Source of the DNA: Bacteroidota bacterium
GTDB lineage: Bacteria > Bacteroidota > Bacteroidia > Bacteroidales > UBA12481
NCBI GenBank assembly: GCA_018669475.1
Contig: JABHCC010000032.1
Span: 6,058-70,057 of the forward strand
Direction: 5' to 3'
Length of the DNA: 64,000 nt
Shown here: positions 1-64,000 of the stretch, one piece after another
Layout: every line of letters begins with the position of its first letter
How positions within the stretch are numbered: position 1 is the stretch's first letter
Made by a program: the position numbers and the translations under genes
The notes under the pieces: generated by a model
Told to the model about the DNA's origin: nothing
Database searches by the model: none
The model's input: the letters and a program-made list of their open reading frames with translations, nothing else

Positions 1-1027
1 TTTCTGCTTTCATTCTCCGCTCATACTCCATCACGTCTCTGGCGGTTCCTGATGTTTCAAAAAACCCATCCTGACCTCCACTTGCGTGCCAATAGGAGCG
101 GTCGCGGTCATACATGCCAAGTTCTTTCTCTATTCTTGGGGATACTTCATTATGAAGATTATCCCAGAACTCCCGATTGATCTCAATCAACGAATAGTTA
201 ATATTGTCTTGTTTTTCAATAGTTATCAGACTCTCAGCAAAGTTTTTTGCCAGGGCGGGTGTCAGAAAAACAAACCAGATCCAGCAAAGAAGACTGATAA
301 TGATGCTGGTGGAAGACTGTTTTACCATGCTGGAAATAAAAGCTCCAGCAAGAATAAAGACCAACATATACAGTATGGAGAAGACAAAAAGAAAAACCAG
401 ATTGACCCATTGATCAGGAGCAAAGGAGGTGTGACCTGAAACAAGGATGATTATTATGCTCAGAAGATAGCAAAGCAACAAGATTGGCATAAGGGTAAGT
501 ATAATTCCAAGAATTTTTCCAGACATGAAGGCTGGACGGCTAATCCCTTTACTCAGAGATAATTTCATGGTTCCATCTTCCCGCTCACGCGTAAATACAT
601 CATAGGAAAAGATCAAGGCCAATAAGGAGATCAGGATTGAGATAATACCAATAAAGTCAATCGACATGAAAGAATTTAAAAAGGGGTTATCGCGTTGAGA
701 TGCTTTACCTTCAGGAAGGGCCGGGATATTTCCAAAATCTACTTTTACACGGGTTCCAACATTCCCATCAATCCCGTTGGAGAATAGGGAAAGGGGATTC
801 GGAGGTCTGATAATAACAGGCCTGAGTCCTGAATAGACCCTGGTTTGTTCAAGTTGATTTTTCGCCTCAACTGTTTTGATATGATACTCGTCAAGCCGTG
901 TGCCATAATCATCCAGATTGATTAGGATAGTAAAAGGTATAATCAAAAGACAGAGTACTGTTCCAACTATGAAACGGGCTGAGATTAAATTCAGTAAAAA
1001 ATCCTTTTTTGCGATATGCCAGATCAT
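1..1027 (-). CDS. ABC-2 type transporter permease; partial, the C-terminus runs off the window start
   Basis: Minus-strand translation from the ATG at about 1027 gives a long hydrophobic multi-TM protein (MIWHIAKKDFLLNL...). The plus-strand ORFs listed here (86..439, 204..413) are low-complexity antisense artefacts. It lies directly downstream of the ABC ATPase gene. Confidence 0.6.
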   Translation of the reverse strand, partial: MIWHIAKKDFLLNLISARFIVGTVLCLLIIPFTILINLDDYGTRLDEYHIKTVEAKNQLEQTRVYSGLRPVIIRPPNPLSLFSNGIDGNVGTRVKVDFGNIPALPEGKASQRDNPFLNSFMSIDFIGIISILISLLALIFSYDVFTREREDGTMKLSLSKGISRPAFMSGKILGIILTLMPILLLCYLLSIIIILVSGHTSFAPDQWVNLVFLFVFSILYMLVFILAGAFISSMVKQSSTSIIISLLCWIWFVFLTPALAKNFAESLITIEKQDNINYSLIEINREFWDNLHNEVSPRIEKELGMYDRDRSYWHASGGQDGFFETSGTARDVMEYERRMKAE

Positions 1028-1048
1028 AATGTTTTTGTTTTTCAAAGG

Positions 1049-1771
1049 TTATCCTGCGCTTACCATTTCTTGCATGTAATCCATGTAGATTTTCTCCAGG
1101 TCATCATCCAGGAATTCCTTCCGGTTTCTGACCATCACAAGGCGTCCCTCTTTCATAATACCAACCTTATCGGCAATTGACTTGGCCCTGAAAATATCGT
1201 GCGTGCACATGAGAATTGATTTTCCCTGTTCTTTTAATTGCTGCAGAATTTGCATCAACTCTGATGCAGCCTTTGGATCTAATCCACTTGTAGGTTCATC
1301 GAGCAGGATATTGGGTGCATCTTTAATCATCGCAATGGTCAGCCCAACCTTCTGGCGCATTCCTTTAGAAAATGTTTTTAGCTTCTTCTCAAAGGCAATT
1401 TCCTGAAGCCCCACTTCGCGCATATGCATGTAATAATCCTCTTTGGTAAGGTTAGTCTTGCCTCCAAGCCGGGCAAAGTAATCAATATTCTGCCTAGCTG
1501 TAAAATTGCCATATAGCATGACATTTTCGGATACATATGACACATGTTTTTTTGCTTCAAGCGGTTTTTTGCTTGCGTCAATGCCATTGATCAACACCTG
1601 TCCGTTGGAGGGTTGAATGAAATCCAGAAACAGATTGATAGTAGTGGTTTTACCGGCACCATTGGCTCCAAGTAAACAAAATATTTCACCTTCCTTGATC
1701 TCTATATTTAGAGCATCCAGGGCGAGGACACCATCTTCATAACGTTTTGATAAGTCGATTGCCTGTAACAT
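1049..1771 (-). CDS. ABC transporter ATP-binding protein
   Basis: Walker A GANGAGKTTT, ABC signature region and Walker B LLDEPTSGLD. 240 aa, no TM segments. Confidence 0.9.
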   Translation of the reverse strand: MLQAIDLSKRYEDGVLALDALNIEIKEGEIFCLLGANGAGKTTTINLFLDFIQPSNGQVLINGIDASKKPLEAKKHVSYVSENVMLYGNFTARQNIDYFARLGGKTNLTKEDYYMHMREVGLQEIAFEKKLKTFSKGMRQKVGLTIAMIKDAPNILLDEPTSGLDPKAASELMQILQQLKEQGKSILMCTHDIFRAKSIADKVGIMKEGRLVMVRNRKEFLDDDLEKIYMDYMQEMVSAG

Positions 1772-1814
1772 ATATATATTTATTTTAGTATGTTTTCATC
1801 ATGCTCATTGATGA

Positions 1815-3281
1815 TTATCTCTTTGAAATTCTAATACCGAAATACACGATTCCGATCACAATACCGACCAACAGAAGAATGAGGGCAAAGGTCCATCCGA
1901 TGGATTTTGAAGCATTAACCTGAATACGTATAGTCTTGTCTTCAGCACTTACTCTTCTGTTGTTCGCTACGGCTTCAGTTTTTATCTTGACCTCCTGAGC
2001 ACCAAGGTTGGCATCCTTGGGGGGAATGATGGATGTGAAGACTTCTACTTCCTCGCCCGGTTTCAGGGTAGAAATAATATCAGGATTAATCAACGATTTC
2101 CAGTTCAGAGGATTGTCGGTAGTGATCTTAATATTATCTATGGTTCTGGTTCCGTCATTCATGATCTTGATCTTCATGTTCACACTGTCACCCGCAGTGA
2201 TCTCATGGTAAAGAGAGGGTGCTTTCACAATAATCTTACCTACACCTCTCGGAATAAGCTCCAGACGGATTTTTCCCCCTTCCAGTGCTGCAATTGCAGC
2301 CTCATCAAGCTCATCCAAGTGGTTTTTATATTTAGCATATACATCTTTTGTTAGGATGATGGCGTAGAAGCTTATGGGTTGATCGATCACCACGGATTCA
2401 TCATCACGGTCGGGTAAAAAGGTTTTTAATGTTAATTTTCGAATATTCTCGCCCTGACTGAAGCGCATCTGACTGAGTCTGGCATTGGTCTCACCATCGA
2501 GGAAGTCATAGGTAATCTGACGTGGCAATCCCAACACGGTCATTTGATAAATATCATCCGAAGTGGAGAAACGTTCAAGAGTCAGGTCAAAGGAGGCTGT
2601 ACTTCCCAGATCAGTCTCCTGGGCAAACCTACTGGAAATGATATCTACAAGAGATGTACTCGCATCTTTCTCAAGATAGATGTTTTTATGGCCTTCCTTG
2701 CCTCCATAGTTCAGCCCAACCTGGATACTCTCAACATCTTTGAGAAGCAGAAAGTCAACAGTGCCACTTTTCCCAATATCTATAGACGGAATCCTAATTT
2801 CATAGGGAGAACCAATGATCGTTTGGTTTTCAATATTGATTAGTGACAAATAAATATTATAGATTTTTCCGGATCTCATTTCGGGAGTAAAAACATCAAA
2901 ATGTTGCTCAAACTGCTTCAAGTAATCCTGGTTGCCCTCCATGGTGCTGCGTACCGTCAATTTAACCCTTTTTTCTCCCGTCAGAGTACGGTACTTTATA
3001 GCTTTTTCAATGCTTATGTATGACTGTTGAGACATAAGTCTAAGGAGCAGCTTTTGGTAATCAACTTCTCTGGTCAGCAACTCATTCTTTGAATTGTTGA
3101 ATTCTGCTTGTGAGATGGCTTCATTTTCCAATAGCTTCTTATCATTCTCATGATATTGTCGCGCGATTTCAAAGGAAGCACGAGCCTTTTTTAGCTCGAG
3201 CAAAAGAGAGGCCTGATCTTCCTGAGCCAATAATGGCATGAAAAGCAGAATTGATATTAGTGTTAGTAGTGTCTTTTTCAT
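1815..3281 (-). CDS. Secreted, membrane-anchored coiled-coil protein, possibly an HlyD-like efflux adaptor (YbhG-like position)
   Basis: N-terminal signal peptide, a coiled-coil segment with an ISQAEFNNSKNEL motif typical of membrane fusion proteins, a beta-rich middle region and a C-terminal TM helix. It sits between the TolC-like and ABC genes. Confidence 0.4.
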   Translation of the reverse strand: MKKTLLTLISILLFMPLLAQEDQASLLLELKKARASFEIARQYHENDKKLLENEAISQAEFNNSKNELLTREVDYQKLLLRLMSQQSYISIEKAIKYRTLTGEKRVKLTVRSTMEGNQDYLKQFEQHFDVFTPEMRSGKIYNIYLSLINIENQTIIGSPYEIRIPSIDIGKSGTVDFLLLKDVESIQVGLNYGGKEGHKNIYLEKDASTSLVDIISSRFAQETDLGSTASFDLTLERFSTSDDIYQMTVLGLPRQITYDFLDGETNARLSQMRFSQGENIRKLTLKTFLPDRDDESVVIDQPISFYAIILTKDVYAKYKNHLDELDEAAIAALEGGKIRLELIPRGVGKIIVKAPSLYHEITAGDSVNMKIKIMNDGTRTIDNIKITTDNPLNWKSLINPDIISTLKPGEEVEVFTSIIPPKDANLGAQEVKIKTEAVANNRRVSAEDKTIRIQVNASKSIGWTFALILLLVGIVIGIVYFGIRISKR

Positions 3282-3298
3282 GAATCAATGGTTCTAAA

Positions 3299-4861
3299 TT
3301 AGTTGCTTCCAGTAGGACTCTTCTCTACCAGATAGCTTCGGCCATTTGCAAAGTCCCAGAGTGTTTTTCTTTTTAGGTCATTAACAGCAAGCTGATAATT
3401 GATATATGAATTTAGATAATCCAACTGCACAGATTCGAGGCGTTCTCTCTCCATCGATAGCTCTTGATTGGATATATCTCCATTTTCAAAGCGCATTTTG
3501 CTGATATTATAGCTTTTACGGGCAAGGTCCATGTTCTTTTTATGAATTAGGATCAACTCCTGGCTTTCTGCGACGGTTCGGATCACCTCTTTCACCTCAC
3601 GAACAATGGTGGTTTTAAGGTCTTCATGACTAAGCTCTCTCTCTTCAAGTCGGAGTTTAGCCTCTTGTGTCTTTTCCCTTCCCCTTCCCCAATCATAGAT
3701 GGGATAGGTGAGGGTAAGTGCGATACCTCTATTTGCTGGCCGATTTGTCAGATCGTTTAAGGATGATCCCATAAGATCAACGGTTGAACCCGAACCGTTA
3801 GTACTGATACCGGTTAGATCATAATAGGCAGAAAGGTACACCTTAAACTCTCTAACCCTCTTGGCACGGTCAAGCTCAATACTGCTCAGGTTAATATTCA
3901 TATTACTTTCATAAATTTCCGGACGGTTCAGCAGTGACTCCTCAATGGCTTTCTGTTCATCGATGGCAAACACATCGTATTTCATATCCGTAAAGATCTG
4001 GATGCTTTGTGTTGCCGACAATCCAATCAGCTGTTTGAATGCTTCTTCGATGTTTCTAGATTGATTCCGACTTTTAAGCAGGTTGGCCTGATCACTGGCT
4101 ACAGAAACTTCCGCACTAAACATATCAGCGTCGGCAATGCGACCACTTTCAGCTTTTAACTGGGCAACGCGGTATGATTCCCTGGAGTTTTCAAGCTTCT
4201 CTTTTGCAATGTTTACCTCACTGGCAGCTTTAACGAGCAAGTAAAATCCCTTTGAAACCTCATACACAATATCCATTTGGTTCCTGGTAAAATAGTGAAC
4301 AGCTTTTGTGTAAAGGAATTCAGCCTCCATAAGATTCTCTTTCAATTTATTCCGTGTGAAAAGAGGCTGGTTGAAGCTCAACCAGTAGCGACTGTAAAAT
4401 TGCCTTGTCTTAAGTTCATCTCCTCCAGAAGCCAAGATCGTGCTCAAGTCTTCCTGATACATATTGGCTGAAAGCGCAATGTCTCCTCCAGTTGGTAGAA
4501 CATAAGTCAATTTTGCAGAACCCCCAACCTGAAATGATCCATAGGAGTTGTATACAGGGAGTCCGTCTGCACGATCAATTTGATTAACATACTCACTCCA
4601 GAGAGGAGTGTTCAGGCTAATATCGAATCTTGGTTTAAAAGTGGCTTTATAATAACCATAGTAATGGTTCATTGCATCCCTTTGTTTAATATGAGACTGA
4701 ATGGAATAACTCTCATCCAACGCAATGTTGATGGCATCTTGATACCTGACCAGAAGTGTGTCCTGTGCGCTTATTGACTTTATCCCCAACTGGGACAGTA
4801 GAAGACCGATTATGATATAGATGTATTTTGAAATCATTATTCTTTCAAACTCAATTGTCAT
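3299..4861 (-). CDS. TolC-family outer membrane efflux protein
   Basis: Signal peptide, two coiled-coil/beta repeat halves and an OEP-like sequence character. It is the first gene of the efflux operon. The true start is probably the internal Met, MISKYIY. Confidence 0.7.
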   Translation of the reverse strand: MTIEFERIMISKYIYIIIGLLLSQLGIKSISAQDTLLVRYQDAINIALDESYSIQSHIKQRDAMNHYYGYYKATFKPRFDISLNTPLWSEYVNQIDRADGLPVYNSYGSFQVGGSAKLTYVLPTGGDIALSANMYQEDLSTILASGGDELKTRQFYSRYWLSFNQPLFTRNKLKENLMEAEFLYTKAVHYFTRNQMDIVYEVSKGFYLLVKAASEVNIAKEKLENSRESYRVAQLKAESGRIADADMFSAEVSVASDQANLLKSRNQSRNIEEAFKQLIGLSATQSIQIFTDMKYDVFAIDEQKAIEESLLNRPEIYESNMNINLSSIELDRAKRVREFKVYLSAYYDLTGISTNGSGSTVDLMGSSLNDLTNRPANRGIALTLTYPIYDWGRGREKTQEAKLRLEERELSHEDLKTTIVREVKEVIRTVAESQELILIHKKNMDLARKSYNISKMRFENGDISNQELSMERERLESVQLDYLNSYINYQLAVNDLKRKTLWDFANGRSYLVEKSPTGSN

Positions 4862-5037
4862 GCCATGGTTTGCAAATAGCTCAATGACTGACTAATAGGG
4901 CTTCTGAGGATGTGTTTTTTCGAATAACTATCAAATATATTGGGTAATCGAGGAATCGAATTGGGTAAATGATTACACATTATTTTGCTTACTGGAAGAC
5001 AATCGCTTACCTTTGTAGTTGATTGTTCTGAACAACA

Positions 5038-6291
5038 ATGAGAAAAAAAAACAATTTAAAACATCAATCTGATTACAGTCAGACTATTTCAGAACTGAAC
5101 AAGTCATTTTCATTGATTACTGATCTTGTGCAGTTAAGAAACAATTTTGTTACCCGGATCAAAGAAATTTCGAATATCGAGTCCTTAGAAGTTTTTCTTC
5201 TTGATCCCGATTATAATCGCTTTAAACCTATCGCCGAACAGGATCATTCTTCGCAGCCCAACAGGGATATATACTTTAACCCCAACGACAAATTGATATT
5301 CTGGCTTAAGGTGAATAAAGTTTTGTTGAATATCTTGGATGACCCTGCAATATTTAACTTTTTTACCGAAAGGGAAAAAGATGTATTGCTTAAACTTGAT
5401 GCTGAAATCGTGTATCCTTTCGTGCTTATGAACCAGTTGAAAGGGTTTGTATTATTGGGAAAGAAAGAATCGGGAGCATATTCCCAGAATGAATTGGAGA
5501 TATTGACAATCCTTTTTGAGCAGGCGAGTTTTGCTTTTGAGAATGCAATGTTATATATGCAACAAAGGGAGCGTTCCGGCAAAATGTACAGGGCAGATCG
5601 ATTGGCCACTTTGGGAGAACTGGCGGCGGGGGCTGCGCATGAAATAAGGAATCCTCTCACCTCTATTCGAAGCACTATCCAATATCTATCGAACAAGATT
5701 GAAGATCCTGAGGACAGAGAATTAGCTCTCGGTCTCATCTCTGAGGTTGACCGGATCAATGGTATCATTCAGGATATGTTGTCTTTTTCCAAACCTGAAG
5801 ACTTGAAGATTGAGGAAACGGATTTTAAGGATATAATCAATCAAATTATGAGATTGGTCGAAAGTTCTGCAAAGAGCAAGAAGGTTGAAATTGTGATGAA
5901 TTATTTGTCGGTGTATGAAACCATCAATATAGATAATAACTTGATGAAGCAGGCCCTGATCAATATCTTGATGAATGCTTTACAGGCAATTGATGCACAG
6001 GAAGGGCAGATTCAAATAGAAGTAAGAGATATTGCTTCAGAAAATCCTCAATCTGACGAGGATTCAATGTTTCTTCTCGAAATACGGGACAATGGAAAAG
6101 GGATTCCGAAGAACCTACTTGAGAAGATTTTCGATCCATTTTATACAACGAAACAGGAAGGAACCGGATTGGGTTTATCCATTACATACAGTATTATTCA
6201 CAGACATGGGGGAGAAATTAAATTTCAGAGTGAAATTGAAAAAGGGACACTTGTGAAAATCAAGCTTCCCCGAAAGGCAATAAAGCAGTAA
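5038..6291 (+). CDS. Cytoplasmic sensor histidine kinase (GAF-like sensor, HisKA and HATPase domains)
   Basis: H-box AAHEIRNPLTSI, and an N/G1/G2 ATPase region (DNGKGIP, GTGLGL). No TM segments. Confidence 0.85.
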   Translation: MRKKNNLKHQSDYSQTISELNKSFSLITDLVQLRNNFVTRIKEISNIESLEVFLLDPDYNRFKPIAEQDHSSQPNRDIYFNPNDKLIFWLKVNKVLLNILDDPAIFNFFTEREKDVLLKLDAEIVYPFVLMNQLKGFVLLGKKESGAYSQNELEILTILFEQASFAFENAMLYMQQRERSGKMYRADRLATLGELAAGAAHEIRNPLTSIRSTIQYLSNKIEDPEDRELALGLISEVDRINGIIQDMLSFSKPEDLKIEETDFKDIINQIMRLVESSAKSKKVEIVMNYLSVYETINIDNNLMKQALINILMNALQAIDAQEGQIQIEVRDIASENPQSDEDSMFLLEIRDNGKGIPKNLLEKIFDPFYTTKQEGTGLGLSITYSIIHRHGGEIKFQSEIEKGTLVKIKLPRKAIKQ

Positions 6292-6294
6292 ACA

Positions 6295-7668
6295 ATGGAG
6301 CAGAAGATTCTAATAGTTGATGATGAGGCAAGGATCAGGAAAATATTCGCCAAAATCCTTGAGGATGAAGGGTATGTTGTATCTACTGTAGATAATGCTG
6401 AAAGGGCCATAGCTCAGCTAGACAAAATCAAGCCTTTTATCATTCTGATGGATCAGAATATGCCGGGGATGAATGGCATTGAAGCTATGAAACATATCCA
6501 TGTCAAATATCCGGATATAGCAATCATCATTATTACTGCATACGGAGAAATCAGTCTGGCGGTAAAAGCTGTGAAGGAAGGAGCTTACGACTATATAGAA
6601 AAGCCCGTTGACAATGATAAGCTGGTATTATTGATCAACCGGGCCAAAGAACATTTCAGGGTAAGGCATGAACTCAAAACCCTTAAGCAGAAGATTTCGG
6701 ATAAAAACTACTTGAGCCGAATTGTAGCTGAGTCGGAGAAAATGAATCAGGTCATTGAACAGGTTAAGTCTGTAGGCGACACCTATGCTACAGTATTGAT
6801 TCAAGGTGAAAGTGGCACCGGGAAAGATCTGATTGCGAATGCCATTCACCATTATGGGGAGAGGCAGGGCAAACCATTTATTTCCGTTAATTGCGGAGCG
6901 ATTCCAATCACTCTGATAGAGAGCGAACTGTTTGGTCATACAAAAGGAGCCTTTACTGATGCCCGGGAAGCGAAGCAGGGTAAGTTTGTTCAGGCCCACA
7001 ATGGCTCACTATTTTTAGATGAAATTGCCGAGTTGCCCCTGGATGCCCAGGTGAAGCTATTGAGGGTACTTGAAGAAAAAAAGATATTTCCATTGGGGGG
7101 AGGAAGAGCCATCCCAATAGATGTCAGGATTATTGCCGCCACCAATAATAACCTTGAGAATAAAGTGCAAAAGGGGGAGTTTCGATTAGATCTTTTGTAC
7201 AGGCTCAATATTTTTACTATTAACATTCCTCCCCTTAGGGAAAGAAGAGAGGATATTCCAATTCTGGTTGATGTCTTTTTAAATCAATATAATGAACAGT
7301 TTGGCTTAGCGGTAAATAACATTTCCAAAGAAGCCCTTGAAAACATTCTGGGATATAGCTGGCCAGGTAATATCCGGGACCTTCAAAATGCTTTACAAAG
7401 CGCCATGATCCTTTCTAAAAAGGGGACTATCACCATGGAGCATCTTCCGCTTAGAATAAAAGGGTACGATCAGTCAATAAGGCCAGAACTGAGCCTGGTG
7501 GAAGGTTTGGAGAGGAATATGAAGCAGGTGAGCACAAAGGCTGAAAAAGAGATTATCCTTGAAGCATTAAAGGAGTGCCGTTTTAATCGTACCAGGACTG
7601 CTGATTTTCTAAAGATTAGCCGCAAGACCCTGTTCAACAAGATGAAACAATACAATATTGATCTCTAA
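6295..7668 (+). CDS. Sigma-54-dependent response regulator (NtrC family)
   Basis: Receiver domain ILIVDDE...D, AAA+ domain with GESGTGKD and GAFTDA (GAFTGA variant), ESELFGH motif and a C-terminal Fis-type HTH. It starts 4 bp after the kinase gene. Confidence 0.9.
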   Translation: MEQKILIVDDEARIRKIFAKILEDEGYVVSTVDNAERAIAQLDKIKPFIILMDQNMPGMNGIEAMKHIHVKYPDIAIIIITAYGEISLAVKAVKEGAYDYIEKPVDNDKLVLLINRAKEHFRVRHELKTLKQKISDKNYLSRIVAESEKMNQVIEQVKSVGDTYATVLIQGESGTGKDLIANAIHHYGERQGKPFISVNCGAIPITLIESELFGHTKGAFTDAREAKQGKFVQAHNGSLFLDEIAELPLDAQVKLLRVLEEKKIFPLGGGRAIPIDVRIIAATNNNLENKVQKGEFRLDLLYRLNIFTINIPPLRERREDIPILVDVFLNQYNEQFGLAVNNISKEALENILGYSWPGNIRDLQNALQSAMILSKKGTITMEHLPLRIKGYDQSIRPELSLVEGLERNMKQVSTKAEKEIILEALKECRFNRTRTADFLKISRKTLFNKMKQYNIDL

Positions 7669-7942
7669 AAACGACGGGGTAAACATTGAAAAGCCAAAAA
7701 TGCACGAATCAACACAGCCCCGGAAATTGTTTAGGGTATCATACATAAAAAAGGTTTAACACTAATTTCGTTCCTAACTAGTCTATTAGGTGATTAACCA
7801 CTGATTTGCACTTTTGTCTCATTCCATATTGCTTTTTATATTCAAGCGTAATTATGAATGATTGAAAGTAATCCATGAAACTACCGTTAGTAGGAATTTG
7901 CAAGTGTTCATCACTTTCAGTTATACCATGATTCTTTATTAG

Positions 7943-8160
7943 AAATTCCTTCTTCGTAGGTTGAGGAAAAAATAATACATTTGCACTCCCACACCCACAC
8001 TTCTTAGCACACTCACACCCACACCTATTTCGGGATGTAGCTCAGCCAGACACTCACTTGTCAAACATCTCTCTTACTGTTACTTAGAACTGTATTCTTA
8101 AAACATTTCTGACTGTCCTAAAACATTTGCAAATATTTTACAAATTTAAATTAAGCACCT
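7943..8160 (+). repeat. Direct repeat copy 1: a tRNA-Pro promoter-like segment, the first about 19 nt of the tRNA-Pro gene and a ~110-nt downstream arm shared with copy 2
   Basis: aattccttcttcgtaggttgagg-aaaaaataatacatttgcactccc-(CA-rich)-cgggatgtagctcagccag. The core cgggatgtagctcagccag is identical to 13460-13478. Confidence 0.8.
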
Positions 8161-8220
8161 ATCTTTTTGATTAACGAGAATATATGCTAAAACATATAAA
8201 TCAATGTTTCAGCTTGTAGC

Positions 8221-8270
8221 TATATCTAATTGCATATAATTTAGTATATTTATCCATTATTATATCTAAA
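8221..8270 (+). promoter_or_regulatory. Two 20-bp direct repeats (tatatctaaNtNcatataat) immediately upstream of the hipB-like gene; candidate operator/promoter
   Basis: 8221-8240 and 8251-8270 differ at 2 positions. AT-rich with TAnnTTTG-like motifs. Confidence 0.35.
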
Positions 8271-8278
8271 TACATATA

Positions 8279-8488
8279 ATGAAGCAATTAGCAGAGTTTG
8301 TCAAAGAACGGAGAAAAGAAGTCAATCTAACTCAGGAAGAATTCGCTGAACGTGCAGGAGTTGCATTAACAGTAGTACGTAAAATCGAACAAGGTAAAAC
8401 GAATCTGAATATGGATAAGGTTAACTTAGTACTTCAAATGTTTGGGCATGAATTAGCTCCTGTTAACAGAAAAAAAATGAATGAATGA
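8279..8488 (+). CDS. XRE-family HTH DNA-binding protein (HipB-like)
   Basis: 69 aa. LTQEEFAERAGVALTVVRKIEQGK is a classic Cro/C1 HTH. It overlaps the next gene by 4 bp. Confidence 0.7.
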   Translation: MKQLAEFVKERRKEVNLTQEEFAERAGVALTVVRKIEQGKTNLNMDKVNLVLQMFGHELAPVNRKKMNE

Positions 8489-8820
8489 GACAGGGAAAGG
8501 TGTTTTATAAAGATCATTTGGCTGGTATCCTAACTGAAACGAATGAGGGTGAGTATGAATTTCAGTATGATCATCAGTACATAAAAAATCATCGAGATGA
8601 TTTCATCACGTTTACAATGCCGGTCACAGACAAACCATACACCGAGAAACGACTCTTTCCATTTTTTGAAGGATTGATCCCAGAAGGATGGTTGTTAGAT
8701 ATAGCTTCTGAAAACTGGAAAATCAATAAAAATGATCGCATGGGATTACTTCTGGCTTGTTGTCAGAATTGCATCGGTGCAGTAAGTGTGGAACCAATAC
8801 CGGAAGAAGATGGAACATAG
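8485..8820 (+). CDS. HipS-like protein (HipA N-terminal subdomain as a stand-alone ORF)
   Basis: 111 aa, resembling the HipA N-terminal/coupling domain. It overlaps the downstream kinase ORF by 8 bp (atggaacatag). Confidence 0.6.
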   Translation: MRQGKVFYKDHLAGILTETNEGEYEFQYDHQYIKNHRDDFITFTMPVTDKPYTEKRLFPFFEGLIPEGWLLDIASENWKINKNDRMGLLLACCQNCIGAVSVEPIPEEDGT

Positions 8821-9751
8821 ATGTTTATATTGTTACGAAACAGTTGAAAAAAAATTCGACTTTCACGAGAAGTGTTCAATGGAGTTTTTTGGAACACCAA
8901 CACCCCCTAAAATAAAGTATTCGCTTGATCAAATGGATGAGCTCGCGAAAAATGTAGTAGAGCGAAGTGTTTCTGTTCCAGGTGTTCAGCCAAAACTATC
9001 GATGTCCATAATCAAAGAAACAAAGGAAAATTCGGATACGCGATTGACTGTGGTTGGAGCGTTAGGTGGGCACTATATTTTTAAACCACCTTCTGACAAA
9101 TTTCTCGAAATGCCGGAGAATGAACATGTAACAATGCGAATAGCTGAATCTTTTGGAATTCGAGTTGTGCCATCATCCTTGATTCGATTATTATCTGGAG
9201 AACTGTCTTATATAACAAAACGAGTTGACCGGAATGAAACTGGAGCAAAGATACACATGATCGATATGTTTCAAATCACAGAAGCATTTGATAAGTATAA
9301 AAGCTCCATGGAGAAAGTTGGAAAAGCAATAGGCAGCCACTCTAGTAACACTTTGCTTGATAAAACCTTTTTCTTTGATTTAGCTGTGTTCTCATTTCTA
9401 ACCGGAAATAATGATATGCATCTAAAGAATCTCTCTATGATCGAAAATACCTCTGGTTGGGTGTTGTCTCCTGCTTATGATCTATTAAATGTTGCAATAG
9501 TGTTCCCAGAAGATACTGAAGAACTAGCATTGACATTAGTTGGAAAGAAAAAGAAGTTGAAGCGAGAACATTTTGAAAAATTGGGAGAAGGAATGGAATT
9601 GACTCCTAAACAGATCAAAGGGACCTTCAATCGAATGATAAAGAATAAATCAAGAGCATTCAAATTATTAGATCGATCGCTCCTGTCAAAGGATATGAAA
9701 ACTGCATACAAAGAAGTACTTGAAGGGAGGTATCGACAATTAGGACTATAA
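8811..9751 (+). CDS. HipT/HipA-like serine/threonine kinase toxin (HipA C-terminal domain)
   Basis: Catalytic-loop-like NNDMHLKNLSM and SPAYDLLN motifs of HipA_C. The start is taken at MEHRCLY, which overlaps the hipS-like stop. A Cys/His cluster lies at the N-terminus. Confidence 0.65.
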
Positions 9752-9803
9752 GAATAACGGCTTGCATAAAGGAGAATGCAAGTGACCTTCCCCCCTGATA
9801 ATT

Positions 9804-10010
9804 GGAAATTCTTCCTCGTAAGTTGTGAGAAAAAGTAATACATTTGCACTCCCCCACACTCACACTTCTTAACACACCCACACCCACACCCACACCTTCT
9901 CCGGGATGTAGCTCAGCCAGATGCTCATTCATTATACATCTCTCTTTCTGTCACTTACGACTATTCTCTTAAAACATTTGTAAAAATTTTACAAATTGAA
10001 ATAAAGCATG
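9804..10010 (+). repeat. Direct repeat copy 2, same architecture as copy 1 with a longer CACACCC-type tract
   Basis: ggaaattcttcctcgtaagttgtgag-aaaaagtaatacatttgcactccc-(cacacccacacccacacc)-ccgggatgtagctcagccag, plus a downstream arm about 80% identical to copy 1. Confidence 0.8.
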
Positions 10011-10467
10011 AAAAAAACAACTACTACATAATGTGTTAGTTGAGCTTCAGCAAGTTTATTTTAATGCAATTCTGTCAAATGTGAACAATCTTCTTACATA
10101 TTATTCTCTACATAACTTTAGATGCAGGTTTAGAATCAATATGTTGACCTACTAAATCTTCCATTGCACTTGTGCCCGTGTTCCACAAAGTAGAGATTTA
10201 GGAAAGAAAGGAAAAGAGATCAGTGCTCCACATCAAGCGGCTCAAGACATGGTAAAATTGATTCGGGAGGTACGCCTTCAACCCAATGTCTTCTGTTTTC
10301 TAGCTAATTCAAATTTCGCCATTTCTGACGAAATTATGAGAATACTAGACATTCTGTTTCCATCAGGCAATTTCTGCGATCTTATAAATAACTGGTATTC
10401 ACTTGCTATTGCAGCAGAAATGATTGCTTTAGAAAAACAAAATAGACTTGCTTTTAATGCAGAATGT

Positions 10468-11508
10468 CTACCATGGATTAATGGTGGGTGTTATTTTGAT
10501 ATATTCAAGTCTAGTTGTTCTGTTTTTATCCCTGCCTATGCCTGCCTCCCCAATTATACTTATGCTTAAGTAATCATTATCATCTAAATTGAAGTCATTT
10601 GAGTACACTTGACCAGAACTAGAATACCCAATATTGAAGTAGTCTCTTGCAACAATTGCATCTTTAAATACTACTTTAGTTTCATTGACAGCACCTATGA
10701 CCATTCCAAGGTTATAGGTTTCTGCATCATCGGTTCTGGTTCGAATACTGCAATAAGCTTCTACTTTAAAGGAAATCATAGAATCATTTTGTATCTGATT
10801 TTTATTGATCACTATGATTCCAGTTCCCCGATTATTTGTGCCGTCGCCTACTTCCAACATTGGAATGATCGGTTCATATCGAAATTTAAAATCTCCCTCA
10901 TTTTCTTTATACCCAAAATATTTGATGGCTGGGTCGAAATCTGGAAATGCTATTTGCTTATTATGTGGGTATGGAGCAACCCTTTTTTGTACCAATAATC
11001 CTGGGCTTAGCTTTCTGATATTGTGATTCTCATCTACACCAACGACCATTTCTGCAACCTCAACAAGAGAATTATCAGGATAGTTGATACCCTGAACTGA
11101 ACCCCTTGGTTCAAAAGGGGCTCTTTGTGTGAAATCCAAAAGAAAATGAGAGATTATGACTAATTCGATAATCTCATTTTTGTCTTGTGACGGTTCATTA
11201 TTCTTAGATACAATAATTTGATATTTGGCAATGCCCAATTGCCTGGTTAATATGGATAAGTCTGAACTTGGAGATAGCTCGATTGATTCAACAATTTCAT
11301 TTCCGGAAAGATTAACTAGTTCATAATTTGAATCATGTGATTGATTGTGATTTTTAGCTTTTTGGGGGTTCAAAGATAAATCTATAACCTCGACATGCTT
11401 TTCATTGCATATAGTTTGTACAAGGATCGTTTTTTGATCCAAATCAGTACCATTTTTGGCACACGAGAGACCAAGTAGGAGGATTAAGATAATGAAGAAT
11501 GACTTCAT
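10468..11508 (-). CDS. Hypothetical lipoprotein
   Basis: MKSFFIILILLLGLSCAKNG lipoprotein signal. The start codon is 1 nt after the sulfatase stop (taaaatg). Confidence 0.55.
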   Translation of the reverse strand: MKSFFIILILLLGLSCAKNGTDLDQKTILVQTICNEKHVEVIDLSLNPQKAKNHNQSHDSNYELVNLSGNEIVESIELSPSSDLSILTRQLGIAKYQIIVSKNNEPSQDKNEIIELVIISHFLLDFTQRAPFEPRGSVQGINYPDNSLVEVAEMVVGVDENHNIRKLSPGLLVQKRVAPYPHNKQIAFPDFDPAIKYFGYKENEGDFKFRYEPIIPMLEVGDGTNNRGTGIIVINKNQIQNDSMISFKVEAYCSIRTRTDDAETYNLGMVIGAVNETKVVFKDAIVARDYFNIGYSSSGQVYSNDFNLDDNDYLSISIIGEAGIGRDKNRTTRLEYIKITPTINPW

Positions 11509-11509
11509 T

Positions 11510-13054
11510 TTAATTGTTTTTATTATCGTACTCATCCAAAAAAATGGGATTGCCTAAAATGCTCATTGTTTCTGGATTCCAATTTGGGTTTTCAATATAG
11601 TCTTTTTGTAGTGGGACTTTTCTTGATATCATCCAATTCTCAGCTTCTTCCCTCATTTTGTCAAATATTTCTTTGTTGCTCTCAGCCACACTCGTTTCTT
11701 CCCCTACTTTTAAATCATACAAATAGGCAATGTTATATTCAAATAAGTGCATAAACTTCCATCGTTGATTATAGACTGTTATGCCAGGAACCATCTCAAA
11801 ATAATTGTTTACTCTACCGCCATGCCCAGTTGGGACATAGCTGCCTTGATACATATAAATATTTCGATCATCAAATCCTTGACGATTGTTTTCTAAAAGT
11901 AATGGCATTAGGCTCGTTCCATCTAGTTCTTGCGGTACAGATTTTATACCAGCCACATCCATCAAAGTTGGATAGATATCAAGTCCGGTAACAACAACAT
12001 CATCAATAACACCTGGTTTTATTTTCTTTGGATAATGAATAAAGAAAGGGACTCGTATCCCATTTTCAAATGGTGTACCTTTTGATCCTCGAAGTGGTGG
12101 AGCCTTTGTGATCTTATGGCCTCCATTATCAGAAGTAAAAACGATAATTGTCTTATCAAGGATCTTTTTATTTTCAAGGACAGCAACTATTCTGCCAATA
12201 CTTTCGTCAACAGCCTTTATCATCGCTCCATATGTTGGGTTATCATGCCCGTGTGCGCTTTCTCTATTGTCAAAGAAATCAATTCTTTCTTGGGTAGCTT
12301 GAAATGGAGAATGGACATTGTAGTACCAAAGGTTTAAATAAAATGGTTCTTTACGATCATATCGTTCGATGTAACTTACAACTGAATCTGTTAATTTATC
12401 AGTTAGGTATTCACCGTCCTTAACAATGAAATTATTCAAATTAAAGTAGCCAAAGTATCCTCCTTTAGGAACGCCCTGAGGTGAGCCTTGATCGCCCCCT
12501 GCAAAATTAATATCGAAACCGTAGTGTAATGGTCCCTTGATGCCGGCACCAAATTTCCCCATATGAACAGTCTGATAGCGATTAAGCTTCAACATTTTTG
12601 GAATAGTGATCAGATTCTTATCAAAAGAATCATGATTTTCCCAAGGGTAGAGTTTTATTGTTTCCCCACCAGTATCGGCTATTCTGGAAATTGTCGTTAT
12701 CAAACTATGTGCTTTGGTTCTGCTGGCATCCTGACCAGTTAAACATGCGATTCGACTTGGAGTACAGATTGGGGCGGGAGAATAACCTCGAGTAAAAACA
12801 ACACCATTATTTGCCAATTTATCTATTGCTGGAGTATGATAGAAGTTATTCTGATCATATTTGTTGGTAGCCTTACCATAATGATCATATCCTTGCATGT
12901 AATGAACATCCTTCCAGCCCAGATCATCAACATTCACAAAAATTATATTTGGTTTGTCTTCAGAAATATTTTGACTTATTAGTATCCATATTCCTATGAT
13001 GGCAGCACACGAAACTATAGCTATTAGGATCTTGAAATAATGTTTCTTGGTCAT
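11510..13054 (-). CDS. Arylsulfatase (formylglycine-dependent sulfatase family)
   Basis: Sulfatase signature C-T-P-S-R (APICTPSRIACLTGQ) and metal-binding D/N residues. Signal-anchor N-terminus. The start is taken at the internal MTKKHYF. Confidence 0.85.
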   Translation of the reverse strand: MTKKHYFKILIAIVSCAAIIGIWILISQNISEDKPNIIFVNVDDLGWKDVHYMQGYDHYGKATNKYDQNNFYHTPAIDKLANNGVVFTRGYSPAPICTPSRIACLTGQDASRTKAHSLITTISRIADTGGETIKLYPWENHDSFDKNLITIPKMLKLNRYQTVHMGKFGAGIKGPLHYGFDINFAGGDQGSPQGVPKGGYFGYFNLNNFIVKDGEYLTDKLTDSVVSYIERYDRKEPFYLNLWYYNVHSPFQATQERIDFFDNRESAHGHDNPTYGAMIKAVDESIGRIVAVLENKKILDKTIIVFTSDNGGHKITKAPPLRGSKGTPFENGIRVPFFIHYPKKIKPGVIDDVVVTGLDIYPTLMDVAGIKSVPQELDGTSLMPLLLENNRQGFDDRNIYMYQGSYVPTGHGGRVNNYFEMVPGITVYNQRWKFMHLFEYNIAYLYDLKVGEETSVAESNKEIFDKMREEAENWMISRKVPLQKDYIENPNWNPETMSILGNPIFLDEYDNKNN

Positions 13055-13403
13055 ATTCCTAATTGTGTATTTGGAAAAAAATATCAAATTTAAGATCGTA
13101 AAATACTTTGTATCTGCAAAAGTAGACAATCTTATAAAAACAGAAGCGATTGAGGTTCCTGAATTTGAATTTATTGATGTTGAGGCAGGGTTGGCACGGG
13201 TTGGAGGAAATTCTTCTCTGTTGTGGGTATGAACCCTAGCTTTCCTTTGGTATATTTGTTACTGGATGTATAAACGGAGGATCTTTGTTCGGATTTAATA
13301 CTAGTGATTAGCTTTCCAAGGTGCAAAAAATCTCACTACATGCCTCAAGGCAGAATCTGGCATAACACCCAATGAGTACAAAAAGAAACACCAAATAAAT
13401 AGT

Positions 13404-13478
13404 TAATTCTTCCTTCGCAGGTTGATGAAAAAATAATACATTTGCACTCCCAACACAACTCGGGATGTAGCTCAGCCA
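13404..13478 (+). repeat. Direct repeat copy 3 (the native tRNA-Pro promoter and 5' end); lacks the CA-rich tract
   Basis: taattcttccttcgcaggttgatg-aaaaaataatacatttgcactccc-aacacaact-cgggatgtagctcagccag. Contains a TAcaTTTG -7-like element about 16 nt upstream of the tRNA 5' end. Confidence 0.75.
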
Positions 13479-13534
13479 GGTTAGAGTACCCGTCTGGGGG
13501 GCGGGGGGCCGGAAGTTCAAATCTTCTCATCCCG
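13460..13534 (+). tRNA. tRNA-Pro: tRNA-Pro (anticodon GGG)
   Basis: Hand-folded cloverleaf: acceptor CGGGATG/CATCCCG, D-arm GCTC-AGCCAGGTTA-GAGT, anticodon stem CCCGT/GCGGG with loop CTGGGGG (U33, anticodon GGG), 5-nt variable loop, T-arm GGAAG-TTCAAAT-CTTCT, discriminator A. CCA is not encoded. Confidence 0.8.
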
Positions 13535-13547
13535 ACGGCTGAAAATG

Positions 13548-13581
13548 AAGCAGTTACTCATTAATCTGAGTAGCTGCTTTA
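13548..13581. terminator. Hairpin between tRNA-Pro (+) and the convergent hydrolase gene (-)
   Basis: agcagttactca-ttaatc-tgagtagctgct, a 12-bp stem with 1 mismatch. The flanking T-runs are weak. Confidence 0.35.
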
Positions 13582-13604
13582 TCATTTAATGCAAATTTGC
13601 AAAG

Positions 13605-15992
13605 CTATTCCAGGACATGTTTGCTCTCGACCCTAACTTTCACACCTGACACATACATACCAGCATCATCTGTACTTCTGGATTGGGATCTAAACCTTAC
13701 ATATGAAATACCGCGGAGACTGTTATTCCTGCCTGACAATTCTTCAATAAACTGATCATCAATCATAACCTTACAGACTGATTGTGATGGATCATCAACC
13801 TGAACCCAATTGAGCGTCATGGTATACCACCTGCCCTTCTCCATTTTAAATGTTGGCGTGATCTGTCCACTGGCGGGAATATCAAGAACATACATGGCTG
13901 TTTCTCTTCCCTGATTGTCAATCGGCTGAAACCACCGGTCATTCAGGGCAATATGACTGCCTTTAAAGCCCTCATTCAACAGCAGATCAATTTCTATTTG
14001 GCCATTGATTCCTGCTGGGAAATTCCAAACGGCTCCATCTCTTTGGCTAAATACAGTCGTATCAGCCGGACGTCTAATATGCAACACATTTCTATCCGGA
14101 TACTGCGGATGCCTGACCAATATTGCACCTTCTTTTCGCTCATAGTTGTGGTGATACAGCCTCTTGTAAACTGCGGGTCTGATCATGATTTTTTGTCTGC
14201 TCCAGTTCTCTAATCCCTGAGAAAAATCTTCATCTCTAGATTTTTGATAGATCCAATCGGGATCAACCAGCAAGAAGGATCGGTGTTTGGGCGCTTGTCC
14301 GACAGCAACCAGCAGATTTCCTTCCCGTGTTTCGACAATTTTTGATTCATTCAATCCTTTATCGCCTGGGTGATTAATAAACCCACCATTCCGAAGAGGA
14401 TCCAGAGCCAATTCACGAAACCCTGTCCAGCTTATACCGTCATCCTCTGAAATCGCAATATGCAAAACTTCACGACCAGTGAAATTCCATTTATCCAGCG
14501 TCACCTCAGGACGCAGGGCTTTGGCATTGTTCCAAATCAGCACAATGCGCTCATCTTTCAGCTTCTTCAAGGTGACCCAGCTATTATCACCACAATACAG
14601 ATCCGTTTTAATTGGTTCAGACCATGACGCACCCAAATCTGTGGATGTAGACTGATAGATATTGAAGTTTGAGTTTCTGATATACATGAGAATGCTTCCG
14701 TCTCTGAGCTGAACCATGGTGGGTTCAACCGCTCCGGTTTGCCAGATATTCGGAATCGTATTGGGCACATTTATTCTATCCGACACCTGCCAGGATTGAC
14801 CTTCATCATCAGAATAAAAAGTCCCACAGCCTAAAGAGCCGCCATGAAAACCACAAATAACCCTCTTCTTTTCTCCATTGTCCACCCAAATTGCATTGCC
14901 ATAAGAGATCGTATTGATTGGCGTATCATCTGGCGTATGCATTTCCTGAAATGTCCAATCTTTCCATTGATTACTCGATCGGGCCAGCATGAAACTATTG
15001 CCTCTGTCGCTATAGAAGACCAGGAATTCTCCGGTAACAGGACTAATGGTGGAGAAACACTGAGCTGGATTGCCGGGGGTGATAACTAAGGATTTTGATT
15101 CTGTCCATGATCTTCCTTCGTCACTGGTCATCTTATAAAAAACCGTATCCGTAAATCCACCGTGATCCCAGTCTCCTTTCCTAAAGACAAATACCGAATT
15201 CCCTTCATAATCGTTGACAAGCGTAGTCCCCTCGTTTGATGAAGGTTCTCCTAAATAGATTGGAGGCTGTGCTTCATTGATCCTGATTCTATTAGCAATT
15301 AATTCCGAACTTATTTTATGTCCGGCATCATTGGGATGCACCCCATCAAGTAAGAGTTCATCTCTCAACTCCAGGCTGCCGTTGCCATATGATTCAAAAG
15401 CCTTGTAGATATCTATGAGTTCAACAAGCTCTTCATTCGCTAAATCACGACAGGCTTGTGCATATTCAGCGAGCCTGACGTGTCTCCAATATTCCTTATT
15501 TGAGCCAAAAGCATTGGGTGTCATGAGAAGGACTATACTTTCTGATTCATGAAGCTTTTGAACCATATATCTCAGGTTCTCTTTGTATTTGTCGAGGGGA
15601 ATCCTGGATTCCCCTTGTTGTCCACCACCATCAATATAGGAGTCGTTTATTCCAAACTGAATAATTACAATATCCGGATCATGATCAAGAACGGCCGTCT
15701 GAAATCGATCCAGCCCATGGGCCCATTTGTGCTTATTGTTATCTGTGAGCCTTCCGGTATGGCTACCCCCTACCCCGCTGTTGATCACCCTGCATGTGAT
15801 TCCTGATCCAGCTAATAAATCCGGTAGGCGATCAGAATACACACTATCAATCGTTCTTCTCGGAGCTGTAGTAGAATTTCCAAACGCGACGATAGTTAAA
15901 CTATTCTGGTCATCTTGAGCCAGGGTAAAGTTCGAGAATATTGTATAGGCCAATAGTAGTGTCAAGAGATACCTGATTGAAAAAGCAGACAT
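13605..15992 (-). CDS. Secreted bifunctional-looking hydrolase: SGNH/GDSL esterase domain fused to a BNR-repeat sialidase-like domain
   Basis: SGNH blocks FGNSTT, GINDS and DGVHPN, followed by four Asp-box repeats (TSDEGRSW, SDDEGQSW, STDLGASW, SEDDGISW). The start is taken at MSAFSIRY, which is followed by a signal peptide; the tracked ORF begins at an upstream GTG. Confidence 0.7.
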   Translation of the reverse strand: MSAFSIRYLLTLLLAYTIFSNFTLAQDDQNSLTIVAFGNSTTAPRRTIDSVYSDRLPDLLAGSGITCRVINSGVGGSHTGRLTDNNKHKWAHGLDRFQTAVLDHDPDIVIIQFGINDSYIDGGGQQGESRIPLDKYKENLRYMVQKLHESESIVLLMTPNAFGSNKEYWRHVRLAEYAQACRDLANEELVELIDIYKAFESYGNGSLELRDELLLDGVHPNDAGHKISSELIANRIRINEAQPPIYLGEPSSNEGTTLVNDYEGNSVFVFRKGDWDHGGFTDTVFYKMTSDEGRSWTESKSLVITPGNPAQCFSTISPVTGEFLVFYSDRGNSFMLARSSNQWKDWTFQEMHTPDDTPINTISYGNAIWVDNGEKKRVICGFHGGSLGCGTFYSDDEGQSWQVSDRINVPNTIPNIWQTGAVEPTMVQLRDGSILMYIRNSNFNIYQSTSTDLGASWSEPIKTDLYCGDNSWVTLKKLKDERIVLIWNNAKALRPEVTLDKWNFTGREVLHIAISEDDGISWTGFRELALDPLRNGGFINHPGDKGLNESKIVETREGNLLVAVGQAPKHRSFLLVDPDWIYQKSRDEDFSQGLENWSRQKIMIRPAVYKRLYHHNYERKEGAILVRHPQYPDRNVLHIRRPADTTVFSQRDGAVWNFPAGINGQIEIDLLLNEGFKGSHIALNDRWFQPIDNQGRETAMYVLDIPASGQITPTFKMEKGRWYTMTLNWVQVDDPSQSVCKVMIDDQFIEELSGRNNSLRGISYVRFRSQSRSTDDAGMYVSGVKVRVESKHVLE

Positions 15993-16324
15993 TGTAGTGA
16001 CTTTAATTTGTATTACATATACAAATGTAGAATAATTATCGAGATCAGAACCAAGACCATATCTACTCACTTTTTCAAATGCAACAAGATTAAGGTTTTG
16101 TTCTCTTCCCCAGTGGCCGCCTCAATTTTGTCAGCAATCAAATCCCGAAGCGCCGGATCTATTGCTAGTCCGTTCACTTCAGTGTATCCCCCGGCACTTA
16201 CAACCAAACTCATGTCAGAATAGCATTTTTTAAAATATACAATTTCTTAATAGAATCTTACCTATCTTTGATAACCCCCATTATAAAAGACCTGATTACA
16301 ACCCAAATATCCTAAAACACAACC

Positions 16325-17497
16325 ATGCAATTTCAATTAAGCTCTCTTATTATTATCCTGATCAGCTTACTATACAGCTGCTCTACCTCACAAAGCTCCG
16401 ATAAGGAAATCGTGGAAATTAATATCACCCAGGCAGTTGATCAAGCTGTGAAACTGAATCTTAGTAAACTGGTGAAAGATGTGGAAATCATCGAGGTTGA
16501 ATCAAACATTGAATGTTTCATGGACACTCCTGCCAATCTATATTTCCTTGGCAGTAAGTATATCCTGTACCATGATTACAGGAATAATCAATTCTTCCTT
16601 TTTGACCGTAATGGAAAATTTCTGAACAAAATCGGTCAATCAGGTAAAGGTCCGGGAGAGTATAGCTTTTACCCGAAAGCTACAATGTCAAAAGATGAAT
16701 CTAAAATTATCGTGGCCGATAATCGGGCGAACAGGGTAATTGTTTTTGATACTGAAGGCAAAGTACTGGCTCAAAAAAATCTAAGCGAACACATCCAATC
16801 GGGTATGATCGATCAGATCTACTGCATGCACAATGATCAACTTATTTTGTTACCTCGTCGCCCATATAAACCCATAGATGGATTTGCCAGCCTGGTTCTG
16901 TTTGATCTGGAATTAAATAAGATCGGTGAAGTTTTACCCCGTGCAAATGATGAGAATCTAACTTATTTAAACCTGGCTCATGCTGCTGTTTTTGCAAATA
17001 AGAAGGGTACATATTTCTGGGAAATGTATCTCGATACGGTTTTCCAATTCCTGCCGGATGGATCCTCTGTTCCTAAGTTTCATTTTACAGTTGAGAAAAA
17101 TGGACTGAGTAAGCAAATGATGACCAGTCGTGAATGGAGCACGAAAATCTATGAATCAGTGTTCCCAATTTTTGTCAATTTCATTCCTGGCTATCTGCTT
17201 TCCCAAAATGGAGGCAATGCTGGCACCGTTCTGCATAATTTAAAAACCGGAGAGGCAAATCAAACTGAGATTGTAAATGACATCTATGGTATGCCGATAA
17301 GACTATTGAGATACTTTCCTTCTGGTCAGCTTTGCTTTGACACATTCGATTGGGACCGCTTTGATCAGTATAACGATATAGATGAAATCAGATCAATGAA
17401 GGTCAACAAACCCGAGCTTCGGGACAAGCTCCTTAACTATGTTGAAAATCCGGCAGATGATCAGGGACAGATTATTATCATTCTGAAAATGAAATAA
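16325..17497 (+). CDS. Lipoprotein of the Bacteroidetes 6-bladed beta-propeller (BF3164-like) family
   Basis: Lipoprotein signal LISLLYSCS and a GKGPGEYSF motif. Paralogous to 29885..31165. Confidence 0.5.
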   Translation: MQFQLSSLIIILISLLYSCSTSQSSDKEIVEINITQAVDQAVKLNLSKLVKDVEIIEVESNIECFMDTPANLYFLGSKYILYHDYRNNQFFLFDRNGKFLNKIGQSGKGPGEYSFYPKATMSKDESKIIVADNRANRVIVFDTEGKVLAQKNLSEHIQSGMIDQIYCMHNDQLILLPRRPYKPIDGFASLVLFDLELNKIGEVLPRANDENLTYLNLAHAAVFANKKGTYFWEMYLDTVFQFLPDGSSVPKFHFTVEKNGLSKQMMTSREWSTKIYESVFPIFVNFIPGYLLSQNGGNAGTVLHNLKTGEANQTEIVNDIYGMPIRLLRYFPSGQLCFDTFDWDRFDQYNDIDEIRSMKVNKPELRDKLLNYVENPADDQGQIIIILKMK

Positions 17498-17520
17498 CAA
17501 TTACTCCAATTATCAATGTA

Positions 17521-19161
17521 TCAATACATCCAGGCTTTGCTATTGCCCGGTGGGGTGTTCTTCATCACTTGTTGAGCCATCATTATTATCATTTGCTCAG
17601 TTGACATAGGCCTGAAACCATGACTACCACGGGCTCCCCAGGTGAAAGAACCTGCATAGTATGGATCTCTGGTAGACTCCAGAAATCTCTCCGTTTCATA
17701 AGCCCCAAAGTTGAGCTGGTAATTGTCTCTATCTCCACAAAACACATGCAACTTGCCCACCAAATCATGACCGATCCGCTCCCAATTCCTTTCTAAATAA
17801 TTCCGCATGTCATAATGGTCACCCCAATATTGTGCAACATCCGGATCGATAGCTCCTGTGACCTTGTTGAATAATGGCTTGAAGTAACCATCCTCACCAA
17901 GTGGACCAAAAATTGCCGACCAAATGTCTAACTGGCATCCCGATCTACCTAGGGTTCCATTGGCTAATTCATAATAATTTCTCTGTCTGGATGTTAATGA
18001 CACCATCCCGGTTGATGGTACAATAGTATTTGGAGTTGGCACTTTTCGCCATTCGTGAATTTTGTAATAAGCATTTTCATCCTTGTAGATATTAATACCT
18101 TCCACATTATTAAAATGCAATGGATCGGGTGCAAATGACCAGGTTCCACCATAAAAATCAGGATATAGAACCTGTAAGGCAAAGGAGATCCACCCCCCTG
18201 TTGAACCACCTGTCAGCACACGAGCATAGGATTCAGGAATACATCTGAATTTTTCCTCGATCAAGGGGATTAATTCCTGATGAATAGCATCTCCATATGG
18301 CCCTACAGCTGGTGAATTTACAGCATATGAATCATCAAAATATGGACAAGGATGCTGAAAGGTGATAGCAATAAAACGAGGATAATTTCTTCCTTTCCAG
18401 ATCTTATCCATACCCCTCCCTCTGCCAAACCCTAATGGTGCTCGGGTCGAGAAATGTCCATGATAATGGATACTGGGATAGTAAATATTCGGATGGGTAT
18501 CATATCCTTCAGGCAACAGAATGGTAGCACCGATATACATATCCTGTCCCCAGAATTCTGATAAAAGCTGACTTTTTATTTTTATGCGTTTAACATATTT
18601 AGTATCCTCAAGAGGTGGCAATGGAGGGATTTTATGACTTACCTCTAATTTGATCTTCTTAGTCTTCTTTGGATCAATGAATACTTTCTTAACCTCACTA
18701 TACATATTACCAGGTGATCTTTTCCAACTCTGACCTTCCCATTGATCATTATGCATCCAAACTACATGTCCGTCAGCCCTGTCGAAGCGTGTATATTTAT
18801 TGAATACAGCCTGGATAAAATAATCACCGGGTGGGATCTCATCGATGCTTTCGAGAGGTGACCCAATTTCATCTGCATCTATTACTGCCCAATCACCAGC
18901 CTCAAGCTTCTCTACATCGACACCCCAGAATGGAGTACCAGTACGACCTACCTGAAACCGGGGTTCCCGCCGATCGCTTTTTGCAATGATGACAAACATC
19001 CTACCCGTCAATGGCTCAGAACACAGAGAATCATGAATACTAACATGGAAAGCCAGCTTGGATTTGCTCCCCCTATTCTGAGAATTAGCAATTTCTGTAT
19101 TTACAGCTAAAAGCGTAATTGTTAAAGCAGAAATCAAAAATAAATATCGGGAATTCTTCAT
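17521..19161 (-). CDS. Secreted putative esterase (alpha/beta hydrolase, esterase-D/enterochelin-esterase-like)
   Basis: Signal peptide and a GxSxG nucleophile elbow (LTGGSTGGW). Confidence 0.5.
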   Translation of the reverse strand: MKNSRYLFLISALTITLLAVNTEIANSQNRGSKSKLAFHVSIHDSLCSEPLTGRMFVIIAKSDRREPRFQVGRTGTPFWGVDVEKLEAGDWAVIDADEIGSPLESIDEIPPGDYFIQAVFNKYTRFDRADGHVVWMHNDQWEGQSWKRSPGNMYSEVKKVFIDPKKTKKIKLEVSHKIPPLPPLEDTKYVKRIKIKSQLLSEFWGQDMYIGATILLPEGYDTHPNIYYPSIHYHGHFSTRAPLGFGRGRGMDKIWKGRNYPRFIAITFQHPCPYFDDSYAVNSPAVGPYGDAIHQELIPLIEEKFRCIPESYARVLTGGSTGGWISFALQVLYPDFYGGTWSFAPDPLHFNNVEGINIYKDENAYYKIHEWRKVPTPNTIVPSTGMVSLTSRQRNYYELANGTLGRSGCQLDIWSAIFGPLGEDGYFKPLFNKVTGAIDPDVAQYWGDHYDMRNYLERNWERIGHDLVGKLHVFCGDRDNYQLNFGAYETERFLESTRDPYYAGSFTWGARGSHGFRPMSTEQMIIMMAQQVMKNTPPGNSKAWMY

Positions 19162-19253
19162 GGCTAATGATTTGAGAAGGGAAAAATAGCCAATTGTTTG
19201 AGTTTGTACAATGAATGCCTACCTGTTGAGCAACATTACAAGCAATAAAAATC

Positions 19254-19532
19254 TCAGCTTACCTTAACGCCTTTCCAAAAAGCTACATAGTTTTTTATCT
19301 CAGCTGCAGCAGATTTTGGTTCTGGATAATACCAGGCTGCATCGGGGTTTTGTTTGCCGTCTACCTCAAGATTATAATAACTTGCTGTTCCTTTCCAGGG
19401 GCAAATGGTTTTTGTATTGGATGGACTTAAAAAGGTTTTATTAACACTTTCAAGAGGGAAATAGTGATTGTTCTCTACCACAATAGTATTCTTGCTGTCA
19501 GCAATAAGCTGATTATTCCAAATAGCTTTCAT
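19254..19532 (-). CDS. DUF427-family small protein
   Basis: 92 aa with the CPWKGTASYY...AWYYPEP pattern characteristic of DUF427. Confidence 0.5.
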   Translation of the reverse strand: MKAIWNNQLIADSKNTIVVENNHYFPLESVNKTFLSPSNTKTICPWKGTASYYNLEVDGKQNPDAAWYYPEPKSAAAEIKNYVAFWKGVKVS

Positions 19533-19668
19533 GTAATAAAAACAAAAGAAAGCTGATAATGTTTATCATCGGAGCACACAAATTTCAGTACAAAAAACCC
19601 ACCCTCCTCAGCCAAACTGTCCCCGCAATTCAATCTGATTTGGATGGGTATTTAAGATACGATTATTA

Positions 19669-19866
19669 ATTCTTCACAATGCGTTTTGTCATTTTAGCTC
19701 CTTCCTCATCACTTAAGACAAGGAGATACAATCCGGATTTCAAATGTCCTACATGCATTTTTTCAGAATAAGATCCTTCTTTTGTGTAGTCTCTAATCAG
19801 ATTGGCGTCGCTAACAAGCTTACCGCCCAAATCAAAGATTCTATATTCTATTACTCTTCTTTCTAC
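19669..19866 (-). pseudogene. Out-of-frame remainder of the T9SS C-terminal domain of the upstream gene (+1 frameshift relative to 19841..21505)
   Basis: The alternate minus-strand frame reads VIEYRIFDLGGKLVSDANLIRDYTKEGSYSEKMHVGHLKSGLYLLVLSDEEGAKMTKRIVKN*, the canonical distal half of a T9SS CTD. The shift lies near 19850-19868 (an A/T run). Confidence 0.6.
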
Positions 19867-21505
19867 TCAGTATGATCTCCAGGCTTAATTCATTATCAAC
19901 CGGATTAGGATAAACATTCAGATTATTCACTCCGGGTAATCCTTCACAGAAAGAAGGAAAATACTGACAGGGGATTGCTTCATCAATTTTGGGTTCATTT
20001 GCTTTCGTAGAATTATCATTAGCTACATCAGTTTTATTTCCTGTTGAAACAGAAAAGGCAATATTTGGCTTCACATGAGCTTCGAATTCCTTTTTCATAG
20101 GTCCAGCAATAGAATCCGGCAGGCAGGAAAATAATTCATCAGAAGGCAGGAACCAAAAAATACATTTATATCCAAGCTGGCTGGAATCACTGATAAACTG
20201 AATCGGAATACTTATGTCTAACCAGTCAATATCAGGCTGCAGTCTTTCAAGATCATAACATTTTTGTGGATTTAAACTCATTGAAGTGCGTTTAACCGGA
20301 TCATAGACTGACAAAATGGGTGCAGGTAACAATTCATCTGGTGGCTTAACAAAATCAAAAGGATTTTCAATTGATTGAGTCCCTCCACCTATCGTACTTA
20401 ACCAAATTTCAGTTTTCCGGGCACCTTTATGATATTGCATTACTATGCTGTCAGTAAACTCCTGTAAACCTAAACAAGCCATGGAAGATCTTTCCAACTG
20501 AATAGTACTTATTACCAATGGGACAAATACTTCGAGATCGAACTGTACCAAATCAGTATTTGGGAATTGTATTGTCAGATCCTTAATATTCTGATGCTGT
20601 GAATAAGTCATCAGATCTGAATTTTCTGATAACTCTGTAAAAAAATCAGCATTAACAGTGAACCATGCGAGAACATCATCATCAGTGTCACCATGAGGTA
20701 CCCACTCTCCTCGCAGAAGAACTGGAATAAGGGTATCGTTATAAAAGTCGAAATTATCTCTGAAATCCTCAGGCAAACCCCTCATGGGAATAATTTTTGC
20801 TCCATCTGTCTCACTTACGCACACCGGATAATAACTCAGAGCTGAAGGTTCTTTCTTGATTGCCTGATTACGGAATCCTCCTCTTCCAAAGCCATTAGAT
20901 CCATGATTATTATTTTCATCATATTGTAAATAATTCCAAAAATTCACCATTGATCCATCACCGAGCTTGTTCAGATAATAATACCCGAACTCATCAAATG
21001 CAAAGCCCAGCTTCTCAAGCTCAGATTTTGATAACTCCAGTATTTTGCCATTGATAACAGTATCTGGGAGGGGGCTAGAGACCGCTTGCTGCGAATCCTG
21101 GGTTTTGGACGAAATGACTTCTCTGGTATTATCCGGGATTTGATGATCAGAGATTTTCTCTGTCTCACGTGAGATTGCATTGCTAATATTTGAATTCTTC
21201 TCCTCCTGGATGCCTGCAGCAATCTCAGGAGTGGAAATTTGCACATCTGTCTCTTTTAACTGATGTCTGGGGAAAAAACTCATTGATATAATGATTGAAA
21301 TAATTCCGATAATTGAAACGGACATAATTGTAATTTTTAGTGGGTTAAATACTTTTAAAACTTTACGAGGACGATTTAAGCTGATGCTTTTCTTACTGGG
21401 CTTAAGGTCAGTACTCAACAATTCCTCAACTCCTTTTTTTGAGAAATGAGCTTTAGAATTCTTGACCAGCTCAATCATTTCGGACAATGTTTTTCTATTC
21501 TTCAT
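19841..21505 (-). CDS. Membrane-anchored protein downstream of an ECF sigma factor (putative anti-sigma/sensor) with a large extracytoplasmic domain; the C-terminal T9SS sorting domain is interrupted by a frameshift
   Basis: A roughly 56-aa N-terminal region, then the TM helix ITIMSVSIIGIISIIISMSFF. The start overlaps the stop of the sigma gene. The C-terminus reaches NVYPNPVDNELSLEIIL and then stops. Confidence 0.55.
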   Translation of the reverse strand: MKNRKTLSEMIELVKNSKAHFSKKGVEELLSTDLKPSKKSISLNRPRKVLKVFNPLKITIMSVSIIGIISIIISMSFFPRHQLKETDVQISTPEIAAGIQEEKNSNISNAISRETEKISDHQIPDNTREVISSKTQDSQQAVSSPLPDTVINGKILELSKSELEKLGFAFDEFGYYYLNKLGDGSMVNFWNYLQYDENNNHGSNGFGRGGFRNQAIKKEPSALSYYPVCVSETDGAKIIPMRGLPEDFRDNFDFYNDTLIPVLLRGEWVPHGDTDDDVLAWFTVNADFFTELSENSDLMTYSQHQNIKDLTIQFPNTDLVQFDLEVFVPLVISTIQLERSSMACLGLQEFTDSIVMQYHKGARKTEIWLSTIGGGTQSIENPFDFVKPPDELLPAPILSVYDPVKRTSMSLNPQKCYDLERLQPDIDWLDISIPIQFISDSSQLGYKCIFWFLPSDELFSCLPDSIAGPMKKEFEAHVKPNIAFSVSTGNKTDVANDNSTKANEPKIDEAIPCQYFPSFCEGLPGVNNLNVYPNPVDNELSLEIILSRKKSNRI

Positions 21506-22043
21506 CCTTTGTCCTTTCAGCTTTTAATCTTCTTTCATCCTCATCATTTAACCACAATCGCAATTGTTCTCTGGCTCGTTTGAGCCGTGATTTCACCCCC
21601 GAAATTGTTCCTCCCTGTAGCTGCTGTATTTCCTTCAGTGAAAATCCTGAAACTTCGAACAACAGAAAGGTATCCTTCTGATTGGGTGGCAATCGATCTA
21701 AATAGTTGTACAATAATTCCACATCAGGATGAATATCAGGGGGTGCTTCATTGCTGAGCAAGAGCAATGCTTCACCTTCTTTATATTCACCTTGAAACCG
21801 TTTTTTCCGGTGTTGATTTAGTCGCAATCGTCGGGCTACACCAAAGAGATAGGATTTGAATGAATCCCGTTTGCGCAAACGGGATAGGTTTTCAAAAACC
21901 ACTAATATAGCTTCTGCAGCCAGGTCTCTGGCATCGTCAGGGTTACTAGTAATCCCCCGGCAATACCTTGAGAAAGAATCGTGACAAGGACCATACAAGT
22001 CCATGAACACTTTTTGTTTTGAATCATCCCGGGATAGATTCAT
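21495..22043 (-). CDS. ECF-subfamily RNA polymerase sigma-70 factor
   Basis: Sigma-70 region 2 (DLAAEAILVVFENL) and a region 4 HTH (LKEIQQLQGGTISGVKSRLKRAREQL). 182 aa. Confidence 0.85.
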   Translation of the reverse strand: MNLSRDDSKQKVFMDLYGPCHDSFSRYCRGITSNPDDARDLAAEAILVVFENLSRLRKRDSFKSYLFGVARRLRLNQHRKKRFQGEYKEGEALLLLSNEAPPDIHPDVELLYNYLDRLPPNQKDTFLLFEVSGFSLKEIQQLQGGTISGVKSRLKRAREQLRLWLNDEDERRLKAERTKDEE

Positions 22044-22145
22044 TCAATTAAATCAATTGCGACTATTGGTTTCTTAAAGGTAGTAACTTGAATTGGGAAA
22101 AAGTTTCAATAAACAGACAGACCTAATAGCAAGTCCTATAATAAA

Positions 22146-25100
22146 CTACCTCTTGATTACTTTCACCCAATAAGAAACCCCGGCTGTGTCAAGCAAGCGC
22201 ACCAGGTAGATCCCTGAATTATATTCAGCCAGATCCAGAGTTTGCCCCGCTGAACTTTTATGAATTATTCCATGTTTAATCTCTTGTCCCTGAAGAGACA
22301 AAATCTGATAAGAGTATTCTTTATTGGCTGGCACATCCAGTCTTACTAGTCCATCTGTCGGAATCGGATATGCGCTGATGTCATTATCCAGCAATTCAAT
22401 ATCTGAACCTGAAGTGTCACCATTACATCCTGTCACGGAGAATTCGGCTGCTGATGCCCAGGGGCCACCATTCACTTCTGAAAGGGCCACCAGTCTCCAA
22501 TACTGACCAGATCGGGTCTCGGGCAAAATAACTGTTTTGGGAGCTGCTGAATTTTCCCAGGTACCGGTTGCTACCGGCTCACCCCATTCATGGTAATCAT
22601 CACCAACATACAATTCCCAGTCCTTTATTCGGCCATTCTGACCTGATTGACGTGGCAAATAAGTGAATTTATGAACACTGAATCGCTCAACCATATCAAC
22701 CATGATGGAATGCGGATAATCTTTGGTTCCACTGCTCCAGCTGGTATGCCAGATCGTTGTAGGATCACCATCAATTGCCATACTACCCAATCCCGGATAA
22801 TTATTCTCCTCACTGTCGACATATAACAATCGCCAGGTACTAATATCAAGTTCAGCAGGATTTGTACAATCACCAACCGAAGGGCAGGTAGTAGTGGTTA
22901 CCATATCAGGCATGGTTTTACTATATACATCACCATCTTTTGTTACAGTCAGTGTAACCGAGTATGACCCGGGAGTCCCTAATACCACTTCCGGATTCCG
23001 GATATTAGCATCACTGATATAAGCAGGAGCCGGAGTAATCTCCCATGCCCAGCTTACACCCTCATGATTTAGCATGGAGTGATCATCAAAATGCAGTGTG
23101 TCGAGCATGCAATTGAAAAAAGGTCTTTCAACCCAGGGTGTAATAATCGGAGTAAAAGCCGGGTCTTGCATAGGAGATTCCCAAACCCCGCCCGATCCGG
23201 CTGCACGCAGTTTGCTGTCGCGGAAGAAGGGCATTGCCAGATTAATTTTCATACCTGCCGGATAATTGGTGTTGAAATCCTGCCAGTCATCCATCTCGTC
23301 TGTCCTGTAATACACTTTGGCCGATTTCCCATTCTTCGAATTGGTAAAAAGATAAACTAAATCTTTTCCGTCTGAAGTGGGTTGAACAATCAGGTTTTTT
23401 GTGTATTCCGAAACTGTTCCCTTCCAGTTTGTCCAGGTATCACCACCATCTTCAGATTTGAATATTTTACCAATATCCGACGACCATGTACCGTTTTGAA
23501 GACAGGCATAAATGGTATTTCCATCATAGGGTGAAATAGCAAAAAAGAGTTTCCCTTTCCAGCTTGAGCTTCCATACGGACTTCGGGTAAGCTTGCTTTT
23601 GTACAACCAGGTATCACCCCCGTCTTCACTTTTATACAAGCCCCGGTTCACCACATCGACATACAAAATACCCGGGTTGCTATAACTCATTTCCATATAT
23701 CGCACCTTATCAGAGAATGTATGAATCCTTTCATAGCTAACTCCCATGTCGGTACTTTTCCATATACTGTTACCTTCGCCCACATACATAACTCCATAAT
23801 AATTCGGATGAGTAATAATATTCCCCCGGCGTCCGCCATATTCATCCATATTAGGAAACTTACTGAAAATAAAACGCCCTTCAGGCATGCCTGTGGCCTC
23901 CTTCGGAAGTATCCATCCATTACCCAGATCATTAAAAGCCACATGGCGGCTTTTTCCCTTTATCACCCATCCGGTAGGAGACTCTGCCCCACCCATCCTG
24001 AGGGCTTTATCACCATAAAAATCAGCGACTGCAGTATTACCGTTATGGTATCTTCCACCCACAAAAAGGTCTTCATTCCAACCCTGGTCAAAACCCCACA
24101 TATCTGATCCCACAATGCCATTGATACGAGTGTAAGAATTCGAAGTGCTGGTGAAGTCATCACTGCTTAATGTCATCCCTCCATCTGTTGCAACCCAGGT
24201 ATTACCGTTTGGCAACATCTTAATATCCTGGATATCAGGATGGATACTAAAATCACCTCCATATCCACCAACTTTAGCGAAATTCACTCCCCCGTCAGTC
24301 GATTTAAATAAAGTACAGGTTCCCCAAAAAACAGTATTTTCATTATTTGGCGAAACAGCTAAAACGTAATCGAAATATCCTTGTCCGGTAGAAAAACCGC
24401 CCAATCCAGCTTGAGATCTTGGTTCACCTTTTTTCGTGAGTTCCCAGGTCCATGAATCAGCACTGTGCGTACCCTTATAAATATAGGCATACTGTTCTTC
24501 CCCTTCTGAAACCAACATTGTGGCGTATATAATATTTGAATTTGCCTGTGTCACCGCCAAAAGAGCCCCACTGTGATTCGTATGTTCGGCTGGGAAATTA
24601 TCATCCTTCGAAAATGATGCACCGCCATCTCTGGATATAGTCAGCTCAAAAACACCACCATTCGAGGCAGATATCCCATATATAACATTGTTATCGTCTG
24701 GTTTGATTTCTACATCCCATGTTTTAGTACTCCAGGATTTTGTCCAGCTATCTCCACCATCCGTACTGATGAATATTCCTTTGTCAGCAGCTGCAATGAG
24801 TTTGTCAGGAGAGCTATAATCAATAATGAGCCTGCTGGCTGCAAACAGATCTGAACTTTCAAGCATCGGGATCCAGTTCAGGCCAGCATCTATAGTTTTA
24901 TGAATTTGACTACCGGCTGAAACATAAACAATATCAGGGTTCTCGGGGTGAATAGCAACAGCTGTGACCCCGCCACCGAAAGGATATCCTTGTCCTGATA
25001 ATTGCCAATTACGCCCTCCGTCACTTGTCTTATTCACATATCCTGTTTCTGCTCCTGCAAACAAAATCTCATTATTCGAAGCAGCCACATCAAAAGAATA

Positions 25101-25603
25101 AACATTCACCTGCCACGGACAAGATAAGGGGGCTTGCTGAGCGCCAGATGAATTCAGCCAGAAAGTCTGTTTTGGCCCCAGGAAGGTCCAGTTCGATTGC
25201 TGATCACTACCGGATTTATAAATCAATGGTGCTTCACGCTGAGCCTTCAGAAGGTTTTCCCTATACAGATTTAGATCTGGCAATTGTATTGAACCATCAT
25301 CAAGAACATAAGATTCAACTGCTCTCCTCCATATTTTGTAATATCTTATAATAGCATTCTTTCCTCCCGGATGGGTACTCATATAAGCCTGGTAATCTGC
25401 TTCTATCTCATTAAAATTGACCTGATCCTGATAAAGCATTTTTGCCCAATCAGGATAGCTATCACTATAAGCAGGCTTATAACTTTTAATCACTCCAGGG
25501 ATTTCATCATAAGGAGTAAATTGAGCCTGTGCTGACCCAGAAAGGCTGTAAACACCTATGAACAAGGCAATTTGAACTATGTGAAAAAAATTTGATTGTG
25601 TCA
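22146..25603 (-). CDS. Large secreted BNR/Asp-box repeat protein (Vps10/sortilin-like) with an F5/8-type-C (discoidin-like) domain and a T9SS C-terminal sorting domain
   Basis: At least 8 SxDxGxxW/F Asp-boxes (TSDGGRNW, TIDAGLNW, STDGGDSW, SRDGGASF, STDGGVNF, STDMGVSY, SEDGGDTW x2). The C-terminus reads YPIPTDGLVRL...GIYLVRLLDTAGVSYWVKVIKR. The start is taken at MTQSNFFHIV. Confidence 0.75.
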
Positions 25604-25675
25604 TACAATTTGGTCTTTTTTGGAAAGACAAAAGTACAACAAAACCCAGTGATTTCAACAAAAGAACTGACAAGA

Positions 25676-25810
25676 AGGGGACAGGGGACAAGGGACAGGG
25701 GGGACCAACGACCAATGACAAACGACCAGGGACCCGGACCCCGGACTTCGGACTTCGGACTTCGGACCCAGGATCCCGGACCCCAGACTTCTTTCCCCAG
25801 ACTTCGTCCT
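25676..25810. repeat. About 135 bp of degenerate tandem heptanucleotide repeats (GGGGACA x3, then GACNNNN/CGGACYY units including GGACTTC x3)
   Basis: 7-bp periodicity is visible directly. It lies in the promoter region of the BNR protein gene, just after the end of the PAS kinase gene. The plus-strand ORF 25592..25831 is an artefact of the repeat. Confidence 0.8.
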
Positions 25811-28136
25811 ACTTCTTCAATGGAATTGTAAAATAAAACACTGACCCTTTTCCAACTTCAGATTCGACCCAAATATTTCCTCCCAGCAATTCGACGTAGG
25901 CTTTTGTGATAGACAATCCTAAACCTGAACCTTCAATAGTTTTTGACGCAGTCAATTCTATATGTGTGAAGCGCTCAAATATCAGTTGCTGTAGATCTTT
26001 AGGTATACCCATGCCAGTATCTTTTACAAAGAATTCGACAAAGCCATTTCTTTTCAGACATCCAAACTCAATAGAACCCCGTATGGTATATTTTATGGCA
26101 TTTTTTACCAGGTTAATAAAAATTCCATGCAACTTTTCACCATCCGTTTTCACAATTAAGCCGGATTCCAGTAATAAATCATTATACGAGAACTGTATTC
26201 CTTTGTTCTCAACCTCTGGTTTGAAGAAATTGTAAATATCTACAAGTTGCTCATTAATATTTACATCTGAAATAGAAACATTCATCTGTCCAGCCTCTAA
26301 TGTAGACATCTCAATCAAGTCATTGATGGTGTTGAGCATGCGCATTCCACTCTTTTCAATTATCTTAATATACTCCTGCTGTTCATCGCCAGAAAGATTT
26401 GGTTCTTTAAGTAGTTCTGAGAATCCGAGAATACCATTCATGGGTGTGCGGATTTCATGGCTCATATTAGACAAAAATGCTGATTTCAGACGATCAGACT
26501 CTTCAGCCTTATTGAGTGCAGCAATCAAATCGCCCTCTGCCTGCTTTCGCGAAGTGATGTCACGATTATTGCCACGCCTGCCGAGATAAAGCCCATTATC
26601 ATCAAACACCGGAGTGCAATTATGTTCAATCCACCGTAATTCACCTCTACGATGAATGATTGGAAATTCCATGCTGACCATTGGTTTATTTCTATCCTCC
26701 TGGTTTTCATAATGGGCCTGAACCTTATCTACATGATCAGGATGAACCAGACTGAATAACAACTCAGGATTATTAGTAAATTCAGATGCACTGTATCCTG
26801 TTATGCGTTTGCAAGAGTCTGACAAATAAACGTATTTCCCATCCGGGTCTATCCAATACTCCCAATCGTAAGTGTTATCAGCTAACAGTCGGAATTTATG
26901 TTCACTTTGAAGTAGTTGGATCTCCATCTCCTTCCGTTCTGTAATATTTCTGAATATCTCAAGTTTACAAATACTACCATCCGGGTTATTAAATGGTGTG
27001 TCAACGAGATCATAGGTTTGGCCATTTCTTGGGGATGTCCATTCCCATTGCAATGTTTTCCCAGCAAAAACATCATCGTTCTTGCAAAAAGAGCATGGTT
27101 CATTATAATTATGGAAATACTTATAGCACTTTTTACCTTCAGGAGGGCCAAGATCCCTTATTAGGGCCCGATTAACAAACTGAATATCATAGTCCTTATT
27201 GACAATGTATATCCCATCGGTCATTGATTCGAAAATCGCATAAAAATTATCCCTCTCAGCTTGGAGTTTTGATTCTGCTTGCTTACGCTCAGTAATGTCC
27301 CGGGCAACACCTAATACCACTGATTTACCTTTAATCTTAACAGGATAAGAACTTATTTCAGTAGTAATCTGTTTTCCATCCTTACAATTCAAAACAAATT
27401 CCTCAGGACCAGTACCATGACCTTGAATGTTTTTCAGTAATAATGCTGATACTTTGAGGATTTCCTTAGGAGATAATAGTTTAAGTTGAAAAAAATTAGC
27501 CCCTATCAGCTCTTCTCTGCTATAACCGAGCATATCTTCAGCAGCCTTGTTTCCATCGAGGAATTTTCCTTTAAAGTCATTCAGATAAATTGCATCAGGA
27601 GCAGATTCAAAAATAATCTTCAACCTTTCTTCCGAGTTTCTCACCTCCTCCTCTAACTTTTTGCTCCCGGTATCATCTTTATAAACTGCAACAATCTCTC
27701 CTGATGACAGTTTGTAAATATAATTCTCCCTATATCCCTGAATCCTGTCATCTTTATAGATAGATATCGGAAAGTGTACCGGATTTCCACTTCTCCATAC
27801 ATCCTGAAAAACCTTTAGCAATCCAAATTTCTTAATGCCGGGAAATACATCAGTCACCCTTTTTCCTAATACTTCTTCCTTAGATACCTGCTCGACTTTC
27901 TCCGCCATTGGATTGAAATCAAGAAAGATAAAATGCTGCCCTTTGTCAATTGCCTTATAAATAGCAATGCAGTTTATTGTATTCTGAACAATACCTTTAT
28001 ATCTCTCTTCACTAATCTGTAGCCTTTCAGAAACATTCTTGTATTCATCAAAAGATCTCTGCAGCCCGGCATTCCTGACTTTTAGCTGGTCATTTTCTCT
28101 TTTAAGTTCTTCAAATGCTTTATCCGAATACTGCAT
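25809..28136 (-). CDS. Multi-PAS sensor histidine kinase (cytoplasmic; no receiver domain)
   Basis: Several PAS/PAC-like segments, H-box SHEIRTPMNGILGF and HATPase motifs (DTGMGIP, GSGLGL). N-terminal coiled coil. Confidence 0.85.
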   Translation of the reverse strand: MQYSDKAFEELKRENDQLKVRNAGLQRSFDEYKNVSERLQISEERYKGIVQNTINCIAIYKAIDKGQHFIFLDFNPMAEKVEQVSKEEVLGKRVTDVFPGIKKFGLLKVFQDVWRSGNPVHFPISIYKDDRIQGYRENYIYKLSSGEIVAVYKDDTGSKKLEEEVRNSEERLKIIFESAPDAIYLNDFKGKFLDGNKAAEDMLGYSREELIGANFFQLKLLSPKEILKVSALLLKNIQGHGTGPEEFVLNCKDGKQITTEISSYPVKIKGKSVVLGVARDITERKQAESKLQAERDNFYAIFESMTDGIYIVNKDYDIQFVNRALIRDLGPPEGKKCYKYFHNYNEPCSFCKNDDVFAGKTLQWEWTSPRNGQTYDLVDTPFNNPDGSICKLEIFRNITERKEMEIQLLQSEHKFRLLADNTYDWEYWIDPDGKYVYLSDSCKRITGYSASEFTNNPELLFSLVHPDHVDKVQAHYENQEDRNKPMVSMEFPIIHRRGELRWIEHNCTPVFDDNGLYLGRRGNNRDITSRKQAEGDLIAALNKAEESDRLKSAFLSNMSHEIRTPMNGILGFSELLKEPNLSGDEQQEYIKIIEKSGMRMLNTINDLIEMSTLEAGQMNVSISDVNINEQLVDIYNFFKPEVENKGIQFSYNDLLLESGLIVKTDGEKLHGIFINLVKNAIKYTIRGSIEFGCLKRNGFVEFFVKDTGMGIPKDLQQLIFERFTHIELTASKTIEGSGLGLSITKAYVELLGGNIWVESEVGKGSVFYFTIPLKK

Positions 28137-28300
28137 AATAAAACCTTCAGTAAGTTAAATAAACACAATAGATTATTCCCAATCTTTCACCTGATATCAA
28201 GTACACTTAAGTATCAGAGTATTTTAACTACTAAGATATGCAACTGGTCTCAAATTACATAGAATAATATCCCATTATGGATCAACTATTTGACCAAAGA

Positions 28301-28345
28301 TCCCGGACCTCGGACATCGGACCCCGGACCCTTGTCCGGCCCCTG
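28301..28345. repeat. CGGACYY-family heptamer tandem repeat (atcccgg acctcgg acatcgg accccgg acccttg)
   Basis: Same repeat family as 25731-25800. It lies in the divergent promoter region between the PAS kinase and the methyltransferase. Confidence 0.7.
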
Positions 28346-28401
28346 TGATTTGAATAACAACAATCTCTCCCCATATTTGAACTCTTAAAGAAGATTAAAT
28401 T

Positions 28402-29193
28402 ATGGCTGGTTGGTATGAGCGTCGTTTGTTCTTTACTAAATATATATTCAGAATCTGGTACAAATTTGTGAATCGGGTCGACCGTAAAGGTGAGTTGGTT
28501 TTTATGAATTATGGTTTTAGTAATGGTGAACCCACCCCAGACCTGGAACCCAATGAGGAGTCTAATCGCACATGCATTCAGCTGTATGATCAATTAGTAA
28601 AAAATTCGGAGATCAAGGACAAGCATATACTTGAGGTCGGATCAGGCAGAGGTGGTGGACTGGCCTTCCTTACCCAACGCTATAAACCCAAGATGGCCAC
28701 TGGTTTAGATCTAAATAAAACAGCCATCAGTTTTTGCAATAAAACACATGCCCACAAGGGTCTGAAATTCCATCATGGACATGCAGAAAAACTTCCTTTC
28801 GAGGATAATTCCATGGATATTGTAATAAACGTTGAGTCGAGTCATCGCTATGAAAATATGCATGCCTTTCTGGCTGAAGTCAAGAGGGTTCTTCGTCCGG
28901 GAGGTTCTTTCTTATTAACCGATTTCAGGTATGATCATCACCTTGAGAAATTCAAACGTGATATTCAAGCCGCCGGAATGAATATCGTCAACAACAGCCT
29001 TATCACATCTTTTGTGGTTGAAGCTCTGAAGAATGACAACTCGCGAAGGGTAGAGCTTGTTAAACGTTTGGTTCCCTGGTTTCTGCACAAGCACGCACTG
29101 GAATTCTCAGGTGTAGTGGGCTCCCGCAGCTATAATAATTTTGAATCCGGCAGGTGGTCATATCTCAATTACCATCTCAAAAAAGAAATGTAG
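28402..29193 (+). CDS. Class I SAM-dependent methyltransferase
   Basis: Motif I ILEVGSGRGGG and post-I D, with motif II/III (VLRPGGSFLLTDF). Confidence 0.75.
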   Translation: MAGWYERRLFFTKYIFRIWYKFVNRVDRKGELVFMNYGFSNGEPTPDLEPNEESNRTCIQLYDQLVKNSEIKDKHILEVGSGRGGGLAFLTQRYKPKMATGLDLNKTAISFCNKTHAHKGLKFHHGHAEKLPFEDNSMDIVINVESSHRYENMHAFLAEVKRVLRPGGSFLLTDFRYDHHLEKFKRDIQAAGMNIVNNSLITSFVVEALKNDNSRRVELVKRLVPWFLHKHALEFSGVVGSRSYNNFESGRWSYLNYHLKKEM

Positions 29194-29227
29194 TTTACTA
29201 TATTTGATAACTGTAAAACTACATTAT

Positions 29228-29821
29228 ATGCCTTCTCATCGCTTTGCCATGGGATTAGTACTAATTCCCATACTTTGCGCATTAAGTATGATCATTCTCA
29301 ACATTGACTTATTGATTCGCTACATCAGTGTAATATTCACCACTATTCTTTTTAATGGACTCGTGGTGATATACTACAAAAAGGAAAGAAAGCTGATCGA
29401 GAATGGTAAGATACACATCTTTGTTGAAGACAAGCATCGCAAAAACTTCAAATGGCATCGAGCGGTTTTTATTGTAATCAGTGTCTTCCTTATCATTCAA
29501 ATACTATCTGATTTAGCATTCGTCTGGGGAAGTAGAACCGTAACTTTACATATTGCCGTTTATGTGCCAATCCTGATTTCAATCCTCATGTACGACCTGG
29601 CTCAGTCTGCTATCCGAATAGGTGATAAGACAATCGAATTTGAATATGTGTTTCGAATAAGATTATCAAAGATTGTTTCCTGCCGGATGGATGAATTTGA
29701 CTTATTCCTCGAACTCAAAAGTGGCAAAGAATTTCATCTTGATATCCGGAGAATAGAAGATTATGAGGAACTAAAAACCATCCTTGAGCAAAAACTTACA
29801 ACTCGAGTACAAATAATTTGA
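29228..29821 (+). CDS. Hypothetical membrane protein (4 TM helices plus a C-terminal soluble domain)
   Basis: Hydrophobic helices. The start is taken at MPSHRFAMG, the internal Met of the tracked ORF 29141..29821. Confidence 0.4.
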   Translation: MPSHRFAMGLVLIPILCALSMIILNIDLLIRYISVIFTTILFNGLVVIYYKKERKLIENGKIHIFVEDKHRKNFKWHRAVFIVISVFLIIQILSDLAFVWGSRTVTLHIAVYVPILISILMYDLAQSAIRIGDKTIEFEYVFRIRLSKIVSCRMDEFDLFLELKSGKEFHLDIRRIEDYEELKTILEQKLTTRVQII

Positions 29822-29854
29822 TGCATATGATTCACGAAAGTGTCATTTCACCAA

Positions 29855-29880
29855 ATACCGGACCACGGACCCCGGACCAA
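29855..29880. repeat. CGGACYY-family heptamer repeat (ataccgg accacgg accccgg acc)
   Basis: Fills the gap between two convergent genes. Confidence 0.6.
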
Positions 29881-29884
29881 TATT

Positions 29885-31165
29885 TTACTTGAGCTCTACT
29901 ATCATCAGAACCGGATTGCTATTTGTACTTAAATTACTGATCATTACCCTGTACCTGTTTGCAGCCTCCTTATTTTTGATAACAATATTTTTTTCTTGTT
30001 CAAGTGAACCTTCAATTAAATCTACTGATTGTATGAGCTTAAAAAAGTATTGCCCCTTTTCAGTATACCAGAAAGGCCAAAAGGAAGGGCCTCCATCATA
30101 ATCGTTTTGCACGCCCTCTTGTTGATAATCCGGATTTGATACCAGGGATATCTTTCCAGATGCTTTTTCAAAGACGGCAAACTCCAGTTTGTTTTTAAAA
30201 AAGAACTTCAGGTACCAATTATTCCTGGTTTCCATTCCATTAATATCACGGATATACTTATGTTTTTCTCTATCGTAACGATCAAAATCCTCCATTGGGT
30301 CAAATGGCATCTTGTATTTGCCAAGAGACCAGCTTAATGCTGGTTCAAATCGTCCATCCGGAGTGGCTCTTAAAATATAATCCTCCTCCCAGGAATTGCA
30401 AAGAACACCATTTGGTGAATTCATCATGTGTGGTGAAAGGATACTAAGCCTTGCTGATCTTTTGAGCTCAATCTGATCTTCCAAAAACCTTTGACTGATG
30501 ATCCCGGCTGTATCATGAATGAAGTATCTGAAATATCCCCCTTCATGCTCTTGCTGAATAAAGAACCATGTAAGAAACTGATTATCACCCATGGGAATAA
30601 AATTCACTGGGGCTATCTCTGGCTTGATGTCTCTAATATGTTCACCGTCAAATGAATAGCCTGTGATTGCCCGAAGGGTGGCATTTGCAATATAGACAGT
30701 GCGGGACTTTTCATCCGGCCAGAAATCGTAATCAAAATTGTACTCGCCTGGTCCTTTTCCAATCGTTCCAATTGTTTTTATAAACTTCCCTGATCTCGAG
30801 AATACACCAAGAGGTTTTCCATGCTCTCCAACGAAAATATACTCAGCACATGGTTTAATCTTAACTTTAGTTTCCCCAATAAGGTATTTATTAGTGGTCT
30901 CAAGCGGTATATACTCTATCGATTTGACGATATCCGACAGGTAAATATCTTTCCCCTGGTTTTGGATATCCTCCATGTCAACATGATACAGGCTATCAGC
31001 TTTCACTTGCTGAGGTAATTCTTGATTATTCTTCTGAGCTGAAGATTCCTTTTCTTTTTCATCGGGTGAGCCACAGGACAAAGTAGTTATAGTGATCAAA
31101 CTTAGTAAAGTAATTCTCAAATAGTTTTGCATTCTATCTTGCTTTAAAATAAGGCTCAATTGCAA
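29885..31165 (-). CDS. Lipoprotein of the 6-bladed beta-propeller (BF3164-like) family; paralog of 16325..17497
   Basis: Lipobox TLSCGS. Shares a GKGPGEYNF motif and surrounding similarity with the other paralog. Confidence 0.5.
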   Translation of the reverse strand: MQLSLILKQDRMQNYLRITLLSLITITTLSCGSPDEKEKESSAQKNNQELPQQVKADSLYHVDMEDIQNQGKDIYLSDIVKSIEYIPLETTNKYLIGETKVKIKPCAEYIFVGEHGKPLGVFSRSGKFIKTIGTIGKGPGEYNFDYDFWPDEKSRTVYIANATLRAITGYSFDGEHIRDIKPEIAPVNFIPMGDNQFLTWFFIQQEHEGGYFRYFIHDTAGIISQRFLEDQIELKRSARLSILSPHMMNSPNGVLCNSWEEDYILRATPDGRFEPALSWSLGKYKMPFDPMEDFDRYDREKHKYIRDINGMETRNNWYLKFFFKNKLEFAVFEKASGKISLVSNPDYQQEGVQNDYDGGPSFWPFWYTEKGQYFFKLIQSVDLIEGSLEQEKNIVIKNKEAANRYRVMISNLSTNSNPVLMIVELK

Positions 31166-31228
31166 TGAATTTATCGGGCTATAAATATAATTTATTCGAT
31201 GAGCAGTATTGAGATTTCGCTAAAAAAA

Positions 31229-31257
31229 AGTCCCCCGCTAATTCACGGGGGACTTTA
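31229..31257 (-). terminator. Rho-independent terminator of the flotillin operon
   Basis: On the minus strand: agtcccccg-tgaattag-cgggggact followed by tttttttt. Confidence 0.7.
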
Positions 31258-31276
31258 AGTACATAAATTCCTGTGT

Positions 31277-32725
31277 TTACTCTTCAGAGTCTTCAACATC
31301 AGCATCCTCAACCATATCTTCTGTTGGGTCGATATCTGATATCTGGTCACTCAGCTCTTTTTCTTTTTTCCCTATCAGATAATCGGGTAATTCTAATCCT
31401 GCCATTTTAAATAGTTCTTCAAACGGTGGGATTGATCCCAGCATTCCTGACAAGAAATTAGCCGATGTAGGTGATTTACCATCTGCACCGCTTGACATGT
31501 TATCCCAAACGGTGATTTTATCAATCTTCAGATTCTTAATCGCTTCAACCTGGGTTTTCACCAACTCTGGCAATTTATCAGTTATCATCAGCATTACCGC
31601 TGATTTAGCATCTTCTCCGGCAGCTTCTACTATTTTATCAAATCCATCAGCCTGCTTACTCAATATTTCATAAATACCTTTCGCTTCGGCTTCCATCTTC
31701 ATAAATATTGCATCTGCATCACCTTTTGCATGCCTTCGTGTTTGTTCTGCAATCGCCTCAGCATTTATCTCAATTTTCTCCTTGTCAATCTGAGCAGGCA
31801 CCACAATATTTGCAGTTTGAGATGCACGATCTCTTTCTGCACGAACCGTTTCAGCTACCCTCTCTGCTCCATATGCTTCCTCGAGTGCCTTAGCCTGAGT
31901 TACTTTTTCGGCGGCAACCGCAAGTCTTTCAGCTTCAGCCTCCTTTGTCCTCCTGTCGGCATTTGAATTTGCAACAGTAATTTTGGCGGTATTTTCTCCC
32001 TCAACAGCAGATGCATCTGCACTGGCAACCTTAATCCTTTGTACCTGATGAGCATTGGCTTCACCAATTGATCCATCACGGTTCTTTTCGGCAACGCTTT
32101 TCTTTGCATCATTAATCGCTTTAGCAGCAGCCTCTTTACCCAGAGCATTAATGTAGCCAGATTCATCGTTGATGTCAGTGACGTTTACGTTGATTAATTT
32201 CAAACCAATCTTCTTTAGTTCTGCTTCCACATTGGAAGAAACTGCAGCTAAAAATTTATCCCGGTTTGAATTAATCTCCTCAATATCCATGGTAGCCACA
32301 ACCAGCCTCAACTGACCAAAGATGATATCTTTCGCCAGATTGCTAACGTCGGTCTGTGATAAACCCAATAAACGTTCAGCAGCATTTGTCATAGTTCCTG
32401 GTTCAGTTGAAATACCTACAGTAAAACGTGAGGGAACATCAACACGAATATTCTGCTTACTCAGCGCAGAGGTTAGATTAATCTCTATTGACAAAGGTGT
32501 CAGATCAAGAAATGCATAATCCTGAATGACTGGCCATATAAAAGCTGCCCCACCGTGAATACATTTGGCTGATCGGGATTCTGTGTTAACTCCTTTTCCT
32601 ACTTTGCCATATACAACCAAAATCCGGTCGGATGGACAACGTTTGTACCTTCGGAAAAAGGATACTATGAGAATAAAGATAAATAATACCGCAACTGCGA
32701 CTGCAATTAAAATGTATTGTTCCAT
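31277..32725 (-). CDS. Flotillin-like SPFH/band-7 protein (YqiK/FloT-like)
   Basis: N-terminal TM, SPFH domain, a long Ala/Glu-rich coiled coil (AEAERLAVAAEKVTQAKALEEAYGAERVAE) and an acidic C-terminus. Confidence 0.8.
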   Translation of the reverse strand: MEQYILIAVAVAVLFIFILIVSFFRRYKRCPSDRILVVYGKVGKGVNTESRSAKCIHGGAAFIWPVIQDYAFLDLTPLSIEINLTSALSKQNIRVDVPSRFTVGISTEPGTMTNAAERLLGLSQTDVSNLAKDIIFGQLRLVVATMDIEEINSNRDKFLAAVSSNVEAELKKIGLKLINVNVTDINDESGYINALGKEAAAKAINDAKKSVAEKNRDGSIGEANAHQVQRIKVASADASAVEGENTAKITVANSNADRRTKEAEAERLAVAAEKVTQAKALEEAYGAERVAETVRAERDRASQTANIVVPAQIDKEKIEINAEAIAEQTRRHAKGDADAIFMKMEAEAKGIYEILSKQADGFDKIVEAAGEDAKSAVMLMITDKLPELVKTQVEAIKNLKIDKITVWDNMSSGADGKSPTSANFLSGMLGSIPPFEELFKMAGLELPDYLIGKKEKELSDQISDIDPTEDMVEDADVEDSEE

Positions 32726-32746
32726 TGTTTTGTTTTGTAATTAATT

Positions 32747-33337
32747 TTAGCGAGATGGTTTTACAATTATTATTTCATTATTGAAAATATCGACTACTTC
32801 GACCACAGCACCTGTTTTGATTTCTTCATTGTGATCGGTCATAGCATCCAATGTTCGTAAACCTTGAACGGAGATCTGAACTTTTCCAAATCCCTTACGA
32901 CTAGGAGGAATAGTCAGGTATACACTGCCTATTTTCCCTTTTGCATTGGTGAGTCTTAAAGTTCCATCATCTGCCAGCTTTCCCATGAAATAAATAATGC
33001 TTGCCATTATTATCATCATCAGGAAACCTGATACTGAGGAAATGAGAATACATAAAGCAGTACTAAATCCTGCTTCAACACTGGCAATACCAGTCCATGC
33101 AAAAATTGTAAAAAAGGCGATCAGATTCTTCAAAGTGATAAACTGAAAGCCCATTCCTGCATCTCCCTCAACATTCATATCCACGTCTCCTCCGGCTTCG
33201 ATGTGGTCAATATCTCCACCAAAAAAGGTTAGAACCATTTGCACCAGGAATACCAGAGTGAATGGAATTGCGATGATCCAGTAAACCTGCTCCAGAGCGC
33301 TCAGAGTAGGCCACCAGCTTGAAATTGAAAGTAACAT
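32747..33337 (-). CDS. NfeD-like membrane protein (YqiJ-like partner of flotillin)
   Basis: N-terminal TM helices and a C-terminal OB-fold-like soluble tail (GKIGSVYLTIPPSRKGFGKVQISVQGL...VVEVVDI). It lies upstream of the flotillin gene, as in yqiJK. Confidence 0.6.
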   Translation of the reverse strand: MLLSISSWWPTLSALEQVYWIIAIPFTLVFLVQMVLTFFGGDIDHIEAGGDVDMNVEGDAGMGFQFITLKNLIAFFTIFAWTGIASVEAGFSTALCILISSVSGFLMMIIMASIIYFMGKLADDGTLRLTNAKGKIGSVYLTIPPSRKGFGKVQISVQGLRTLDAMTDHNEEIKTGAVVEVVDIFNNEIIIVKPSR

Positions 33338-33658
33338 AATTCTATTTTTTAAGGTCTAAACCAAAACTACTTTTTTTTATCACAATTTTAAAATGAAATC
33401 TGTAAACAATTTCAATAATCCGGTCAAATGGTGAGGGGGAGAATTAGCAGTTATGGCGATGAATGACAATATTTCACCGATTATTCTACATAGTTGACCG
33501 ACAATTTAACTCTAAACATGAGAGTCAAATATTACCTGGCCTTTTTAGATTGATCTTTCTGTGATAATAAAACAGAGGGAAAATCTAAGCAACAATGCTC
33601 CGATTAACTTTTTAGCTATCATAGCAATAATAGCCTCAATAATCCTTAACTACATTGC

Positions 33659-35872
33659 CTAATACTGATTTCCCTTTTCTTGTCCTGATATTTGCACCCT
33701 GTATCCGGTTTGAAGAATTCCTTTTGGGATGCTGAGCTGGGAATAAGCTCCCTTAGGAAAAACAAAATCAGGATTCCAATATAATGTGGGATTGTACTTT
33801 TCCAGATTAACAGTTTGCTCATCTCTGTCCGAAGCCCTTTTAGTTTTGATTTCCACCACACCAGCAGAGTTTTCCATCCCAGTGTACTTGATCACATCGG
33901 CTATACTTGAAGAAGCCTTAATGCTGGCTACATCGTAAGGACTTATCGAATTTAAAACTTCAACATCAGATCCTTTTACTATCCCGTCAATCACAATTAC
34001 TGCCCCACCCTGGTAATTAAAAGAATCGACTCCTCTGAAAACTATTTTGCCATTTTCCAGGCGATAGGGTTTGATGGTCATTAGTACGGATAAAATTGTT
34101 CTTCCCTGAGCCAATTGTCTCTGAATTCTCTCGTCCTGAGTCATTTTTGTCGGAGTAATTTCCATTGCCTGAAATTTCATTCTGTTATCGGCAACAAAAG
34201 TTGGTCGTTGTCGCCCCATCCGGAGGAAATGATCATTCCAGAATTGCTGCAAATGAATTATCGCCATCAGCTGATCAAGAGATGTTTTTTTATATCTGAG
34301 TGCCAGGCGTTCAGCATAGTTTTCATCCTTGCCTTTATCATTAAGGGAATTATTTCCTGTCGGATTGGTGAGTAAAAACTGTTCGATTGCCCTAGGTTTA
34401 ATAATACCTGACTCGTCAATAAAGGAGTAACAAAATGGAGAGTTGGCTAATACGATGCCCAGAGTCTGATAATACTCTCTGGTGGGATGACTATTATAGG
34501 CCGGAGACAGGATCTGATCAACAATTGACAAGCTGTGTATTAAGTTTGTTGCAGGTTGATTTGACGCCAAAGTCAGTAAATAATGATCATCTTCATGATT
34601 AAGCTGAACTGAAATCTCAACTGGCTCCAAAGGATTTTGCTCAGCCAAGCCAGCAAATCCGGTGGTACGGGCTAATAATTCACCCTTTTCATCAAATAAA
34701 TTAAGTTCAACAAGCCCCGGAGCCAATTCATTGACTGGCACAATAATTTCTCTTTCCTTGCTCAAATAGAAGCGATCATTAAAAATCTCAACACCATGTT
34801 TCGAACCCACTGCCGTAACGGGTAGAAAGATATCATCAACGCTGATATCTGCCTTAAAGATTAAGCTTTCAGCACTGGATTGGAGTAAACTCAGGCTAAC
34901 ACCAAAAGATTGAATTTTTGGCAGATCAAAAGTTTTGCGGATACCTGCTGGCTTGCTTATTCTGAGTTTCAAAGGATGGGCAGCATCCGCCAGGATTTCC
35001 AAAGAACCTAAACCTGGCGAATTTGTACTCACATTGCCATATTCTTCACCATACTGATCAATTAGTGTACCTTCAAGTTCAACAGGGTCACCCAAAACCG
35101 AAAATACAGTAAAACCTATACTAGATTTCAGCTCATCAATCAGCAGTCCTCCTTCAGGATAGAAATTTACCAGTAGAGGCAGGTTTTCTGAGGGAATAAT
35201 AACACTATTGTTGTATGTATTCCCAAAGAGTTCAGCACTAATCTCGACATGAACCAATGCAGGATCATAGCCATCCGGGAAAATAAAATCAAATTCTTTC
35301 ACCCCTTCTCTGTTAGTTCGGGATCTGCCATTAGCAAATGCTTCGCCATTTGCCTGAGCCTCCCATGAGAATGAAGTTCTGGTGGCTAACTGAGCATCCG
35401 GAAAATACATGACAACCTTAACAATCACCTCATCTCCGGCCTTATAAAAGGACTTGCCAGGTTCAGCTGAGATTAGTAAGCCCGGAATCTTAGTTTCTTT
35501 GATAATCAAGGTTTTCGCAAAAGAATTTTGTGATCCCGAATGCTCCATTTGCTTAGTGAATGCTACCAAATTGAAAATTCCTTCAGGAAGAGCTATGGAT
35601 AAGGTAAATTCTCCGGAGATTCTGCAAGCGGCCATTTTAAACTTTTTGGCTGACAGGATAATTCCTGAATCATCAAGCAGCATCAGAGTAAGACTATCGT
35701 TACAAGTTGCGTCAGTATCATGATGAATCAGCTCAGCGACAAACTGCACTGCGTCCCCTGAGGAATATACATCTCTATCAGTAAGTAAAAATAAACTCTC
35801 CTGACCTGAAAGGGTAATACTTAAAAACAAAACAGACAGCACAGTTAAAATGAAGCTCTTCCTCATGACCAT
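33659..35872 (-). CDS. Large secreted protein with alpha-2-macroglobulin MG2-like N-terminal domains and a C-terminal TonB-plug-like segment (no beta-barrel)
   Basis: Signal peptide. LLTDRDVYSSGDAVQFVAEL is MG2-like. The C-terminal GGAVIVIDGIVKG...SIKASSSIADVIKYTGMENSAGVVEIKTKRA resembles the start of a TonB-dependent receptor plug. Confidence 0.4.
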   Translation of the reverse strand: MVMRKSFILTVLSVLFLSITLSGQESLFLLTDRDVYSSGDAVQFVAELIHHDTDATCNDSLTLMLLDDSGIILSAKKFKMAACRISGEFTLSIALPEGIFNLVAFTKQMEHSGSQNSFAKTLIIKETKIPGLLISAEPGKSFYKAGDEVIVKVVMYFPDAQLATRTSFSWEAQANGEAFANGRSRTNREGVKEFDFIFPDGYDPALVHVEISAELFGNTYNNSVIIPSENLPLLVNFYPEGGLLIDELKSSIGFTVFSVLGDPVELEGTLIDQYGEEYGNVSTNSPGLGSLEILADAAHPLKLRISKPAGIRKTFDLPKIQSFGVSLSLLQSSAESLIFKADISVDDIFLPVTAVGSKHGVEIFNDRFYLSKEREIIVPVNELAPGLVELNLFDEKGELLARTTGFAGLAEQNPLEPVEISVQLNHEDDHYLLTLASNQPATNLIHSLSIVDQILSPAYNSHPTREYYQTLGIVLANSPFCYSFIDESGIIKPRAIEQFLLTNPTGNNSLNDKGKDENYAERLALRYKKTSLDQLMAIIHLQQFWNDHFLRMGRQRPTFVADNRMKFQAMEITPTKMTQDERIQRQLAQGRTILSVLMTIKPYRLENGKIVFRGVDSFNYQGGAVIVIDGIVKGSDVEVLNSISPYDVASIKASSSIADVIKYTGMENSAGVVEIKTKRASDRDEQTVNLEKYNPTLYWNPDFVFPKGAYSQLSIPKGILQTGYRVQISGQEKGNQY

Positions 35873-36040
35873 AATTTCTTTGCTACAAAGATAGTATTTC
35901 CACTTCCCTGAGCCTACCATAAGCATATAATCCGCACATAATCCAGATAAAATCCAGACATAAAAAAACCCCTTTGGTCAGGCAGGAAGCCGACGCAAAG
36001 GAGTCATTTATATTTTTACCAATATGTATCTCTAAAACTG

Positions 36041-36529
36041 CTATTTATCCGGGTTAGGATGAGCCATTTGTTTAAGATACTCTTCATAATTAAAGCCTTT
36101 GAAATCAGGGCTTTCTTCGTTATGACAAGTCTTGCAGAGCTTTTCGTCAGGAATGATTAAGCCTTTTGCAACAGATTTCTCACGACTTTTCATGACTGAC
36201 ATAGATTTGTATGCACTACCCGGGCCATGACATGATTCACATCCGATTCCTTCTTTTTTGGTCAGGGAATACTGCAATTTGACATCTGTGTGCCCAACTG
36301 TAGCATGGCATTTCAAACATTTAGGATCCTTCTGCTCCTCGGCACTGAGTTTTGCCAGGGCATTTGCATGTGGACCTGCAGCCCAAAGTTTGTACTGTGC
36401 ACCTGTAGTTGCCTTATTATGACAACTCTTGCATTTTGCAGATCCGATATATTCGAAATCCGCCGGAGCCGGGCCTTTTCCAATGAAAAAACCGAGAGCA
36501 ATAAACAGTGGTAAAGCTTTTACAAACAT
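36041..36529 (-). CDS. Periplasmic tetraheme cytochrome c
   Basis: Signal peptide and four CxxCH motifs (CKSCH, CLKCH, CESCH, CKTCH) in 162 aa. Confidence 0.8.
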   Translation of the reverse strand: MFVKALPLFIALGFFIGKGPAPADFEYIGSAKCKSCHNKATTGAQYKLWAAGPHANALAKLSAEEQKDPKCLKCHATVGHTDVKLQYSLTKKEGIGCESCHGPGSAYKSMSVMKSREKSVAKGLIIPDEKLCKTCHNEESPDFKGFNYEEYLKQMAHPNPDK

Positions 36530-36751
36530 AATTATTGAATATAATGTTAAACTTAAAATATCAATACAAATAAGATGCCAATTTATTAAAAAAAGGAATA
36601 CGAATTACAACAACAAATCAATACATATATTGATATATATCAATGTTTGGGCAGATATATGTCACAAAGGCCCTGTTTAATTTGTAATCATTCTTTTTCA
36701 AAACTTTTGTATGATTGTAAAACTTGTAATTCGAATCAATTGCATACTCAA

Positions 36752-39577
36752 ATGATAAAAAGCAAAGGGATTAAAACAGGCATAATACTTAGAGTGACCT
36801 TACTTCTGATTACAATTCTTATGAGTCAAAACCTCACTATGGCTCAGAGTAATGAGGATTGTTTTATGTGTCATGAAGATCCTGAACTTACTGCCATGAG
36901 AAATGGTCGTACAGTCTCGATGCACATAAGGACAAACGCACTGGAAAATTCGGTTCATAATGATTTCGATTGCACTTATTGCCATGAAGATGCTGCTGTG
37001 GAAGAATTTCCTCATCCGGAGAAATTGCAAGCGGTAAATTGCGGTAATTGTCATGACGAGGCCATGGAAAAATTTGATCGTGGGATACATGGACAGGCTT
37101 TACGATTAAAAGAAATTTACGCTCCAAACTGTAATGAATGTCATGGCTCACACAACATCCTAAAAGGCAGTAACCCAAAATCTTCCACCTATAAGATGAA
37201 CATACCAATCTTATGCGGCAAATGTCACAGAGAAGGTGCTCCTGTTGCAAGGGTTTATGATATCGGTGAGCAAAATATTCTTGAAAACTACAGTCAGGAC
37301 ATTCACGGTATTGGTCTTTTTGAAAAGGGTTTAATTGTTTCAGCTACATGTAATGATTGCCATGGAAATCACGAGGTTTTACCACATTCAAGCATAAATT
37401 CGAGTATCTCAGCCAAAAATATTGCATCAACCTGCATGAAATGCCATACGAAGATTGAAGAAGTTCATGTTCAGGTTATCCGTGGAGAATTATGGGAGGA
37501 AAAACCAGGAGCTATACCCGCCTGCTCCAGCTGCCACATTCCCCATAAAGTAAGCAAGCATAATGTAACACCAAATATTGCCGATAAATCTTGTTTGGTA
37601 TGTCACGAGAAAGATGATGTTCATAAGGTTGTAGCTGACAGCACTATATCTCTTGTAGTAAACAAAGAGGATCTTGACAATTCTGTGCATCAGAATATTT
37701 CATGTGTTAAGTGCCATTCTGATGTTACAAGTAACAGAAGGCGACCTTGCGAAACTGTTGGACCAGTGAATTGCTCAAATTGTCATGCCGAAACATCAAA
37801 ACTATTTTCTGAGAGCGGGCATGGAAAAGCTCTTGAAGCTGACCACCCCAATGCTCCATATTGTACTGATTGTCACGGCACTCACAAAGCACAATCACGA
37901 TATGATGATACCTCACCGACTTACAGAACCAATATCCCGGATCTATGTGGTGATTGCCATTACAATGATGGCAAGGCAAACGAATTTGCTGACTTGGCAG
38001 AAAAAGATGCCCTGCCGGATTATTCATCGAGTATTCATGGCAAAGGTCTGTCTGAGAAAGGATTGATTGTGAGTGCTGTTTGTACCGACTGTCATTCAAC
38101 TCACTATATTCTAGGGGAAGAGGATGAACGGTCTTCAATTTTTCCCAAAAATATTCCTGCCACTTGTTCCACTTGCCATAAAGGAGTATATGACACTTAT
38201 ATCCTGAGTGATCACGGAATTGGAAACGCAGCTCCCACTGATGGCGAACACGAATATCCAACCTGTGTAAATTGCCACTCTTCGCATTTTATTGGCGCAA
38301 GCGGTCCAGATCATTTTAAAGAAGAGATTACACAGCGCTGTGAGCAATGCCATGAGGAAACTGCAGAAACATATCTGGATACTTATCATGGCAAAGCGCA
38401 TCTTCTGGGTCATGCAAAAGCTGCCAGGTGTTCTGATTGCCATGGGGATCATAACATTTACAATATGAATAACCCTAAATCCATGGTTGCCAGTCAGAAT
38501 ATTGTGGAAACATGCAGGCAATGTCATCCGGATGCTAATGCACGATTCACGGGCTACCTGACTCATGCAACCCATCATAATAAAGAGAAGCACTCAGCCC
38601 TGTATTATACATTTTGGGCTATGACCTTCCTTCTTACAGGCGTATTCGTATTTTTCGGTATTCATTTGCTGCTATGGATTCCACGATCCATTCAGGGACG
38701 AAGAGAAAGGAAGAAGCATGAACAACAGCCAAAGGGCCTGACCAGCAAATATTATATCCAACGATTCTCACGGAATCAGAGGGGAACACATATTTTTGTT
38801 ATAATTAGTTTCCTCCTGCTGGCCTTTACCGGGATGATACTCAAATTCGCCAATATGGAATGGGCCAGTACATTAGCTGGATGGATAGGTGGAATTGAAG
38901 TTACCGGGCGCTTACATCGATTAGGGGCTGTTATCACTTTCGGATACTTCTTCTTCCATCTGATTTCATTGATAATAATAAAAAGGAAGCGAAAAATTCC
39001 TTCTAAACGTTTCATATTCGGACCAAATTCTCTGATGTTTAACCTGACAGACATTAAGGATTTTGTAGCAACAATAAAATGGTTTGTTGGTCGGGGGCCA
39101 AAACCCGAATACGGACGCTGGACTTATTGGGAAAAATTCGACTATATGGCCGTTTTCTGGGGGGTTGCTGTTATTGGAATATCCGGACTCATGCTATGGT
39201 TCCCTGAGCAGTTCACCCTGGTTTTTCCAGGCTGGCTTATCAATATTGCTCAAATCATTCATTCAGATGAAGCTCTTCTGGCCGTAGGATTTATCTTTAC
39301 AATACACTTTTTCAATACCCACCTGCGACCTGAAACTTTCCCTATGGACACAGTGATTTTTACTGGTCTTGTTCCTTTCGAGGAATTCAGAAAAGATAGA
39401 CCTCGGGAATATAAGTACCTGAAAGAATCGGGAAGATTGAAGAAAGTTCTCATTAAAAAAGATGAGCTGAATACCGGGCGTGAGAAATTAATCCGCCTCA
39501 TGGGATTCATATTCGTCGCTTTGGGATTAACTATGGTCGGGCTGATTATTTATTCCGTATTGATTGGATACGTATAA
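36752..39577 (+). CDS. 19-heme c-type cytochrome fused to a C-terminal multi-TM cytochrome-b-like (HydC/FdnI-type) membrane domain; CbcL-like quinol:electron-acceptor oxidoreductase candidate
   Basis: 19 CxxCH motifs were counted in the periplasmic part, followed by 6-7 TM helices with conserved His residues (RGTHIFVII..., HRLGAV..., HSDEALLAV..., NTHLRPE). The start is taken at MIKSKG, followed by a signal peptide. Confidence 0.75.
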   Translation: MIKSKGIKTGIILRVTLLLITILMSQNLTMAQSNEDCFMCHEDPELTAMRNGRTVSMHIRTNALENSVHNDFDCTYCHEDAAVEEFPHPEKLQAVNCGNCHDEAMEKFDRGIHGQALRLKEIYAPNCNECHGSHNILKGSNPKSSTYKMNIPILCGKCHREGAPVARVYDIGEQNILENYSQDIHGIGLFEKGLIVSATCNDCHGNHEVLPHSSINSSISAKNIASTCMKCHTKIEEVHVQVIRGELWEEKPGAIPACSSCHIPHKVSKHNVTPNIADKSCLVCHEKDDVHKVVADSTISLVVNKEDLDNSVHQNISCVKCHSDVTSNRRRPCETVGPVNCSNCHAETSKLFSESGHGKALEADHPNAPYCTDCHGTHKAQSRYDDTSPTYRTNIPDLCGDCHYNDGKANEFADLAEKDALPDYSSSIHGKGLSEKGLIVSAVCTDCHSTHYILGEEDERSSIFPKNIPATCSTCHKGVYDTYILSDHGIGNAAPTDGEHEYPTCVNCHSSHFIGASGPDHFKEEITQRCEQCHEETAETYLDTYHGKAHLLGHAKAARCSDCHGDHNIYNMNNPKSMVASQNIVETCRQCHPDANARFTGYLTHATHHNKEKHSALYYTFWAMTFLLTGVFVFFGIHLLLWIPRSIQGRRERKKHEQQPKGLTSKYYIQRFSRNQRGTHIFVIISFLLLAFTGMILKFANMEWASTLAGWIGGIEVTGRLHRLGAVITFGYFFFHLISLIIIKRKRKIPSKRFIFGPNSLMFNLTDIKDFVATIKWFVGRGPKPEYGRWTYWEKFDYMAVFWGVAVIGISGLMLWFPEQFTLVFPGWLINIAQIIHSDEALLAVGFIFTIHFFNTHLRPETFPMDTVIFTGLVPFEEFRKDRPREYKYLKESGRLKKVLIKKDELNTGREKLIRLMGFIFVALGLTMVGLIIYSVLIGYV

Positions 39578-39580
39578 ATA

Positions 39581-39600
39581 AAGGTCCGGGGTCCCTGAAC
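39581..39600. repeat. CGGACYY-family repeat in reverse orientation (ggtccggggtccctg)
   Basis: Two heptamer units lying between convergent genes. Confidence 0.4.
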
Positions 39601-39615
39601 TGCTCCTACTGTTAG

Positions 39616-40254
39616 TTAATCATTTCCTAATAGGGCTTTGGCGAAGATTCCTGAAACCCATGCTAGCAAATTCAATACAAATAAACTGGCATACAAGAGA
39701 ATAATGCCAACCAAACCAACAATAACAGCCCCTGGAATTGTTTCAATGAATCCGAAATAGTATCCCGGCCAATCCCAATTATACCATTGGAAGCGAAACA
39801 GGAAGGGATATGCGATTAAACCCAGTGAAGCAGACAACAGACCAATAGTCAGACTAAAAGAAAAAATACCGAGAGGAAACCTGATAAACAGGAAAGCAAA
39901 TCCTTTCCATGTGAACGGACTCCGGAGCAGCTCTCCAAAGCGTTTCCAAAAACCACTTTTCTCGTACCTGGGTATATCCGGACGAATTTGAAAACCAAGG
40001 AGTGAATTCGTCAGACTCACTTCAAAACGGGCCAGCAAATGAACAAGGGCCAGCACTCCCATTAGAATAAAGATACCAAATACGGTAATCAGCAATCCAA
40101 AACCCAGGGAGATCCCGGTTACTAAAAAGATAAAATAAATCAATCCAAGAGGAAAAGAGATGAGAAGATAAAGCACATTCAGCCAGGTTTGAGCTTTCCA
40201 TATAGAGGTAAAGAAATCAGATCCGGTAGGGAAATCTTGTTCTATTATTTTCAT
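39616..40254 (-). CDS. Hypothetical polytopic membrane protein
   Basis: Six predicted TM helices. No recognisable catalytic motif. Confidence 0.4.
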   Translation of the reverse strand: MKIIEQDFPTGSDFFTSIWKAQTWLNVLYLLISFPLGLIYFIFLVTGISLGFGLLITVFGIFILMGVLALVHLLARFEVSLTNSLLGFQIRPDIPRYEKSGFWKRFGELLRSPFTWKGFAFLFIRFPLGIFSFSLTIGLLSASLGLIAYPFLFRFQWYNWDWPGYYFGFIETIPGAVIVGLVGIILLYASLFVLNLLAWVSGIFAKALLGND

Positions 40255-40299
40255 TTGTATATGTATATTTTATTTCATGTCAACAAGTTACAATAAATA

Positions 40300-41946
40300 T
40301 TATGAATCGGTAATTTTCATTGTAGCCACATAATAATCTTTATCCACTTCTACTTTTTCAATAGATTCTTCCAAATCTAAGCTAGTCCATCTTTTACCCG
40401 GGACTAAGACCCTGGGCTCTCCGTTTATCCATACTTTCACCGGAATAGTAAAGCCTTGTATACAATTGGCCCAACGGTATCTCATATCTCCGTCTACAAG
40501 TCCGTATTCAAAAGTTGGGATAGTTGTGTTGCGTAAATATTGATCGAAAAAAAGCTTCAGGTCTAAGCCCAGCTCAGCGCTGATATAATCTTCTACCTGC
40601 TTACCAGTAACCGTTTGATGGTAAAAATCTTTATTCAAACCACGTAGAACAGATCGCCATTTTTCATCATTATCGACAATTTGACGTAAGGTATGCAACA
40701 TGTTGGCTCCTTTTGAATACATATCCCCCGAACCGGAATGATTCACGTCATAATGCCCAATAATCGGACGATCATTAGCAATGTTTAAACGTGTGCCGCG
40801 ACAATAAGCAGCTCCAGCCTTCTTGCCAAAGAAATAATCTACATACAGGCTCTCTGAGTAGGCAATAAAACTTTCATGCACCCACATATCAGCAATATCT
40901 TTGTAGGTAACATTATTTGCAAACCATTCATGACCCGATTCATGCACAAGAATAAAATCGAAGAGCATACCATATCCTGTACTGCTCACATCACGTCCGC
41001 CATATCCGTTCTTATAGCCATTCCCATATGTTACCGAACTCTGATGCTCCATTCCCGGATAAGGCACCTCAACAAGCTTGTAACTATCCTCATAAAAAGG
41101 ATATGGGCCAAACCAGTACTCAAAAGCCTCCAGCATCTTGTGAGCTTGCTTGAAATGCTTCCGGGCTTTGACCAGGTTGTCCTTCAAAACCCAGTAGTCA
41201 CAGTCTAAGTCACCCTTCTCTCCCTGAAAAGTATCAGAGAAATGAACGTAGTCGCCAATATTGATATTGACGCCATAATTGTTTATCGGATTACTTACAA
41301 ACCAATGGTAAGTACTGCTATGATCTGCGTGCCGGTCAATAGTCCTTAGTCGTCCGTTAGAAACATTAATGAGAGGATCCGGAACCCTGATACTCATCAA
41401 CATGCTATCAGGTTCGTCATACATATGATCCTTACAGGGCCACCACAAACTGGCACCATCTCCCTGGTTGGCATTGGCTACAAAATGATATCCATTTGAA
41501 TCATATTTCCAGGCAATTCCACCATCCCATGGCGGGCGTAAATTAACCTTTGGTTTTCCTTCATAAAACACTGTTAGCTCTTTATACGTACCAGGTGCTT
41601 GTCGAGAAATCAAATTAATAAACCAGGCATTTCCGTCGCGTACAAAGTCTAAGGACTGACCATCCTGCTCAATTTTAGTAATAAGCATTGGCTTTTGAAG
41701 ATCAATCTGCATCTTTTGATTGTCAGTCAAAACAGTATACCCGATCAGGTTTTGTCCATGCAGAGAGCTATCCTCCGGATTTACACTGATCTTCAAATGA
41801 TAATAATTCAAATCCCACCAGGCTCTTTCAGTAGTAATACTACCGCGCAAAGTATCTTGTCGTGTATATCCTGCCGGATGGTTTTGTGCCGATACCATAC
41901 CAGATATCAAAACTACCAGAGTAAGAAAGCTTAAAAGTGTTTTCAT
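40300..41946 (-). CDS. Secreted M1-family zinc metallopeptidase (aminopeptidase N-like)
   Basis: HESGHEW...(18 aa)...E zinc-binding signature (HEXXH-X18-E) and a GMEH (GAMEN-like) exopeptidase motif. The start is taken at MKTLLSF, a signal peptide. Confidence 0.8.
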   Translation of the reverse strand: MKTLLSFLTLVVLISGMVSAQNHPAGYTRQDTLRGSITTERAWWDLNYYHLKISVNPEDSSLHGQNLIGYTVLTDNQKMQIDLQKPMLITKIEQDGQSLDFVRDGNAWFINLISRQAPGTYKELTVFYEGKPKVNLRPPWDGGIAWKYDSNGYHFVANANQGDGASLWWPCKDHMYDEPDSMLMSIRVPDPLINVSNGRLRTIDRHADHSSTYHWFVSNPINNYGVNINIGDYVHFSDTFQGEKGDLDCDYWVLKDNLVKARKHFKQAHKMLEAFEYWFGPYPFYEDSYKLVEVPYPGMEHQSSVTYGNGYKNGYGGRDVSSTGYGMLFDFILVHESGHEWFANNVTYKDIADMWVHESFIAYSESLYVDYFFGKKAGAAYCRGTRLNIANDRPIIGHYDVNHSGSGDMYSKGANMLHTLRQIVDNDEKWRSVLRGLNKDFYHQTVTGKQVEDYISAELGLDLKLFFDQYLRNTTIPTFEYGLVDGDMRYRWANCIQGFTIPVKVWINGEPRVLVPGKRWTSLDLEESIEKVEVDKDYYVATMKITDS

Positions 41947-42128
41947 CCGTATACGTGTTAAAATATTTTTCCTTTTGTCTTGCTCGGTACATAAATACAA
42001 ATATAATTGATTTCAACTCAGGTATTCTTTTTGACTAATGCCACAATTATATGCCTATAAAAATCCGAATAAATTATAGTTTTGCTAAATATGTTTCTCT
42101 GAGATTTTAATAATAAAAAGAAGAAGGC

Positions 42129-43607
42129 TTGATGAAGAAAGGAAGATTTCAGCATATTAAACGACTGCTTGGTTTATGTTTTATTCTCCTCACAGGAATT
42201 TCTGCTTATTGTCAGTCATTACATGAACACGAATTCAGAACCCGTTCTGATAAGAATAAAAAACCACCTATCCCTGAATATGTAAATCAGGAAATCATCC
42301 CTTTACAGGCTCGAACAGGAGGAGAACTGACAAAGGCTGTTTTCGGATATTTCCCCGAATGGGAATACAATAAAGCTCGTGATTATATCCAGTATGACCT
42401 ATTGAGTCATATCTGTTTATTTTCATTCGAGCTAAAAAAAGACGGATCTATGACCCCTCCATCCTACTGGCCGTGGACCGATGTGATTAACAAAGCTCAT
42501 GAGAATGGTGTAAAAGTGGTAATATCGATTGTGAATTATGATTCTGAAGAGTTTTACGATTTCTTACTGGATTCGCATGCCCGTAAAACTTTTTACAATG
42601 ATTTAGAGCTCTTAGTCAGAGATAACCACCTGGATGGCGTCAATATTGATTTTGAACACTTGCCAATTCCTAATCGTAATAACATGCTGAATGATTTTCT
42701 TCTTGAGATGCATGATTTATTAAACCTCATCACTCCCGGAGCTGAAGTCTCATTTGCAGGTCCGGCAATAAATGCAGGAGGTTGGGATTTTGTCGGACTG
42801 GCAGCTTCATGTGATTATATTTTTATAATGGGCTATGATTTCAAGGGTGGCTGGAGCGATAATGCCGGACCAAGCTCACCCCTAACAGGAGGTTACTATA
42901 ACTTAACACGTACTCTTGAAAAAGAATATGAAGATGTAGTCTCTACAAATCCTGAGAAACTCATACTTGGTGTCCCGTATTTTGGCAATAAATGGATTAC
43001 AAACAGTATCGATGCAAAATCTGGAGTTGTTGAGCATGTGCGAGCATACAGATACAGAGACTTAATCATTGAAGGATTAAGCAGTGGCATGCTTTGGCAC
43101 GACGACAGCAATACATCATGGTATATAAAAATAGGAGGAGACAATACCATTTATCAAACCTGGTTCGACACTCGCCAAAGCCTGGCACTCAAGTATGACC
43201 TGGCCGATTCGTATGATATAAAAGGAGTTGGTATTTGGGCCCTGGGATACGACAGGGATCACCCTGAACTCTGGAATGAACTACGATCAAGGTATTTAGA
43301 TACCTCATCAAAAACTGTAGAATCAGCTAAACAAAAATCTGAGTTTAACATATATCCCAATCCTTTTGTGTCCTTATCAAATATTAGCTTTAATCTCATT
43401 GAAGGAGGATCACTAACTATCAGAATATATAATCAACAAGGGAAACTTGTAGCACAAGTTGCACGTGGACACTTTGAGCCGGGTAAACATTCTATCTCTA
43501 AATGGGGAAGTGATCTGCCAGTCGGATCCTACTATTGCCAATTCATCCACACCGTGGAAAATACGACCCATTCTCACGTCAAGAGCTTCTTAAAAATCAA
43601 GGAATAA
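42129..43607 (+). CDS. GH18 (chitinase-like) glycoside hydrolase with a T9SS C-terminal sorting domain
   Basis: Signal peptide. The GH18 catalytic motif is LDGVNIDFEH (a D-G-x-N-x-D-x-E variant). The C-terminus reads FNIYPNPFVSLSNISFNL...GSYYCQFIH. Confidence 0.7.
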   Translation: MMKKGRFQHIKRLLGLCFILLTGISAYCQSLHEHEFRTRSDKNKKPPIPEYVNQEIIPLQARTGGELTKAVFGYFPEWEYNKARDYIQYDLLSHICLFSFELKKDGSMTPPSYWPWTDVINKAHENGVKVVISIVNYDSEEFYDFLLDSHARKTFYNDLELLVRDNHLDGVNIDFEHLPIPNRNNMLNDFLLEMHDLLNLITPGAEVSFAGPAINAGGWDFVGLAASCDYIFIMGYDFKGGWSDNAGPSSPLTGGYYNLTRTLEKEYEDVVSTNPEKLILGVPYFGNKWITNSIDAKSGVVEHVRAYRYRDLIIEGLSSGMLWHDDSNTSWYIKIGGDNTIYQTWFDTRQSLALKYDLADSYDIKGVGIWALGYDRDHPELWNELRSRYLDTSSKTVESAKQKSEFNIYPNPFVSLSNISFNLIEGGSLTIRIYNQQGKLVAQVARGHFEPGKHSISKWGSDLPVGSYYCQFIHTVENTTHSHVKSFLKIKE

Positions 43608-43623
43608 AAATACTTAGTCCTAC

Positions 43624-44599
43624 TATGTTGCGAAATTTGGGATCTACAAATATTAAAATTGCCCCATTGGTTTTGGGAACTGACAATTTTGCAAATCCTA
43701 CTCCCGAGGTGGAATCTATTGAAATTATCAATCGAGCGCTGGATAGTGGAATCAATATGCTCGATACCAGTAATAGTTATAGCAATGGAGAAAGCGAAAG
43801 GATTATAGGAAAAGCCCTTAAAAAATCCGGCAGGAGAAACGATTGTATAATAGCGACAAAAGTATTCTACCCAACAGGCCCCGGCAAATATGATCAGGGG
43901 CTATCAGGCAAAGCCATAATAAAAGCATGTGAAGACTCTTTAAAGCGATTACAAACCGACTATATAGATCTTTACCAACTGCACCGACCTGATTATAGCA
44001 TTCCACAAGAAGAAAGCCTAAAAGCTCTGGCACAATTACAAAAGGAAGGAAAAATACGGCACATAGGTAGCTCCACAGCTCCCACTCCGAGAGTTTTGGA
44101 AGGATTAATGATTAGCCGTGACAAAGGCTATCCTGAATTCATTACTGAACAACCACCCTACAATCTTCTCGATCGCAGTATTGAAAATGAACTCCTGCCG
44201 ATGTGCATATCTCATAATCTGGGAGTCATCACCTGGTCACCATTGGCCATGGGAATACTGGCCGGCAGATATACCGATTATCATACCCGGCCAAAAGATT
44301 CACGCTCCGTCTTAAGAGGAGGTATTTACGCTGATCGAATCACCCAGAAAGGAATAGATAAAGGCAATCAATTCATCAGACTTGCAAGGCAATACAACTA
44401 TAATCCAGCGCAAATGGCTCTTTTATGGGTTAAAGATCAACAAGGTATTACTGCTCCCATAATGGGTCCCAGAACTCTTGATCAATTGAATGATTTTCTA
44501 CCAGTTGCAGAAATGACCCTGCCGGATGAGATCCGAGCTGCATGTGATGATATTGTCGCACCAGGGACATCAGTGGCTAACTTTCACAATTCCATGTAA
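43624..44599 (+). CDS. Aldo/keto reductase family oxidoreductase
   Basis: AKR motifs (LDTSNSYSNGESERIIG, IATKV, catalytic Y/K/H context). The start is taken at MLRNLGST. Confidence 0.85.
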
Positions 44600-44616
44600 G
44601 GTGGGAATAAGGAAAC

Positions 44617-44658
44617 CCGATTCCCGATTCCCGATTCCCGATTCCCGATTCCCGATTC
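44617..44658. repeat. (CCCGATT)x6 perfect heptanucleotide tandem repeat
   Basis: Read directly from the sequence. It lies about 55 bp upstream of the rhodanese-CTD gene start. The plus-strand ORF 44526..44717 is an artefact (PDSRFPIPDSRFPI). Confidence 0.9.
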
Positions 44659-44713
44659 CCGATTATTTGCTTTTCCCCCTCCAAATGCTACTTTTATCAT
44701 CTAAACTCATATT

Positions 44714-45394
44714 ATGAAAAAGCTGAGAACCATTCTATCTTTTGCCTTGCTGTGTTTAGCAATCTCTTCCTCAATGGCTCAGAATGATCCGTTTTTATTA
44801 ACTATCAATGTTAATCAGGCTGACTCAATTATTAAAGTCTACAGTGACAGTTCTAATTTTGTTATTCTGGATGTGCGCACACCGGCGGAATTTGAAACCG
44901 GAAGGATTGAGACTGCGATAAACCGCGACTTTTACAATTCAGGGTTTAATGATTCTCTGGCAAAACTTGACAAAAACCTTGTCTATTTAGTGTACTGTCA
45001 TAGCGGTGGAAGAAGTAATGCCGCTTCAAACAAGATGCGAGACACTGGGTTTAAGTATGTTTACAATATGTCTGGAGGAATTACTGCCTGGATTGGTGCT
45101 GGGTATCCGGTAGTTACAGGAGGTACAGGAGTTGACATCATGGAGACCAGTATGGCGGGGGTGCAGTTTTACCCAAATCCGGCAACAATTGATTCCAGAT
45201 TCTATTTGAGTGCTGATACCAAGGCCTCTGTAAGAATAATCATATACAGCCAGATTGGGCAGAAAGTATCTGAACTAACCATAGAACCAGGGGAGTCTGG
45301 AGAATTTGGCCATCAAAAATTATCCAATGGATTATATTTCTATCAGGTTTTCGATAATGAGAAACTTAGCCAAACCGGCAAAATCATAAAATAA
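44714..45394 (+). CDS. Secreted single-domain rhodanese (sulfurtransferase) with a T9SS C-terminal sorting domain
   Basis: Signal peptide, rhodanese active-site loop CHSGGRS and a C-terminal CTD (VQFYPNPATIDSRFYL...NGLYFYQVFDNEKLSQTGKIIK). Confidence 0.75.
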   Translation: MKKLRTILSFALLCLAISSSMAQNDPFLLTINVNQADSIIKVYSDSSNFVILDVRTPAEFETGRIETAINRDFYNSGFNDSLAKLDKNLVYLVYCHSGGRSNAASNKMRDTGFKYVYNMSGGITAWIGAGYPVVTGGTGVDIMETSMAGVQFYPNPATIDSRFYLSADTKASVRIIIYSQIGQKVSELTIEPGESGEFGHQKLSNGLYFYQVFDNEKLSQTGKIIK

Positions 45395-45396
45395 AC

Positions 45397-45431
45397 TGAA
45401 AACTGAAAACTGATAACTGATAACTGATAAC
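45397..45431. repeat. Heptanucleotide tandem repeat (ACTGAAA)x2(ACTGATA)x3
   Basis: Fills the entire gap between the convergent rhodanese and CsgG-like genes. Confidence 0.85.
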
Positions 45432-47254
45432 TATAAGGCTAATTTGTTTAGTGGAATCCTGTAACCTATTAATGCTCCAATTCGATTAAATCCCCAGCCC
45501 GTTATTTCATGTGACCAGGTCGGGTCTGACATGGCTTCGATATCTGAATGAGCACCCCATCCGACAGCTACTTCGAAAAATAATCCACCCATGTCGGCTC
45601 CCATGAATACCTCCGGACCTCCTCCGGCTAAGTCACTGTTTATCAACTTGTATTTGATACCAAAATAAGGATCAAAACCCTTGTAATCAAAAGATTTTCG
45701 CATAGGATTCACTCCTAAAAGAAATTCACCTGAGAAGTTATTGGCAAAAAGCATATTTCCGTCGGAATCATTATACCCAATAAGTCCGAACTGTCCTCTG
45801 AGTCCAAGCCATAGCACGTGATTAATCCAATCAGCGTTTTTAAAATTTGGATAATACTCCAGTCCAAGATCCAGATGTATGAGGGCATCTGACCATACTC
45901 CATAAATATTAATTCCGCTTGTTAAGCGAAATGGAGTGTAATGCATTAAACGCCCTTTGTAAATAATATTATTTTGGATATCTCTTCCCAGTACTACTCC
46001 ATTCAGATCAGCTAGCGCAGCATCAAATTCCACTGATTGAATCTTCAATAATCCAACCCTGCTAATTCCGGTCACCTTACTTTTGCCAGTAATGGAAGAG
46101 ACAGTCTCTTTTGGAAGGGTGATCAGGAAAGAATGCCCCTTTACAACACCTTCATCCGAGCCACCACCAATAACCGCTACAGGAGCACCATCTGTACCCT
46201 GCCTGATATCCATTATGGCCAGGTTTTCTCCTCTATCTTTTTTTTTTGATTTCTTAAGTTCTATTACTGTACCCTGAAAGTTCTTTGTTTTTATTTTACC
46301 CTCAAAGTAGTCAGCAAGATATTGAGCCGCATTCAATAAGGCAAGTTGTGATGCCTTACCGGTAATTGTATTCTTAAAATCAGTGGCTCCACCATTAAGT
46401 GTAACTCCACCAAGCACGCCACTCTCCAGGTTGATCTGATTTTTTCCTTCAGCCTTTGCCATCTCAGAACAAATGAAGATTACCTCTCCTGTACTGACAT
46501 CAATAATCTTAAGTGTAAATTTAACTAAAGCCTCTAACTCCTTTACTTTCAGGTCAGGAACCAGGTTTTTAACAATCATGGCTCCCTGGCCCCCAGTAGC
46601 TGCAGTGGCTATGGCTTTTAAAGGTATTCCGGTAGATTTCACTACCACATCAGGAGGAAAAGCAGATCCAACTATCAAATAATCTACTCCGGTTGTCTTG
46701 GATTCTGACCCATTATTCTTCAAGCCAAGCTCGAACTGTTGCAAGTCAAATGTCTCACGGTCAAGTATTCTGAACCGATCAAGTTTGAATAACTCCTCAG
46801 TAAGCAAATCACCCATGTATGATCCCAGCATCCCCTTAGGTCCGCCGACAATATTCATCGGAGGAATCACAATGAACTTCTTGATCATTGATTCACTTAT
46901 CTCAGATGCCTCCATCGTAAATACTTTCATACCCACCTTGAGCAAAGAGAAAGATTCAATAGGATAAGCCTCACCAACTGAGTAGGAATCTGCTACTTCT
47001 GTAATAGTAATATTTGAAATTATTTCATCCTTCTTTTGAATTTTTTCACCGGTAACCGGATGTATAATTACCTCGCCTGGTGTAATAACTTTGACTAAAT
47101 CACCTTTGGTAACCTGACCTTTTTTAAGATCAAGAGTTACTTTATCTTCTCCAAGTGCAATAATGTAACCCTGAATACTATTCTCCTGAGCTTTCAAATT
47201 CAGGTATAAGGATAGCAATATTACTACTAAAAGACTGGTTTTTAAGACTTTCAT
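45431..47254 (-). CDS. Secreted CsgG/LpoB-like domain protein (hypothetical)
   Basis: Signal peptide. The segment SYMGDLLTEELFKLDRFRILDRETFDLQQFELGL resembles the CsgG-family core. The C-terminal region is beta-rich. Confidence 0.4.
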   Translation of the reverse strand: MKVLKTSLLVVILLSLYLNLKAQENSIQGYIIALGEDKVTLDLKKGQVTKGDLVKVITPGEVIIHPVTGEKIQKKDEIISNITITEVADSYSVGEAYPIESFSLLKVGMKVFTMEASEISESMIKKFIVIPPMNIVGGPKGMLGSYMGDLLTEELFKLDRFRILDRETFDLQQFELGLKNNGSESKTTGVDYLIVGSAFPPDVVVKSTGIPLKAIATAATGGQGAMIVKNLVPDLKVKELEALVKFTLKIIDVSTGEVIFICSEMAKAEGKNQINLESGVLGGVTLNGGATDFKNTITGKASQLALLNAAQYLADYFEGKIKTKNFQGTVIELKKSKKKDRGENLAIMDIRQGTDGAPVAVIGGGSDEGVVKGHSFLITLPKETVSSITGKSKVTGISRVGLLKIQSVEFDAALADLNGVVLGRDIQNNIIYKGRLMHYTPFRLTSGINIYGVWSDALIHLDLGLEYYPNFKNADWINHVLWLGLRGQFGLIGYNDSDGNMLFANNFSGEFLLGVNPMRKSFDYKGFDPYFGIKYKLINSDLAGGGPEVFMGADMGGLFFEVAVGWGAHSDIEAMSDPTWSHEITGWGFNRIGALIGYRIPLNKLAL

Positions 47255-47324
47255 TTTCCTTAGGCTTAGTCAGTATTTGTCTGATAAAATTGGGAAATTA
47301 TTCCATTATTAGCAATACAAGTCA

Positions 47325-48299
47325 TCAATTGCTTTTTCCAATTTCTAACATGCGTCGGATAGGTTTTTCAGCCACTATACGTAAATTTTCATCCAGATTT
47401 ATCTCAGGAGCATTATACAACAATGCATTATATAACTTTTCCAGGCTATGTAACCTCATGTACTTGCAATCATTACAGGCGCAAGTTGAATCATTTGGAG
47501 GAGCCGGCAACAGGGTTTTTTCCGGATTGGCAAGGCGCATTTGATGGAGAATACCAGATTCAGTTGCAACAATGAAACTATTTCCTTTGTCTGAAGTAAC
47601 AAATTTTAGCAATGCTGATGTTGAACCAATGAAATCAGATACTATCTGTATCGGCTTTTGACACTCAGGATGACATATAATTTTTGCATCGGGATAGTCT
47701 TTCTTCAGATCCAGGATTCTTTCAAGAGAGAACTCCTCATGAACATGGCAGGCTCCATCCCATACAAGCATATTACGACCTGTAAGGCTATTAATATATT
47801 TACCCAAATTGCGATCAGGAGCAAAAATTATTGCCTGATCTTTAGGCAGGCTTTCGATTACATCAACAGCATTAGTGGAAGTACAACAGATATCTGATAA
47901 TTCTTTTATTGCAGCGGTGGTATTTACATAGCTCACCACCAAATGATCGGAATGCTTCTCCCTGAATATCTTAAACTCAGCAGGTGGACATGAGTCAGCC
48001 AATGAGCATCCTGCGTTTAGATCCGGTAGTAAAACCACTTTGTGCGGGGAAAGAATTTTTGCTGTTTCAGCCATGAAATGGACACCAGCAAAAACAATAA
48101 CATCTGCTGTGGTTTCTGCAGCTTTTCTCGATAAATCCAGACTATCTCCAACAAAATCAGCAATATCCTGGATTTTACTGTCTTGATAATAATGGGCCAG
48201 AATTACTGCATTCTTCTCAGCACACATCCTTCTGATTTCAGCAACAATATCCAAATCCGGATTTATTGGTGCATCTACATATCCTTTTTCCAGATTCAT
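47325..48299 (-). CDS. nadA: Quinolinate synthase A
   Basis: ILAHYYQ, VHFMAETAK and CHPECQ motifs, with conserved Cys ligands for the 4Fe-4S cluster. Confidence 0.85.
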   Translation of the reverse strand: MNLEKGYVDAPINPDLDIVAEIRRMCAEKNAVILAHYYQDSKIQDIADFVGDSLDLSRKAAETTADVIVFAGVHFMAETAKILSPHKVVLLPDLNAGCSLADSCPPAEFKIFREKHSDHLVVSYVNTTAAIKELSDICCTSTNAVDVIESLPKDQAIIFAPDRNLGKYINSLTGRNMLVWDGACHVHEEFSLERILDLKKDYPDAKIICHPECQKPIQIVSDFIGSTSALLKFVTSDKGNSFIVATESGILHQMRLANPEKTLLPAPPNDSTCACNDCKYMRLHSLEKLYNALLYNAPEINLDENLRIVAEKPIRRMLEIGKSN

Positions 48300-48368
48300 T
48301 ACATCAAATTTGATTACAAAAGTAAACTATTATCGCATCTGTCAAACAAATGAAACGTAAACCCTTTC

Positions 48369-49175
48369 TTATTTGCGTATCCTTGGATATTGTATTCTGA
48401 ATCCCCTGCCGGATGCATCCTTAACCACCTTTATGGATTCAAAACTAGCCTCAAATGATCCGTTTAAAACCATTTCGTGTGGCTCACCTGCCACTATCCC
48501 TCTATCTGGCTGTATCAGCCAGAGGCAATCGGCAGTTTGCAAGGCCAGGTCAAGATCATGCGTCGTCAAAACAACAGCTTTGTTTGTTTCAAGTGCTAAT
48601 TCCCTCAACAACAACATTGTTTCAATTCGATTTGGAAGATCCAGATGAGCAGTGGGTTCATCAAGCAATATCAGCGGAGTATCCTGGGCCAGTGCTTTAG
48701 CTATCATTGTACGTTGCAGCTCACCATCGCTGAGCTCCTGTACATCTCTTGATCTAAAATCATCCAGACTAACCTGATGTAAGGCTTCCCTGATTTTTTC
48801 TCTGTCCTCATTGCCCATGCGGCCAAGCCAGTTTATATGTGGATATCTACCCATAGAAACCAGGTCATAAACACTGAGATTCTTTACCTGCACTTTTTCT
48901 GTCAGAACGACGCTCATCAGGCGGGCCAGGTGCTTCTGCTGATTAACATTTACCTTTTGTTGGGCTATAATGACATTACCGGATAGTGCTGACTGAATAC
49001 CTGCCAGGGTTCTTAGTAAAGTGGATTTCCCTGATCCGTTTCGTCCAAGAATACATACCACTTGCCCGCGATTGACTGACAAATTCAGATTCGAAAGCAC
49101 AGTATATGGCTTCCCTCCCTGTTTGGGATATCCGATCCCGAGATCTTCTGTGATAAGTATAGCATCCTGATTCAT
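48369..49175 (-). CDS. ABC transporter ATP-binding protein (BtuD/FecE-like, for iron-siderophore/cobalamin importers)
   Basis: Walker A GRNGSGKST, LSDGELQR signature and LLLDEPTAHLD. Confidence 0.85.
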   Translation of the reverse strand: MNQDAILITEDLGIGYPKQGGKPYTVLSNLNLSVNRGQVVCILGRNGSGKSTLLRTLAGIQSALSGNVIIAQQKVNVNQQKHLARLMSVVLTEKVQVKNLSVYDLVSMGRYPHINWLGRMGNEDREKIREALHQVSLDDFRSRDVQELSDGELQRTMIAKALAQDTPLILLDEPTAHLDLPNRIETMLLLRELALETNKAVVLTTHDLDLALQTADCLWLIQPDRGIVAGEPHEMVLNGSFEASFESIKVVKDASGRGFRIQYPRIRK

Positions 49176-49183
49176 AGAACAAA

Positions 49184-50278
49184 CTAATTAGCTAAGCTTC
49201 TTCGTTTTCGTCTGGTAATCACCCAAATAACAACAGGAGCACCAAACAAAGCGGTAACCGAATTAATGGGCAAAACCTGGTTAGATCCAGGCATCTGAGA
49301 TATGATATCACAACATAACATCAAAATACTTCCAATGCAAATAGTTGCTGGAATCAGAATCCTGTGATCAGAGCTTTTGAGCAGGTTTCGTGCCAGATGC
49401 GGAACCGCTACGCCAATAAAGGCAATTGGTCCGGTAAAGGCTGTTAATCCACCAGCAATCACACTTGTCAGAAGAATGATCCACAATCGCGACCTTTTAA
49501 CATCAACACCAATTCCCCTGGCATAATTCTCACCTAACAATAATGCATTCAAAGGCTTTTGCATGAAGAGTGTGAAAAGAATGCCAGTGACAACTATAGG
49601 AGCAAAAATTACAAATTGATTCCAGGTTACTCCTGAAATACTACCAAAAGTCCAAACGAGAAAACTATGAACGGTGTCAGGATCGCTAAAGTATTCCAAT
49701 ACACTTACAATGGCACCAGTAATACTGCCAAACATGATTCCAATTATCAGAATGGAAACTGAATCATTTACTCTGACCGAGACAGCAATGACAAGCATCA
49801 TAACCAGCACCGATCCAAGCATTGAGGCACCTACAAGACCTAAACTTCCGACGAAAGGCATTCCTATTATACTCAGGCCTCCAATACCAGCAGCCATCAC
49901 GAATATAGCAACTCCCAGACTGGCTCCTGAGCTGATCCCCAGAACAAAGGGACCTGCTAAGGGATTCCTGAAAAGGGTTTGCATCATTAATCCGGCTAAT
50001 GATAATCCTGATCCGACCAATATTGCAGTAAGAGCTTTCGGCAGCCTGAAAACCAGCAGGATGTCGCGCAAGTACTCTTCTCCATCCGGCCCTACACTTC
50101 GGATCAGTTTTGCTGGTGAGATCAATACACTTCCCAGCAGCAGATCAAGACAAAATAAAAGCAGAACTCCTGCGATTAGTAAGGTAAAAAACAAGCGTAT
50201 TTTTCTTCTTTGATTCAAACTACTGCAATTTTTTATAATACACCAACTTATGATTTGGCAATACTTCAGGATGGGCAA
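49184..50278 (-). CDS. FecCD/BtuC-family ABC permease
   Basis: About 9 TM helices with a BtuC-like pattern ([34 protein letters not shown]). Confidence 0.85.
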   Translation of the reverse strand: [364 protein letters not shown]

Positions 50279-51386
50279 TAAAAATCAGATCTGCAAGTAC
50301 CACATGTGGTTGCATTATGGCTCCTTCCCAATAATCATTGGCCAATCCCCTCAGCATGCGATTAGACAAGCTGTAGACCTCCTTTTCTTTAAAAGCCCTG
50401 AACATTGAATAGCGAGGATCTTCTATAGTCAAGTCAGATAATTTTCGGGCTGATACATTCAACCAAAAAGGAGCATCATTGAATTCATGCACAACTGCTT
50501 CAAAACCCAATGGAAGGCTTTCCGATTCTTTCTTCTCATACCAGGGATAGAAAAAACCGGCATCCTTTAGGAATTCAGACATATAATTCCCTCCTCCCGG
50601 CATGAACCAGGTCCCTTTGAAACTATTACCAATCAACACTTTCGGATGCTCAATCTGATCTGAAATCTGACCTTTCAATTCGAGATAATCTTCTTCAATG
50701 GATTGAAAAATTGAATCAGCCACAGATTCCATATTCAACAATAATCCAAATACTTTGATCCACTCAGCCCTTCCCAAAGGTGTAGGCTCCAACCATTCCA
50801 TCACATATACTAAATCAATTCCTGTTTGTCGGATTCTGGCATCTTTTGCAAGTTGGCCGGCAAATCCTGTTTGGATGATAATATCAGGTTGCTGGTTCAC
50901 CAAACTTTCATAATTATACTCCATATCTGAGCCAATCCGAATCAGATCTCCTTTTTTGTATTTATCATACAATGCACTGTGATACAACCTATCCGGAGTT
51001 GTACATCCGATAACTCGTTCAGCTTCACCAAAAGCGTCTAAATAAGCTACATGAGTGGTGGAAAAAATGGCCCATCTGGCAGGATTGGCACGTAAAATTT
51101 TCTCTTTATCAAGATGGTCCGGAATCGCAACATCTGGCTTAAGCACCTGATAAACGGCGAAGGTGTCGCGTTGATTCCATGGGTCAAGAATACTAAGCTC
51201 TGTATATCCCTCTTCCTCCCGGATGACGAAACCACGGGCATATTTCTCTGATCCGGAAATACTCCGGCCCGTATTCATGGACTGCTTATGATCATTACGA
51301 TCAACTTTAGATGACTTAGATGGAGAACATCCCGACCAAGTCAGTAAAAAAATAATCCAAAACAGACCTGCAAATAGCTTTTTCAT
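50220..51386 (-). CDS. Periplasmic substrate-binding lipoprotein (BtuF/cluster-A-like) of the ABC importer
   Basis: Lipoprotein signal LLTWSGCS. Class III PBP-like. It is the first gene of the operon and sits directly downstream of the riboswitch. Confidence 0.7.
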   Translation of the reverse strand: MKKLFAGLFWIIFLLTWSGCSPSKSSKVDRNDHKQSMNTGRSISGSEKYARGFVIREEEGYTELSILDPWNQRDTFAVYQVLKPDVAIPDHLDKEKILRANPARWAIFSTTHVAYLDAFGEAERVIGCTTPDRLYHSALYDKYKKGDLIRIGSDMEYNYESLVNQQPDIIIQTGFAGQLAKDARIRQTGIDLVYVMEWLEPTPLGRAEWIKVFGLLLNMESVADSIFQSIEEDYLELKGQISDQIEHPKVLIGNSFKGTWFMPGGGNYMSEFLKDAGFFYPWYEKKESESLPLGFEAVVHEFNDAPFWLNVSARKLSDLTIEDPRYSMFRAFKEKEVYSLSNRMLRGLANDYWEGAIMQPHVVLADLIFIAHPEVLPNHKLVYYKKLQ

Positions 51387-51419
51387 TTTTTGCTGTCATT
51401 GGATTCAGGGGTATTTCAG

Positions 51420-51665
51420 GGGATCGTTTAATAACGACTCCATGGGTTTCGCCCCGAAAACCATGTATCAATATATTCGCGGCAGGTCTTCTGGCTTTCC
51501 CGATCGCATCCTCCTTCCCGCCCCGATCAACGATGGCAGTGGTCAGACTGGACACGACACTATCCCTAAAAATTGGGATCGGAATTACAGCTGCGGGGGC
51601 AGCTCCGGACTTTCAAAACAATTGAGCACCGGATTCCCTATTAAGCATTGCACCGACAAGAAAAC
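51420..51665 (-). ncRNA. Cobalamin (B12) riboswitch
   Basis: Minus-strand sequence shows AATAGGGAA..GGTGCTCAA..TCCGGAGCTGCCCCCGCAGCTGTAA and a B12-box-like GACCACTGCC, matching conserved cobalamin riboswitch elements. It is immediately upstream of the btuF-like gene. Confidence 0.75.
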
Positions 51666-51766
51666 AAAGATAAATAAAACAAGAAGACAAAAAACTGTTT
51701 AAAATAATTCTAAATAAGCAAAATTCATTGTTTCTTTGCAAATCAAAACCCAGAGATAGATAAAAC

Positions 51767-54139
51767 ATGACCCTGGCAGAACTAAAAACGGGTGAAAAGG
51801 CTGTAATCTCCAAGATCAAAGGACGAGGAACGTTCAGAAAGAGGATCATGGAAATGGGCTTTGTCAAGGGCAAAGTGGTCAGAGTGGTGAAATCGGCACC
51901 CCTTAAAGACCCTATTGAATATCAGATATTAAACTACAATATTTCTCTTAGAAGAGCAGAAGCTGCTTTGGTTGAGGTAGTGCGTTTGGATACAATTCAT
52001 GAGAAAGAATTTAAAACCACAGAAGACGAACCCAGACAAATCAGCGAAAAAATCAGGCAGCAATTGAAAGAAAGGGGCCAGCATATTGAAGTTGCTCTTG
52101 TAGGCAATCCCAATTCAGGTAAAACCTCGATTTTCAATATAGCCAGCCACTCCCGTGAGCATGTCGGCAATTATGCTGGTGTTACTGTTGATTCAAAGAA
52201 AGCTAATTTCAAGCAAAACGAGTATAACTTTCAGCTCACTGACCTGCCTGGAACATACTCGATCACAGCTTACAGTCCTGAAGAGCTCTATGTCAGAAAA
52301 TACTTAATGAATGAGTATCCTGATGTTGTACTTAATGTGATTGACGCTTCAAATCTGGAAAGGAATCTCTTTCTCACTTCGCAGTTGATCGACATGGACC
52401 AGAAAGTGGTTATTGCACTCAACATGTACGATGAGCTGGAAAAAAGAGGAGATACTTTCGACTATGGCCATTTGGGTAAAATGTTCGGAATACCGATTAT
52501 TCCTACTGTGGCTCGCAATGGTGAGGGCATTGAGGAGCTTTTTGACACTGTTATTGCACAATTTGAGGATGAAGAACCGATAACACGTCATGTTCACATT
52601 AATTACGGAAAAGAAGTAGAACGGTCAATCAGCAGGCTTCAGACTCAAATTCGGGGAACAGGCTTCAGTTACGCATTAAGCTCTCGTTTTTTTGCTACAA
52701 AACTCCTGGAGAAAGACCAGGACATAAGCGAATATATTCAGTCTTTCAATCCTGAAGGGAGTATTCAGGAACTTGCTGACAAGGAAATCCGAAGGTTAGA
52801 AAATCTTCTTAGTGACGATACCGAAGAATTAATTGCTGATGCCCGATTTGGTTTTATTTCTGGTGCTCTGAAAGAGACATTGAAAGAAAAGCAAGACGAA
52901 GTGGAAGAAGAATCGACTCCGACGGCACGCCTGGATCGTATTCTAACAAATAAATGGCTTGGATTCCCCTTGTTTCTGCTTTTTCTCTGGCTTATGTTTC
53001 AAACCACCTTCAGCGTAGGACAATTTCCTGTAAGCTGGATTGAGTCAGGCGTTTCATTGCTATCAACATTATTCACTCAATTGCTGCCAAGTGGGATTTT
53101 TCAGGATCTTGTGGTTGATGGAATAATTGGAGGAGTTGGAGGTGTTATCATATTCCTGCCTAATATCCTCATTTTGTTTCTATTCATTTCTTTCATGGAA
53201 GACACAGGATACATGGCTCGTGTTGCCTTTATTATGGATAAGCTCATGCACATGATCGGTCTTCATGGAAAATCATTTATCCCACTGATAATGGGTTTTG
53301 GTTGTAATGTTCCGGCAATTATGGCTACCCGTACACTTGAAAACAAACGTGACCGCTTACTAACTATGTTGATTATCCCGCTGATGTCATGCAGTGCCCG
53401 CCTGCCTGTATATATTCTTATTGCAGGAGCAATCTTTCCCGGTCAGGCTGGAAACATAATCTTCGGATTATACATGACAGGTATTCTGTTGTCTGTACTT
53501 GTCGCCTTGGTTCTTAAAAATACACTTTTCCGTAAGCAGGAATCACCTTTTGTGATGGAATTACCTCCCTACAGAGTACCCACTGCACAAGCTATATTCA
53601 AGCATATGTGGTTTAAGGGTCAGATTTATTTGAAAAAAATGGGAGGGCTGATCCTGATTGCTTCAATAATAATTTGGGCATTAGGTTATTTTCCACGAGT
53701 TGAAGGAAACAAAACTGAACAATTAGAGAACTCCTATATTGGGAAAATTGGCAAAACCGTTGAGCCAGTGATTAAGCCTCTGGGGTTTGACTGGAAAATG
53801 GGTATTGCCCTGATAACAGGTACAGTTGCCAAAGAGGTAGTTGTCAGCACGCTGGGAGTATTATATCAGGATGATGAAGCCTCAGACAATCTACCCGACA
53901 AAATCCGTACAGACGTTTACCAGACCGGGCCACGCAAAGGTCAAACTGTATACACGCCACATGCAACCCTTGCATTCCTTTTGTTTGTTTTGATTTATGT
54001 CCCTTGTATAGCTGTACTCGCGGTTATCAGAAAAGAATCAGGTGGTTGGAAATGGGCGATTTTCATGGCTGTTTACACTACAGCCCTTGCCTGGATTATA
54101 GCTTTTGGGGTATTCCAGATTGGCTCACTTTTGGCCTGA
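51767..54139 (+). CDS. feoB: Ferrous iron transporter, FeoA-FeoB fusion
   Basis: N-terminal FeoA SH3-like segment (GEKAVISKI...GFVKGKVVRV), G-domain VALVGNPNSGKTSIFN/DLPG and a polytopic C-terminal permease. Confidence 0.9.
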   Translation: MTLAELKTGEKAVISKIKGRGTFRKRIMEMGFVKGKVVRVVKSAPLKDPIEYQILNYNISLRRAEAALVEVVRLDTIHEKEFKTTEDEPRQISEKIRQQLKERGQHIEVALVGNPNSGKTSIFNIASHSREHVGNYAGVTVDSKKANFKQNEYNFQLTDLPGTYSITAYSPEELYVRKYLMNEYPDVVLNVIDASNLERNLFLTSQLIDMDQKVVIALNMYDELEKRGDTFDYGHLGKMFGIPIIPTVARNGEGIEELFDTVIAQFEDEEPITRHVHINYGKEVERSISRLQTQIRGTGFSYALSSRFFATKLLEKDQDISEYIQSFNPEGSIQELADKEIRRLENLLSDDTEELIADARFGFISGALKETLKEKQDEVEEESTPTARLDRILTNKWLGFPLFLLFLWLMFQTTFSVGQFPVSWIESGVSLLSTLFTQLLPSGIFQDLVVDGIIGGVGGVIIFLPNILILFLFISFMEDTGYMARVAFIMDKLMHMIGLHGKSFIPLIMGFGCNVPAIMATRTLENKRDRLLTMLIIPLMSCSARLPVYILIAGAIFPGQAGNIIFGLYMTGILLSVLVALVLKNTLFRKQESPFVMELPPYRVPTAQAIFKHMWFKGQIYLKKMGGLILIASIIIWALGYFPRVEGNKTEQLENSYIGKIGKTVEPVIKPLGFDWKMGIALITGTVAKEVVVSTLGVLYQDDEASDNLPDKIRTDVYQTGPRKGQTVYTPHATLAFLLFVLIYVPCIAVLAVIRKESGGWKWAIFMAVYTTALAWIIAFGVFQIGSLLA

Positions 54140-54235
54140 TCAGAAAACCTTGGTCCTTTATTCAAAAAAAAACTTCCTTTTTTTTCCATTCCAGGCCATT
54201 GATTGCATCTATACCTATAAACCAATGGTACTAGC

Positions 54236-54523
54236 ATGAATAATCTGGAAAAAAGTTTTAAACCAAAAAGCAAAACCCTGATCTTTCCTTTTGAAGAAAA
54301 ACATCTGATCATTCCTGTTCCTGATAATCTGGCAAACTTCCAGGAAGTGTATGCCGTCAATGAATCAGGCCTGGAATTATGGATGCACCTTTGCGATGGG
54401 AAAACTCCGGCAGATATCTTCAGAGAATGGAATCAGCAGTATGCAATCCCGGAGATTGAGCTGCTTAACTCAATACTGATTTTTTTAAGAAATCTAAGCA
54501 CTTTACTTGATGTCAATGAATAG
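54236..54523 (+). CDS. PqqD-family protein (RiPP recognition element-like peptide chaperone)
   Basis: 95 aa. EVYAVNESGLELWMHLCDGKTPADIF...LLNSILIFLRNLSTLLDV matches the PqqD pattern (vyilN.tg..iW.l.dG.rt..ei...l...y.......dv..fl..L). Confidence 0.65.
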   Translation: MNNLEKSFKPKSKTLIFPFEEKHLIIPVPDNLANFQEVYAVNESGLELWMHLCDGKTPADIFREWNQQYAIPEIELLNSILIFLRNLSTLLDVNE

Positions 54524-55511
54524 CCAGATACCTCCAGTATTTCTGGATCTGTGCGGTATCAAAATATCTATTGCATATGATTGTCCCCAAGGAATTTGTG
54601 TTGAAAGCAGATATCGTAATTTCATCCAAGCAATAGTAAAAGAGCCTGATTATGTAATACGGATTTGTTCAGAGCTTCCGGCAACAAAAAGCCAGCCATT
54701 GAAGCTCATCCGGGTGCCATTGATTGTAACATCAGCATCCGGCCGGTGGATCTCAACAAACCAACATTATCAAATCACTATATTCGAGGGATTCACTCAA
54801 TTTGATATCCCATTCAGGGATCAAATAAGCCCAATCAGGATGCGGGTGAGTAATAATCCTGATGAGAAATGCATTCTGGCCACAACAGCTGAGGGAAGCA
54901 AATTTCCGATCCTACCCTATCCTCTCGATATCTTATTGTTATATCATCTGGGACAATGGTTTGACTTGCTGATATTTCATGGCGCAGGATTCAGTCTGAA
55001 CGACCGTGGCTTTTTATGCCTTGGGAGATCCGGAGCAGGGAAAAGCACCCTTTCCGGTATTGTTGAGGACTTTGCTGGCAAACTGATCCAGGATGATCGG
55101 GTTATTTTGCAAAAAACTGGTGAGGGATGGCTTATTCATCCTTTACCCCTTCATCCTGACAATAGGCCGGTACATTGCAATCTGGATGCAATCTATTGTC
55201 TGTTCCACGGACAATCCACCAACCGGGAGATTCCTTTATATGGAGAAAGCAAATTGAAAAATTCACTCCCTCATCTGGTACAATTTCCCTCATGGCAAAA
55301 TCCTTTTGTCAATAGTCTTCATCTGGTTCAGCTCTTAATGAAACAAATAAGTCTGTCTGAACTTTTCTTTATCCCGAATCATAGTATAATTGAATATCTG
55401 AAACATGTCAAAGCTAGAAGCAAATCTCATTTTATTCCTCTTACAAAACCGTTGCCGGGTGAAATCCAGAGCGATTGGAATCAGCATGGTTCCTCAAATA
55501 TTCCCCGGTGA
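54507..55511 (+). CDS. HPr kinase/phosphorylase C-terminal-domain-like kinase (HprK-related)
   Basis: HGAGFSLNDRGFLCLGRSGAGKSTLSGIV...DDRVIL resembles the HprK P-loop kinase domain. Confidence 0.55.
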   Translation: MMSMNSQIPPVFLDLCGIKISIAYDCPQGICVESRYRNFIQAIVKEPDYVIRICSELPATKSQPLKLIRVPLIVTSASGRWISTNQHYQITIFEGFTQFDIPFRDQISPIRMRVSNNPDEKCILATTAEGSKFPILPYPLDILLLYHLGQWFDLLIFHGAGFSLNDRGFLCLGRSGAGKSTLSGIVEDFAGKLIQDDRVILQKTGEGWLIHPLPLHPDNRPVHCNLDAIYCLFHGQSTNREIPLYGESKLKNSLPHLVQFPSWQNPFVNSLHLVQLLMKQISLSELFFIPNHSIIEYLKHVKARSKSHFIPLTKPLPGEIQSDWNQHGSSNIPR

Positions 55512-55791
55512 TTCAATCACTCTTGAGCCTGCTCTTTCTGAACCAGAGCCCGGAGATATTCTTGTATACAAAGCACTGGACAAGTTGGTTGTTCACCGAC
55601 TACTTACCTTAAAAGGAAAGCAAAATGAGATCCTGATACTTAAGGGAGATAACAATCCTCTTGCGGATTCTCCAGTGTGTAAAGACAGAATAATCGGCAG
55701 AGTTACAGATATCAAACCGGGTATCCGAAGAGCCATTTACCTCTTAATCAGTCCGGCACTCAGGAGATTTCAAAAGCTTTTATCCAGGTGA
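55405..55791 (+). CDS. Signal peptidase I-like protein of the S26B (archaeal/eukaryal Sec11-type, Ser-His) kind
   Basis: GISMVP (Ser nucleophile box), a second GD box (PGDILVY), LVVHRLL (His box, as in Sec11/SPC18 rather than bacterial SPase K) and GDNN. 128 aa. The tracked ORF overlaps the HprK-like gene by 107 bp. Confidence 0.5.
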   Translation: MSKLEANLILFLLQNRCRVKSRAIGISMVPQIFPGDSITLEPALSEPEPGDILVYKALDKLVVHRLLTLKGKQNEILILKGDNNPLADSPVCKDRIIGRVTDIKPGIRRAIYLLISPALRRFQKLLSR

Positions 55792-57257
55792 TTAGTAGAA
55801 AAAGTGTAATCCTGATATTAGCACTAAGCGCTTTGGCTCTCATTGCCGGATTTGAGAGCGCTATTTTTACCAGATTCCTTTACCAATCAGAATTCAATTA
55901 TTTCCACCTAATTCTATTTGCAGGTATATGCCGAGTTTCAAACTGGAGTATCAGACCGATATCTCTGATAGCTGATCAGATCATTGAAAGGGACAGCTAC
56001 AGGAACTTATTTAACAGATGTACAAATTGGTCACTCAAAGCTATTCGCCAAGCTGTATTCCATGCCGACGTGGCAAAATTAATTGAGCAAAATGAAAAAA
56101 TCAGATATATCATTATCGGTAAAATCATCCCCGGTGTTTCAGCCATGACGGTGGCAATCAGTCTTTTTTTTATACTGAGCATATATCAGCCCTTGCATCT
56201 GCCCCTTATCTTAATTTTAGTAGTGCTTGAAATCGTGAGCCAAAGTATACAGGTAAAATGCAAGCATAAGAATGATTTAGAAATCATTGAATCAGAAAGA
56301 AAATTCCATTATTTGAAACAGCAATTGTTCTCTCCAATTATCCTCAGAGAACATCGTATTTGTCGAAGTATTCCAGCAATTATTGAAAAAAGCATTTACC
56401 AGCTTTCGAACAATCAAAGGACGAAAAGAAAGCATTACGGTCAGATACAGATGATTAAATCACTAATCAGATGTGCTCAGGTAATATGCCTGATATTCTG
56501 TATTAATGCTCTTGATTTGCTTCCAATCAATTCTCATGAGTCAGGTTTTAGTCCGGCCTCTTTGGGCTCTCTGTTTGCTGCCTTCAAACTGATTAGATCA
56601 GGATCACAATTGGGTAGCCTGCCGGCGATTCTTTTGGAAATTCGTTTGTGTAATATCACTATAAAAACCTTTGATCAAAATTGGGATACTTCAGAGAATC
56701 ATAGTTTATGCTTGAACACGACCCTGCCATCCAACATTGACACCAACAAAGGAATAACAGCTGTTACAGGTCCGAATGGATCAGGAAAATCCACCCTTTT
56801 ATTGGACCTGGCAGAAAGATTTTCAAATGATCCTGCAAAAAAGTCCACAGGAATTTTATTTCAGAATTTTGCTTTGCTTCAAGCAAGCATTGTAAACAAT
56901 ATTGTGCTTTACAAAAGCTGTGATATTCGTCATGATGATATTGACCGGGCCTTGCACGCTTCGGGATTCAAAGAGATTATGACAAAATATTGCTGGAATC
57001 TGGATACCGAGATCGGTGAAGAAATTGGCAGGGGACGTGGAATCAGTCTTGGTGAGTGGCAAAAGTTGGCCCTGGCACGTGCCCTGTATCATGGACAAGA
57101 TTATCTGATACTTGATGAGCCCGATGCACATCTGGATACTGCCTCAAAAAAATTATTCGAGAATGAAATTAGTAGGCTAAAAATGAAATCCAGGCTAATA
57201 ATTGCCTCACACTCAGAACAACTAATTAAAAAAGCAGACTATGTTATCCGAATTTGA
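55788..57257 (+). CDS. ABC exporter (fused N-terminal 6-TM domain and C-terminal ATPase)
   Basis: TM helices followed by Walker A GPNGSGKST, a degenerate signature (ISLGEWQ) and Walker B LILDEPDAHLD. Confidence 0.8.
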   Translation: MISRKSVILILALSALALIAGFESAIFTRFLYQSEFNYFHLILFAGICRVSNWSIRPISLIADQIIERDSYRNLFNRCTNWSLKAIRQAVFHADVAKLIEQNEKIRYIIIGKIIPGVSAMTVAISLFFILSIYQPLHLPLILILVVLEIVSQSIQVKCKHKNDLEIIESERKFHYLKQQLFSPIILREHRICRSIPAIIEKSIYQLSNNQRTKRKHYGQIQMIKSLIRCAQVICLIFCINALDLLPINSHESGFSPASLGSLFAAFKLIRSGSQLGSLPAILLEIRLCNITIKTFDQNWDTSENHSLCLNTTLPSNIDTNKGITAVTGPNGSGKSTLLLDLAERFSNDPAKKSTGILFQNFALLQASIVNNIVLYKSCDIRHDDIDRALHASGFKEIMTKYCWNLDTEIGEEIGRGRGISLGEWQKLALARALYHGQDYLILDEPDAHLDTASKKLFENEISRLKMKSRLIIASHSEQLIKKADYVIRI

Positions 57258-58383
57258 AATTAGTAATATTGCTCTTTTTCACCAGAATTGCTGTAATGCT
57301 GTTAATTACGAACATGATATGTTCGATCACAATAAGTGGAACAGTTTTATAGATAAAGCCACTAAGAATGGTATCAGCAGTCAAATATATATGTGGCTTA
57401 GAAGGAATAAGCAAGCAGAAGGCCTTACTATGTCAAACCAGAAGCACCTTCAATCACTCAGTATTTTAGCCTCAACGAGAAATCAACAATTACTGTCAGA
57501 GTATCAGACTATTACACAAGAACTCCAAAAAAATTCAATTCCTTTTAGTCCCCTGAAAGGGATATGGCTGCTGGAAAATCTCTATCCATCCAATTATCCA
57601 AGATTGACAAGTGATATGGATATATTAGTTCATCCTGAGGACATTCAAAAAGTATCAGAGCTAAGCAGGGAAATGGGATATAAACAGGATCCTCTCAGGT
57701 CACGTTTTGATTCAAAGATTAGTTCTCCTCCAGGGCATCATATACCAGCTCTCAGAAAAAACAGCATCAGCATAGAATGGCATTTTAAACCTTATTCAAC
57801 TGCTTCGTCTGAAATTTGCAGAGAGTTACTGGAGACTCCTGGTCCAGAGGTACATTTCTATGTTATGGCCAAACACCTTCAGCGTCACTATCAGGCAGGA
57901 TTTGGTCAACTAAAATGGCTATTCGATCTCATTTTGTTAAGTTCTCAATTACCCCTTGACAAATTCCTTAATTGGATGACCAGGGTTCCCGAAATTGAAA
58001 ATCCTATACAGATAAGAGAATTTGCTATGATACTTTTTCCTTTGAGTCATCAAACAGATATTCGTAATAGTATCGCACTCATTGATACGGCTTTGGACCG
58101 CTTTCTGAATAACTACAATAACAACAATAATCATCATAATAATCACAATACCAGAGTAATACCAAGAATAATTCCGGCCCAACTCAGATTGAATGAAAAG
58201 TACTGGTGGGTATTGGCTACCCTCTTTCCAACTCCTGAATATATGCGCTTCTATCGGTCGAACGATGAAGGTAAAGCCTTGCTTATTCTGTATCTGAACA
58301 GATGGTTCAGACTAGTGTGTAAAGCTGCAAGCATCTGTATAACAAGCATCAAAGCTAAGTCAAGGTTAAAAGATGGAAATTAA
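57241..58383 (+). CDS. Uncharacterised nucleotidyltransferase-family protein (PF14907-like)
   Basis: About 380 aa. A pol-beta-like NTase core (SPLKGIWLLENLY...SDMDILV) and a poly-Asn/His low-complexity insert (NNYNNNNNHHNNHN). It overlaps the ABC gene by 17 bp. Confidence 0.45.
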   Translation: MLSEFEISNIALFHQNCCNAVNYEHDMFDHNKWNSFIDKATKNGISSQIYMWLRRNKQAEGLTMSNQKHLQSLSILASTRNQQLLSEYQTITQELQKNSIPFSPLKGIWLLENLYPSNYPRLTSDMDILVHPEDIQKVSELSREMGYKQDPLRSRFDSKISSPPGHHIPALRKNSISIEWHFKPYSTASSEICRELLETPGPEVHFYVMAKHLQRHYQAGFGQLKWLFDLILLSSQLPLDKFLNWMTRVPEIENPIQIREFAMILFPLSHQTDIRNSIALIDTALDRFLNNYNNNNNHHNNHNTRVIPRIIPAQLRLNEKYWWVLATLFPTPEYMRFYRSNDEGKALLILYLNRWFRLVCKAASICITSIKAKSRLKDGN

Positions 58384-58398
58384 GTATTTTTACGCCAA

Positions 58399-60750
58399 AT
58401 GTCAATCGAAATGAAAAAGTGGATTTCTCTATCTCCCATCCTGTTATTACTGGGAATGCCGATTCTATTGTCAGAGTGCAAAACAGAAAAAGAAGCAGAA
58501 ATGTATGCCGGATCATCCAGTTGCATAGAATGCCATGAAAGGTTTTATCAACTTTGGGCCCCATCTCACCATGGTTTGGCAATGCAGGGAGTAGATTCAA
58601 CTTTCATAGTAAATGAGTTAAATTTCACCAAGGCAGAAGCTGAGATTCAAGGATTTATGTTCAGTGCCTTTGTCCGGAATGACAGCCTCATTATGCTGGA
58701 ACAAAAAGAGGAAATCAAAAGAGAATACCCTGTAATTCATGCTTTAGGAGGAAAATATATCTATTATTTCCTTACACCATTTGAAAATGGTCGCTTACAG
58801 GTATTGCCTTTAGCTTATGATTTAAAAAAAGCTGAGTGGTACAATACTCCGGCTTCAGCTGTTCGACATTTCGTTGATCCTCTTGAAGATGAAGAGCTTG
58901 ATTGGCATAATTTTGCATATACTTTTAATACTAGTTGCCATTCCTGCCATGTTAGTCAGCTGGAGAACAATTATGATCATGAAAGTGATCAATATATCAC
59001 TACATGGAGAGAAGCTGGAATCAATTGTGAGACATGTCACGGGCCCAGCCAGGATCATGTAGAAATATTCAGAAAGATAAAAGACGGGGAAGTTCCTGAA
59101 GACATTGGACTTATTGTCACCAAAACCTTCACTCATGAGCAACACAACTCTTCCTGTGCTCCATGTCATGCTAAGATGCGCTCCCTTACCCTTTCATACC
59201 CACCTGGTGAAAGATTCTTTGATCACTTTGATTTGGTAACTCTGGAGGATCCGGATTTTTATCCTGATGGTCGTGATTTAGGAGAGAACTATACGATGAC
59301 CGGATGGCATCAGGGGGCCTGTGCTCAATCAGGTTTACTTGATTGCATTCATTGCCATACATCCAGTGGCAGATATCGCTTTGCTAATGAAAACCACAAT
59401 GGAGCCTGTTTGCCCTGCCATGAGGAGAATGTAAACAATATCTGGACGCACAGTCACCATCCGGTAGGAACAGAAGACCTGAAATGTATTTCCTGCCACA
59501 TGCCAAAGACGACTTTTGCCAGAATGGACAGAAGCGATCATTCAATGCGTCCGCCGATGCCTGCAACAACAATCGCGTTTGAATCTCCCAATGCTTGTAA
59601 TATTTGTCATGAGAATGAAACGGCTGAATGGGCGAATGCCTTGGTACAGAAATGGAACGGCGGAGAGTACCAGGATGAAACATTGCATAAGGCCCGGCTC
59701 CTGCTGGATGCGCGAACCGGTGAGTGGAAATACCTGGATGAATTACTTCAGGGCTTATATAACAATGCATTTGATGAGGTGTACACCAATTCCTTTATCC
59801 GGCTCTTGGCGACTCTGGATAATGATGCCAAATGGCCTGCCATTCTTGTTCATGCAGGAAACCCTTCTCCCATGATCAGGGCCTCGGTGATTAATTTGTT
59901 CGGACAAATTCCGTCACTTGAGACAAAAAACATTCTGCTTCAGGCCAGTCGTGATCAGTATCGTGTGGTCAGACGGGCAGTGGCCAGTAGTGTGGCTGGA
60001 TTTCCTGAGGGAGCCTTCTCCCCTGCTGAACTTGAAAGTCTTAATCCTCTGATGACAGAATATGAAGAAGCCTTTCTTGCAAGACCTGATGATTGGGCTG
60101 CACACTATAATCTGGGTAATTATTACCAGAACCAGCAGAGACTTGAAGAGGCAATAAAAGCATATGAAAAATCTATCGAGCTCTTTCCTGATGCTATCGC
60201 ACCATTAATCAATCAAAGCTTTGCCTATAATTTATTAGACCAAAAAGAGATGGCACTTAACCGGCTTTACAGGGCTTTGGAAATAGATCCGGATAACGAA
60301 GCCACACATCTCAATTTTGCCATGTTGATGGGTGAAATGGGCAGGCTTGAAGAGGCTGAAGCATCTATGAGGAAAGTGTTTGAAATTAATCCTGAGTCAG
60401 CTCAGGCTGCCTATAATCTTAGTGTTATGCTGGCCGACAGAGATACAATTGAATCACTTGAGTACAGCCGTCAAGCGATGGAACTGGGAATTGACCAGCC
60501 AAAATATGCCTATACATATGCATTCTATCTGCTCAGATCCGGTGAAAATGCAAAGGGGCAATCCGTGCTGGAACAAACCATTTCGAGTTTTCCTGCTTAT
60601 CCGGATGCCTGGCTATTACTGGGTTCACTTTTTGAACAAAGAAACGACTCAACTCAAGCTCTATCAGTATATGAAAGAGCAATAAAACTGGGTAGTTTCG
60701 GCGAGGAAGATCAGGCCCGGTTCGAACAAAAAATCAACAGTATGAAGTAA
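58399..60750 (+). CDS. Octaheme c-type cytochrome with C-terminal HEAT/TPR repeats
   Basis: Signal peptide and eight CxxCH motifs (CIECH, CHSCH, CETCH, CAPCH, CIHCH, CLPCH, CISCH, CNICH). TPR-like repeats at the C-terminus (AHYNLGNYYQNQQRLEEAIKAYEKSIELFPD...). Confidence 0.7.
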   Translation: MSIEMKKWISLSPILLLLGMPILLSECKTEKEAEMYAGSSSCIECHERFYQLWAPSHHGLAMQGVDSTFIVNELNFTKAEAEIQGFMFSAFVRNDSLIMLEQKEEIKREYPVIHALGGKYIYYFLTPFENGRLQVLPLAYDLKKAEWYNTPASAVRHFVDPLEDEELDWHNFAYTFNTSCHSCHVSQLENNYDHESDQYITTWREAGINCETCHGPSQDHVEIFRKIKDGEVPEDIGLIVTKTFTHEQHNSSCAPCHAKMRSLTLSYPPGERFFDHFDLVTLEDPDFYPDGRDLGENYTMTGWHQGACAQSGLLDCIHCHTSSGRYRFANENHNGACLPCHEENVNNIWTHSHHPVGTEDLKCISCHMPKTTFARMDRSDHSMRPPMPATTIAFESPNACNICHENETAEWANALVQKWNGGEYQDETLHKARLLLDARTGEWKYLDELLQGLYNNAFDEVYTNSFIRLLATLDNDAKWPAILVHAGNPSPMIRASVINLFGQIPSLETKNILLQASRDQYRVVRRAVASSVAGFPEGAFSPAELESLNPLMTEYEEAFLARPDDWAAHYNLGNYYQNQQRLEEAIKAYEKSIELFPDAIAPLINQSFAYNLLDQKEMALNRLYRALEIDPDNEATHLNFAMLMGEMGRLEEAEASMRKVFEINPESAQAAYNLSVMLADRDTIESLEYSRQAMELGIDQPKYAYTYAFYLLRSGENAKGQSVLEQTISSFPAYPDAWLLLGSLFEQRNDSTQALSVYERAIKLGSFGEEDQARFEQKINSMK

Positions 60751-60778
60751 AAGAAACGGGCTTATTTACCCTTTCTTC

Positions 60779-61057
60779 TTAATATCTTCTCTGACGTGGA
60801 TTTGAATCCCGCCTTTCACGTGGTATTGATTTCTTTACCACTATCTTACTATTCTGAAAATCGGTTTCGTTCAGAGCTTCAATAGCTCCGTTTCCGTCCC
60901 CATCATCTTCCATCTCAACAAATCCGAATCGTTTAGACTGACCAGTATCCCGGTCCATTACAACTTTAGCCGATGAAACCGACCCGTAATTTTCAAACAA
61001 CTCACGTAAATCGTCACCAGTGGTTTGTGAGCTCAACTTGGCTATAAAAATGTTCAT
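60779..61057 (-). CDS. RRM-type RNA-binding protein
   Basis: RNP-2 NIFIAKL and RNP-1 KRFGFVEM. Confidence 0.7.
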   Translation of the reverse strand: MNIFIAKLSSQTTGDDLRELFENYGSVSSAKVVMDRDTGQSKRFGFVEMEDDGDGNGAIEALNETDFQNSKIVVKKSIPRERRDSNPRQRRY

Positions 61058-61311
61058 TGATAAAAAATTAAAAATTCAAAACCCCGGAAGGACTGCAGAT
61101 TGCCCGGGAACTATAATCAAAGATCAGAGATTTTTTTTAATTATCAACTATCCTGAAGCTGATTTTTTTACTTATATATTTGAGACAGACCATCTTTAGA
61201 AAGAAAGCAATAAATTCCTCCTCCATTTTAATCTAAATAATTTTGCTGCTAATAATCCCGTTTATCAAATCCGAATAGTATCTTGTACACAGAAATCCAG
61301 CTCAGAATACA

Positions 61312-63636
61312 ATGAATAAATTGACACAAATCATTCAAATAATTGTTTTATCGCTTATCATATTAATTCCCTTATCTGGTTTTGATACCAGCGTTGATAA
61401 TCCTGGGCCTGAAAAAATCCTGTATGTAGCCAGATCTCAATATTTGTCAGATCATCATAATACGGCAACAATCTTCCAAACCGGAGAAATTAATACTCAA
61501 AGCTTCAGACCCGGTGCTGCACTTAAGGTTTTCAATACACAAAGCAAGGAAATCACATCAATTTTTGAAACTGAAACCGGAATGATCAGGGATCCGGAAG
61601 TTTCCTTTGATGGAAAGAATATTGTTTTTTCATTCAGACAGAGCATAAGCGACGATTATCATATTTATGAAATTACTGCTGAGGGTACTAATCTCAGACA
61701 GCTTACATCAGGTGAAGGAGTTTCTGATATAGACCCGATTTACCTGCCGGATGGTGGTATTGCTTTCAGCAGTACAAGAGAACCAAAATACTGCATGTGC
61801 AACCGTCATATTATGGCAAATATGTTTCGAATGAATTCAGATGGCAGTCACATTACTCAGCTGGGACGAAGTACACTCTTTGAAGGACATACGGCATTAA
61901 TGAATGACGGACGTCTGATTTATGATCGCTGGGAGTATATTGACAGGAATTTTGGTGATGCCCAGGGTTTATGGACTGTTAACCCTGATGGTACGAGGCA
62001 TGCAATTTTTTACGGAAATAACACTAACTCACCGGGCGGTGTGATTGACCCAAGACCAATACCCGGCTCAAATCTGGTACTGTGTATTTTTGGATCATGC
62101 CATGACCGGCCATGGGGAGCCCTCACCCTCATTGACAGAAGTAAAGGTGTAGATGGTGAAGAGGCTGTAGTTAAGATATGGCCCGAGAATGCCAGGTCTC
62201 ATATTGGCAAAGGCAATTGGGACGAATTCAAGCAACTAACCGTAAGATATGAAGATCCGTTTCCAATTGATAATAAAAACTTTCTGGTCAGCAAAAGCAA
62301 TCATATTATAAAAGGGGGCCTTGACCCAGCCGAAGAAAAAATGGCTATTTATCATATTCAGCTTGATGGAGGAGAAAATCTTTTGTTCGAGGATCCTTCA
62401 GCTAGTTGCTTTGATCCTATGCCACTGGCCCCAAGGTTTAAGCCACCCGTAATACCTTTTAAAAGAAATTTCACTAATGGTCCCGGGCAGTTTTACGTGT
62501 CAGATGTATATGAGGGAACTCATATGCAAGGTGTTCAAAGGGGAAGCGTCAAATACCTCAGGGTAATTGAATCCCCGCCAAAAAGAACATGGACACCTGC
62601 ATCATGGGGTGGCCAGGGACAGCAAGCTCCTGGGGTTAACTGGCATAGCTTTGAAAACAAAAAAATACTTGGAACTGTACCTGTAGAGCCGGATGGATCT
62701 GCCTTTTTTGAAGTTCCTTCAGGAGTTTATCTGTATTTTCAGTTATTGGACACCGATAAGAAAATGGTTCAATCAATGCGTAGCGGCGTGATTGCACAAG
62801 CCGGGGAAATCAATGGTTGCATTGGTTGCCATGAGGATAGACTTTCTGCTCCGGTAAATGTGAATAAAATGCCAATGGCCATCAGAAAGGCTCCTCACAA
62901 AATGAATGGATGGAATGGTGCCAGCCAGACCTTTAATTATGCCACTGAGGTACAGCCTGTATTCGATAAACACTGCTTATCGTGTCATGATTTTGGCTCT
63001 GAAAACCCATCAGGTCTGATATTGGCCGGTGACAAGAACCCATTTTTTAATGCCAGCTATATCGATCTGCATGTTAAAAAAATAGTGGCATGTATAGGTG
63101 GTGGCCCTGCTGATATACAGGATGCCTATTCATGGGGATCACATCCCAGCAAATTAATTCAGGAAATCGAGAAGGGTCATCATGATGTGAAACTCAACAA
63201 GAGCGAAATGCAAGTGCTTTACACATGGATTGACCTGAATGGAGTATATTACCCTGAGTATGAAAGTGCCTACCCCAACCATCCGGCAGGAAGAAGTCCG
63301 ATTACACATGAGGAACTTAAAGAATTAGGCCGTTTATGTAATATTGACTTTTATACGATTAAAGATTTTAATCGAAAATCGGGACCACAAATCAGTTTCG
63401 AGAGACCAGATCTAAGTCCTTGTCTCGATGGCACTTCCAGCGACGAAGATTATAAAACTGCCATATCAATTATCAGTAAGGGGTATCAAAGGCTAAAAGA
63501 GACACCCCGTTGTGATATGCCGGGATTTGTTCCCAGTCCTCTTCATCAGAAAGTACTGGCCAAATATGACCGTCTGGCTGAGGAAGCTGAAGTTTGTCGA
63601 TTGGAAATAGTAAACAGTGAATCTCAAAATCAGTAA
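61312..63636 (+). CDS. Secreted TolB/PD40-like beta-propeller protein with a C-terminal diheme cytochrome c region
   Basis: Signal peptide. PD40-like repeats (DPEVSFDGKNIVFS, DPIYLPDGGIAFSS). Two CxxCH motifs (CIGCHEDR, CLSCHDFG). Confidence 0.5.
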   Translation: MNKLTQIIQIIVLSLIILIPLSGFDTSVDNPGPEKILYVARSQYLSDHHNTATIFQTGEINTQSFRPGAALKVFNTQSKEITSIFETETGMIRDPEVSFDGKNIVFSFRQSISDDYHIYEITAEGTNLRQLTSGEGVSDIDPIYLPDGGIAFSSTREPKYCMCNRHIMANMFRMNSDGSHITQLGRSTLFEGHTALMNDGRLIYDRWEYIDRNFGDAQGLWTVNPDGTRHAIFYGNNTNSPGGVIDPRPIPGSNLVLCIFGSCHDRPWGALTLIDRSKGVDGEEAVVKIWPENARSHIGKGNWDEFKQLTVRYEDPFPIDNKNFLVSKSNHIIKGGLDPAEEKMAIYHIQLDGGENLLFEDPSASCFDPMPLAPRFKPPVIPFKRNFTNGPGQFYVSDVYEGTHMQGVQRGSVKYLRVIESPPKRTWTPASWGGQGQQAPGVNWHSFENKKILGTVPVEPDGSAFFEVPSGVYLYFQLLDTDKKMVQSMRSGVIAQAGEINGCIGCHEDRLSAPVNVNKMPMAIRKAPHKMNGWNGASQTFNYATEVQPVFDKHCLSCHDFGSENPSGLILAGDKNPFFNASYIDLHVKKIVACIGGGPADIQDAYSWGSHPSKLIQEIEKGHHDVKLNKSEMQVLYTWIDLNGVYYPEYESAYPNHPAGRSPITHEELKELGRLCNIDFYTIKDFNRKSGPQISFERPDLSPCLDGTSSDEDYKTAISIISKGYQRLKETPRCDMPGFVPSPLHQKVLAKYDRLAEEAEVCRLEIVNSESQNQ

Positions 63637-63670
63637 TACATATTGGTTTATAAGAAATAAATTTAAACGG

Positions 63671-64000
63671 ATGAAAAAAAAATGGAACTGGGCAATTCTT
63701 GGTTGCGGTAATATTGCAGAGAAATTCAGTACGGATCTCAAGACCTTGCCCCAGGCTAATCTCTACGCTGCTGCTTCGAGAAGTTTTGAGAAAGCAGATG
63801 CCTTTGCTAAGAAACTAGGCTATGAGAAAGCATTCGGAACTTATCTTGAAATGGTACAGGATCCTGATGTCGACGTAGTATATATTGCTTCACCACACTC
63901 TCATCACCTTGAGCACACTTTGCTTTGCCTCGATCATGGCAAAGCCGTTTTATGCGAAAAAGCTTTTGCCCTGAACTCTGATCAGGCAGCTCAAATGATC
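63671..64000 (+). CDS. Gfo/Idh/MocA-family NAD(P)-dependent oxidoreductase; partial, runs off the window end
   Basis: N-terminal Rossmann pattern WAILGCGNIAEKF...VDVVYIASPHSHH. Confidence 0.7.
   Translation, partial: MKKKWNWAILGCGNIAEKFSTDLKTLPQANLYAAASRSFEKADAFAKKLGYEKAFGTYLEMVQDPDVDVVYIASPHSHHLEHTLLCLDHGKAVLCEKAFALNSDQAAQMI

What the first reader, a model, noticed from the sequence alone, without database searches (positions are those of the whole stretch)
36041..39577. Divergent pair: a tetraheme cytochrome c and a 19-heme cytochrome c fused to a cytochrome-b membrane domain (CbcL-like but far larger)
The plus-strand gene encodes a signal peptide, 19 CxxCH motifs (counted by eye) and then a multi-TM domain with conserved histidines of the HydC/FdnI b-type cytochrome type. 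In Geobacter, CbcL (9 hemes) has this kind of fusion and is an inner-membrane quinol oxidase feeding extracellular electron transfer. A 19-heme version is unusual.

A small tetraheme cytochrome is divergently transcribed from a roughly 120-bp shared AT-rich promoter region, which suggests co-regulation as an electron-transfer module.
Basis: partly seen in the sequence, partly recalled or inferred. Interest (0 to 1): 0.7.

Follow-up and report, generated by a model that had tools for sequence, protein, structure and literature searches.

The report
19-heme CbcL-type membrane cytochrome with partner
This is a real but already catalogued kind of respiratory protein: a large inner-membrane cytochrome of the Geobacter CbcL family carrying 19 hemes, found in hundreds of sediment Bacteroidota genomes, paired with a small four-heme partner and an oxygen-regulator-type DNA site.

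Summary
The plus-strand gene encodes a signal peptide, exactly 19 CxxCH motifs and a six-helix membrane domain. That domain matches Ni_hydr_CYTB, and its only strong structural match is E. coli FdnI. All four FdnI heme-b ligands map onto invariant histidines, and the five-histidine pattern published for Geobacter CbcL is intact. The minus-strand gene is a c554-type tetraheme cytochrome.

The novelty claim does not hold. Shi-lab tables from 2018 already list 19-heme, six-helix CbcL/MtrH/MtoC homologues from Bacteroidetes and Marinilabiliales with the same heme spacing, and 409 species genomes encode relatives. The true start is ATG 36752 (941 aa), so the intergenic region is 222 bp, not about 120.

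New details found here:
- 19 hemes = an 11-heme (8+3) core plus a duplicated octaheme module.
- The tetraheme gene is linked to the big gene in about 58 of 80 loci, in three arrangements.
- A perfect FNR/CRP-type box (36630-36643) recurs upstream of these cytochrome genes.
- In relatives the gene sits beside CbcBA-like, ImcH-like, CcsBA, DUF5777-barrel and FNR-like regulator genes.

Most likely role: anaerobically induced exchange of electrons between menaquinol and periplasmic cytochromes. This is a new member of a known kind, of modest interest.

The parts
36041..36529 (-). Gene for a 162-aa periplasmic tetraheme cytochrome c of the c554 type: signal peptide plus 4 CxxCH.
   Evidence: ORF and motif count. 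Pfam Cytochrome_C554 scores 45 bits against a cutoff of 20.8. PDB sequence matches are 6i5b_A (E 2e-10) and Nitrosomonas cytochrome c554 1bvb (E 2.9e-4). A homologue lies within about 2.5 kb of the large gene in 58 of 80 loci. The invariant non-motif residues are H54, M113 and H157.
36530..36751 (.). 222-bp AT-rich (23 % GC) intergenic region between the divergent genes, containing the regulatory box.
   Evidence: Sequence. The box-containing stretch aligns in register with loci that share the divergent layout. No Rfam family reaches threshold.
36630..36643 (.). Perfect palindromic FNR/CRP-type operator TTGATATATATCAA (TTGAT-N4-ATCAA). It lies about 108 bp from the tetraheme ATG and about 116 bp from ATG 36752.
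   Evidence: Two matches in 64 kb against 0.30 expected. Across the window plus 80 loci, 21 of 24 perfect boxes lie within 400 bp upstream of a cluster cytochrome gene. Restricted to non-coding DNA the figure is 20 of 20, binomial P = 2.7e-10. A CRP/FNR-family regulator with an FNR-like cysteine layout heads the cluster in 34 of 80 loci.
36752..39577 (+). Gene for the 941-aa CbcL-family bc-cytochrome: signal peptide, 19-heme periplasmic domain and six-TM dihaem-b domain. The mechanical ORF extends upstream to TTG 36647.
   Evidence: NCBI annotates the same 941-aa product (P0286).
36752..36844 (+). Sec signal peptide (residues 1-31, predicted cleavage TMA|Q).
   Evidence: Hydropathy and sequence. 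Homologues have their first heme at about residue 33-37.
36845..37576 (+). Octaheme module A (residues 32-275, hemes 1-8). This is the extra module relative to the 11-heme relatives.
   Evidence: Module A versus B: 36 % identity, E = 3e-53. The 11-heme relatives align only to residues ~277-937.
37577..38323 (+). Octaheme module B (residues 276-524, hemes 9-16).
   Evidence: Heme spacing is offset by 244 residues from module A.
38324..38587 (+). Triheme module C (residues 525-612, hemes 17-19), next to the membrane.
   Evidence: 41 % identical to hemes 3-5 of module A. It is conserved in the 11-heme relatives.
38588..39574 (+). Six-TM FdnI/HydC-type dihaem cytochrome b domain (residues 613-941). 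Conserved histidines: H638 (TM1), H680 (TM2), H722 (TM3), H837 and H852 (TM5).

Best explanation
The large gene encodes an inner-membrane bc-type cytochrome of the CbcL/MtrH/MtoC family. This is the 19-heme subfamily common in Bacteroidales, Marinilabiliales and Calditrichota.

Proposed mechanism:
1. Menaquinol binds at the FdnI-type membrane domain.
2. Electrons pass through two b hemes. The cytoplasmic-side heme is ligated by H680/H852 and the periplasmic-side heme by H722/H837.
3. Electrons then run along 19 bis-His c hemes in the periplasm (modules 3 + 8 + 8, counted from the membrane outwards).
4. They are handed to the co-inherited c554-type tetraheme cytochrome, which relays them to terminal acceptors. 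These are most likely extracellular or insoluble oxidants, or periplasmic reductases.

Expression is probably switched on under anoxia by an FNR-type regulator that binds the TTGAT-N4-ATCAA box between the two genes.

Shown here: domain architecture, fold, ligand conservation, topology, family membership, gene linkage, and enrichment of the box.

Inferred: heme loading, direction of electron flow, the tetraheme protein as direct partner, FNR control, and the terminal acceptor.

By analogy with CbcL, a cytoplasmic-side quinone site would make this a low-yield, low-potential route.
For: - Architecture: 19 CxxCH, a signal peptide and 6 TM helices. There are 20 invariant non-motif histidines for 19 hemes.
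- CbcL signature: the published five-histidine, six-TM pattern of CbcL is reproduced.
- Family membership: 61 % identity to PKP08298.1, which is listed as a CbcL/MtrH/MtoC homologue.
- Published function of CbcL: a menaquinol oxidase for low-potential acceptors with a proposed cytoplasmic-side quinone site.
- Partner: tetraheme linkage in 58 of 80 loci in three arrangements.
- Cluster context in relatives: CbcBA-like, ImcH-like, CcsBA, a DUF5777 barrel and a lipoprotein multiheme cytochrome.
- Regulation: FNR-type box enrichment and FNR-like regulators at the cluster heads.
Against: - There is no biochemical or genetic data for any 19-heme member.
- The 64-kb window holds no outer-membrane conduit, no ImcH-like or CbcBA-like gene and no FNR-like regulator, so the downstream path in this organism is unknown.
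- The family occurs in both Fe(III) reducers and Fe(II) oxidisers, with no sequence feature that sets the direction of electron flow.
- The AF2 model has only moderate confidence in the heme domain (mean pLDDT 68.5), and the hemes are not modelled.
It was self-checked only through the positions of its histidines.
Confidence: 0.62

Rival explanations
1. Same protein, opposite direction. It acts as a quinone reductase (MtoC-like) that takes electrons from periplasmic or extracellular donors such as Fe(II), reduced humics or a syntrophic partner, passes them through the tetraheme cytochrome and the 19-heme chain, and feeds them into the menaquinone pool.
For: The CbcL/MtrH/MtoC family is found in both Fe(III) reducers and Fe(II) oxidisers, and no feature distinguishes oxidases from reductases. 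In FdnI itself, electrons flow from the periplasm to a cytoplasmic-side quinone and this generates pmf. I recall that Nitrosomonas c554, the closest named relative of the partner, carries electrons towards a quinone reductase.
Against: The FNR-type box and FNR-like regulators suggest induction under anoxia. In relatives the gene sits with ImcH-like and CbcBA-like genes, whose characterised Geobacter counterparts are quinol oxidases. The hosts are Bacteroidales-type anaerobic heterotrophs. None of this is decisive.
Confidence: 0.15
2. It is the quinol-oxidising entry module for an ordinary periplasmic respiration (for example nitrite, sulfur or polysulfide, selenite, arsenate or N-oxide reduction) rather than for extracellular electron transfer. 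The tetraheme protein would shuttle electrons to a soluble reductase encoded elsewhere.
For: No outer-membrane conduit lies in the window. The partner belongs to the c554/NrfB-like group, whose PDB relatives include nitrite reductases. Other heme proteins lie 19-25 kb away: an 8-heme TPR protein and an HZS_alpha-domain propeller.
Against: No catalytic reductase gene is conserved next to the pair in the 80 loci. The recurrent neighbours are further quinol-oxidase-like cytochromes, a small beta-barrel, a lipoprotein multiheme cytochrome and CcsBA. A 19-heme chain seems excessive for a simple shuttle-loading role.
Confidence: 0.2
3. The fusion is an artefact: two genes (a multiheme cytochrome and a cytochrome b) joined by a sequencing or assembly frameshift, or a decaying pseudogene.
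For: Split versions of this arrangement exist in nature. One example is the 7-heme cytochrome followed by a separate cyt b in L048. Another is the stand-alone membrane domains with 0 hemes among the representatives.
Against: It is a single uninterrupted ORF. Identical proteins are assembled independently on at least 7 contigs from several sources. 112 of the 120 closest homologues have the same 19-heme fused architecture. 409 species genomes encode full-length relatives. An extra linker helix (TM1) carries H638, which is 98 % conserved.
Confidence: 0.01

Closest known systems
Geobacter sulfurreducens CbcL (GSU0274) and the CbcL/MtrH/MtoC family (PMC6295460; bioRxiv 10.1101/2022.08.31.506072; 10.1101/2021.04.15.440034)
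   Same: An N-terminal periplasmic multiheme c domain is fused to a C-terminal six-TM FdnI/HydC-type dihaem b domain. The five-histidine pattern is the same (one in each of TM1-3 plus an FdnI-like pair in TM5). There are no FeS, flavin or Mo subunits. A small periplasmic multiheme partner is nearby. 19-heme Bacteroidetes and Marinilabiliales members are already tabulated in this family.
   Different: It has 19 hemes instead of 9. The periplasmic domain is built from an 11-heme (8+3) core plus a duplicated octaheme module. The 9-heme-type representatives (organism unknown) are only about 37 % identical over the aligned region. The host is Bacteroidota, not Desulfuromonadia. An FNR-type box replaces the constitutive expression reported for cbcL. 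No experimental data exist.
E. coli formate dehydrogenase-N gamma subunit FdnI (PDB 1KQF/1KQG chain C)
   Different: Identity is only 18-20 %. An extra helix precedes the FdnI-like core and another follows it. It is fused to a cytochrome c domain rather than docking FdnGH. No molybdopterin or FeS subunit genes are nearby. The TIGR01583 score is 41.6, far below the cutoff of 115.85.
Nitrosomonas europaea cytochrome c554 (PDB 1BVB/1FT5), compared with the small gene
   Same: It is a soluble periplasmic tetraheme protein. The Pfam Cytochrome_C554 match is above cutoff, and there is direct sequence similarity (E 2.9e-4). Only three invariant distal-ligand candidates serve four hemes. From my own knowledge, c554 has one five-coordinate heme, which this recalls.
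   Different: It is 162 aa, whereas the 1bvb chain has 211 residues. One candidate ligand is Met113. The NCBIfam Cyt554_Nsmonas score is 33.9 against a cutoff of 400. No HAO gene lies nearby. It is genetically tied to a CbcL-type protein instead.
Geobacter CbcBA and ImcH (the other inner-membrane quinol oxidases of extracellular electron transfer)
   Same: In relatives such as L048 the 19-heme gene is flanked by two such genes. One is a CbcBA-like pair: a 7-heme cytochrome with a C-terminal anchor, plus a 'thiosulfate-reductase-like' cyt b. The other is an ImcH-like protein of 500 aa with N-terminal TMs, a NapC/NirT region and 6 CxxCH plus one CX3CH. cbcBA homologues in Prolixibacter, Marinilabiliales and Caldithrix were noted in the CbcBA paper.
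   Different: These are separate proteins, not the finding itself, and none lies in the 64-kb window. The ImcH assignment rests on architecture only, because no curated ImcH model was available.

Membership tests
CbcL/MtrH/MtoC family of inner-membrane bc-cytochromes | N-terminal signal peptide followed by a periplasmic domain with multiple CxxCH motifs (3-23 in the published survey) | tested here: met
   19 CxxCH and a signal peptide. 20 invariant candidate distal histidines. Published range.
CbcL/MtrH/MtoC family of inner-membrane bc-cytochromes | C-terminal domain with six transmembrane helices | tested here: met
   Hydropathy. AF2 helices at 615-657, 674-698, 715-747, 792-816, 828-857 and 908-939. 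Positive-inside pattern.
CbcL/MtrH/MtoC family of inner-membrane bc-cytochromes | Membrane domain of the HydC/FdnI (Ni_hydr_CYTB) type | tested here: met
CbcL/MtrH/MtoC family of inner-membrane bc-cytochromes | Five conserved histidines: one in each of TM1-3 and an FdnI-like pair in TM5 | tested here: met
   H638, H680, H722, H837 and H852 are invariant in 45 close homologues and 97-100 % conserved in 94 diverse ones. Pattern as described.
CbcL/MtrH/MtoC family of inner-membrane bc-cytochromes | Sequence homology to recognised members | tested here: met
   61 % identical to L052 = PKP08298.1, which is listed in Table S2 of PMC6295460 with 19 hemes and 6 TM.
CbcL/MtrH/MtoC family of inner-membrane bc-cytochromes | Menaquinol oxidase activity feeding extracellular electron transfer at low potential (the function of the type member) | not testable with these tools
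   Needs genetics, electrochemistry or biochemistry. Only gene-neighbourhood support is available in relatives.
Formate dehydrogenase-N gamma subunit (FdnI equivalog) | Score above the curated equivalog cutoff, and association with FdnG/FdnH catalytic subunits | tested here: not met
   TIGR01583 scores 41.6 bits against 115.85, and NF007924 scores 23.4 against 341. No Mo or FeS subunit genes are in the window. The JGI name 'cytochrome b subunit of formate dehydrogenase' is therefore a domain-level label only.
Cytochrome c554 family (small gene) | Tetraheme protein matching the Pfam Cytochrome_C554 model | tested here: met
   4 CxxCH. PF13435 scores 45.1 bits against 20.8. 1bvb E 2.9e-4.
Cytochrome c554 family (small gene) | Equivalog of Nitrosomonas CycA working with hydroxylamine oxidoreductase | tested here: not met
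   NF043010 scores 33.9 bits against a cutoff of 400. No HAO gene is in the window or recurs in the loci.
FNR/CRP-type regulon | Palindromic TTGAT-N4-ATCAA operator upstream of the regulated genes | tested here: met
   Perfect box at 36630-36643. 20 of 20 non-coding boxes in the 81 sequences lie upstream of cluster genes, P = 2.7e-10.
FNR/CRP-type regulon | Cognate CRP/FNR-family regulator that binds the box and responds to oxygen | tested here: inconclusive
   A regulator with cNMP_binding + HTH_Crp_2 domains and an FNR-like cysteine layout heads the cluster in 34 of 80 loci. None is in the window, and binding or O2 response cannot be tested here.

The most novel reading that the evidence does not exclude
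The duplicated 19-heme domain may be a fixed, membrane-anchored 'wire' long enough to reach most of the way across the periplasm. My rough estimate is about 150 A if the chain is linear, scaled from the roughly 80 A I recall for the 10-heme chain of MtrA. It was not measured here.

Together with the c554-like adaptor, it would plug into a Bacteroidota-specific, FNR-controlled extracellular electron transfer pathway that has not been described. The outer-membrane module of that pathway would be the small DUF5777 barrel plus a monoheme lipoprotein and a lipoprotein multiheme cytochrome, rather than a porin-cytochrome (MtrAB/Pcc) complex.
Probability: 0.2. Interest if true: 0.65.

Novelty: new member of a known kind. 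Interest (0 to 1): 0.3.

Why it matters
Bacteroidales, Prolixibacteraceae and Calditrichota are abundant in anoxic sediments and are usually regarded as fermenters. A widespread gene set resembling Geobacter's three quinol oxidases suggests that many of them can respire insoluble or extracellular acceptors. That set comprises the 19-heme CbcL type, a CbcBA type and an ImcH type, with a dedicated tetraheme carrier, a cytochrome-maturation system and an FNR-type switch. This would change carbon and metal budgets for those habitats.

The finding itself adds little that is new. The architecture was tabulated in 2018 and the CbcBA paper already pointed to these phyla. It does supply concrete, testable details: the ligand map, the modular origin of the 19 hemes, the conserved partner and the operator site.

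Tried and rejected
- PDB sequence searches with the full protein and with the membrane domain alone gave nothing useful. Only fold comparison and a profile alignment recovered FdnI.
- Looking up cluster members of ten 9-heme representatives, hoping to find a named Geobacter CbcL for a direct comparison, returned no organism names.
- Three papers that looked promising contained nothing on a Bacteroidota CbcL-type protein: the 2026 peat multiheme-cytochrome preprint, the 2026 Nat Commun syntroph paper and the ISME J Prolixibacteraceae paper.
- No paper in the library mentions DUF5777.
- The window's immediate neighbours are not conserved next to the pair. MG2 and M1 each recur in 1 of 80 loci; the others in none. 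They were therefore dismissed as context. These neighbours are the MG2-domain protein, the PF13796 'Sensor' protein, the M1 peptidase and the GH18 T9SS protein.
- A search for the Bacteroidota -7 promoter motif (TAnnTTTG) in the intergenic region gave no convincing promoter for either gene.
- An Rfam scan of the leader and intergenic region gave only sub-threshold chance hits.
- The weak Foldseek hit of the heme domain to hydroxylamine oxidoreductase (E 0.026, TM 0.24) was judged to reflect generic heme-packing similarity, not evidence of catalysis.
Full report
**1. Observation**

The two ORFs exist as described.
- The plus-strand ORF (36647-39577 from the first TTG) contains exactly 19 CxxCH motifs and no variant motifs.
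- The minus-strand ORF (36041-36529) contains 4.

The large ORF has one N-terminal hydrophobic segment and six C-terminal transmembrane helices.

The likely start is ATG 36752, for four reasons:
- It yields a canonical signal peptide (MIKSKGIK / hydrophobic core / TMA|Q).
- It puts the first heme at residue 37, as in homologues (residue 33-36).
- It is the start NCBI uses for the identical protein (P0286, 941 aa, 'hypothetical protein HN352_01495 [Bacteroidetes bacterium]').
- It leaves the regulatory box described below outside the coding region.

The intergenic region is therefore 222 bp at 23 % GC, not about 120 bp. All residue numbers below use the 941-aa numbering.

**2. The membrane domain**

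Pfam Ni_hydr_CYTB matches above its gathering score (38 bits against 30.1). The FdnI equivalog models are far below their cutoffs. Sequence searches of the PDB found nothing.

I ran a profile alignment of 94 diverse membrane domains against FdnI. The alignment gives 97.4 % probability and maps the ligands as follows:

| This protein | FdnI ligand |
|---|---|
| H680 | His18 |
| H722 | His57 |
| H837 | His155 |
| H852 | His169 |

These four histidines, plus H638 in the extra first helix, are invariant in 45 close homologues. They are 97-100 % conserved across 94 representatives of the superfamily.

The loops obey the positive-inside rule. The three predicted cytoplasmic loops carry 10, 10 and 13 K+R, and the two periplasmic loops carry none. 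This places H680/H852 at the cytoplasmic side and H722/H837 at the periplasmic side, as in FdnI.

**3. The heme domain**

Heme spacing repeats with an offset of 244 residues.
- Residues 30-275 and 276-524 are 36 % identical (E = 3e-53).
- The last three hemes resemble hemes 3-5 of each module (41 %).
- The 11-heme relatives align end to end with residues ~277-937 at 42-46 % identity with identical spacing.
- A 22-heme relative is (8+3) x 2.

So 19 hemes = an 11-heme core plus one extra N-terminal octaheme module, and the family grows by module duplication. There are 20 invariant non-motif histidines for 19 hemes, so bis-His ligation throughout is feasible.

**4. How unusual is it?**

Not very.
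- The close family is large. More than 3000 proteins scored E <= 1e-5. The best 120 are about 930 aa and 61-100 % identical, and 112 of them carry 19 motifs.
- 409 species-level genomes encode a relative. Most are Bacteroidales, Prolixibacteraceae and Salinivirgaceae, with some Calditrichia, Chlorobiota and Aminicenantes.
- The membrane domain has 2311 cluster representatives. They carry 0 to 22 hemes, with modes at 9 and 11.

Most importantly, PMC6295460 (2018) reports CbcL/MtrH/MtoC homologues in 15 phyla with 3-23 motifs and mostly six helices. Its Table S2 lists 19-heme, 6-TM proteins from Bacteroidetes HGW-4, two Marinilabiliales MAGs and Handelsmanbacteria with the same spacing. The HGW-4 protein is my locus L052, 61 % identical to the window protein. 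The second refutation criterion (frameshift fusion) is also excluded.

**5. The partner**

The small protein matches Pfam Cytochrome_C554. It is also similar to Nitrosomonas c554 (1bvb) and to a larger multiheme protein (6i5b).

A homologue lies within about 2.5 kb of the large gene in 58 of 80 loci, in three layouts:
- divergent upstream, as in the window;
- convergent downstream;
- co-directional downstream, after an intervening gene.

Conserved linkage despite rearrangement argues for a functional partnership rather than a merely shared promoter. Only H54, M113 and H157 are invariant outside the motifs, which gives three distal ligands for four hemes.

**6. Regulation**

The intergenic region holds a perfect TTGAT-N4-ATCAA palindrome at 36630-36643. 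There are 2 matches in the window against 0.30 expected.

In the window plus 80 loci, 21 of 24 perfect boxes lie within 400 bp upstream of a cytochrome-cluster gene. Restricted to non-coding DNA, 20 of 20 do so, against 33 % expected (P = 2.7e-10). The box aligns in register in loci that share the divergent layout.

In L048 a CRP/FNR-family regulator heads the cluster. It has an N-terminal cysteine cluster plus Cys120/121, and homologues are present in 34 of 80 loci. I recall a similar cysteine layout for the [4Fe-4S] ligands of E. coli FNR. No such regulator is in the window.

Co-regulation by an FNR-type anaerobic switch is therefore well supported bioinformatically but untested.

**7. Wider context**

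In the window the pair is isolated among unrelated genes of a T9SS-bearing Bacteroidota genome.

In many relatives the gene lies in a conserved cluster, for example in L048. The gene order is:
1. FNR-like regulator
2. lipoprotein multiheme cytochrome
3. monoheme lipoprotein
4. DUF5777 beta-barrel
5. 7-heme cytochrome with a C-terminal anchor, plus a 'thiosulfate-reductase-like' cyt b (CbcBA-like)
6. the 19-heme fusion
7. ImcH-like 500-aa cytochrome
8. tetraheme cytochrome
9. CcsBA fusion

The CbcBA paper had already noted cbcBA homologues in Prolixibacter, Marinilabiliales, Labilibaculum and Caldithrix. No paper in the library mentions DUF5777.

**8. Mechanism and verdict**

The best reading is a CbcL-family menaquinol:cytochrome c oxidoreductase. 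The proposed electron path is quinol site, then two b hemes, then 19 c hemes, then the tetraheme carrier. It would be induced under anoxia.

By analogy with CbcL, the FdnI-type arrangement implies a cytoplasmic-side quinone site and a low-yield route. The direction of flow and the terminal acceptor remain inferred.

The protein is a new member of a published subfamily. The interesting residue lies in the cluster-level picture in relatives, which is outside the window.

Noticed in passing
window 58399-60750 (+) and 61312-63636 (+): Two more heme proteins lie about 19-25 kb downstream. One is a 783-aa protein with 8 CxxCH motifs followed by TPR repeats. The other is a 774-aa beta-propeller protein with an HZS_alpha middle domain (116.7 bits), 2 CxxCH and one CX3-4CH motif. 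A hydrazine-synthase-alpha-like domain in a Bacteroidota genome is curious. Any relation to the cytochrome pair is unknown.
   Followed up: partly
L048 4381-18270 (Prolixibacteraceae chromosome OY787458) and about 45 other loci: A conserved cluster surrounds the 19-heme gene. It holds an FNR-like regulator, a lipoprotein cytochrome with 5 CxxCH plus one CX4CH motif, a monoheme lipoprotein, a 306-aa DUF5777 beta-barrel, a CbcBA-like pair, an ImcH-like protein, the tetraheme cytochrome and a CcsBA fusion. The monoheme-plus-small-barrel pair could be an undescribed outer-membrane electron conduit. No paper in the library mentions DUF5777.
   Followed up: partly
window 36659-36751: The in-frame stretch upstream of ATG 36752 would encode MSQRPCLICNHSFSKLLYDCKTCNSNQ..., a CxxC...CxxC pattern. 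Some gene callers include it (P0001, 972 aa). Homologues lack it and the FNR-type box abuts it, so it is probably untranslated leader.
   Followed up: partly
window 177-190: This is the only other perfect TTGAT-N4-ATCAA box in the window (TTGATCTCAATCAA). It sits at the very edge, so its target gene, possibly outside the window, was not identified.
   Followed up: no
window 48369-54139: Iron-uptake genes cluster here: a FecCD-type ABC transporter with a periplasmic binding protein (48369-51386, minus strand) and a FeoA-FeoB fusion (51767-54139). Ferrous iron uptake near multiheme cytochrome genes may be coincidental, or may relate to heme and iron demand.
   Followed up: no
window 36041-36529 (tetraheme protein) and 58 homologues: Only three non-motif residues that could ligate heme are invariant (H54, M113, H157) for four hemes. 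This implies one His/Met heme and one heme with an open or unconventional sixth ligand.
   Followed up: partly
P0129 (representative): This 1005-aa relative has 22 hemes whose spacing is an exact tandem repeat of the 11-heme (8+3) unit. Whole-unit duplication therefore also occurs in this family.
   Followed up: partly
window 22146-25721, 42129-43607, 44714-45394: Three proteins carry the Por_Secre_tail (T9SS C-terminal sorting) domain: a 1191-aa protein with an F5/8 type C domain and weaker Sortilin/BNR-like matches, a GH18 chitinase-like enzyme and a rhodanese. This marks the source as a T9SS-bearing Bacteroidota genome.
   Followed up: partly
window 8786-9751: A HipA-like kinase (toxin of a HipBA-type toxin-antitoxin pair) lies downstream of a sigma-54 two-component system (5038-7668).
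   Followed up: no

Follow-up and report, generated by a model that had tools for sequence, protein, structure and literature searches.

Five overlapping, co-directional genes at positions 54236–58383 of the window (the whole 64-kb stretch of DNA analysed here, from an uncultured Bacteroidota genome) may well make up a single operon-like RiPP-type processing module; our favoured reading, with about an even chance of being right, is that it functions in the RiPP-type tailoring, leader cleavage and export of a peptide whose gene lies elsewhere. Profile searches and alignments establish the domain identities, folds and conserved catalytic residues of the encoded proteins, and show four of them to be homologous to proteins of a radical-SAM (rSAM) type of cassette. 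By these comparisons the locus is a reduced offshoot of an existing, widespread cassette type that is uncharacterised and known bioinformatically. The sequence-only reading of this DNA had proposed a distinct, uncharacterised class; the locus is indeed uncharacterised, but it is a reduced relative of the ScmC-type cassette and not a free-standing invention.

Organization of the locus

The five ORFs were verified on the + strand, with overlaps between successive ORFs of 17, 107, 4 and 17 nt. The feoAB genes lie upstream across a gap of 96 nt, and a gene for a multiheme/TPR protein lies downstream across a gap of 15 nt. All five domain assignments of the sequence-only reading (PqqD, kinase, peptidase, ABC and PF14907) were upheld by profile searches and alignments.

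The first gene (54236..54523; 95 aa) encodes a stand-alone PqqD-family RiPP recognition element (RRE) that matches PF05402 with 28.1 bits (GA cutoff 23.4). In having such an RRE/PqqD-like protein the window contains a B1-type component of lasso clusters; the lasso-specific NCBIfam model NF033530 reaches E=0.17 at best. Orthologues are present in four loci (L004, L006, L013 and L027), and the PqqD genes of four rSAM-type loci (L007, L008, L010 and L011) are found by weak reciprocal BLAST matches (E 1e-4 to 1e-5).

The fourth gene (55788..57257; 489 aa) encodes a half-size ABC exporter with an N-terminal membrane domain and a C-terminal nucleotide-binding domain (NBD). The NBD matches ABC_tran (E=1e-12), contains the Walker A, signature and Walker B motifs, and resembles exporter-family NBDs in its profile matches; together with the N-terminal TM-like segments (hydrophobic stretches at residues 1–28, 107–158 and 220–250), these motifs identify a fused TMD-NBD exporter. 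The ABC_membrane Pfam model gave no match to this protein, so its TMD is divergent, and its 489 residues include no C39 peptidase domain. The gene is carried by L004, L013, L027 and L015 and is missing from L006; export is therefore not obligatory.

The fifth gene (57241..58383; 380 aa) encodes a nucleotidyltransferase-fold protein that scores 99.6 bits against PF14907 (cutoff 31.2), with motif residues K106-G107 and D125-x-D127 and an Asn/His-rich insert at about residues 290–303. The KG...D.D.LV motif is kept in all five homologues aligned, among them the L007 and L011 proteins, which belong to rSAM-type loci. On these matches, the product of 57241–58383 is a member of the PF14907 family with its NTase-fold motif intact.

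The kinase and the peptidase

The second gene (54507..55511; 334 aa, or 333 aa from an alternative ATG at 54510) encodes a P-loop kinase of the HprK/PEPCK fold and, probably, of the ScmC lineage. Its core residues are His158, the P-loop G173-S-G-A-G-K179 and D196-D197-R198; residues 303–334, encoded where the gene overlaps that of the peptidase, form a disordered tail. The kinase shares its P-loop fold and the His / GxSGxGKS / DD(R) constellation with HprK/P of the PTS, but its N-terminal domain is unlike that of HprK/P. The case of a genuine HPr kinase with an HPr/PTS context, which the sequence-only reading had raised against itself, was checked and rejected: TIGR00679 (11.6 bits vs 240) and Hpr_kinase_C (PF07475; 15 vs 33.3 bits) score below their cutoffs, and no HPr or PTS genes were found in the neighbourhood of the kinase.

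Kinship with lasso kinases had also been proposed; the nearest relatives are instead ScmC-type kinases encoded in radical-SAM/SPASM cassettes with PqqD, an S26-like peptidase and sometimes PF14907. A profile built from the kinase subclade only gives 54–105 bits for the rSAM-type ScmC kinases and covers the L028 and L008 ScmC proteins nearly full length, whereas lasso kinases score 26–32 bits and are matched over a P-loop core of about 50 residues only. The window kinase belongs to a small divergent subclade with 20–23% identity to the main ScmC family; TIGR04249 gives it 12.8 bits (cutoff 125), and in the precomputed record for PF27840 it (P0001) has no match and a 50%-identical relative (P0002) is listed but faint. 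We conclude from these alignments that the kinase is nearer to the ScmC lineage (PF27840) than to lasso kinases.

The third gene (55405..55791; 128 aa) encodes a soluble S26B/Sec11-type Ser-His-Asp peptidase, a candidate leader peptidase, that matches TIGR02228 (sigpep_I_arch; 53.9 bits, cutoff 51.85) and Peptidase_S24 (PF00717; 25.6 bits, cutoff 23.3). Alignment to human SEC11A places the catalytic residues at Ser27 (GISMVP), His64 (VVHR) and Asp82 (KGDNN), and the G.SM, HR and GD motifs are invariant in 7/7 homologues. We set the start at 55405 because a later start would leave out the Ser nucleophile; the upstream in-frame N-terminus is also found in L004, L006 and L013. The S26B arrangement of Ser, His and Asp (GSMxP / HR / GDN) is common to this peptidase and the ER/archaeal Sec11/SipW enzymes; unlike them, the window peptidase has no TM segment and is encoded in an RRE-containing putative operon. 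No TM anchor was detected in it or in its L007, L008 and L011 homologues (Kyte-Doolittle, window 19, threshold 1.6). The earlier designation as a signal peptidase thus holds for the Sec11-type domain but not for the membrane anchor, missing here and in the relatives, and a role in the Sec pathway is less likely for this enzyme than one as a leader peptidase in the cytoplasm.

SodX, the Ni-SOD maturation protease, likewise has no membrane anchor and cuts an N-terminal leader in the cytoplasm. The window peptidase resembles SodX in lacking an anchor and in its S26B motifs, but the SodX model TIGR02754 gives it 18.6 bits (cutoff 63.25) and there is no SodN at the locus. A natural fusion of ScmC with an S24/S26 peptidase exists (P0110), so kinase and peptidase are functionally tied. 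Our literature search found no description of a Sec11-type Ser-His-Asp leader peptidase for any RiPP class.

Relationship to ScmC-type radical-SAM cassettes

Six independent metagenomic loci share the gene order PqqD – rSAM/SPASM – small ORF – ScmC, and in five of them (L007, L008, L011, L028 and L029), that is, in all whose contig continues, a gene for an S26-like peptidase directly follows that for the kinase. The window shares this arrangement, with its anchor-less S26-like peptidase (55405–55791) directly downstream of a homologous HprK-fold kinase and with a homologous PqqD protein; for the PqqD, kinase, peptidase and nucleotidyltransferase proteins, the best local matches are their counterparts in the rSAM-type loci (L028 and L029 were left out of HMM training). 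PF14907 is constant in the window-type module but variable in the rSAM-type loci (2/6; L007 and L011). The window also differs in having the ABC exporter, absent from the rSAM-type loci, and in lacking the rSAM/SPASM maturase, the YEKPKLR...GS precursor and the giant CLIPPER/Peptidase_C25 neighbour of those loci.

The small ORFs of the rSAM-type loci constitute an unnamed precursor family (n=39 peptides). Its members have the leader YEKPKLRTIELAAEEVLAAG in common and as a rule carry three Cys; 36 of them end in Ser and three in Thr. By analogy, these C-termini fit the C-terminal Ser phosphorylation carried out by lasso kinases. The ScmC-type cassettes (PF27840), predicted bioinformatically, are related to the 'SynChlorMet cassette' of TIGRFAM (ScmC/ScmD/ScmE/ScmF). 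An experimental paper on ScmC-type rSAM/SPASM peptide cassettes was not found in the literature searched.

Components absent from the window

The rSAM maturase, the lasso genes and the precursor are absent from the window. An HMM built from four cassette maturases found no rSAM protein there, and PF04055 occurs in the flanks of none of the subclade loci. Precursor HMMs (from 4 and 39 sequences) run on the six-frame ORFs of the window and seven orthologous loci gave E 0.45–0.64 at best (positive controls, 1e-15 to 1e-32; for the 39-sequence HMM the best value was 0.64 and the controls reached 1e-15 to 1e-26), and no conserved small intergenic ORF was found at the module loci; the earlier claim that no precursor ORF is evident therefore extends to the 64-kb window, outside which the substrate would have to be encoded. 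Asn_synthase (PF00733; positive controls L017 and L022) was found in no window ORF scanned and nowhere in the precomputed Pfam annotation of the L001–L006 flanks, and Transglut_core3 (PF13471; positive control L020) was found neither in the window ORFs scanned nor in the orthologous loci, in agreement with the earlier statement that the B2 protease and C cyclase are lacking.

These genes would have to lie elsewhere if the locus were part of a cryptic or split lasso cluster. The combination of PqqD, HprK-like kinase and PF14907 (plus ABC) is known from lasso clusters (PMC8498205), and more distant HprK-like loci are lasso clusters: L017 (Asn_synthase, PqqD and PF14907), L022 (Asn_synthase, sulfotransferase and PqqD) and L020 (Transglut_core3, sulfotransferase, PqqD, ABC and PF14907). 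However, the window and every orthologous locus lack both lasso domains, the place of the protease is taken by an S26-like peptidase, and the kinase matches those of lasso clusters over the P-loop core but rSAM-type kinases up to full length. A split lasso cluster is scarcely plausible, and already largely refuted.

Conservation and genome context

The window-type module is known from about six related Bacteroidota/Bacteroidales genomes only, in each directly after feoAB. The gene set recurs in conserved order across diverged genomes (L004/L005/L014, L006, L013 and L027), so the juxtaposition is not due to chance. Module proteins are 25–57% identical across these genomes vs 47–81% for flanking proteins. 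Such divergence, together with the absence of both components that define the ancestral cassette (maturase and precursor) and the loss or alteration of the ABC gene in L006 and L005, is what might be seen if an rSAM-type ScmC cassette had decayed into a non-functional remnant. We regard a remnant as distinctly unlikely: all five long reading frames are uninterrupted in about six genomes, at a divergence that would have filled neutral sequence with stops; the catalytic motifs (P-loop/His/DDR, the S/H/D triad and KG..DxD) are intact and invariant among aligned homologues; and gene order and coupling overlaps are kept among the module-bearing genomes. The survival of the complete module, its catalytic residues unchanged, through such fast divergence argues for selection.

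The constant position after feoAB and the gap of only 15 nt to the multiheme/TPR gene would also suit a module that acts on a protein or other non-RiPP substrate of its neighbours (FeoAB, the multiheme/TPR lipoprotein or an HZS-alpha-like protein), for example in maturing or regulating an iron or electron-transfer component. This is highly unlikely. Because the flanks are about 70–80% identical among these genomes, shared ancestry explains the synteny with feoAB; in L004 an opposite-strand M48 peptidase gene lies between the module and the cytochrome gene; neither feoAB nor cytochrome genes adjoin the cassettes of the rSAM-type relatives; and none of the FeoAB, multiheme/TPR, RRM and HZS-alpha-like proteins has a C-terminal Ser/Thr. 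The adjacency, from which a metal or electron-transfer role had been suggested, is kept within one lineage only and so has no independent functional weight; the module may be co-expressed with feoAB.

Proposed function

In the RiPP-type processing that we favour, the stand-alone RRE would bind the leader of a ribosomal peptide, the ScmC-lineage kinase would phosphorylate the peptide, most likely at a C-terminal Ser/Thr, and the PF14907 enzyme would decorate the phosphate further, with what by analogy would be a sugar or a nucleotide. The cytoplasmic, anchor-less Sec11-like peptidase would then cut off the leader, and the ABC half-transporter would export the product. Such a module could have descended from a PqqD – rSAM/SPASM – precursor – ScmC – S26-like peptidase ± PF14907 cassette; it would have gained the exporter, and either lost or never possessed an rSAM maturase and a Cys-rich precursor encoded in cis. 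We infer what the substrate is, where and how it is modified, in which order the steps run and that the product is exported, and likewise the phosphorylated/nucleotidylated, exported linear peptide of the sequence-only reading.

The best functional analogy is the chemistry of the phosphorylated and phosphoglycosylated lasso peptides (paeninodin, PadeK; pseudomycoidin, PsmK/PsmN), the clusters for which also encode an RRE, an HPr-kinase homologue, a nucleotidyltransferase and an ABC exporter. In lasso clusters the HPr-kinase homologues act on the linear precursor and phosphorylate its C-terminal Ser; a nucleotidyltransferase of the cluster then puts hexoses on that phosphate (PMC8498205). The window differs in having no lasso cyclase, B2 protease or lasso precursor, in a kinase that is similar only in its core, and in a leader peptidase that would be a Ser-His-Asp enzyme of the S26 type rather than a Cys protease.

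The same enzymes could instead neutralise and expel a foreign RiPP, as a peptide-inactivation or immunity module. Kinases and nucleotidyltransferases are classical antibiotic-inactivating enzyme types; neither a precursor nor a class-defining enzyme is present in 64 kb, and inactivation would explain the missing precursor and core maturase; the module proteins evolve much faster than their flanks; and the exporter has no counterpart in the rSAM-type producer loci. Yet the RRE and the leader-type peptidase, which act on leaders that mature exogenous peptides do not have, are retained and conserved, L006 does without the ABC gene, and no PADLOC or resistance-family match was obtained beyond generic ATPase similarity, so we consider inactivation unlikely.

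The tailoring module that we prefer may, in a more specific and quite tentative form, represent a new rSAM-independent RiPP route, in which a trans-encoded linear peptide would be bound by the RRE, phosphorylated or phospho-decorated at its C-terminus by the kinase and the PF14907 enzyme, freed of its leader by a cytoplasmic Sec11-type protease and exported.

Five overlapping genes downstream of feoAB

All five ORFs of the module lie on the + strand where the sequence-only reading had placed them, and profile searches bear out its assignments for the PqqD protein (54236–54523, 95 aa; 28.1 bits vs a cutoff of 23.4), the peptidase (55405–55791, 128 aa; Peptidase_S24, 25.6 vs 23.3; TIGR02228, 53.9 vs 51.85), the ABC exporter (55788–57257, 489 aa; ABC_tran, E = 1e-12), and the PF14907 nucleotidyltransferase (57241–58383, 380 aa; 99.6 vs 31.2). 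Successive ORFs overlap by 17, 107, 4, and 17 nt; 96 nt separate the end of feoAB from the module, and 15 nt separate the module from the gene for a multiheme/TPR lipoprotein. A promoter and terminator scan was uninformative, its counts being no different from those expected of shuffled sequence; PADLOC returned no defence-system match and nothing specific.

The remaining protein (54507–55511, 334 aa) had been called an HprK-like kinase; the family-profile matches are sub-threshold (Hpr_kinase_C, HprK-related kinases A/B, ScmC), but the HprK-fold core is recovered by profile. In an alignment of 17 kinase homologues, the His, the G-x-S-G-A-G-K-S/T P-loop, and the D-D-R are invariant, and the profile of these homologues matches Lactobacillus casei HprK (1jb1; E = 1.4e-5) across precisely this core. 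A genuine HprK/P, that is, a true HPr kinase accompanied by HPr and a PTS, is ruled out, as TIGR00679 scores 11.6 vs 240 and PTS context is absent. Read from its TTG start, the kinase has no exact database entry; the ATG-start form is P0001.

More distant homologues of the window kinase carry PF27840 (‘ScmC’), a family with 2,451 50%-identity representatives (E ≤ 1e-30) that includes two natural fusions, a SAM-methyltransferase with an ScmC kinase (P0026, 652 aa) and an ScmC kinase with an S24/S26 peptidase (P0110, 463 aa). The last 107 nt of the window kinase gene (55405–55511) also encode the start of the peptidase, which is in the +1 frame; this long overlap is conserved in orthologous locus L013 (107 nt) and measures ∼80 nt in L004, ∼47 nt in L006, and 26 nt or none in loci that pair ScmC with a radical SAM (rSAM) enzyme. 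It may serve translational coupling or allow an occasional frameshift fusion (compare P0110). The C-terminal tail of the kinase (…IPLTKPLPGEIQS…), which is disordered in the structure model and missing from L004 and L006, was rejected as a YEKP leader motif; the resemblance is loose and is attributed to conservation imposed by the overlapping peptidase frame.

The module is retained in diverged genomes

The identical locus is present in several metagenome assemblies (L001–L003). Synteny analysis, a check proposed with the sequence-only reading, finds the order feoAB–PqqD–kinase–peptidase–(ABC)–PF14907 in diverged orthologous loci: L004, L005, and L014 (kinase 35% identical), L006 (7438–8889; kinase 31% identical, ABC exporter gene wholly missing), L013 (a ‘Bacteroidota bacterium’ MAG), and L027 (a ‘Bacteroidales bacterium’ MAG; kinase 50% identical). 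The ABC gene of L005 (2368–3573) encodes a 401-aa product with no Pfam match; the counterpart in L004, a locus that otherwise matches, has 488 aa. A contig profile search with a five-sequence kinase alignment located this kinase subclade in 2 of 185,579 species-representative genomes; its NCBI members are labeled ‘hypothetical protein’ and come from Bacteroidetes/Bacteroidota MAGs.

Between orthologous genomes the module proteins (54236–58383) are 25–57% identical; the flanking CsgG-like, NadA, FeoAB, multiheme/TPR, and HZS-alpha-like proteins (45431–54139 and 58399–63636) are 69–81% identical, and the btuFCD-like transporter components in the flanks are 47–74% identical. The module appears either to evolve much faster than its surroundings or to have been replaced in situ. 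Because its ORFs and catalytic motifs are all intact across the diverged genomes, the comparison argues for a module that is functional despite rapid divergence; that it is a remnant we regard as unlikely.

The proximity to feoAB and cytochrome genes had been taken as a possible hint of function. The linkage to feoAB is invariant in the subclade, as a function bound to these neighbors would have it, but only a single lineage, whose flanks are highly similar, shows it, and the rSAM-type relatives lack it, so it does not provide independent evidence; we judge such a function improbable.

Relatives of the module include radical SAM cassettes

Six independent rSAM-type ScmC loci were compared (L007, L008/9, L010, L011/12, L028, L029); a further locus, L030, is fragmented (truncated precursor, 660-kb contig) and was set aside as uninformative. 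The order in the six is PqqD–radical SAM–small ORF–ScmC–S26-like peptidase; the rSAM enzyme is SPASM-type by NCBIfam similarity, and PF14907 is found in two of the six (L007, L011). In BLAST, the window PqqD protein, kinase, peptidase, and nucleotidyltransferase each match counterparts in these loci. With the five-kinase subclade profile the rSAM-associated kinases score 54–105 bits, over nearly their whole length in L028 and L008, whereas kinases from lasso clusters score 26–32 bits over ∼50 residues only; Asn_synthase, Transglut_core3, and sulfotransferase matches establish that the latter clusters (L017, L020, L022) are of the lasso type. The BLAST counterparts and profile scores point to an rSAM-type cassette rather than a lasso cluster as the probable ancestor of the window module; the lasso analogy drawn earlier is functionally apt but does not describe this ancestry.

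The lasso-defining genes are missing from the window, as had been noticed, and among its ORFs there is neither a RiPP class-defining enzyme, of the lasso or any other type, nor an rSAM gene; each module gene is present once. A lasso cluster split between this module and another site would share the tailoring logic, but with the ancestry pointing elsewhere we consider it highly improbable.

In most rSAM-type loci, giant CLIPPER-repeat/Peptidase_C25 (gingipain-like) proteins directly adjoin the cassette (L008:1–6307, L010:1–6379, L028:1–6569, L029:1048–6558; also L007:13470–16882 and L030), which suggests that the rSAM-type cassette is linked to a large surface protein; nothing comparable lies beside the window module.

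A precursor family between the rSAM and ScmC genes

The small ORFs between the rSAM and ScmC genes (L007:7793–7954, L008:7774–7965, L010:7813–8004, L011:3301–3480, L028:8001–8177, L029:8001–8162) are mutually homologous, and their profile recovers 39 full-length peptides of 53–68 aa (P0163–P0201). The consensus is …YEKPKLRTIELAAEEVLAAGCK…C…C…GS, with the leader YEKPKLRTIELAAEEVLAAG; 35 of the 39 have three Cys, and 36 end in Ser and three in Thr. No Pfam or NCBIfam model covers the family, and a literature search found no match for its sequences.

In lasso biosynthesis, HPr-kinase homologues place a phosphate on the C-terminal Ser of the linear precursor but otherwise have little specificity; in the case of pseudomycoidin, the nucleotidyltransferase then attaches hexoses to this phosphate (PMC8498205). 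Given this precedent and the invariant C-terminal hydroxyl residue, the obvious prediction is that ScmC performs the same chemistry on the C-terminal Ser/Thr. The …A-A-G|C-K junction of the precursors would suit the preference of S26 enzymes for small −3/−1 residues.

The peptidase and the PF14907 protein

Alignment with human SEC11A identifies Ser27 (GISMVP), His64 (VVHR), and Asp82 (KGDNN) in the peptidase; the three motifs show no variation across seven homologues. A shorter call in one public assembly begins at the Met after the nucleophile Ser, and L004, L006, and L013 all keep the in-frame N-terminal stretch that precedes it (…LILFLLQN…G-x-S-M); on these grounds we take the 128-aa reading as correct. 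A hydrophobicity scan found no hydrophobic anchor in the enzyme or its relatives, and we therefore read it as a candidate cytoplasmic leader peptidase. The best-known precedent for such cleavage is SodX, a soluble S26 protease that matures Ni-SOD, although the SodX model scores the window peptidase weakly.

A homology search with the PF14907 protein matched only itself, and an AF2 model built from that one sequence is too poor to use (pLDDT 38.5). The protein carries an Asn/His-rich low-complexity insert (NNYNNNNNHHNNHN; 58108–58149) not seen in the L004 and L006 orthologues.

No precursor was found in the window

The precursor family is absent from the window and all orthologous loci (HMMs of four and 39 sequences; best E 0.45–0.64), a regular expression for the leader and C-terminal Ser gave zero matches in the same sequences, and no small intergenic ORF is conserved across the orthologous loci, where only alternate-frame echoes of real genes appear; the short-ORF search thus agrees with the earlier failure to see a precursor. 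Intergenic window ORFs that end in Ser are mostly very short and have no other support; one of 92 aa (19254–19532) resembles an ordinary small protein rather than a precursor. An 86-aa ORF upstream of feoAB (51442–51702), called in some assemblies and considered as a precursor candidate, is spurious because it sits on a cobalamin riboswitch (RF00174, 85.5 bits; 51464–51672, −) that precedes a minus-strand btuFCD-like operon (Peripla_BP_2, FecCD, ABC_tran). A module for immunity or inactivation, a rival reading that we think rather unlikely, would also account for the lack of a precursor.

Other features of the window

Redox proteins are abundant in the region. A multiheme cytochrome of 976 aa carries a fused cytochrome-b561-like membrane domain (36647–39577, +), and there are also the multiheme + TPR lipoprotein (58399–60750, +) and an HZS-alpha-like beta-propeller protein (61312–63636, +). 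Two DUF5128 six-bladed propeller proteins are encoded at 16325–17497 and 29885–31165. A direct repeat of ∼200 nt (7944–8157 and 9807–10008; 73–92% identity) flanks a toxin-antitoxin-looking HTH + HipA-like pair (8279–9751), and its first 48 nt recur at 13405–13452, just upstream of tRNA-Pro (13461–13536); a small insertion or duplication of a promoter region could account for the arrangement.

Proposed function and significance

We give roughly even odds to the best-supported reading, a functional RiPP-type module whose target peptide would be encoded beyond the window: the RRE would guide phosphorylation and decoration of the peptide, the soluble Sec11-like protease would remove the leader, and the ABC exporter would secrete the product. 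Lasso peptides already provide examples of the individual enzyme types and of the kinase/nucleotidyltransferase tailoring logic; the ScmC cassette has so far been described solely as a bioinformatic family, and our literature search found no description of the cassette, its precursors, or the rSAM-less variant. As a candidate for a new RiPP route the locus is credible, though unproven, and it offers a clear foothold for experiments.

For the large, uncharacterised ScmC family a concrete, testable function can now be proposed: because the precursors always end in Ser/Thr, it is predicted to act as a C-terminal Ser/Thr kinase, as in lasso clusters but in a radical-SAM context. The soluble Sec11-like enzyme may represent a new kind of leader peptidase for RiPPs. 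The window variant suggests, as a hypothesis, that tailoring, cleavage, and export could be retained where no ring-forming or cross-linking enzyme is present. If so, the module would be a minimal system in which to study phosphorylation or nucleotidylation guided by an RRE, and might be used to modify peptides at the C-terminus.

Follow-up and report, generated by a model that had tools for sequence, protein, structure and literature searches.

The window analysed here, a stretch of 64,000 nucleotides of Bacteroidota DNA, encodes at 55405..55791 (+) a peptidase of 128 aa that is probably an LppS-type leader peptidase, cytoplasmic and dependent on a RiPP recognition element (RRE), acting in a Bacteroidota counterpart of the pathway for linear polyphosphorylated peptides (LPPs). 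The protein has the fold and the catalytic residues of LppS and is homologous to it, and its gene lies in a conserved operon with the LPP gene set. From this we infer that it acts as LppS does, and the order of the steps proposed below. According to Popov et al. (Nat Commun 2026, PMC13381572), LppS, an SpI-like enzyme, removes the leader of LPPs. Since its publication for LppS, the leader-peptidase idea is no novelty in itself. The preliminary description of this DNA had proposed a leader-peptide protease, a reading supported by the LppS experiment (PMC13381572) and the common gene set, with the precursor not found.

Gene start and family assignment

The ORF is exactly the one first described (55405-55791, + strand, 128 aa, ATG start), and the boxes reported for it, GISM with the Ser, LVVHRLL with the His and GDNN, are all readable in the translation. 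In the public record (P0001), the gene starts at a GTG (V19), giving 110 aa. The ATG at 55405 appears better supported, since homologues align from about residue 5, the first 27 residues are conserved in the loci L017 and L012, and 14 of the 27 substitutions in the 107-nt overlap with the kinase gene are third-position changes when read in the frame of the peptidase. Genes of this kind regularly carry the wrong label ‘signal peptidase I’, and they are often truncated with loss of the catalytic Ser.

The candidate nucleophile is Ser27 (codon 55483-55485, box G25-I-S27-M28) and the candidate general base His64 (55594-55596, box L61-V-V-H64-R-L-L). Asp88 (55666-55668), the candidate third catalytic residue, shares the box G81-D82-N-N-P-L-A-D88 with the putative structural Asp82 (55648-55650); all four codons are on the + strand. 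A set of 1.84 billion representatives, searched exhaustively with HMMER, yielded 3023 homologues of the peptidase at E<=1e-3. When the 30 best of these are aligned, M28, P30, H64, R65, G81, D82 and D88 never vary, and conservation is at least 90% at G25 and S27. A single-protein word-indexed search returned the same species only, and a contig search with a profile of the four closest peptidase sequences gave five distant loci, uninformative on the Bacteroidota cassette.

All three S26B boxes are present, with G25-I-S27-M-V-P30 pairing with GSMEP of SEC11A/C, H64-R65 with IVHRV, and D82 and D88 with the Asps of GDNN...D. The family profile matches SEC11C at 3.8e-11 and SEC11A at 1.4e-10, versus 1.9e-4 for LexA, E >=7e-4 for bacterial SPase I and E>=0.7 for LepB chains, which puts SEC11 ahead of LexA by 7 orders of magnitude. 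TIGR02228 (sigpep_I_arch, NCBIfam) is passed marginally (E 1.8e-14, 53.9 bits; cut-off 51.85), while TIGR02227 for bacterial SPase I is failed (17.2 bits, cut-off 47), so that profile alignment favours S26B over S26A, as first supposed. A Lys at the base position or a match to the LexA/S24 family had been named as findings that would speak against this assignment. Neither is seen, because His64 stands at the base position, paired with the His of SEC11A/C and with H68 of LppS, and SEC11 scores above LexA and SPase I.

A self-cleaving domain of the S24 type, like that of LexA/UmuD, or a Ser-Lys enzyme of S26A (LepB/SodX-like) would account for PF00717 ‘Peptidase S24-like’ as the sole Pfam match (25.6, cut-off 23.3), for a weak match to the NiSOD maturation protease model (0.0019) and for LexA and UmuD in the Foldseek list. 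This reading is essentially refuted by the invariant His, not Lys, as general base, the lead of SEC11 over LexA and the scores of TIGR02227 and TIGR02754, far under their cut-offs; the 128 aa hold no extra domain, i.e. neither a DNA-binding domain nor a self-cleavage-site region. An S26B-type (Sec11/archaeal) peptidase, neither S26A nor S24, is thereby confirmed at the level of sequence.

Predicted structure and localisation

The AF2 model of the peptidase reaches a pLDDT of 94.5. The chain has a helix at either end, spanning residues 3-14 and 107-127. Its top Foldseek matches are human SEC11C and SEC11A; LexA and UmuD structures are also among the matches. The SPase fold, for which structure prediction had been suggested as a check, is borne out by this confident model with SEC11 as best match.

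S26 signal peptidases are membrane enzymes, active outside the cytoplasm. The lack of an N-terminal TM anchor, already remarked on in the preliminary description, holds for the window peptidase, whose maximum Kyte-Doolittle 19-residue mean is 0.91, with a usual threshold of about 1.6. Among 30 family members, 29 stay under 1.6 and the single exception peaks within the beta core. The peptidase does not have the trans-side TM anchor of S26B enzymes; therefore, it is regarded as an S26B-like protease and not as a signal peptidase as cell biology uses the term, with a predicted cytoplasmic location. SEC11A/SEC11C, archaeal SPase I and SipW of B. subtilis share with it the Ser-His-Asp arrangement and the GSM/HR/GDNN...D boxes, but they are membrane-anchored, with a trans-side site, and process Sec signal peptides, whereas the window peptidase has no TM segment.

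It is very improbable that the enzyme is a SipW-like, ER-type secretory peptidase for Sec signal peptides, e.g. that of the neighbouring multihaem cytochrome. Such a role would fit sigpep_I_arch as the best curated model, the name ‘signal peptidase I’ in public databases and a downstream 783-aa protein with a hydrophobic signal-like segment at its start. It is opposed by the missing anchor, with no 19-residue segment reaching 1.6, and by the SipW model NF046067, for which the score of 22.5 bits stays below the cut-off of 190 and places the protein outside SipW. Moreover, the N-terminus of the archaeal SPases in SSN cluster 5 (PMC13381572 Suppl. Data 1) is hydrophobic, while the window peptidase has an amphipathic helix there.

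Operon and gene content

Five overlapping genes on the + strand (54236-58383) make up the operon. The first (54236..54523) encodes a discrete RRE of the PqqD family, LppB/lasso-B1-like, of 95 aa (Pfam PqqD, 28.1 bits; cut-off 23.4). As a single sequence it had no match in the PDB and a profile was required; the profile of the RRE and its orthologues matched the lasso RREs TbiB1 (1e-10), PbaB1 (9x90, 1e-7) and TfuB1 (2.4e-5), as well as LppB (9x8z, 3.2e-4) and PqqD (7.7e-4). Judged by these profile matches, the putative RRE belongs to the lasso-B1/LppB lineage.

The second gene (54507..55511) encodes a putative HprK-like/ScmC-like P-loop kinase of 334 aa, LppK-like, for which the public call uses an ATG at 54516 (331 aa). 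Its matches centre on Walker A (GRSGAGKST) and are all sub-threshold (HprK_rel_B at 7.7e-5, Hpr_kinase_C, HprK_rel_A and ScmC). The assignment is based on these sub-threshold matches together with orthologues carrying PF27840 ScmC; among the precomputed PF27840 matches, that of the L017 orthologue is only ‘faint’ and the L018 kinase is unmarked.

The last 107 nt of the kinase ORF overlap the peptidase gene, whose stop is overlapped by 4 nt by the start of an ABC exporter gene (55788..57257) in the LppD position. This protein of 489 aa is a fused permease and ATPase, with Pfam ABC_tran matching residues 323-446 (1e-12) and four hydrophobic TM-like segments in the N-terminal half; its best partial NCBIfam matches are CydD, type I secretion, MsbA and bacteriocin ABC exporters. 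Overlapping the ABC gene by 17 nt, the last gene (57241..58383) encodes an LppN-like protein of 380 aa belonging to PF14907, ‘uncharacterised nucleotidyltransferase’ (Pfam NTP_transf_5, 2.8e-28, 99.6 bits). Since the genes overlap so tightly, they would be one co-expressed unit. The peptide-modification cluster in which the peptidase had been placed is a single operon with an RRE (PqqD), an HprK-like kinase, an exporter and an NTP-transferase. In a domain scan of roughly +/-7 kb around the cassette, the neighbours are FeoAB, a B12-type ABC uptake system, a multihaem/TPR protein, an RRM protein and an HZS_alpha-domain protein.

Comparison with LppS and other known systems

As reported by Popov et al., LppS cuts the LppA leader after T-1 (the T of FET) in a manner dependent on the RRE protein LppB, and its mutants S29A, H68A and D93A are inactive (PMC13381572). 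Residues S27, H64, D82 and D88 of the window peptidase stand at the positions of S29, H68, D87 and D93 of LppS, and both proteins have an anchorless S26B fold with an N-terminal helix. BLASTP against LppS of Paenibacillus alginolyticus (WP_029196374.1) gave 29% identity over 85 aa (E 2e-9). Using hhalign, the family profile matched LppS with a probability of 99.1% (E 6.7e-19); the 111 aligned columns take in the N-terminal helix. The window peptidase is shorter (128 versus 151 aa), and the 29% identity is low.

[quoted passage not shown] The two differ in several respects. LPPs were described from Bacillota, to which they are called restricted (PMC13381572), whereas the host of the window is a member of the Bacteroidota. 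The gene order is B-K-S-D-N in the window versus A-K-B-S-D-N, the cassette lies between feoAB and a multihaem/TPR gene and not in a capsule or lasso locus, and the window has no lppA-like precursor in cis.

In the proposed mechanism, the peptidase would be a Sec11/SipW-like S26B fold that lost its membrane anchor, produced from a translationally coupled operon of RRE, kinase, peptidase, exporter and NTP-transferase genes. The PqqD-like RRE would bind the leader of a ribosomal precursor and the HprK-like kinase would phosphorylate a core Ser. Docked with its N-terminal helix (3-14) on the RRE-leader beta-sheet, the peptidase would cleave between leader and core; Ser27 would be the nucleophile, His64 would act as the general base and Asp88 would complete the triad. 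The phosphate may be decorated by the NTP-transferase, and the product would be exported by the ABC protein. Counted against this LPP-type reading are the lack of a precursor, the 29% identity to LppS, the sub-threshold kinase matches and one related locus (L101) without the ABC gene.

Within the same phylum, SSN cluster 8 holds SpI-ABC fusions, of Paludibacter propionicigenes (WP_013444635.1, 747 aa) and of a Porphyromonadaceae MAG (OIP81682.1) (PMC13381572 Suppl. Data 1). These are listed, not studied, in that paper, and an RRE gene adjoins (PMC13381572). Over 101 aa, helix included, the SpI-like domain of the Paludibacter fusion is 31% identical to the window peptidase. In the fusions, peptidase and exporter form one protein, whereas in the window the two are separate genes with the 4-nt stop/start overlap. 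Also counted against the LPP-type reading, BLASTP of the N-terminal, TM-bearing half of the window exporter against part of the Paludibacter fusion sequence found no similarity. A fusion of this kind fits cleavage at the cytoplasmic face coupled to export.

The phosphorylated lasso BGCs of paeninodin and pseudomycoidin likewise combine an HprK-like kinase, PF14907, a discrete RRE and an ABC exporter. The window cassette differs from them in that its leader peptidase is a serine S26B enzyme, and the flanking genes (roughly +/-7 kb scanned) include neither a B2 cysteine protease nor an Asn-synthetase-like lasso cyclase, so it is not a lasso BGC. Literature on SynChlorMet, on PF00717 in RiPPs and on HprK with radical SAM yielded nothing relevant, and kinases and S24/S26 peptidases are unmentioned in RRE-Finder and a 2025 RRE paper.

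Conservation of the cassette and precursor search

The RRE, kinase and peptidase are retained in four related Bacteroidota loci (L017, L018, L100 and L101). Directly after the peptidase, L017, L018 and L100 have the ABC gene; in L101, which has no ABC gene, the NTP-transferase takes this place. The NTP-transferase is present in L100 and L101, and the sequences of L017 and L018 stop inside the ABC gene. Kinase identity across loci is just 31-50%, with the Ser, His and Asp motifs kept in every peptidase and the catalytic and P-loop motifs all kept across the cassette orthologues. In the window, L017, L100 and L101, the cassette sits between feoAB and the multihaem-cytochrome/TPR gene, L017 showing the feoB side only. 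Such a fixed chromosomal site resembles vertical inheritance and not a mobile BGC. The cassette of L018 has different flanks and still keeps the RRE/kinase/peptidase linkage, which also argues against a secretory signal peptidase.

An LppA-like precursor ([Y/W]xxP...FET) was not found in the 64-kb window or in the four other loci. According to Popov et al., LPP precursors reach 200 aa and carry the leader motif YxxPxVLxHQxIxFETxxS (PMC13381572); no LppA of 35-200 aa with this motif at its N-terminus was found in the five loci. With tblastn, three family precursors gave a best E of 0.37 against the window. A six-frame regex ([YWF]xxPx[hydrophobic]...[FE][TS]) over the window and the four loci returned out-of-frame or in-gene noise only, a scored loose motif scan of the same five loci nothing credible, and an inspection of every [YWF]xxP ORF of up to 260 aa in them noise only. 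All-vs-all comparison of small ORFs of the five loci brought up nothing but the riboswitch region and ORFs shadowing genuine genes in other frames, and the intergenic gaps beside the cassette are too short to hold a precursor. The N-terminus of the RRE (SFKPKSK..IFPFEE) was considered as a fused leader and rejected, as it aligns with the normal beta1-beta2 of lasso B1 proteins.

The absence of an LppA-like ORF in cis from all five loci could also mean that the cassette is an orphan or has been re-purposed. Its substrate would then have a diverged leader and be encoded in trans, non-canonical or as large as a protein, unless the cassette is a substrate-less relic. The fixed feoAB–multihaem/TPR site, with its likeness to vertical inheritance, and the 200-aa upper length of LPP precursors (PMC13381572) agree with this reading, which nevertheless seems unlikely. 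The retention of motifs among orthologues of 31-50% identity argues against decay, and the tight gene overlaps point to joint expression.

Other RiPPs are known to have unlinked precursors, so that a precursor missing in cis need not mean a different chemistry. An LppS-type leader peptidase stays the preferred reading. A conserved cassette without a linked precursor would imply a substrate that is trans-encoded or non-canonical, possibly protein-sized.

Radical-SAM-linked relatives and breadth of the family

Homologous peptidases also occur in rSAM/SPASM cassettes (L014-L016 and L021-L099) comprising a precursor, an S26B peptidase, a ScmC-like kinase, an RRE and an rSAM protein. In 39 metagenomic loci, the peptidase gene lies directly downstream of the precursor, and the leader of these precursors, K[KR]PYxKPxFxHE[KR]VFET, is by its residue pattern the LPP motif given above. 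These cassettes resemble that of the window in their RRE and HprK/ScmC-like linkage, in peptidases that are 30-40% identical and in PF14907, which is sometimes nearby. They differ from it by an rSAM/SPASM maturase and by a neighbouring precursor with Cys (...VFET|MALACGKLSPTQAQCRFNRRNS), neither of which was found in the window.

Together, the window locus, its orthologues and these metagenomic relatives suggest a much broader phylogenetic spread of the enzyme class than has been reported, and there appear to be at least two further architectures, i.e. the orphan Bacteroidota cassette and the radical-SAM cassette with a two-Cys precursor. Tentatively, LPP-like machinery could extend beyond Bacillota, with a Bacteroidota lineage vertically keeping a precursor-less cassette and anchorless Sec11-type enzymes forming a large, cross-phylum leader-peptidase family. 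For this putative family, at least 3000 clusters at 50% identity were counted. If this reading holds, its members would recognise [Y/W]xxP...FET leaders across phyla and would include an undescribed radical-SAM-linked class with precursors ending in ...VFET|MALACGKLSPTQAQCRFNRRNS. A soluble Sec11-type protease recruited by an RRE would be a different use of the S26 fold, one that was not recognised until 2026, and then in Bacillota alone. Like the RRE, the peptidase could be a class-independent marker in genome mining.

The radical-SAM cassettes come from soil and peat metagenomes and MAGs, and some protein names suggest Acidobacteriota and Binatota. Their precursors are conserved and hold two Cys.

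Family, fold and topology of the peptidase

The preliminary description had reported a 128-aa ORF at 55405-55791 (+) with GISM, LVVHRLL and GDNN boxes, taken as a eukaryal/archaeal-type (S26B) Ser-His signal peptidase. The ORF is real and its motifs read G-I-S27-M, V-V-H64-R-L and G-D82-N-N-P-L-A-D88. The protein passes the NCBIfam model sigpep_I_arch (TIGR02228; 53.9 bits vs a cut-off of 51.85, E 1.8e-14) and scores far under the cut-offs for bacterial SPase I (17.2 vs 47), SipW (22.5 vs 190) and the NiSOD protease. A phmmer search against PDB sequences returned human SEC11A as the sole match, with S27 opposite the nucleophile, H64 opposite the histidine of IVHRV and GDNN opposite GDNN. A Lys at the general-base position would have counted against the S26B type; here, it is a His.

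HMMER, run exhaustively over 1.84 billion representatives, yielded 3023 homologues at E<=1e-3. When the best 30 are aligned, M28, P30, H64, R65, G81, D82 and D88 are invariant, G25 and S27 nearly so. The family profile built from this alignment matches SEC11C (3.8e-11) and SEC11A (1.4e-10), compared with 1.9e-4 for LexA and at least 7e-4 for bacterial SPases. Nor does the protein match S24/LexA best, the other outcome that would have counted against the S26B type; an S24 or S26A identity is extremely improbable given the distance from the SEC11 scores. The AlphaFold2 model is confident (pLDDT 94.5, pTM 0.82) and has an SPase-type fold, a beta core flanked by helices at the N-terminus (3-14) and the C-terminus (107-127); Foldseek places SEC11C and SEC11A at the top.

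No TM segment was detected, the 19-residue hydropathy peaking at 0.91. Likewise, 29 of 30 relatives stay below 1.6, and the peak of the lone exception falls within the beta core. Next to this lack of an anchor and the low SipW score, a secretory SipW-like role for this signal peptidase homologue is very unlikely. As the motifs, the SEC11-type assignment and the absence of a TM anchor all hold, what had been observed from the sequence was correct throughout.

Start codon and gene overlap

The public gene call begins at a GTG (V19), giving 110 aa. Orthologue starts are annotated at the Met following the catalytic Ser (database homologue P0004, 91 aa; Bacteroidota loci L100, 103 aa, and L101, 113 aa), so that the nucleophile would be deleted. 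Public calls systematically shorten the family at the N-terminus (window, 110 aa; L017:1939-2214, 91 aa; L100:10965-11276, 103 aa; L101:7438-7779, 113 aa); all four forms lack the docking helix and three the nucleophile. The ATG at 55405 is supported as the probable start, since alignments to homologues begin around residue 5, residues 1-27 are conserved in the related loci L017 and L012, and, within the 107 nt shared with the kinase gene, 14 of 27 substitutions between window and L017 fall at third positions of the peptidase frame, which are first positions of the kinase frame. This out-of-frame overlap (window 55405-55511; L017:1858-1964; L012) is kept in three species with both frames open, and its substitution pattern shows selection on the peptidase frame.

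The cassette compared with LPP clusters

The peptidase is the third of five genes, after a PqqD-family protein (RRE; 54236-54523, +) and an HprK-like P-loop protein (54507-55511, +), and before a fused ABC permease/ATPase (55788-57257, +) and a PF14907 nucleotidyltransferase (57241-58383, +). The genes are tightly packed on one strand and almost certainly co-translated, as all four junctions overlap (17, 107, 4 and 17 nt). Local phmmer tallies gave no radical SAM (rSAM) homologue in the window.

Popov et al. (PMC13381572) describe a conserved core in linear polyphosphorylated peptide (LPP) clusters: LppS (SpI-like peptidase), LppB (discrete RRE), LppK (HprK-like kinase), LppN (NTP-transferase) and LppD (MsbA-like exporter). 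The kinase polyphosphorylates the core peptide at Ser3. Deletion of lppS abolished leader removal, cleavage after T-1 needs LppB, and the S29A, H68A and D93A mutants were inactive. The N-terminal helix of LppS is predicted to rest on the LppB-leader beta-sheet. Using the LppS sequence from the Supplementary Data of that study, BLASTP aligned 85 residues at 29% identity (E 2e-9), with LppS S29, H68, D87 and D93 opposite window S27, H64, D82 and D88. The family profile aligns with LppS along 111 columns, the N-terminal helix among them (99.1% probability, E 6.7e-19). A profile of the window PqqD protein and its orthologues matches the lasso RREs TbiB1, PbaB1 and TfuB1 as well as LppB. Because of these LppS and LppB matches, the window holds, as judged by homology, a complete LPP enzyme set.

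The earlier suggestion of a stand-alone S26B leader protease beside a PqqD/kinase pair is therefore right in concept given the LppS homology and gene set, with activity presumed from LppS. This concept is not new, having been published in May 2026 (PMC13381572); a precursor-less Bacteroidota variant fixed in the chromosome is. A leader-peptidase role within an RRE/kinase/exporter/PF14907 pathway is probable. By homology, the RRE would bind the leader and the kinase, in which the Walker A motif GRSGAGKST is present, would phosphorylate a core Ser. The peptidase would dock via helix 3-14 and cut with Ser27, His64 and Asp88, and the ABC protein would export the product. The PF14907 enzyme might, speculatively, decorate the phosphate; LppN showed no activity when expressed heterologously in PMC13381572.

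Coupling of cleavage to export is supported by Paludibacter propionicigenes and a Porphyromonadaceae MAG, in which an SpI-like domain lies at the N-terminus of the ABC exporter (743-747 aa; PMC13381572 Suppl. Data 1), much as bacteriocin PCAT transporters carry a C39 peptidase domain. Identity between the window protein and the SpI-like domain is 31%; here, however, peptidase and exporter are split genes with a 4-nt stop/start overlap.

Bacteroidota loci and the precursor

In the Discussion of PMC13381572, LPPs are called restricted to Bacillota, whereas the window host is an uncultured Bacteroidota bacterium, of which several MAGs (e.g. GCA_018645035.1) carry identical loci. In the supplement, a small number of SpI homologues from Acidobacteriota, Planctomycetota and Bacteroidota are listed with an adjoining RRE and precursors given as 'ND'; the Paludibacter and Porphyromonadaceae fusions are among them. 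A precursor defines LPP clusters, but none was found in the 64-kb window, nor in the orthologous loci L017, L018, L100 and L101, by tblastn, motif scans (strict and loose) or comparison of small ORFs across the loci; gaps between genes are too short to accommodate one. For this reason, the locus is not counted as a bona fide LPP cluster. An orphaned cassette, or one whose substrate is non-canonical or unlinked, is the main alternative to the leader-peptidase pathway; it would fit this absence and is rather unlikely.

The cassette lies between feoAB and a multihaem/TPR gene in L100 and L101, as in the window, and adjoins feoB in L017, whose contig stops inside the ABC gene. The site is thus constant although the L017, L100 and L101 kinases are only 31-50% identical to that of the window, which indicates probable vertical retention over a long time. 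In L018 the core is the same but its flanks differ; the ABC gene is missing from L101.

A radical SAM-linked relative family

As a by-product, a large new rSAM-linked family of relatives was found. Around distant homologues of the peptidase, a cassette recurs: the loci L014, L015 and L016 share a small ORF, an S26B peptidase, a ScmC/HprK-like protein, PqqD and a radical SAM/SPASM protein, with PF14907 and ABC genes close by in some. A metagenome scan added 80 loci. Based on local phmmer tallies over the 92 loci with a peptidase, a kinase-like gene is present in 67, an RRE in 56 and an rSAM in 45. Immediately upstream of the peptidase, 39 loci have an ORF of 55-72 aa (L014:9817-9993; L015:9812-9991; L016:9864-10028; 36 more among L021-L099). 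Its highly conserved consensus, ...K[KR]PYxKPxFxHE[KR]VFET followed by MALACGKLSPTQAQCRFNRRNS, contains two Cys and a C-terminal Ser. The leader carries the LPP motif (YxxPxVLxHQxIxFETxxS; PMC13381572) including FET, the cut point of LppS, but the maturase is an rSAM; radical SAM is not mentioned in the main text of PMC13381572. These cassettes (peptidase, ScmC-like kinase, RRE, radical SAM/SPASM) come from soil and peat metagenomes, and no description of the VFET precursor family was found in the searchable literature. Anchorless S26B peptidases therefore co-vary with YxxP...FET leaders well beyond Bacillota, which supports a leader-peptidase role for the whole family.

A conserved protein of ~610 aa (L014:12887-14722; L016:8025-9851; 38+13 metagenome loci) adjoins the precursor and peptidase genes of the rSAM-linked cassettes. 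It has no Pfam or NCBIfam match and is possibly an extra maturase or an immunity/export component. In candidate division CSSED10-310 (L019:3975-6954), the order is PqqD, rSAM, a 59-aa ORF, a ScmC-like gene and the S26B peptidase. The 59-aa ORF reads ...RKPYFPPKLRVIDLVAEEVLAIGCKFPDSGTAPLSPVSCVGNNCAQAGS, with a different leader end (no FET), though Cys residues and a C-terminal Ser recur.

Surroundings of the cassette

Both flanks are unrelated to the cassette. On the upstream side are feoAB and an ABC uptake operon under the control of a cobalamin riboswitch; on the downstream side is a multihaem cytochrome/TPR protein. The riboswitch (51464-51672, -; Rfam RF00174, 85.5 bits) precedes a Peripla_BP_2/FecCD/ABC ATPase operon (48369-51386, -), which points to a B12-type uptake system; this region is kept in L101. 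The downstream multihaem cytochrome c is 783 aa long and carries fused HEAT/TPR repeats (58399-60750, +); after it comes a protein of 774 aa whose middle domain is of the hydrazine-synthase-alpha type (61312-63636, +; PF18582, 7e-34). In L001, L100 and L101 this pair is likewise found in synteny 3' of the cassette. The only tRNA gene of the window is at 13461-13535 (+; Rfam tRNA, 57.9 bits).
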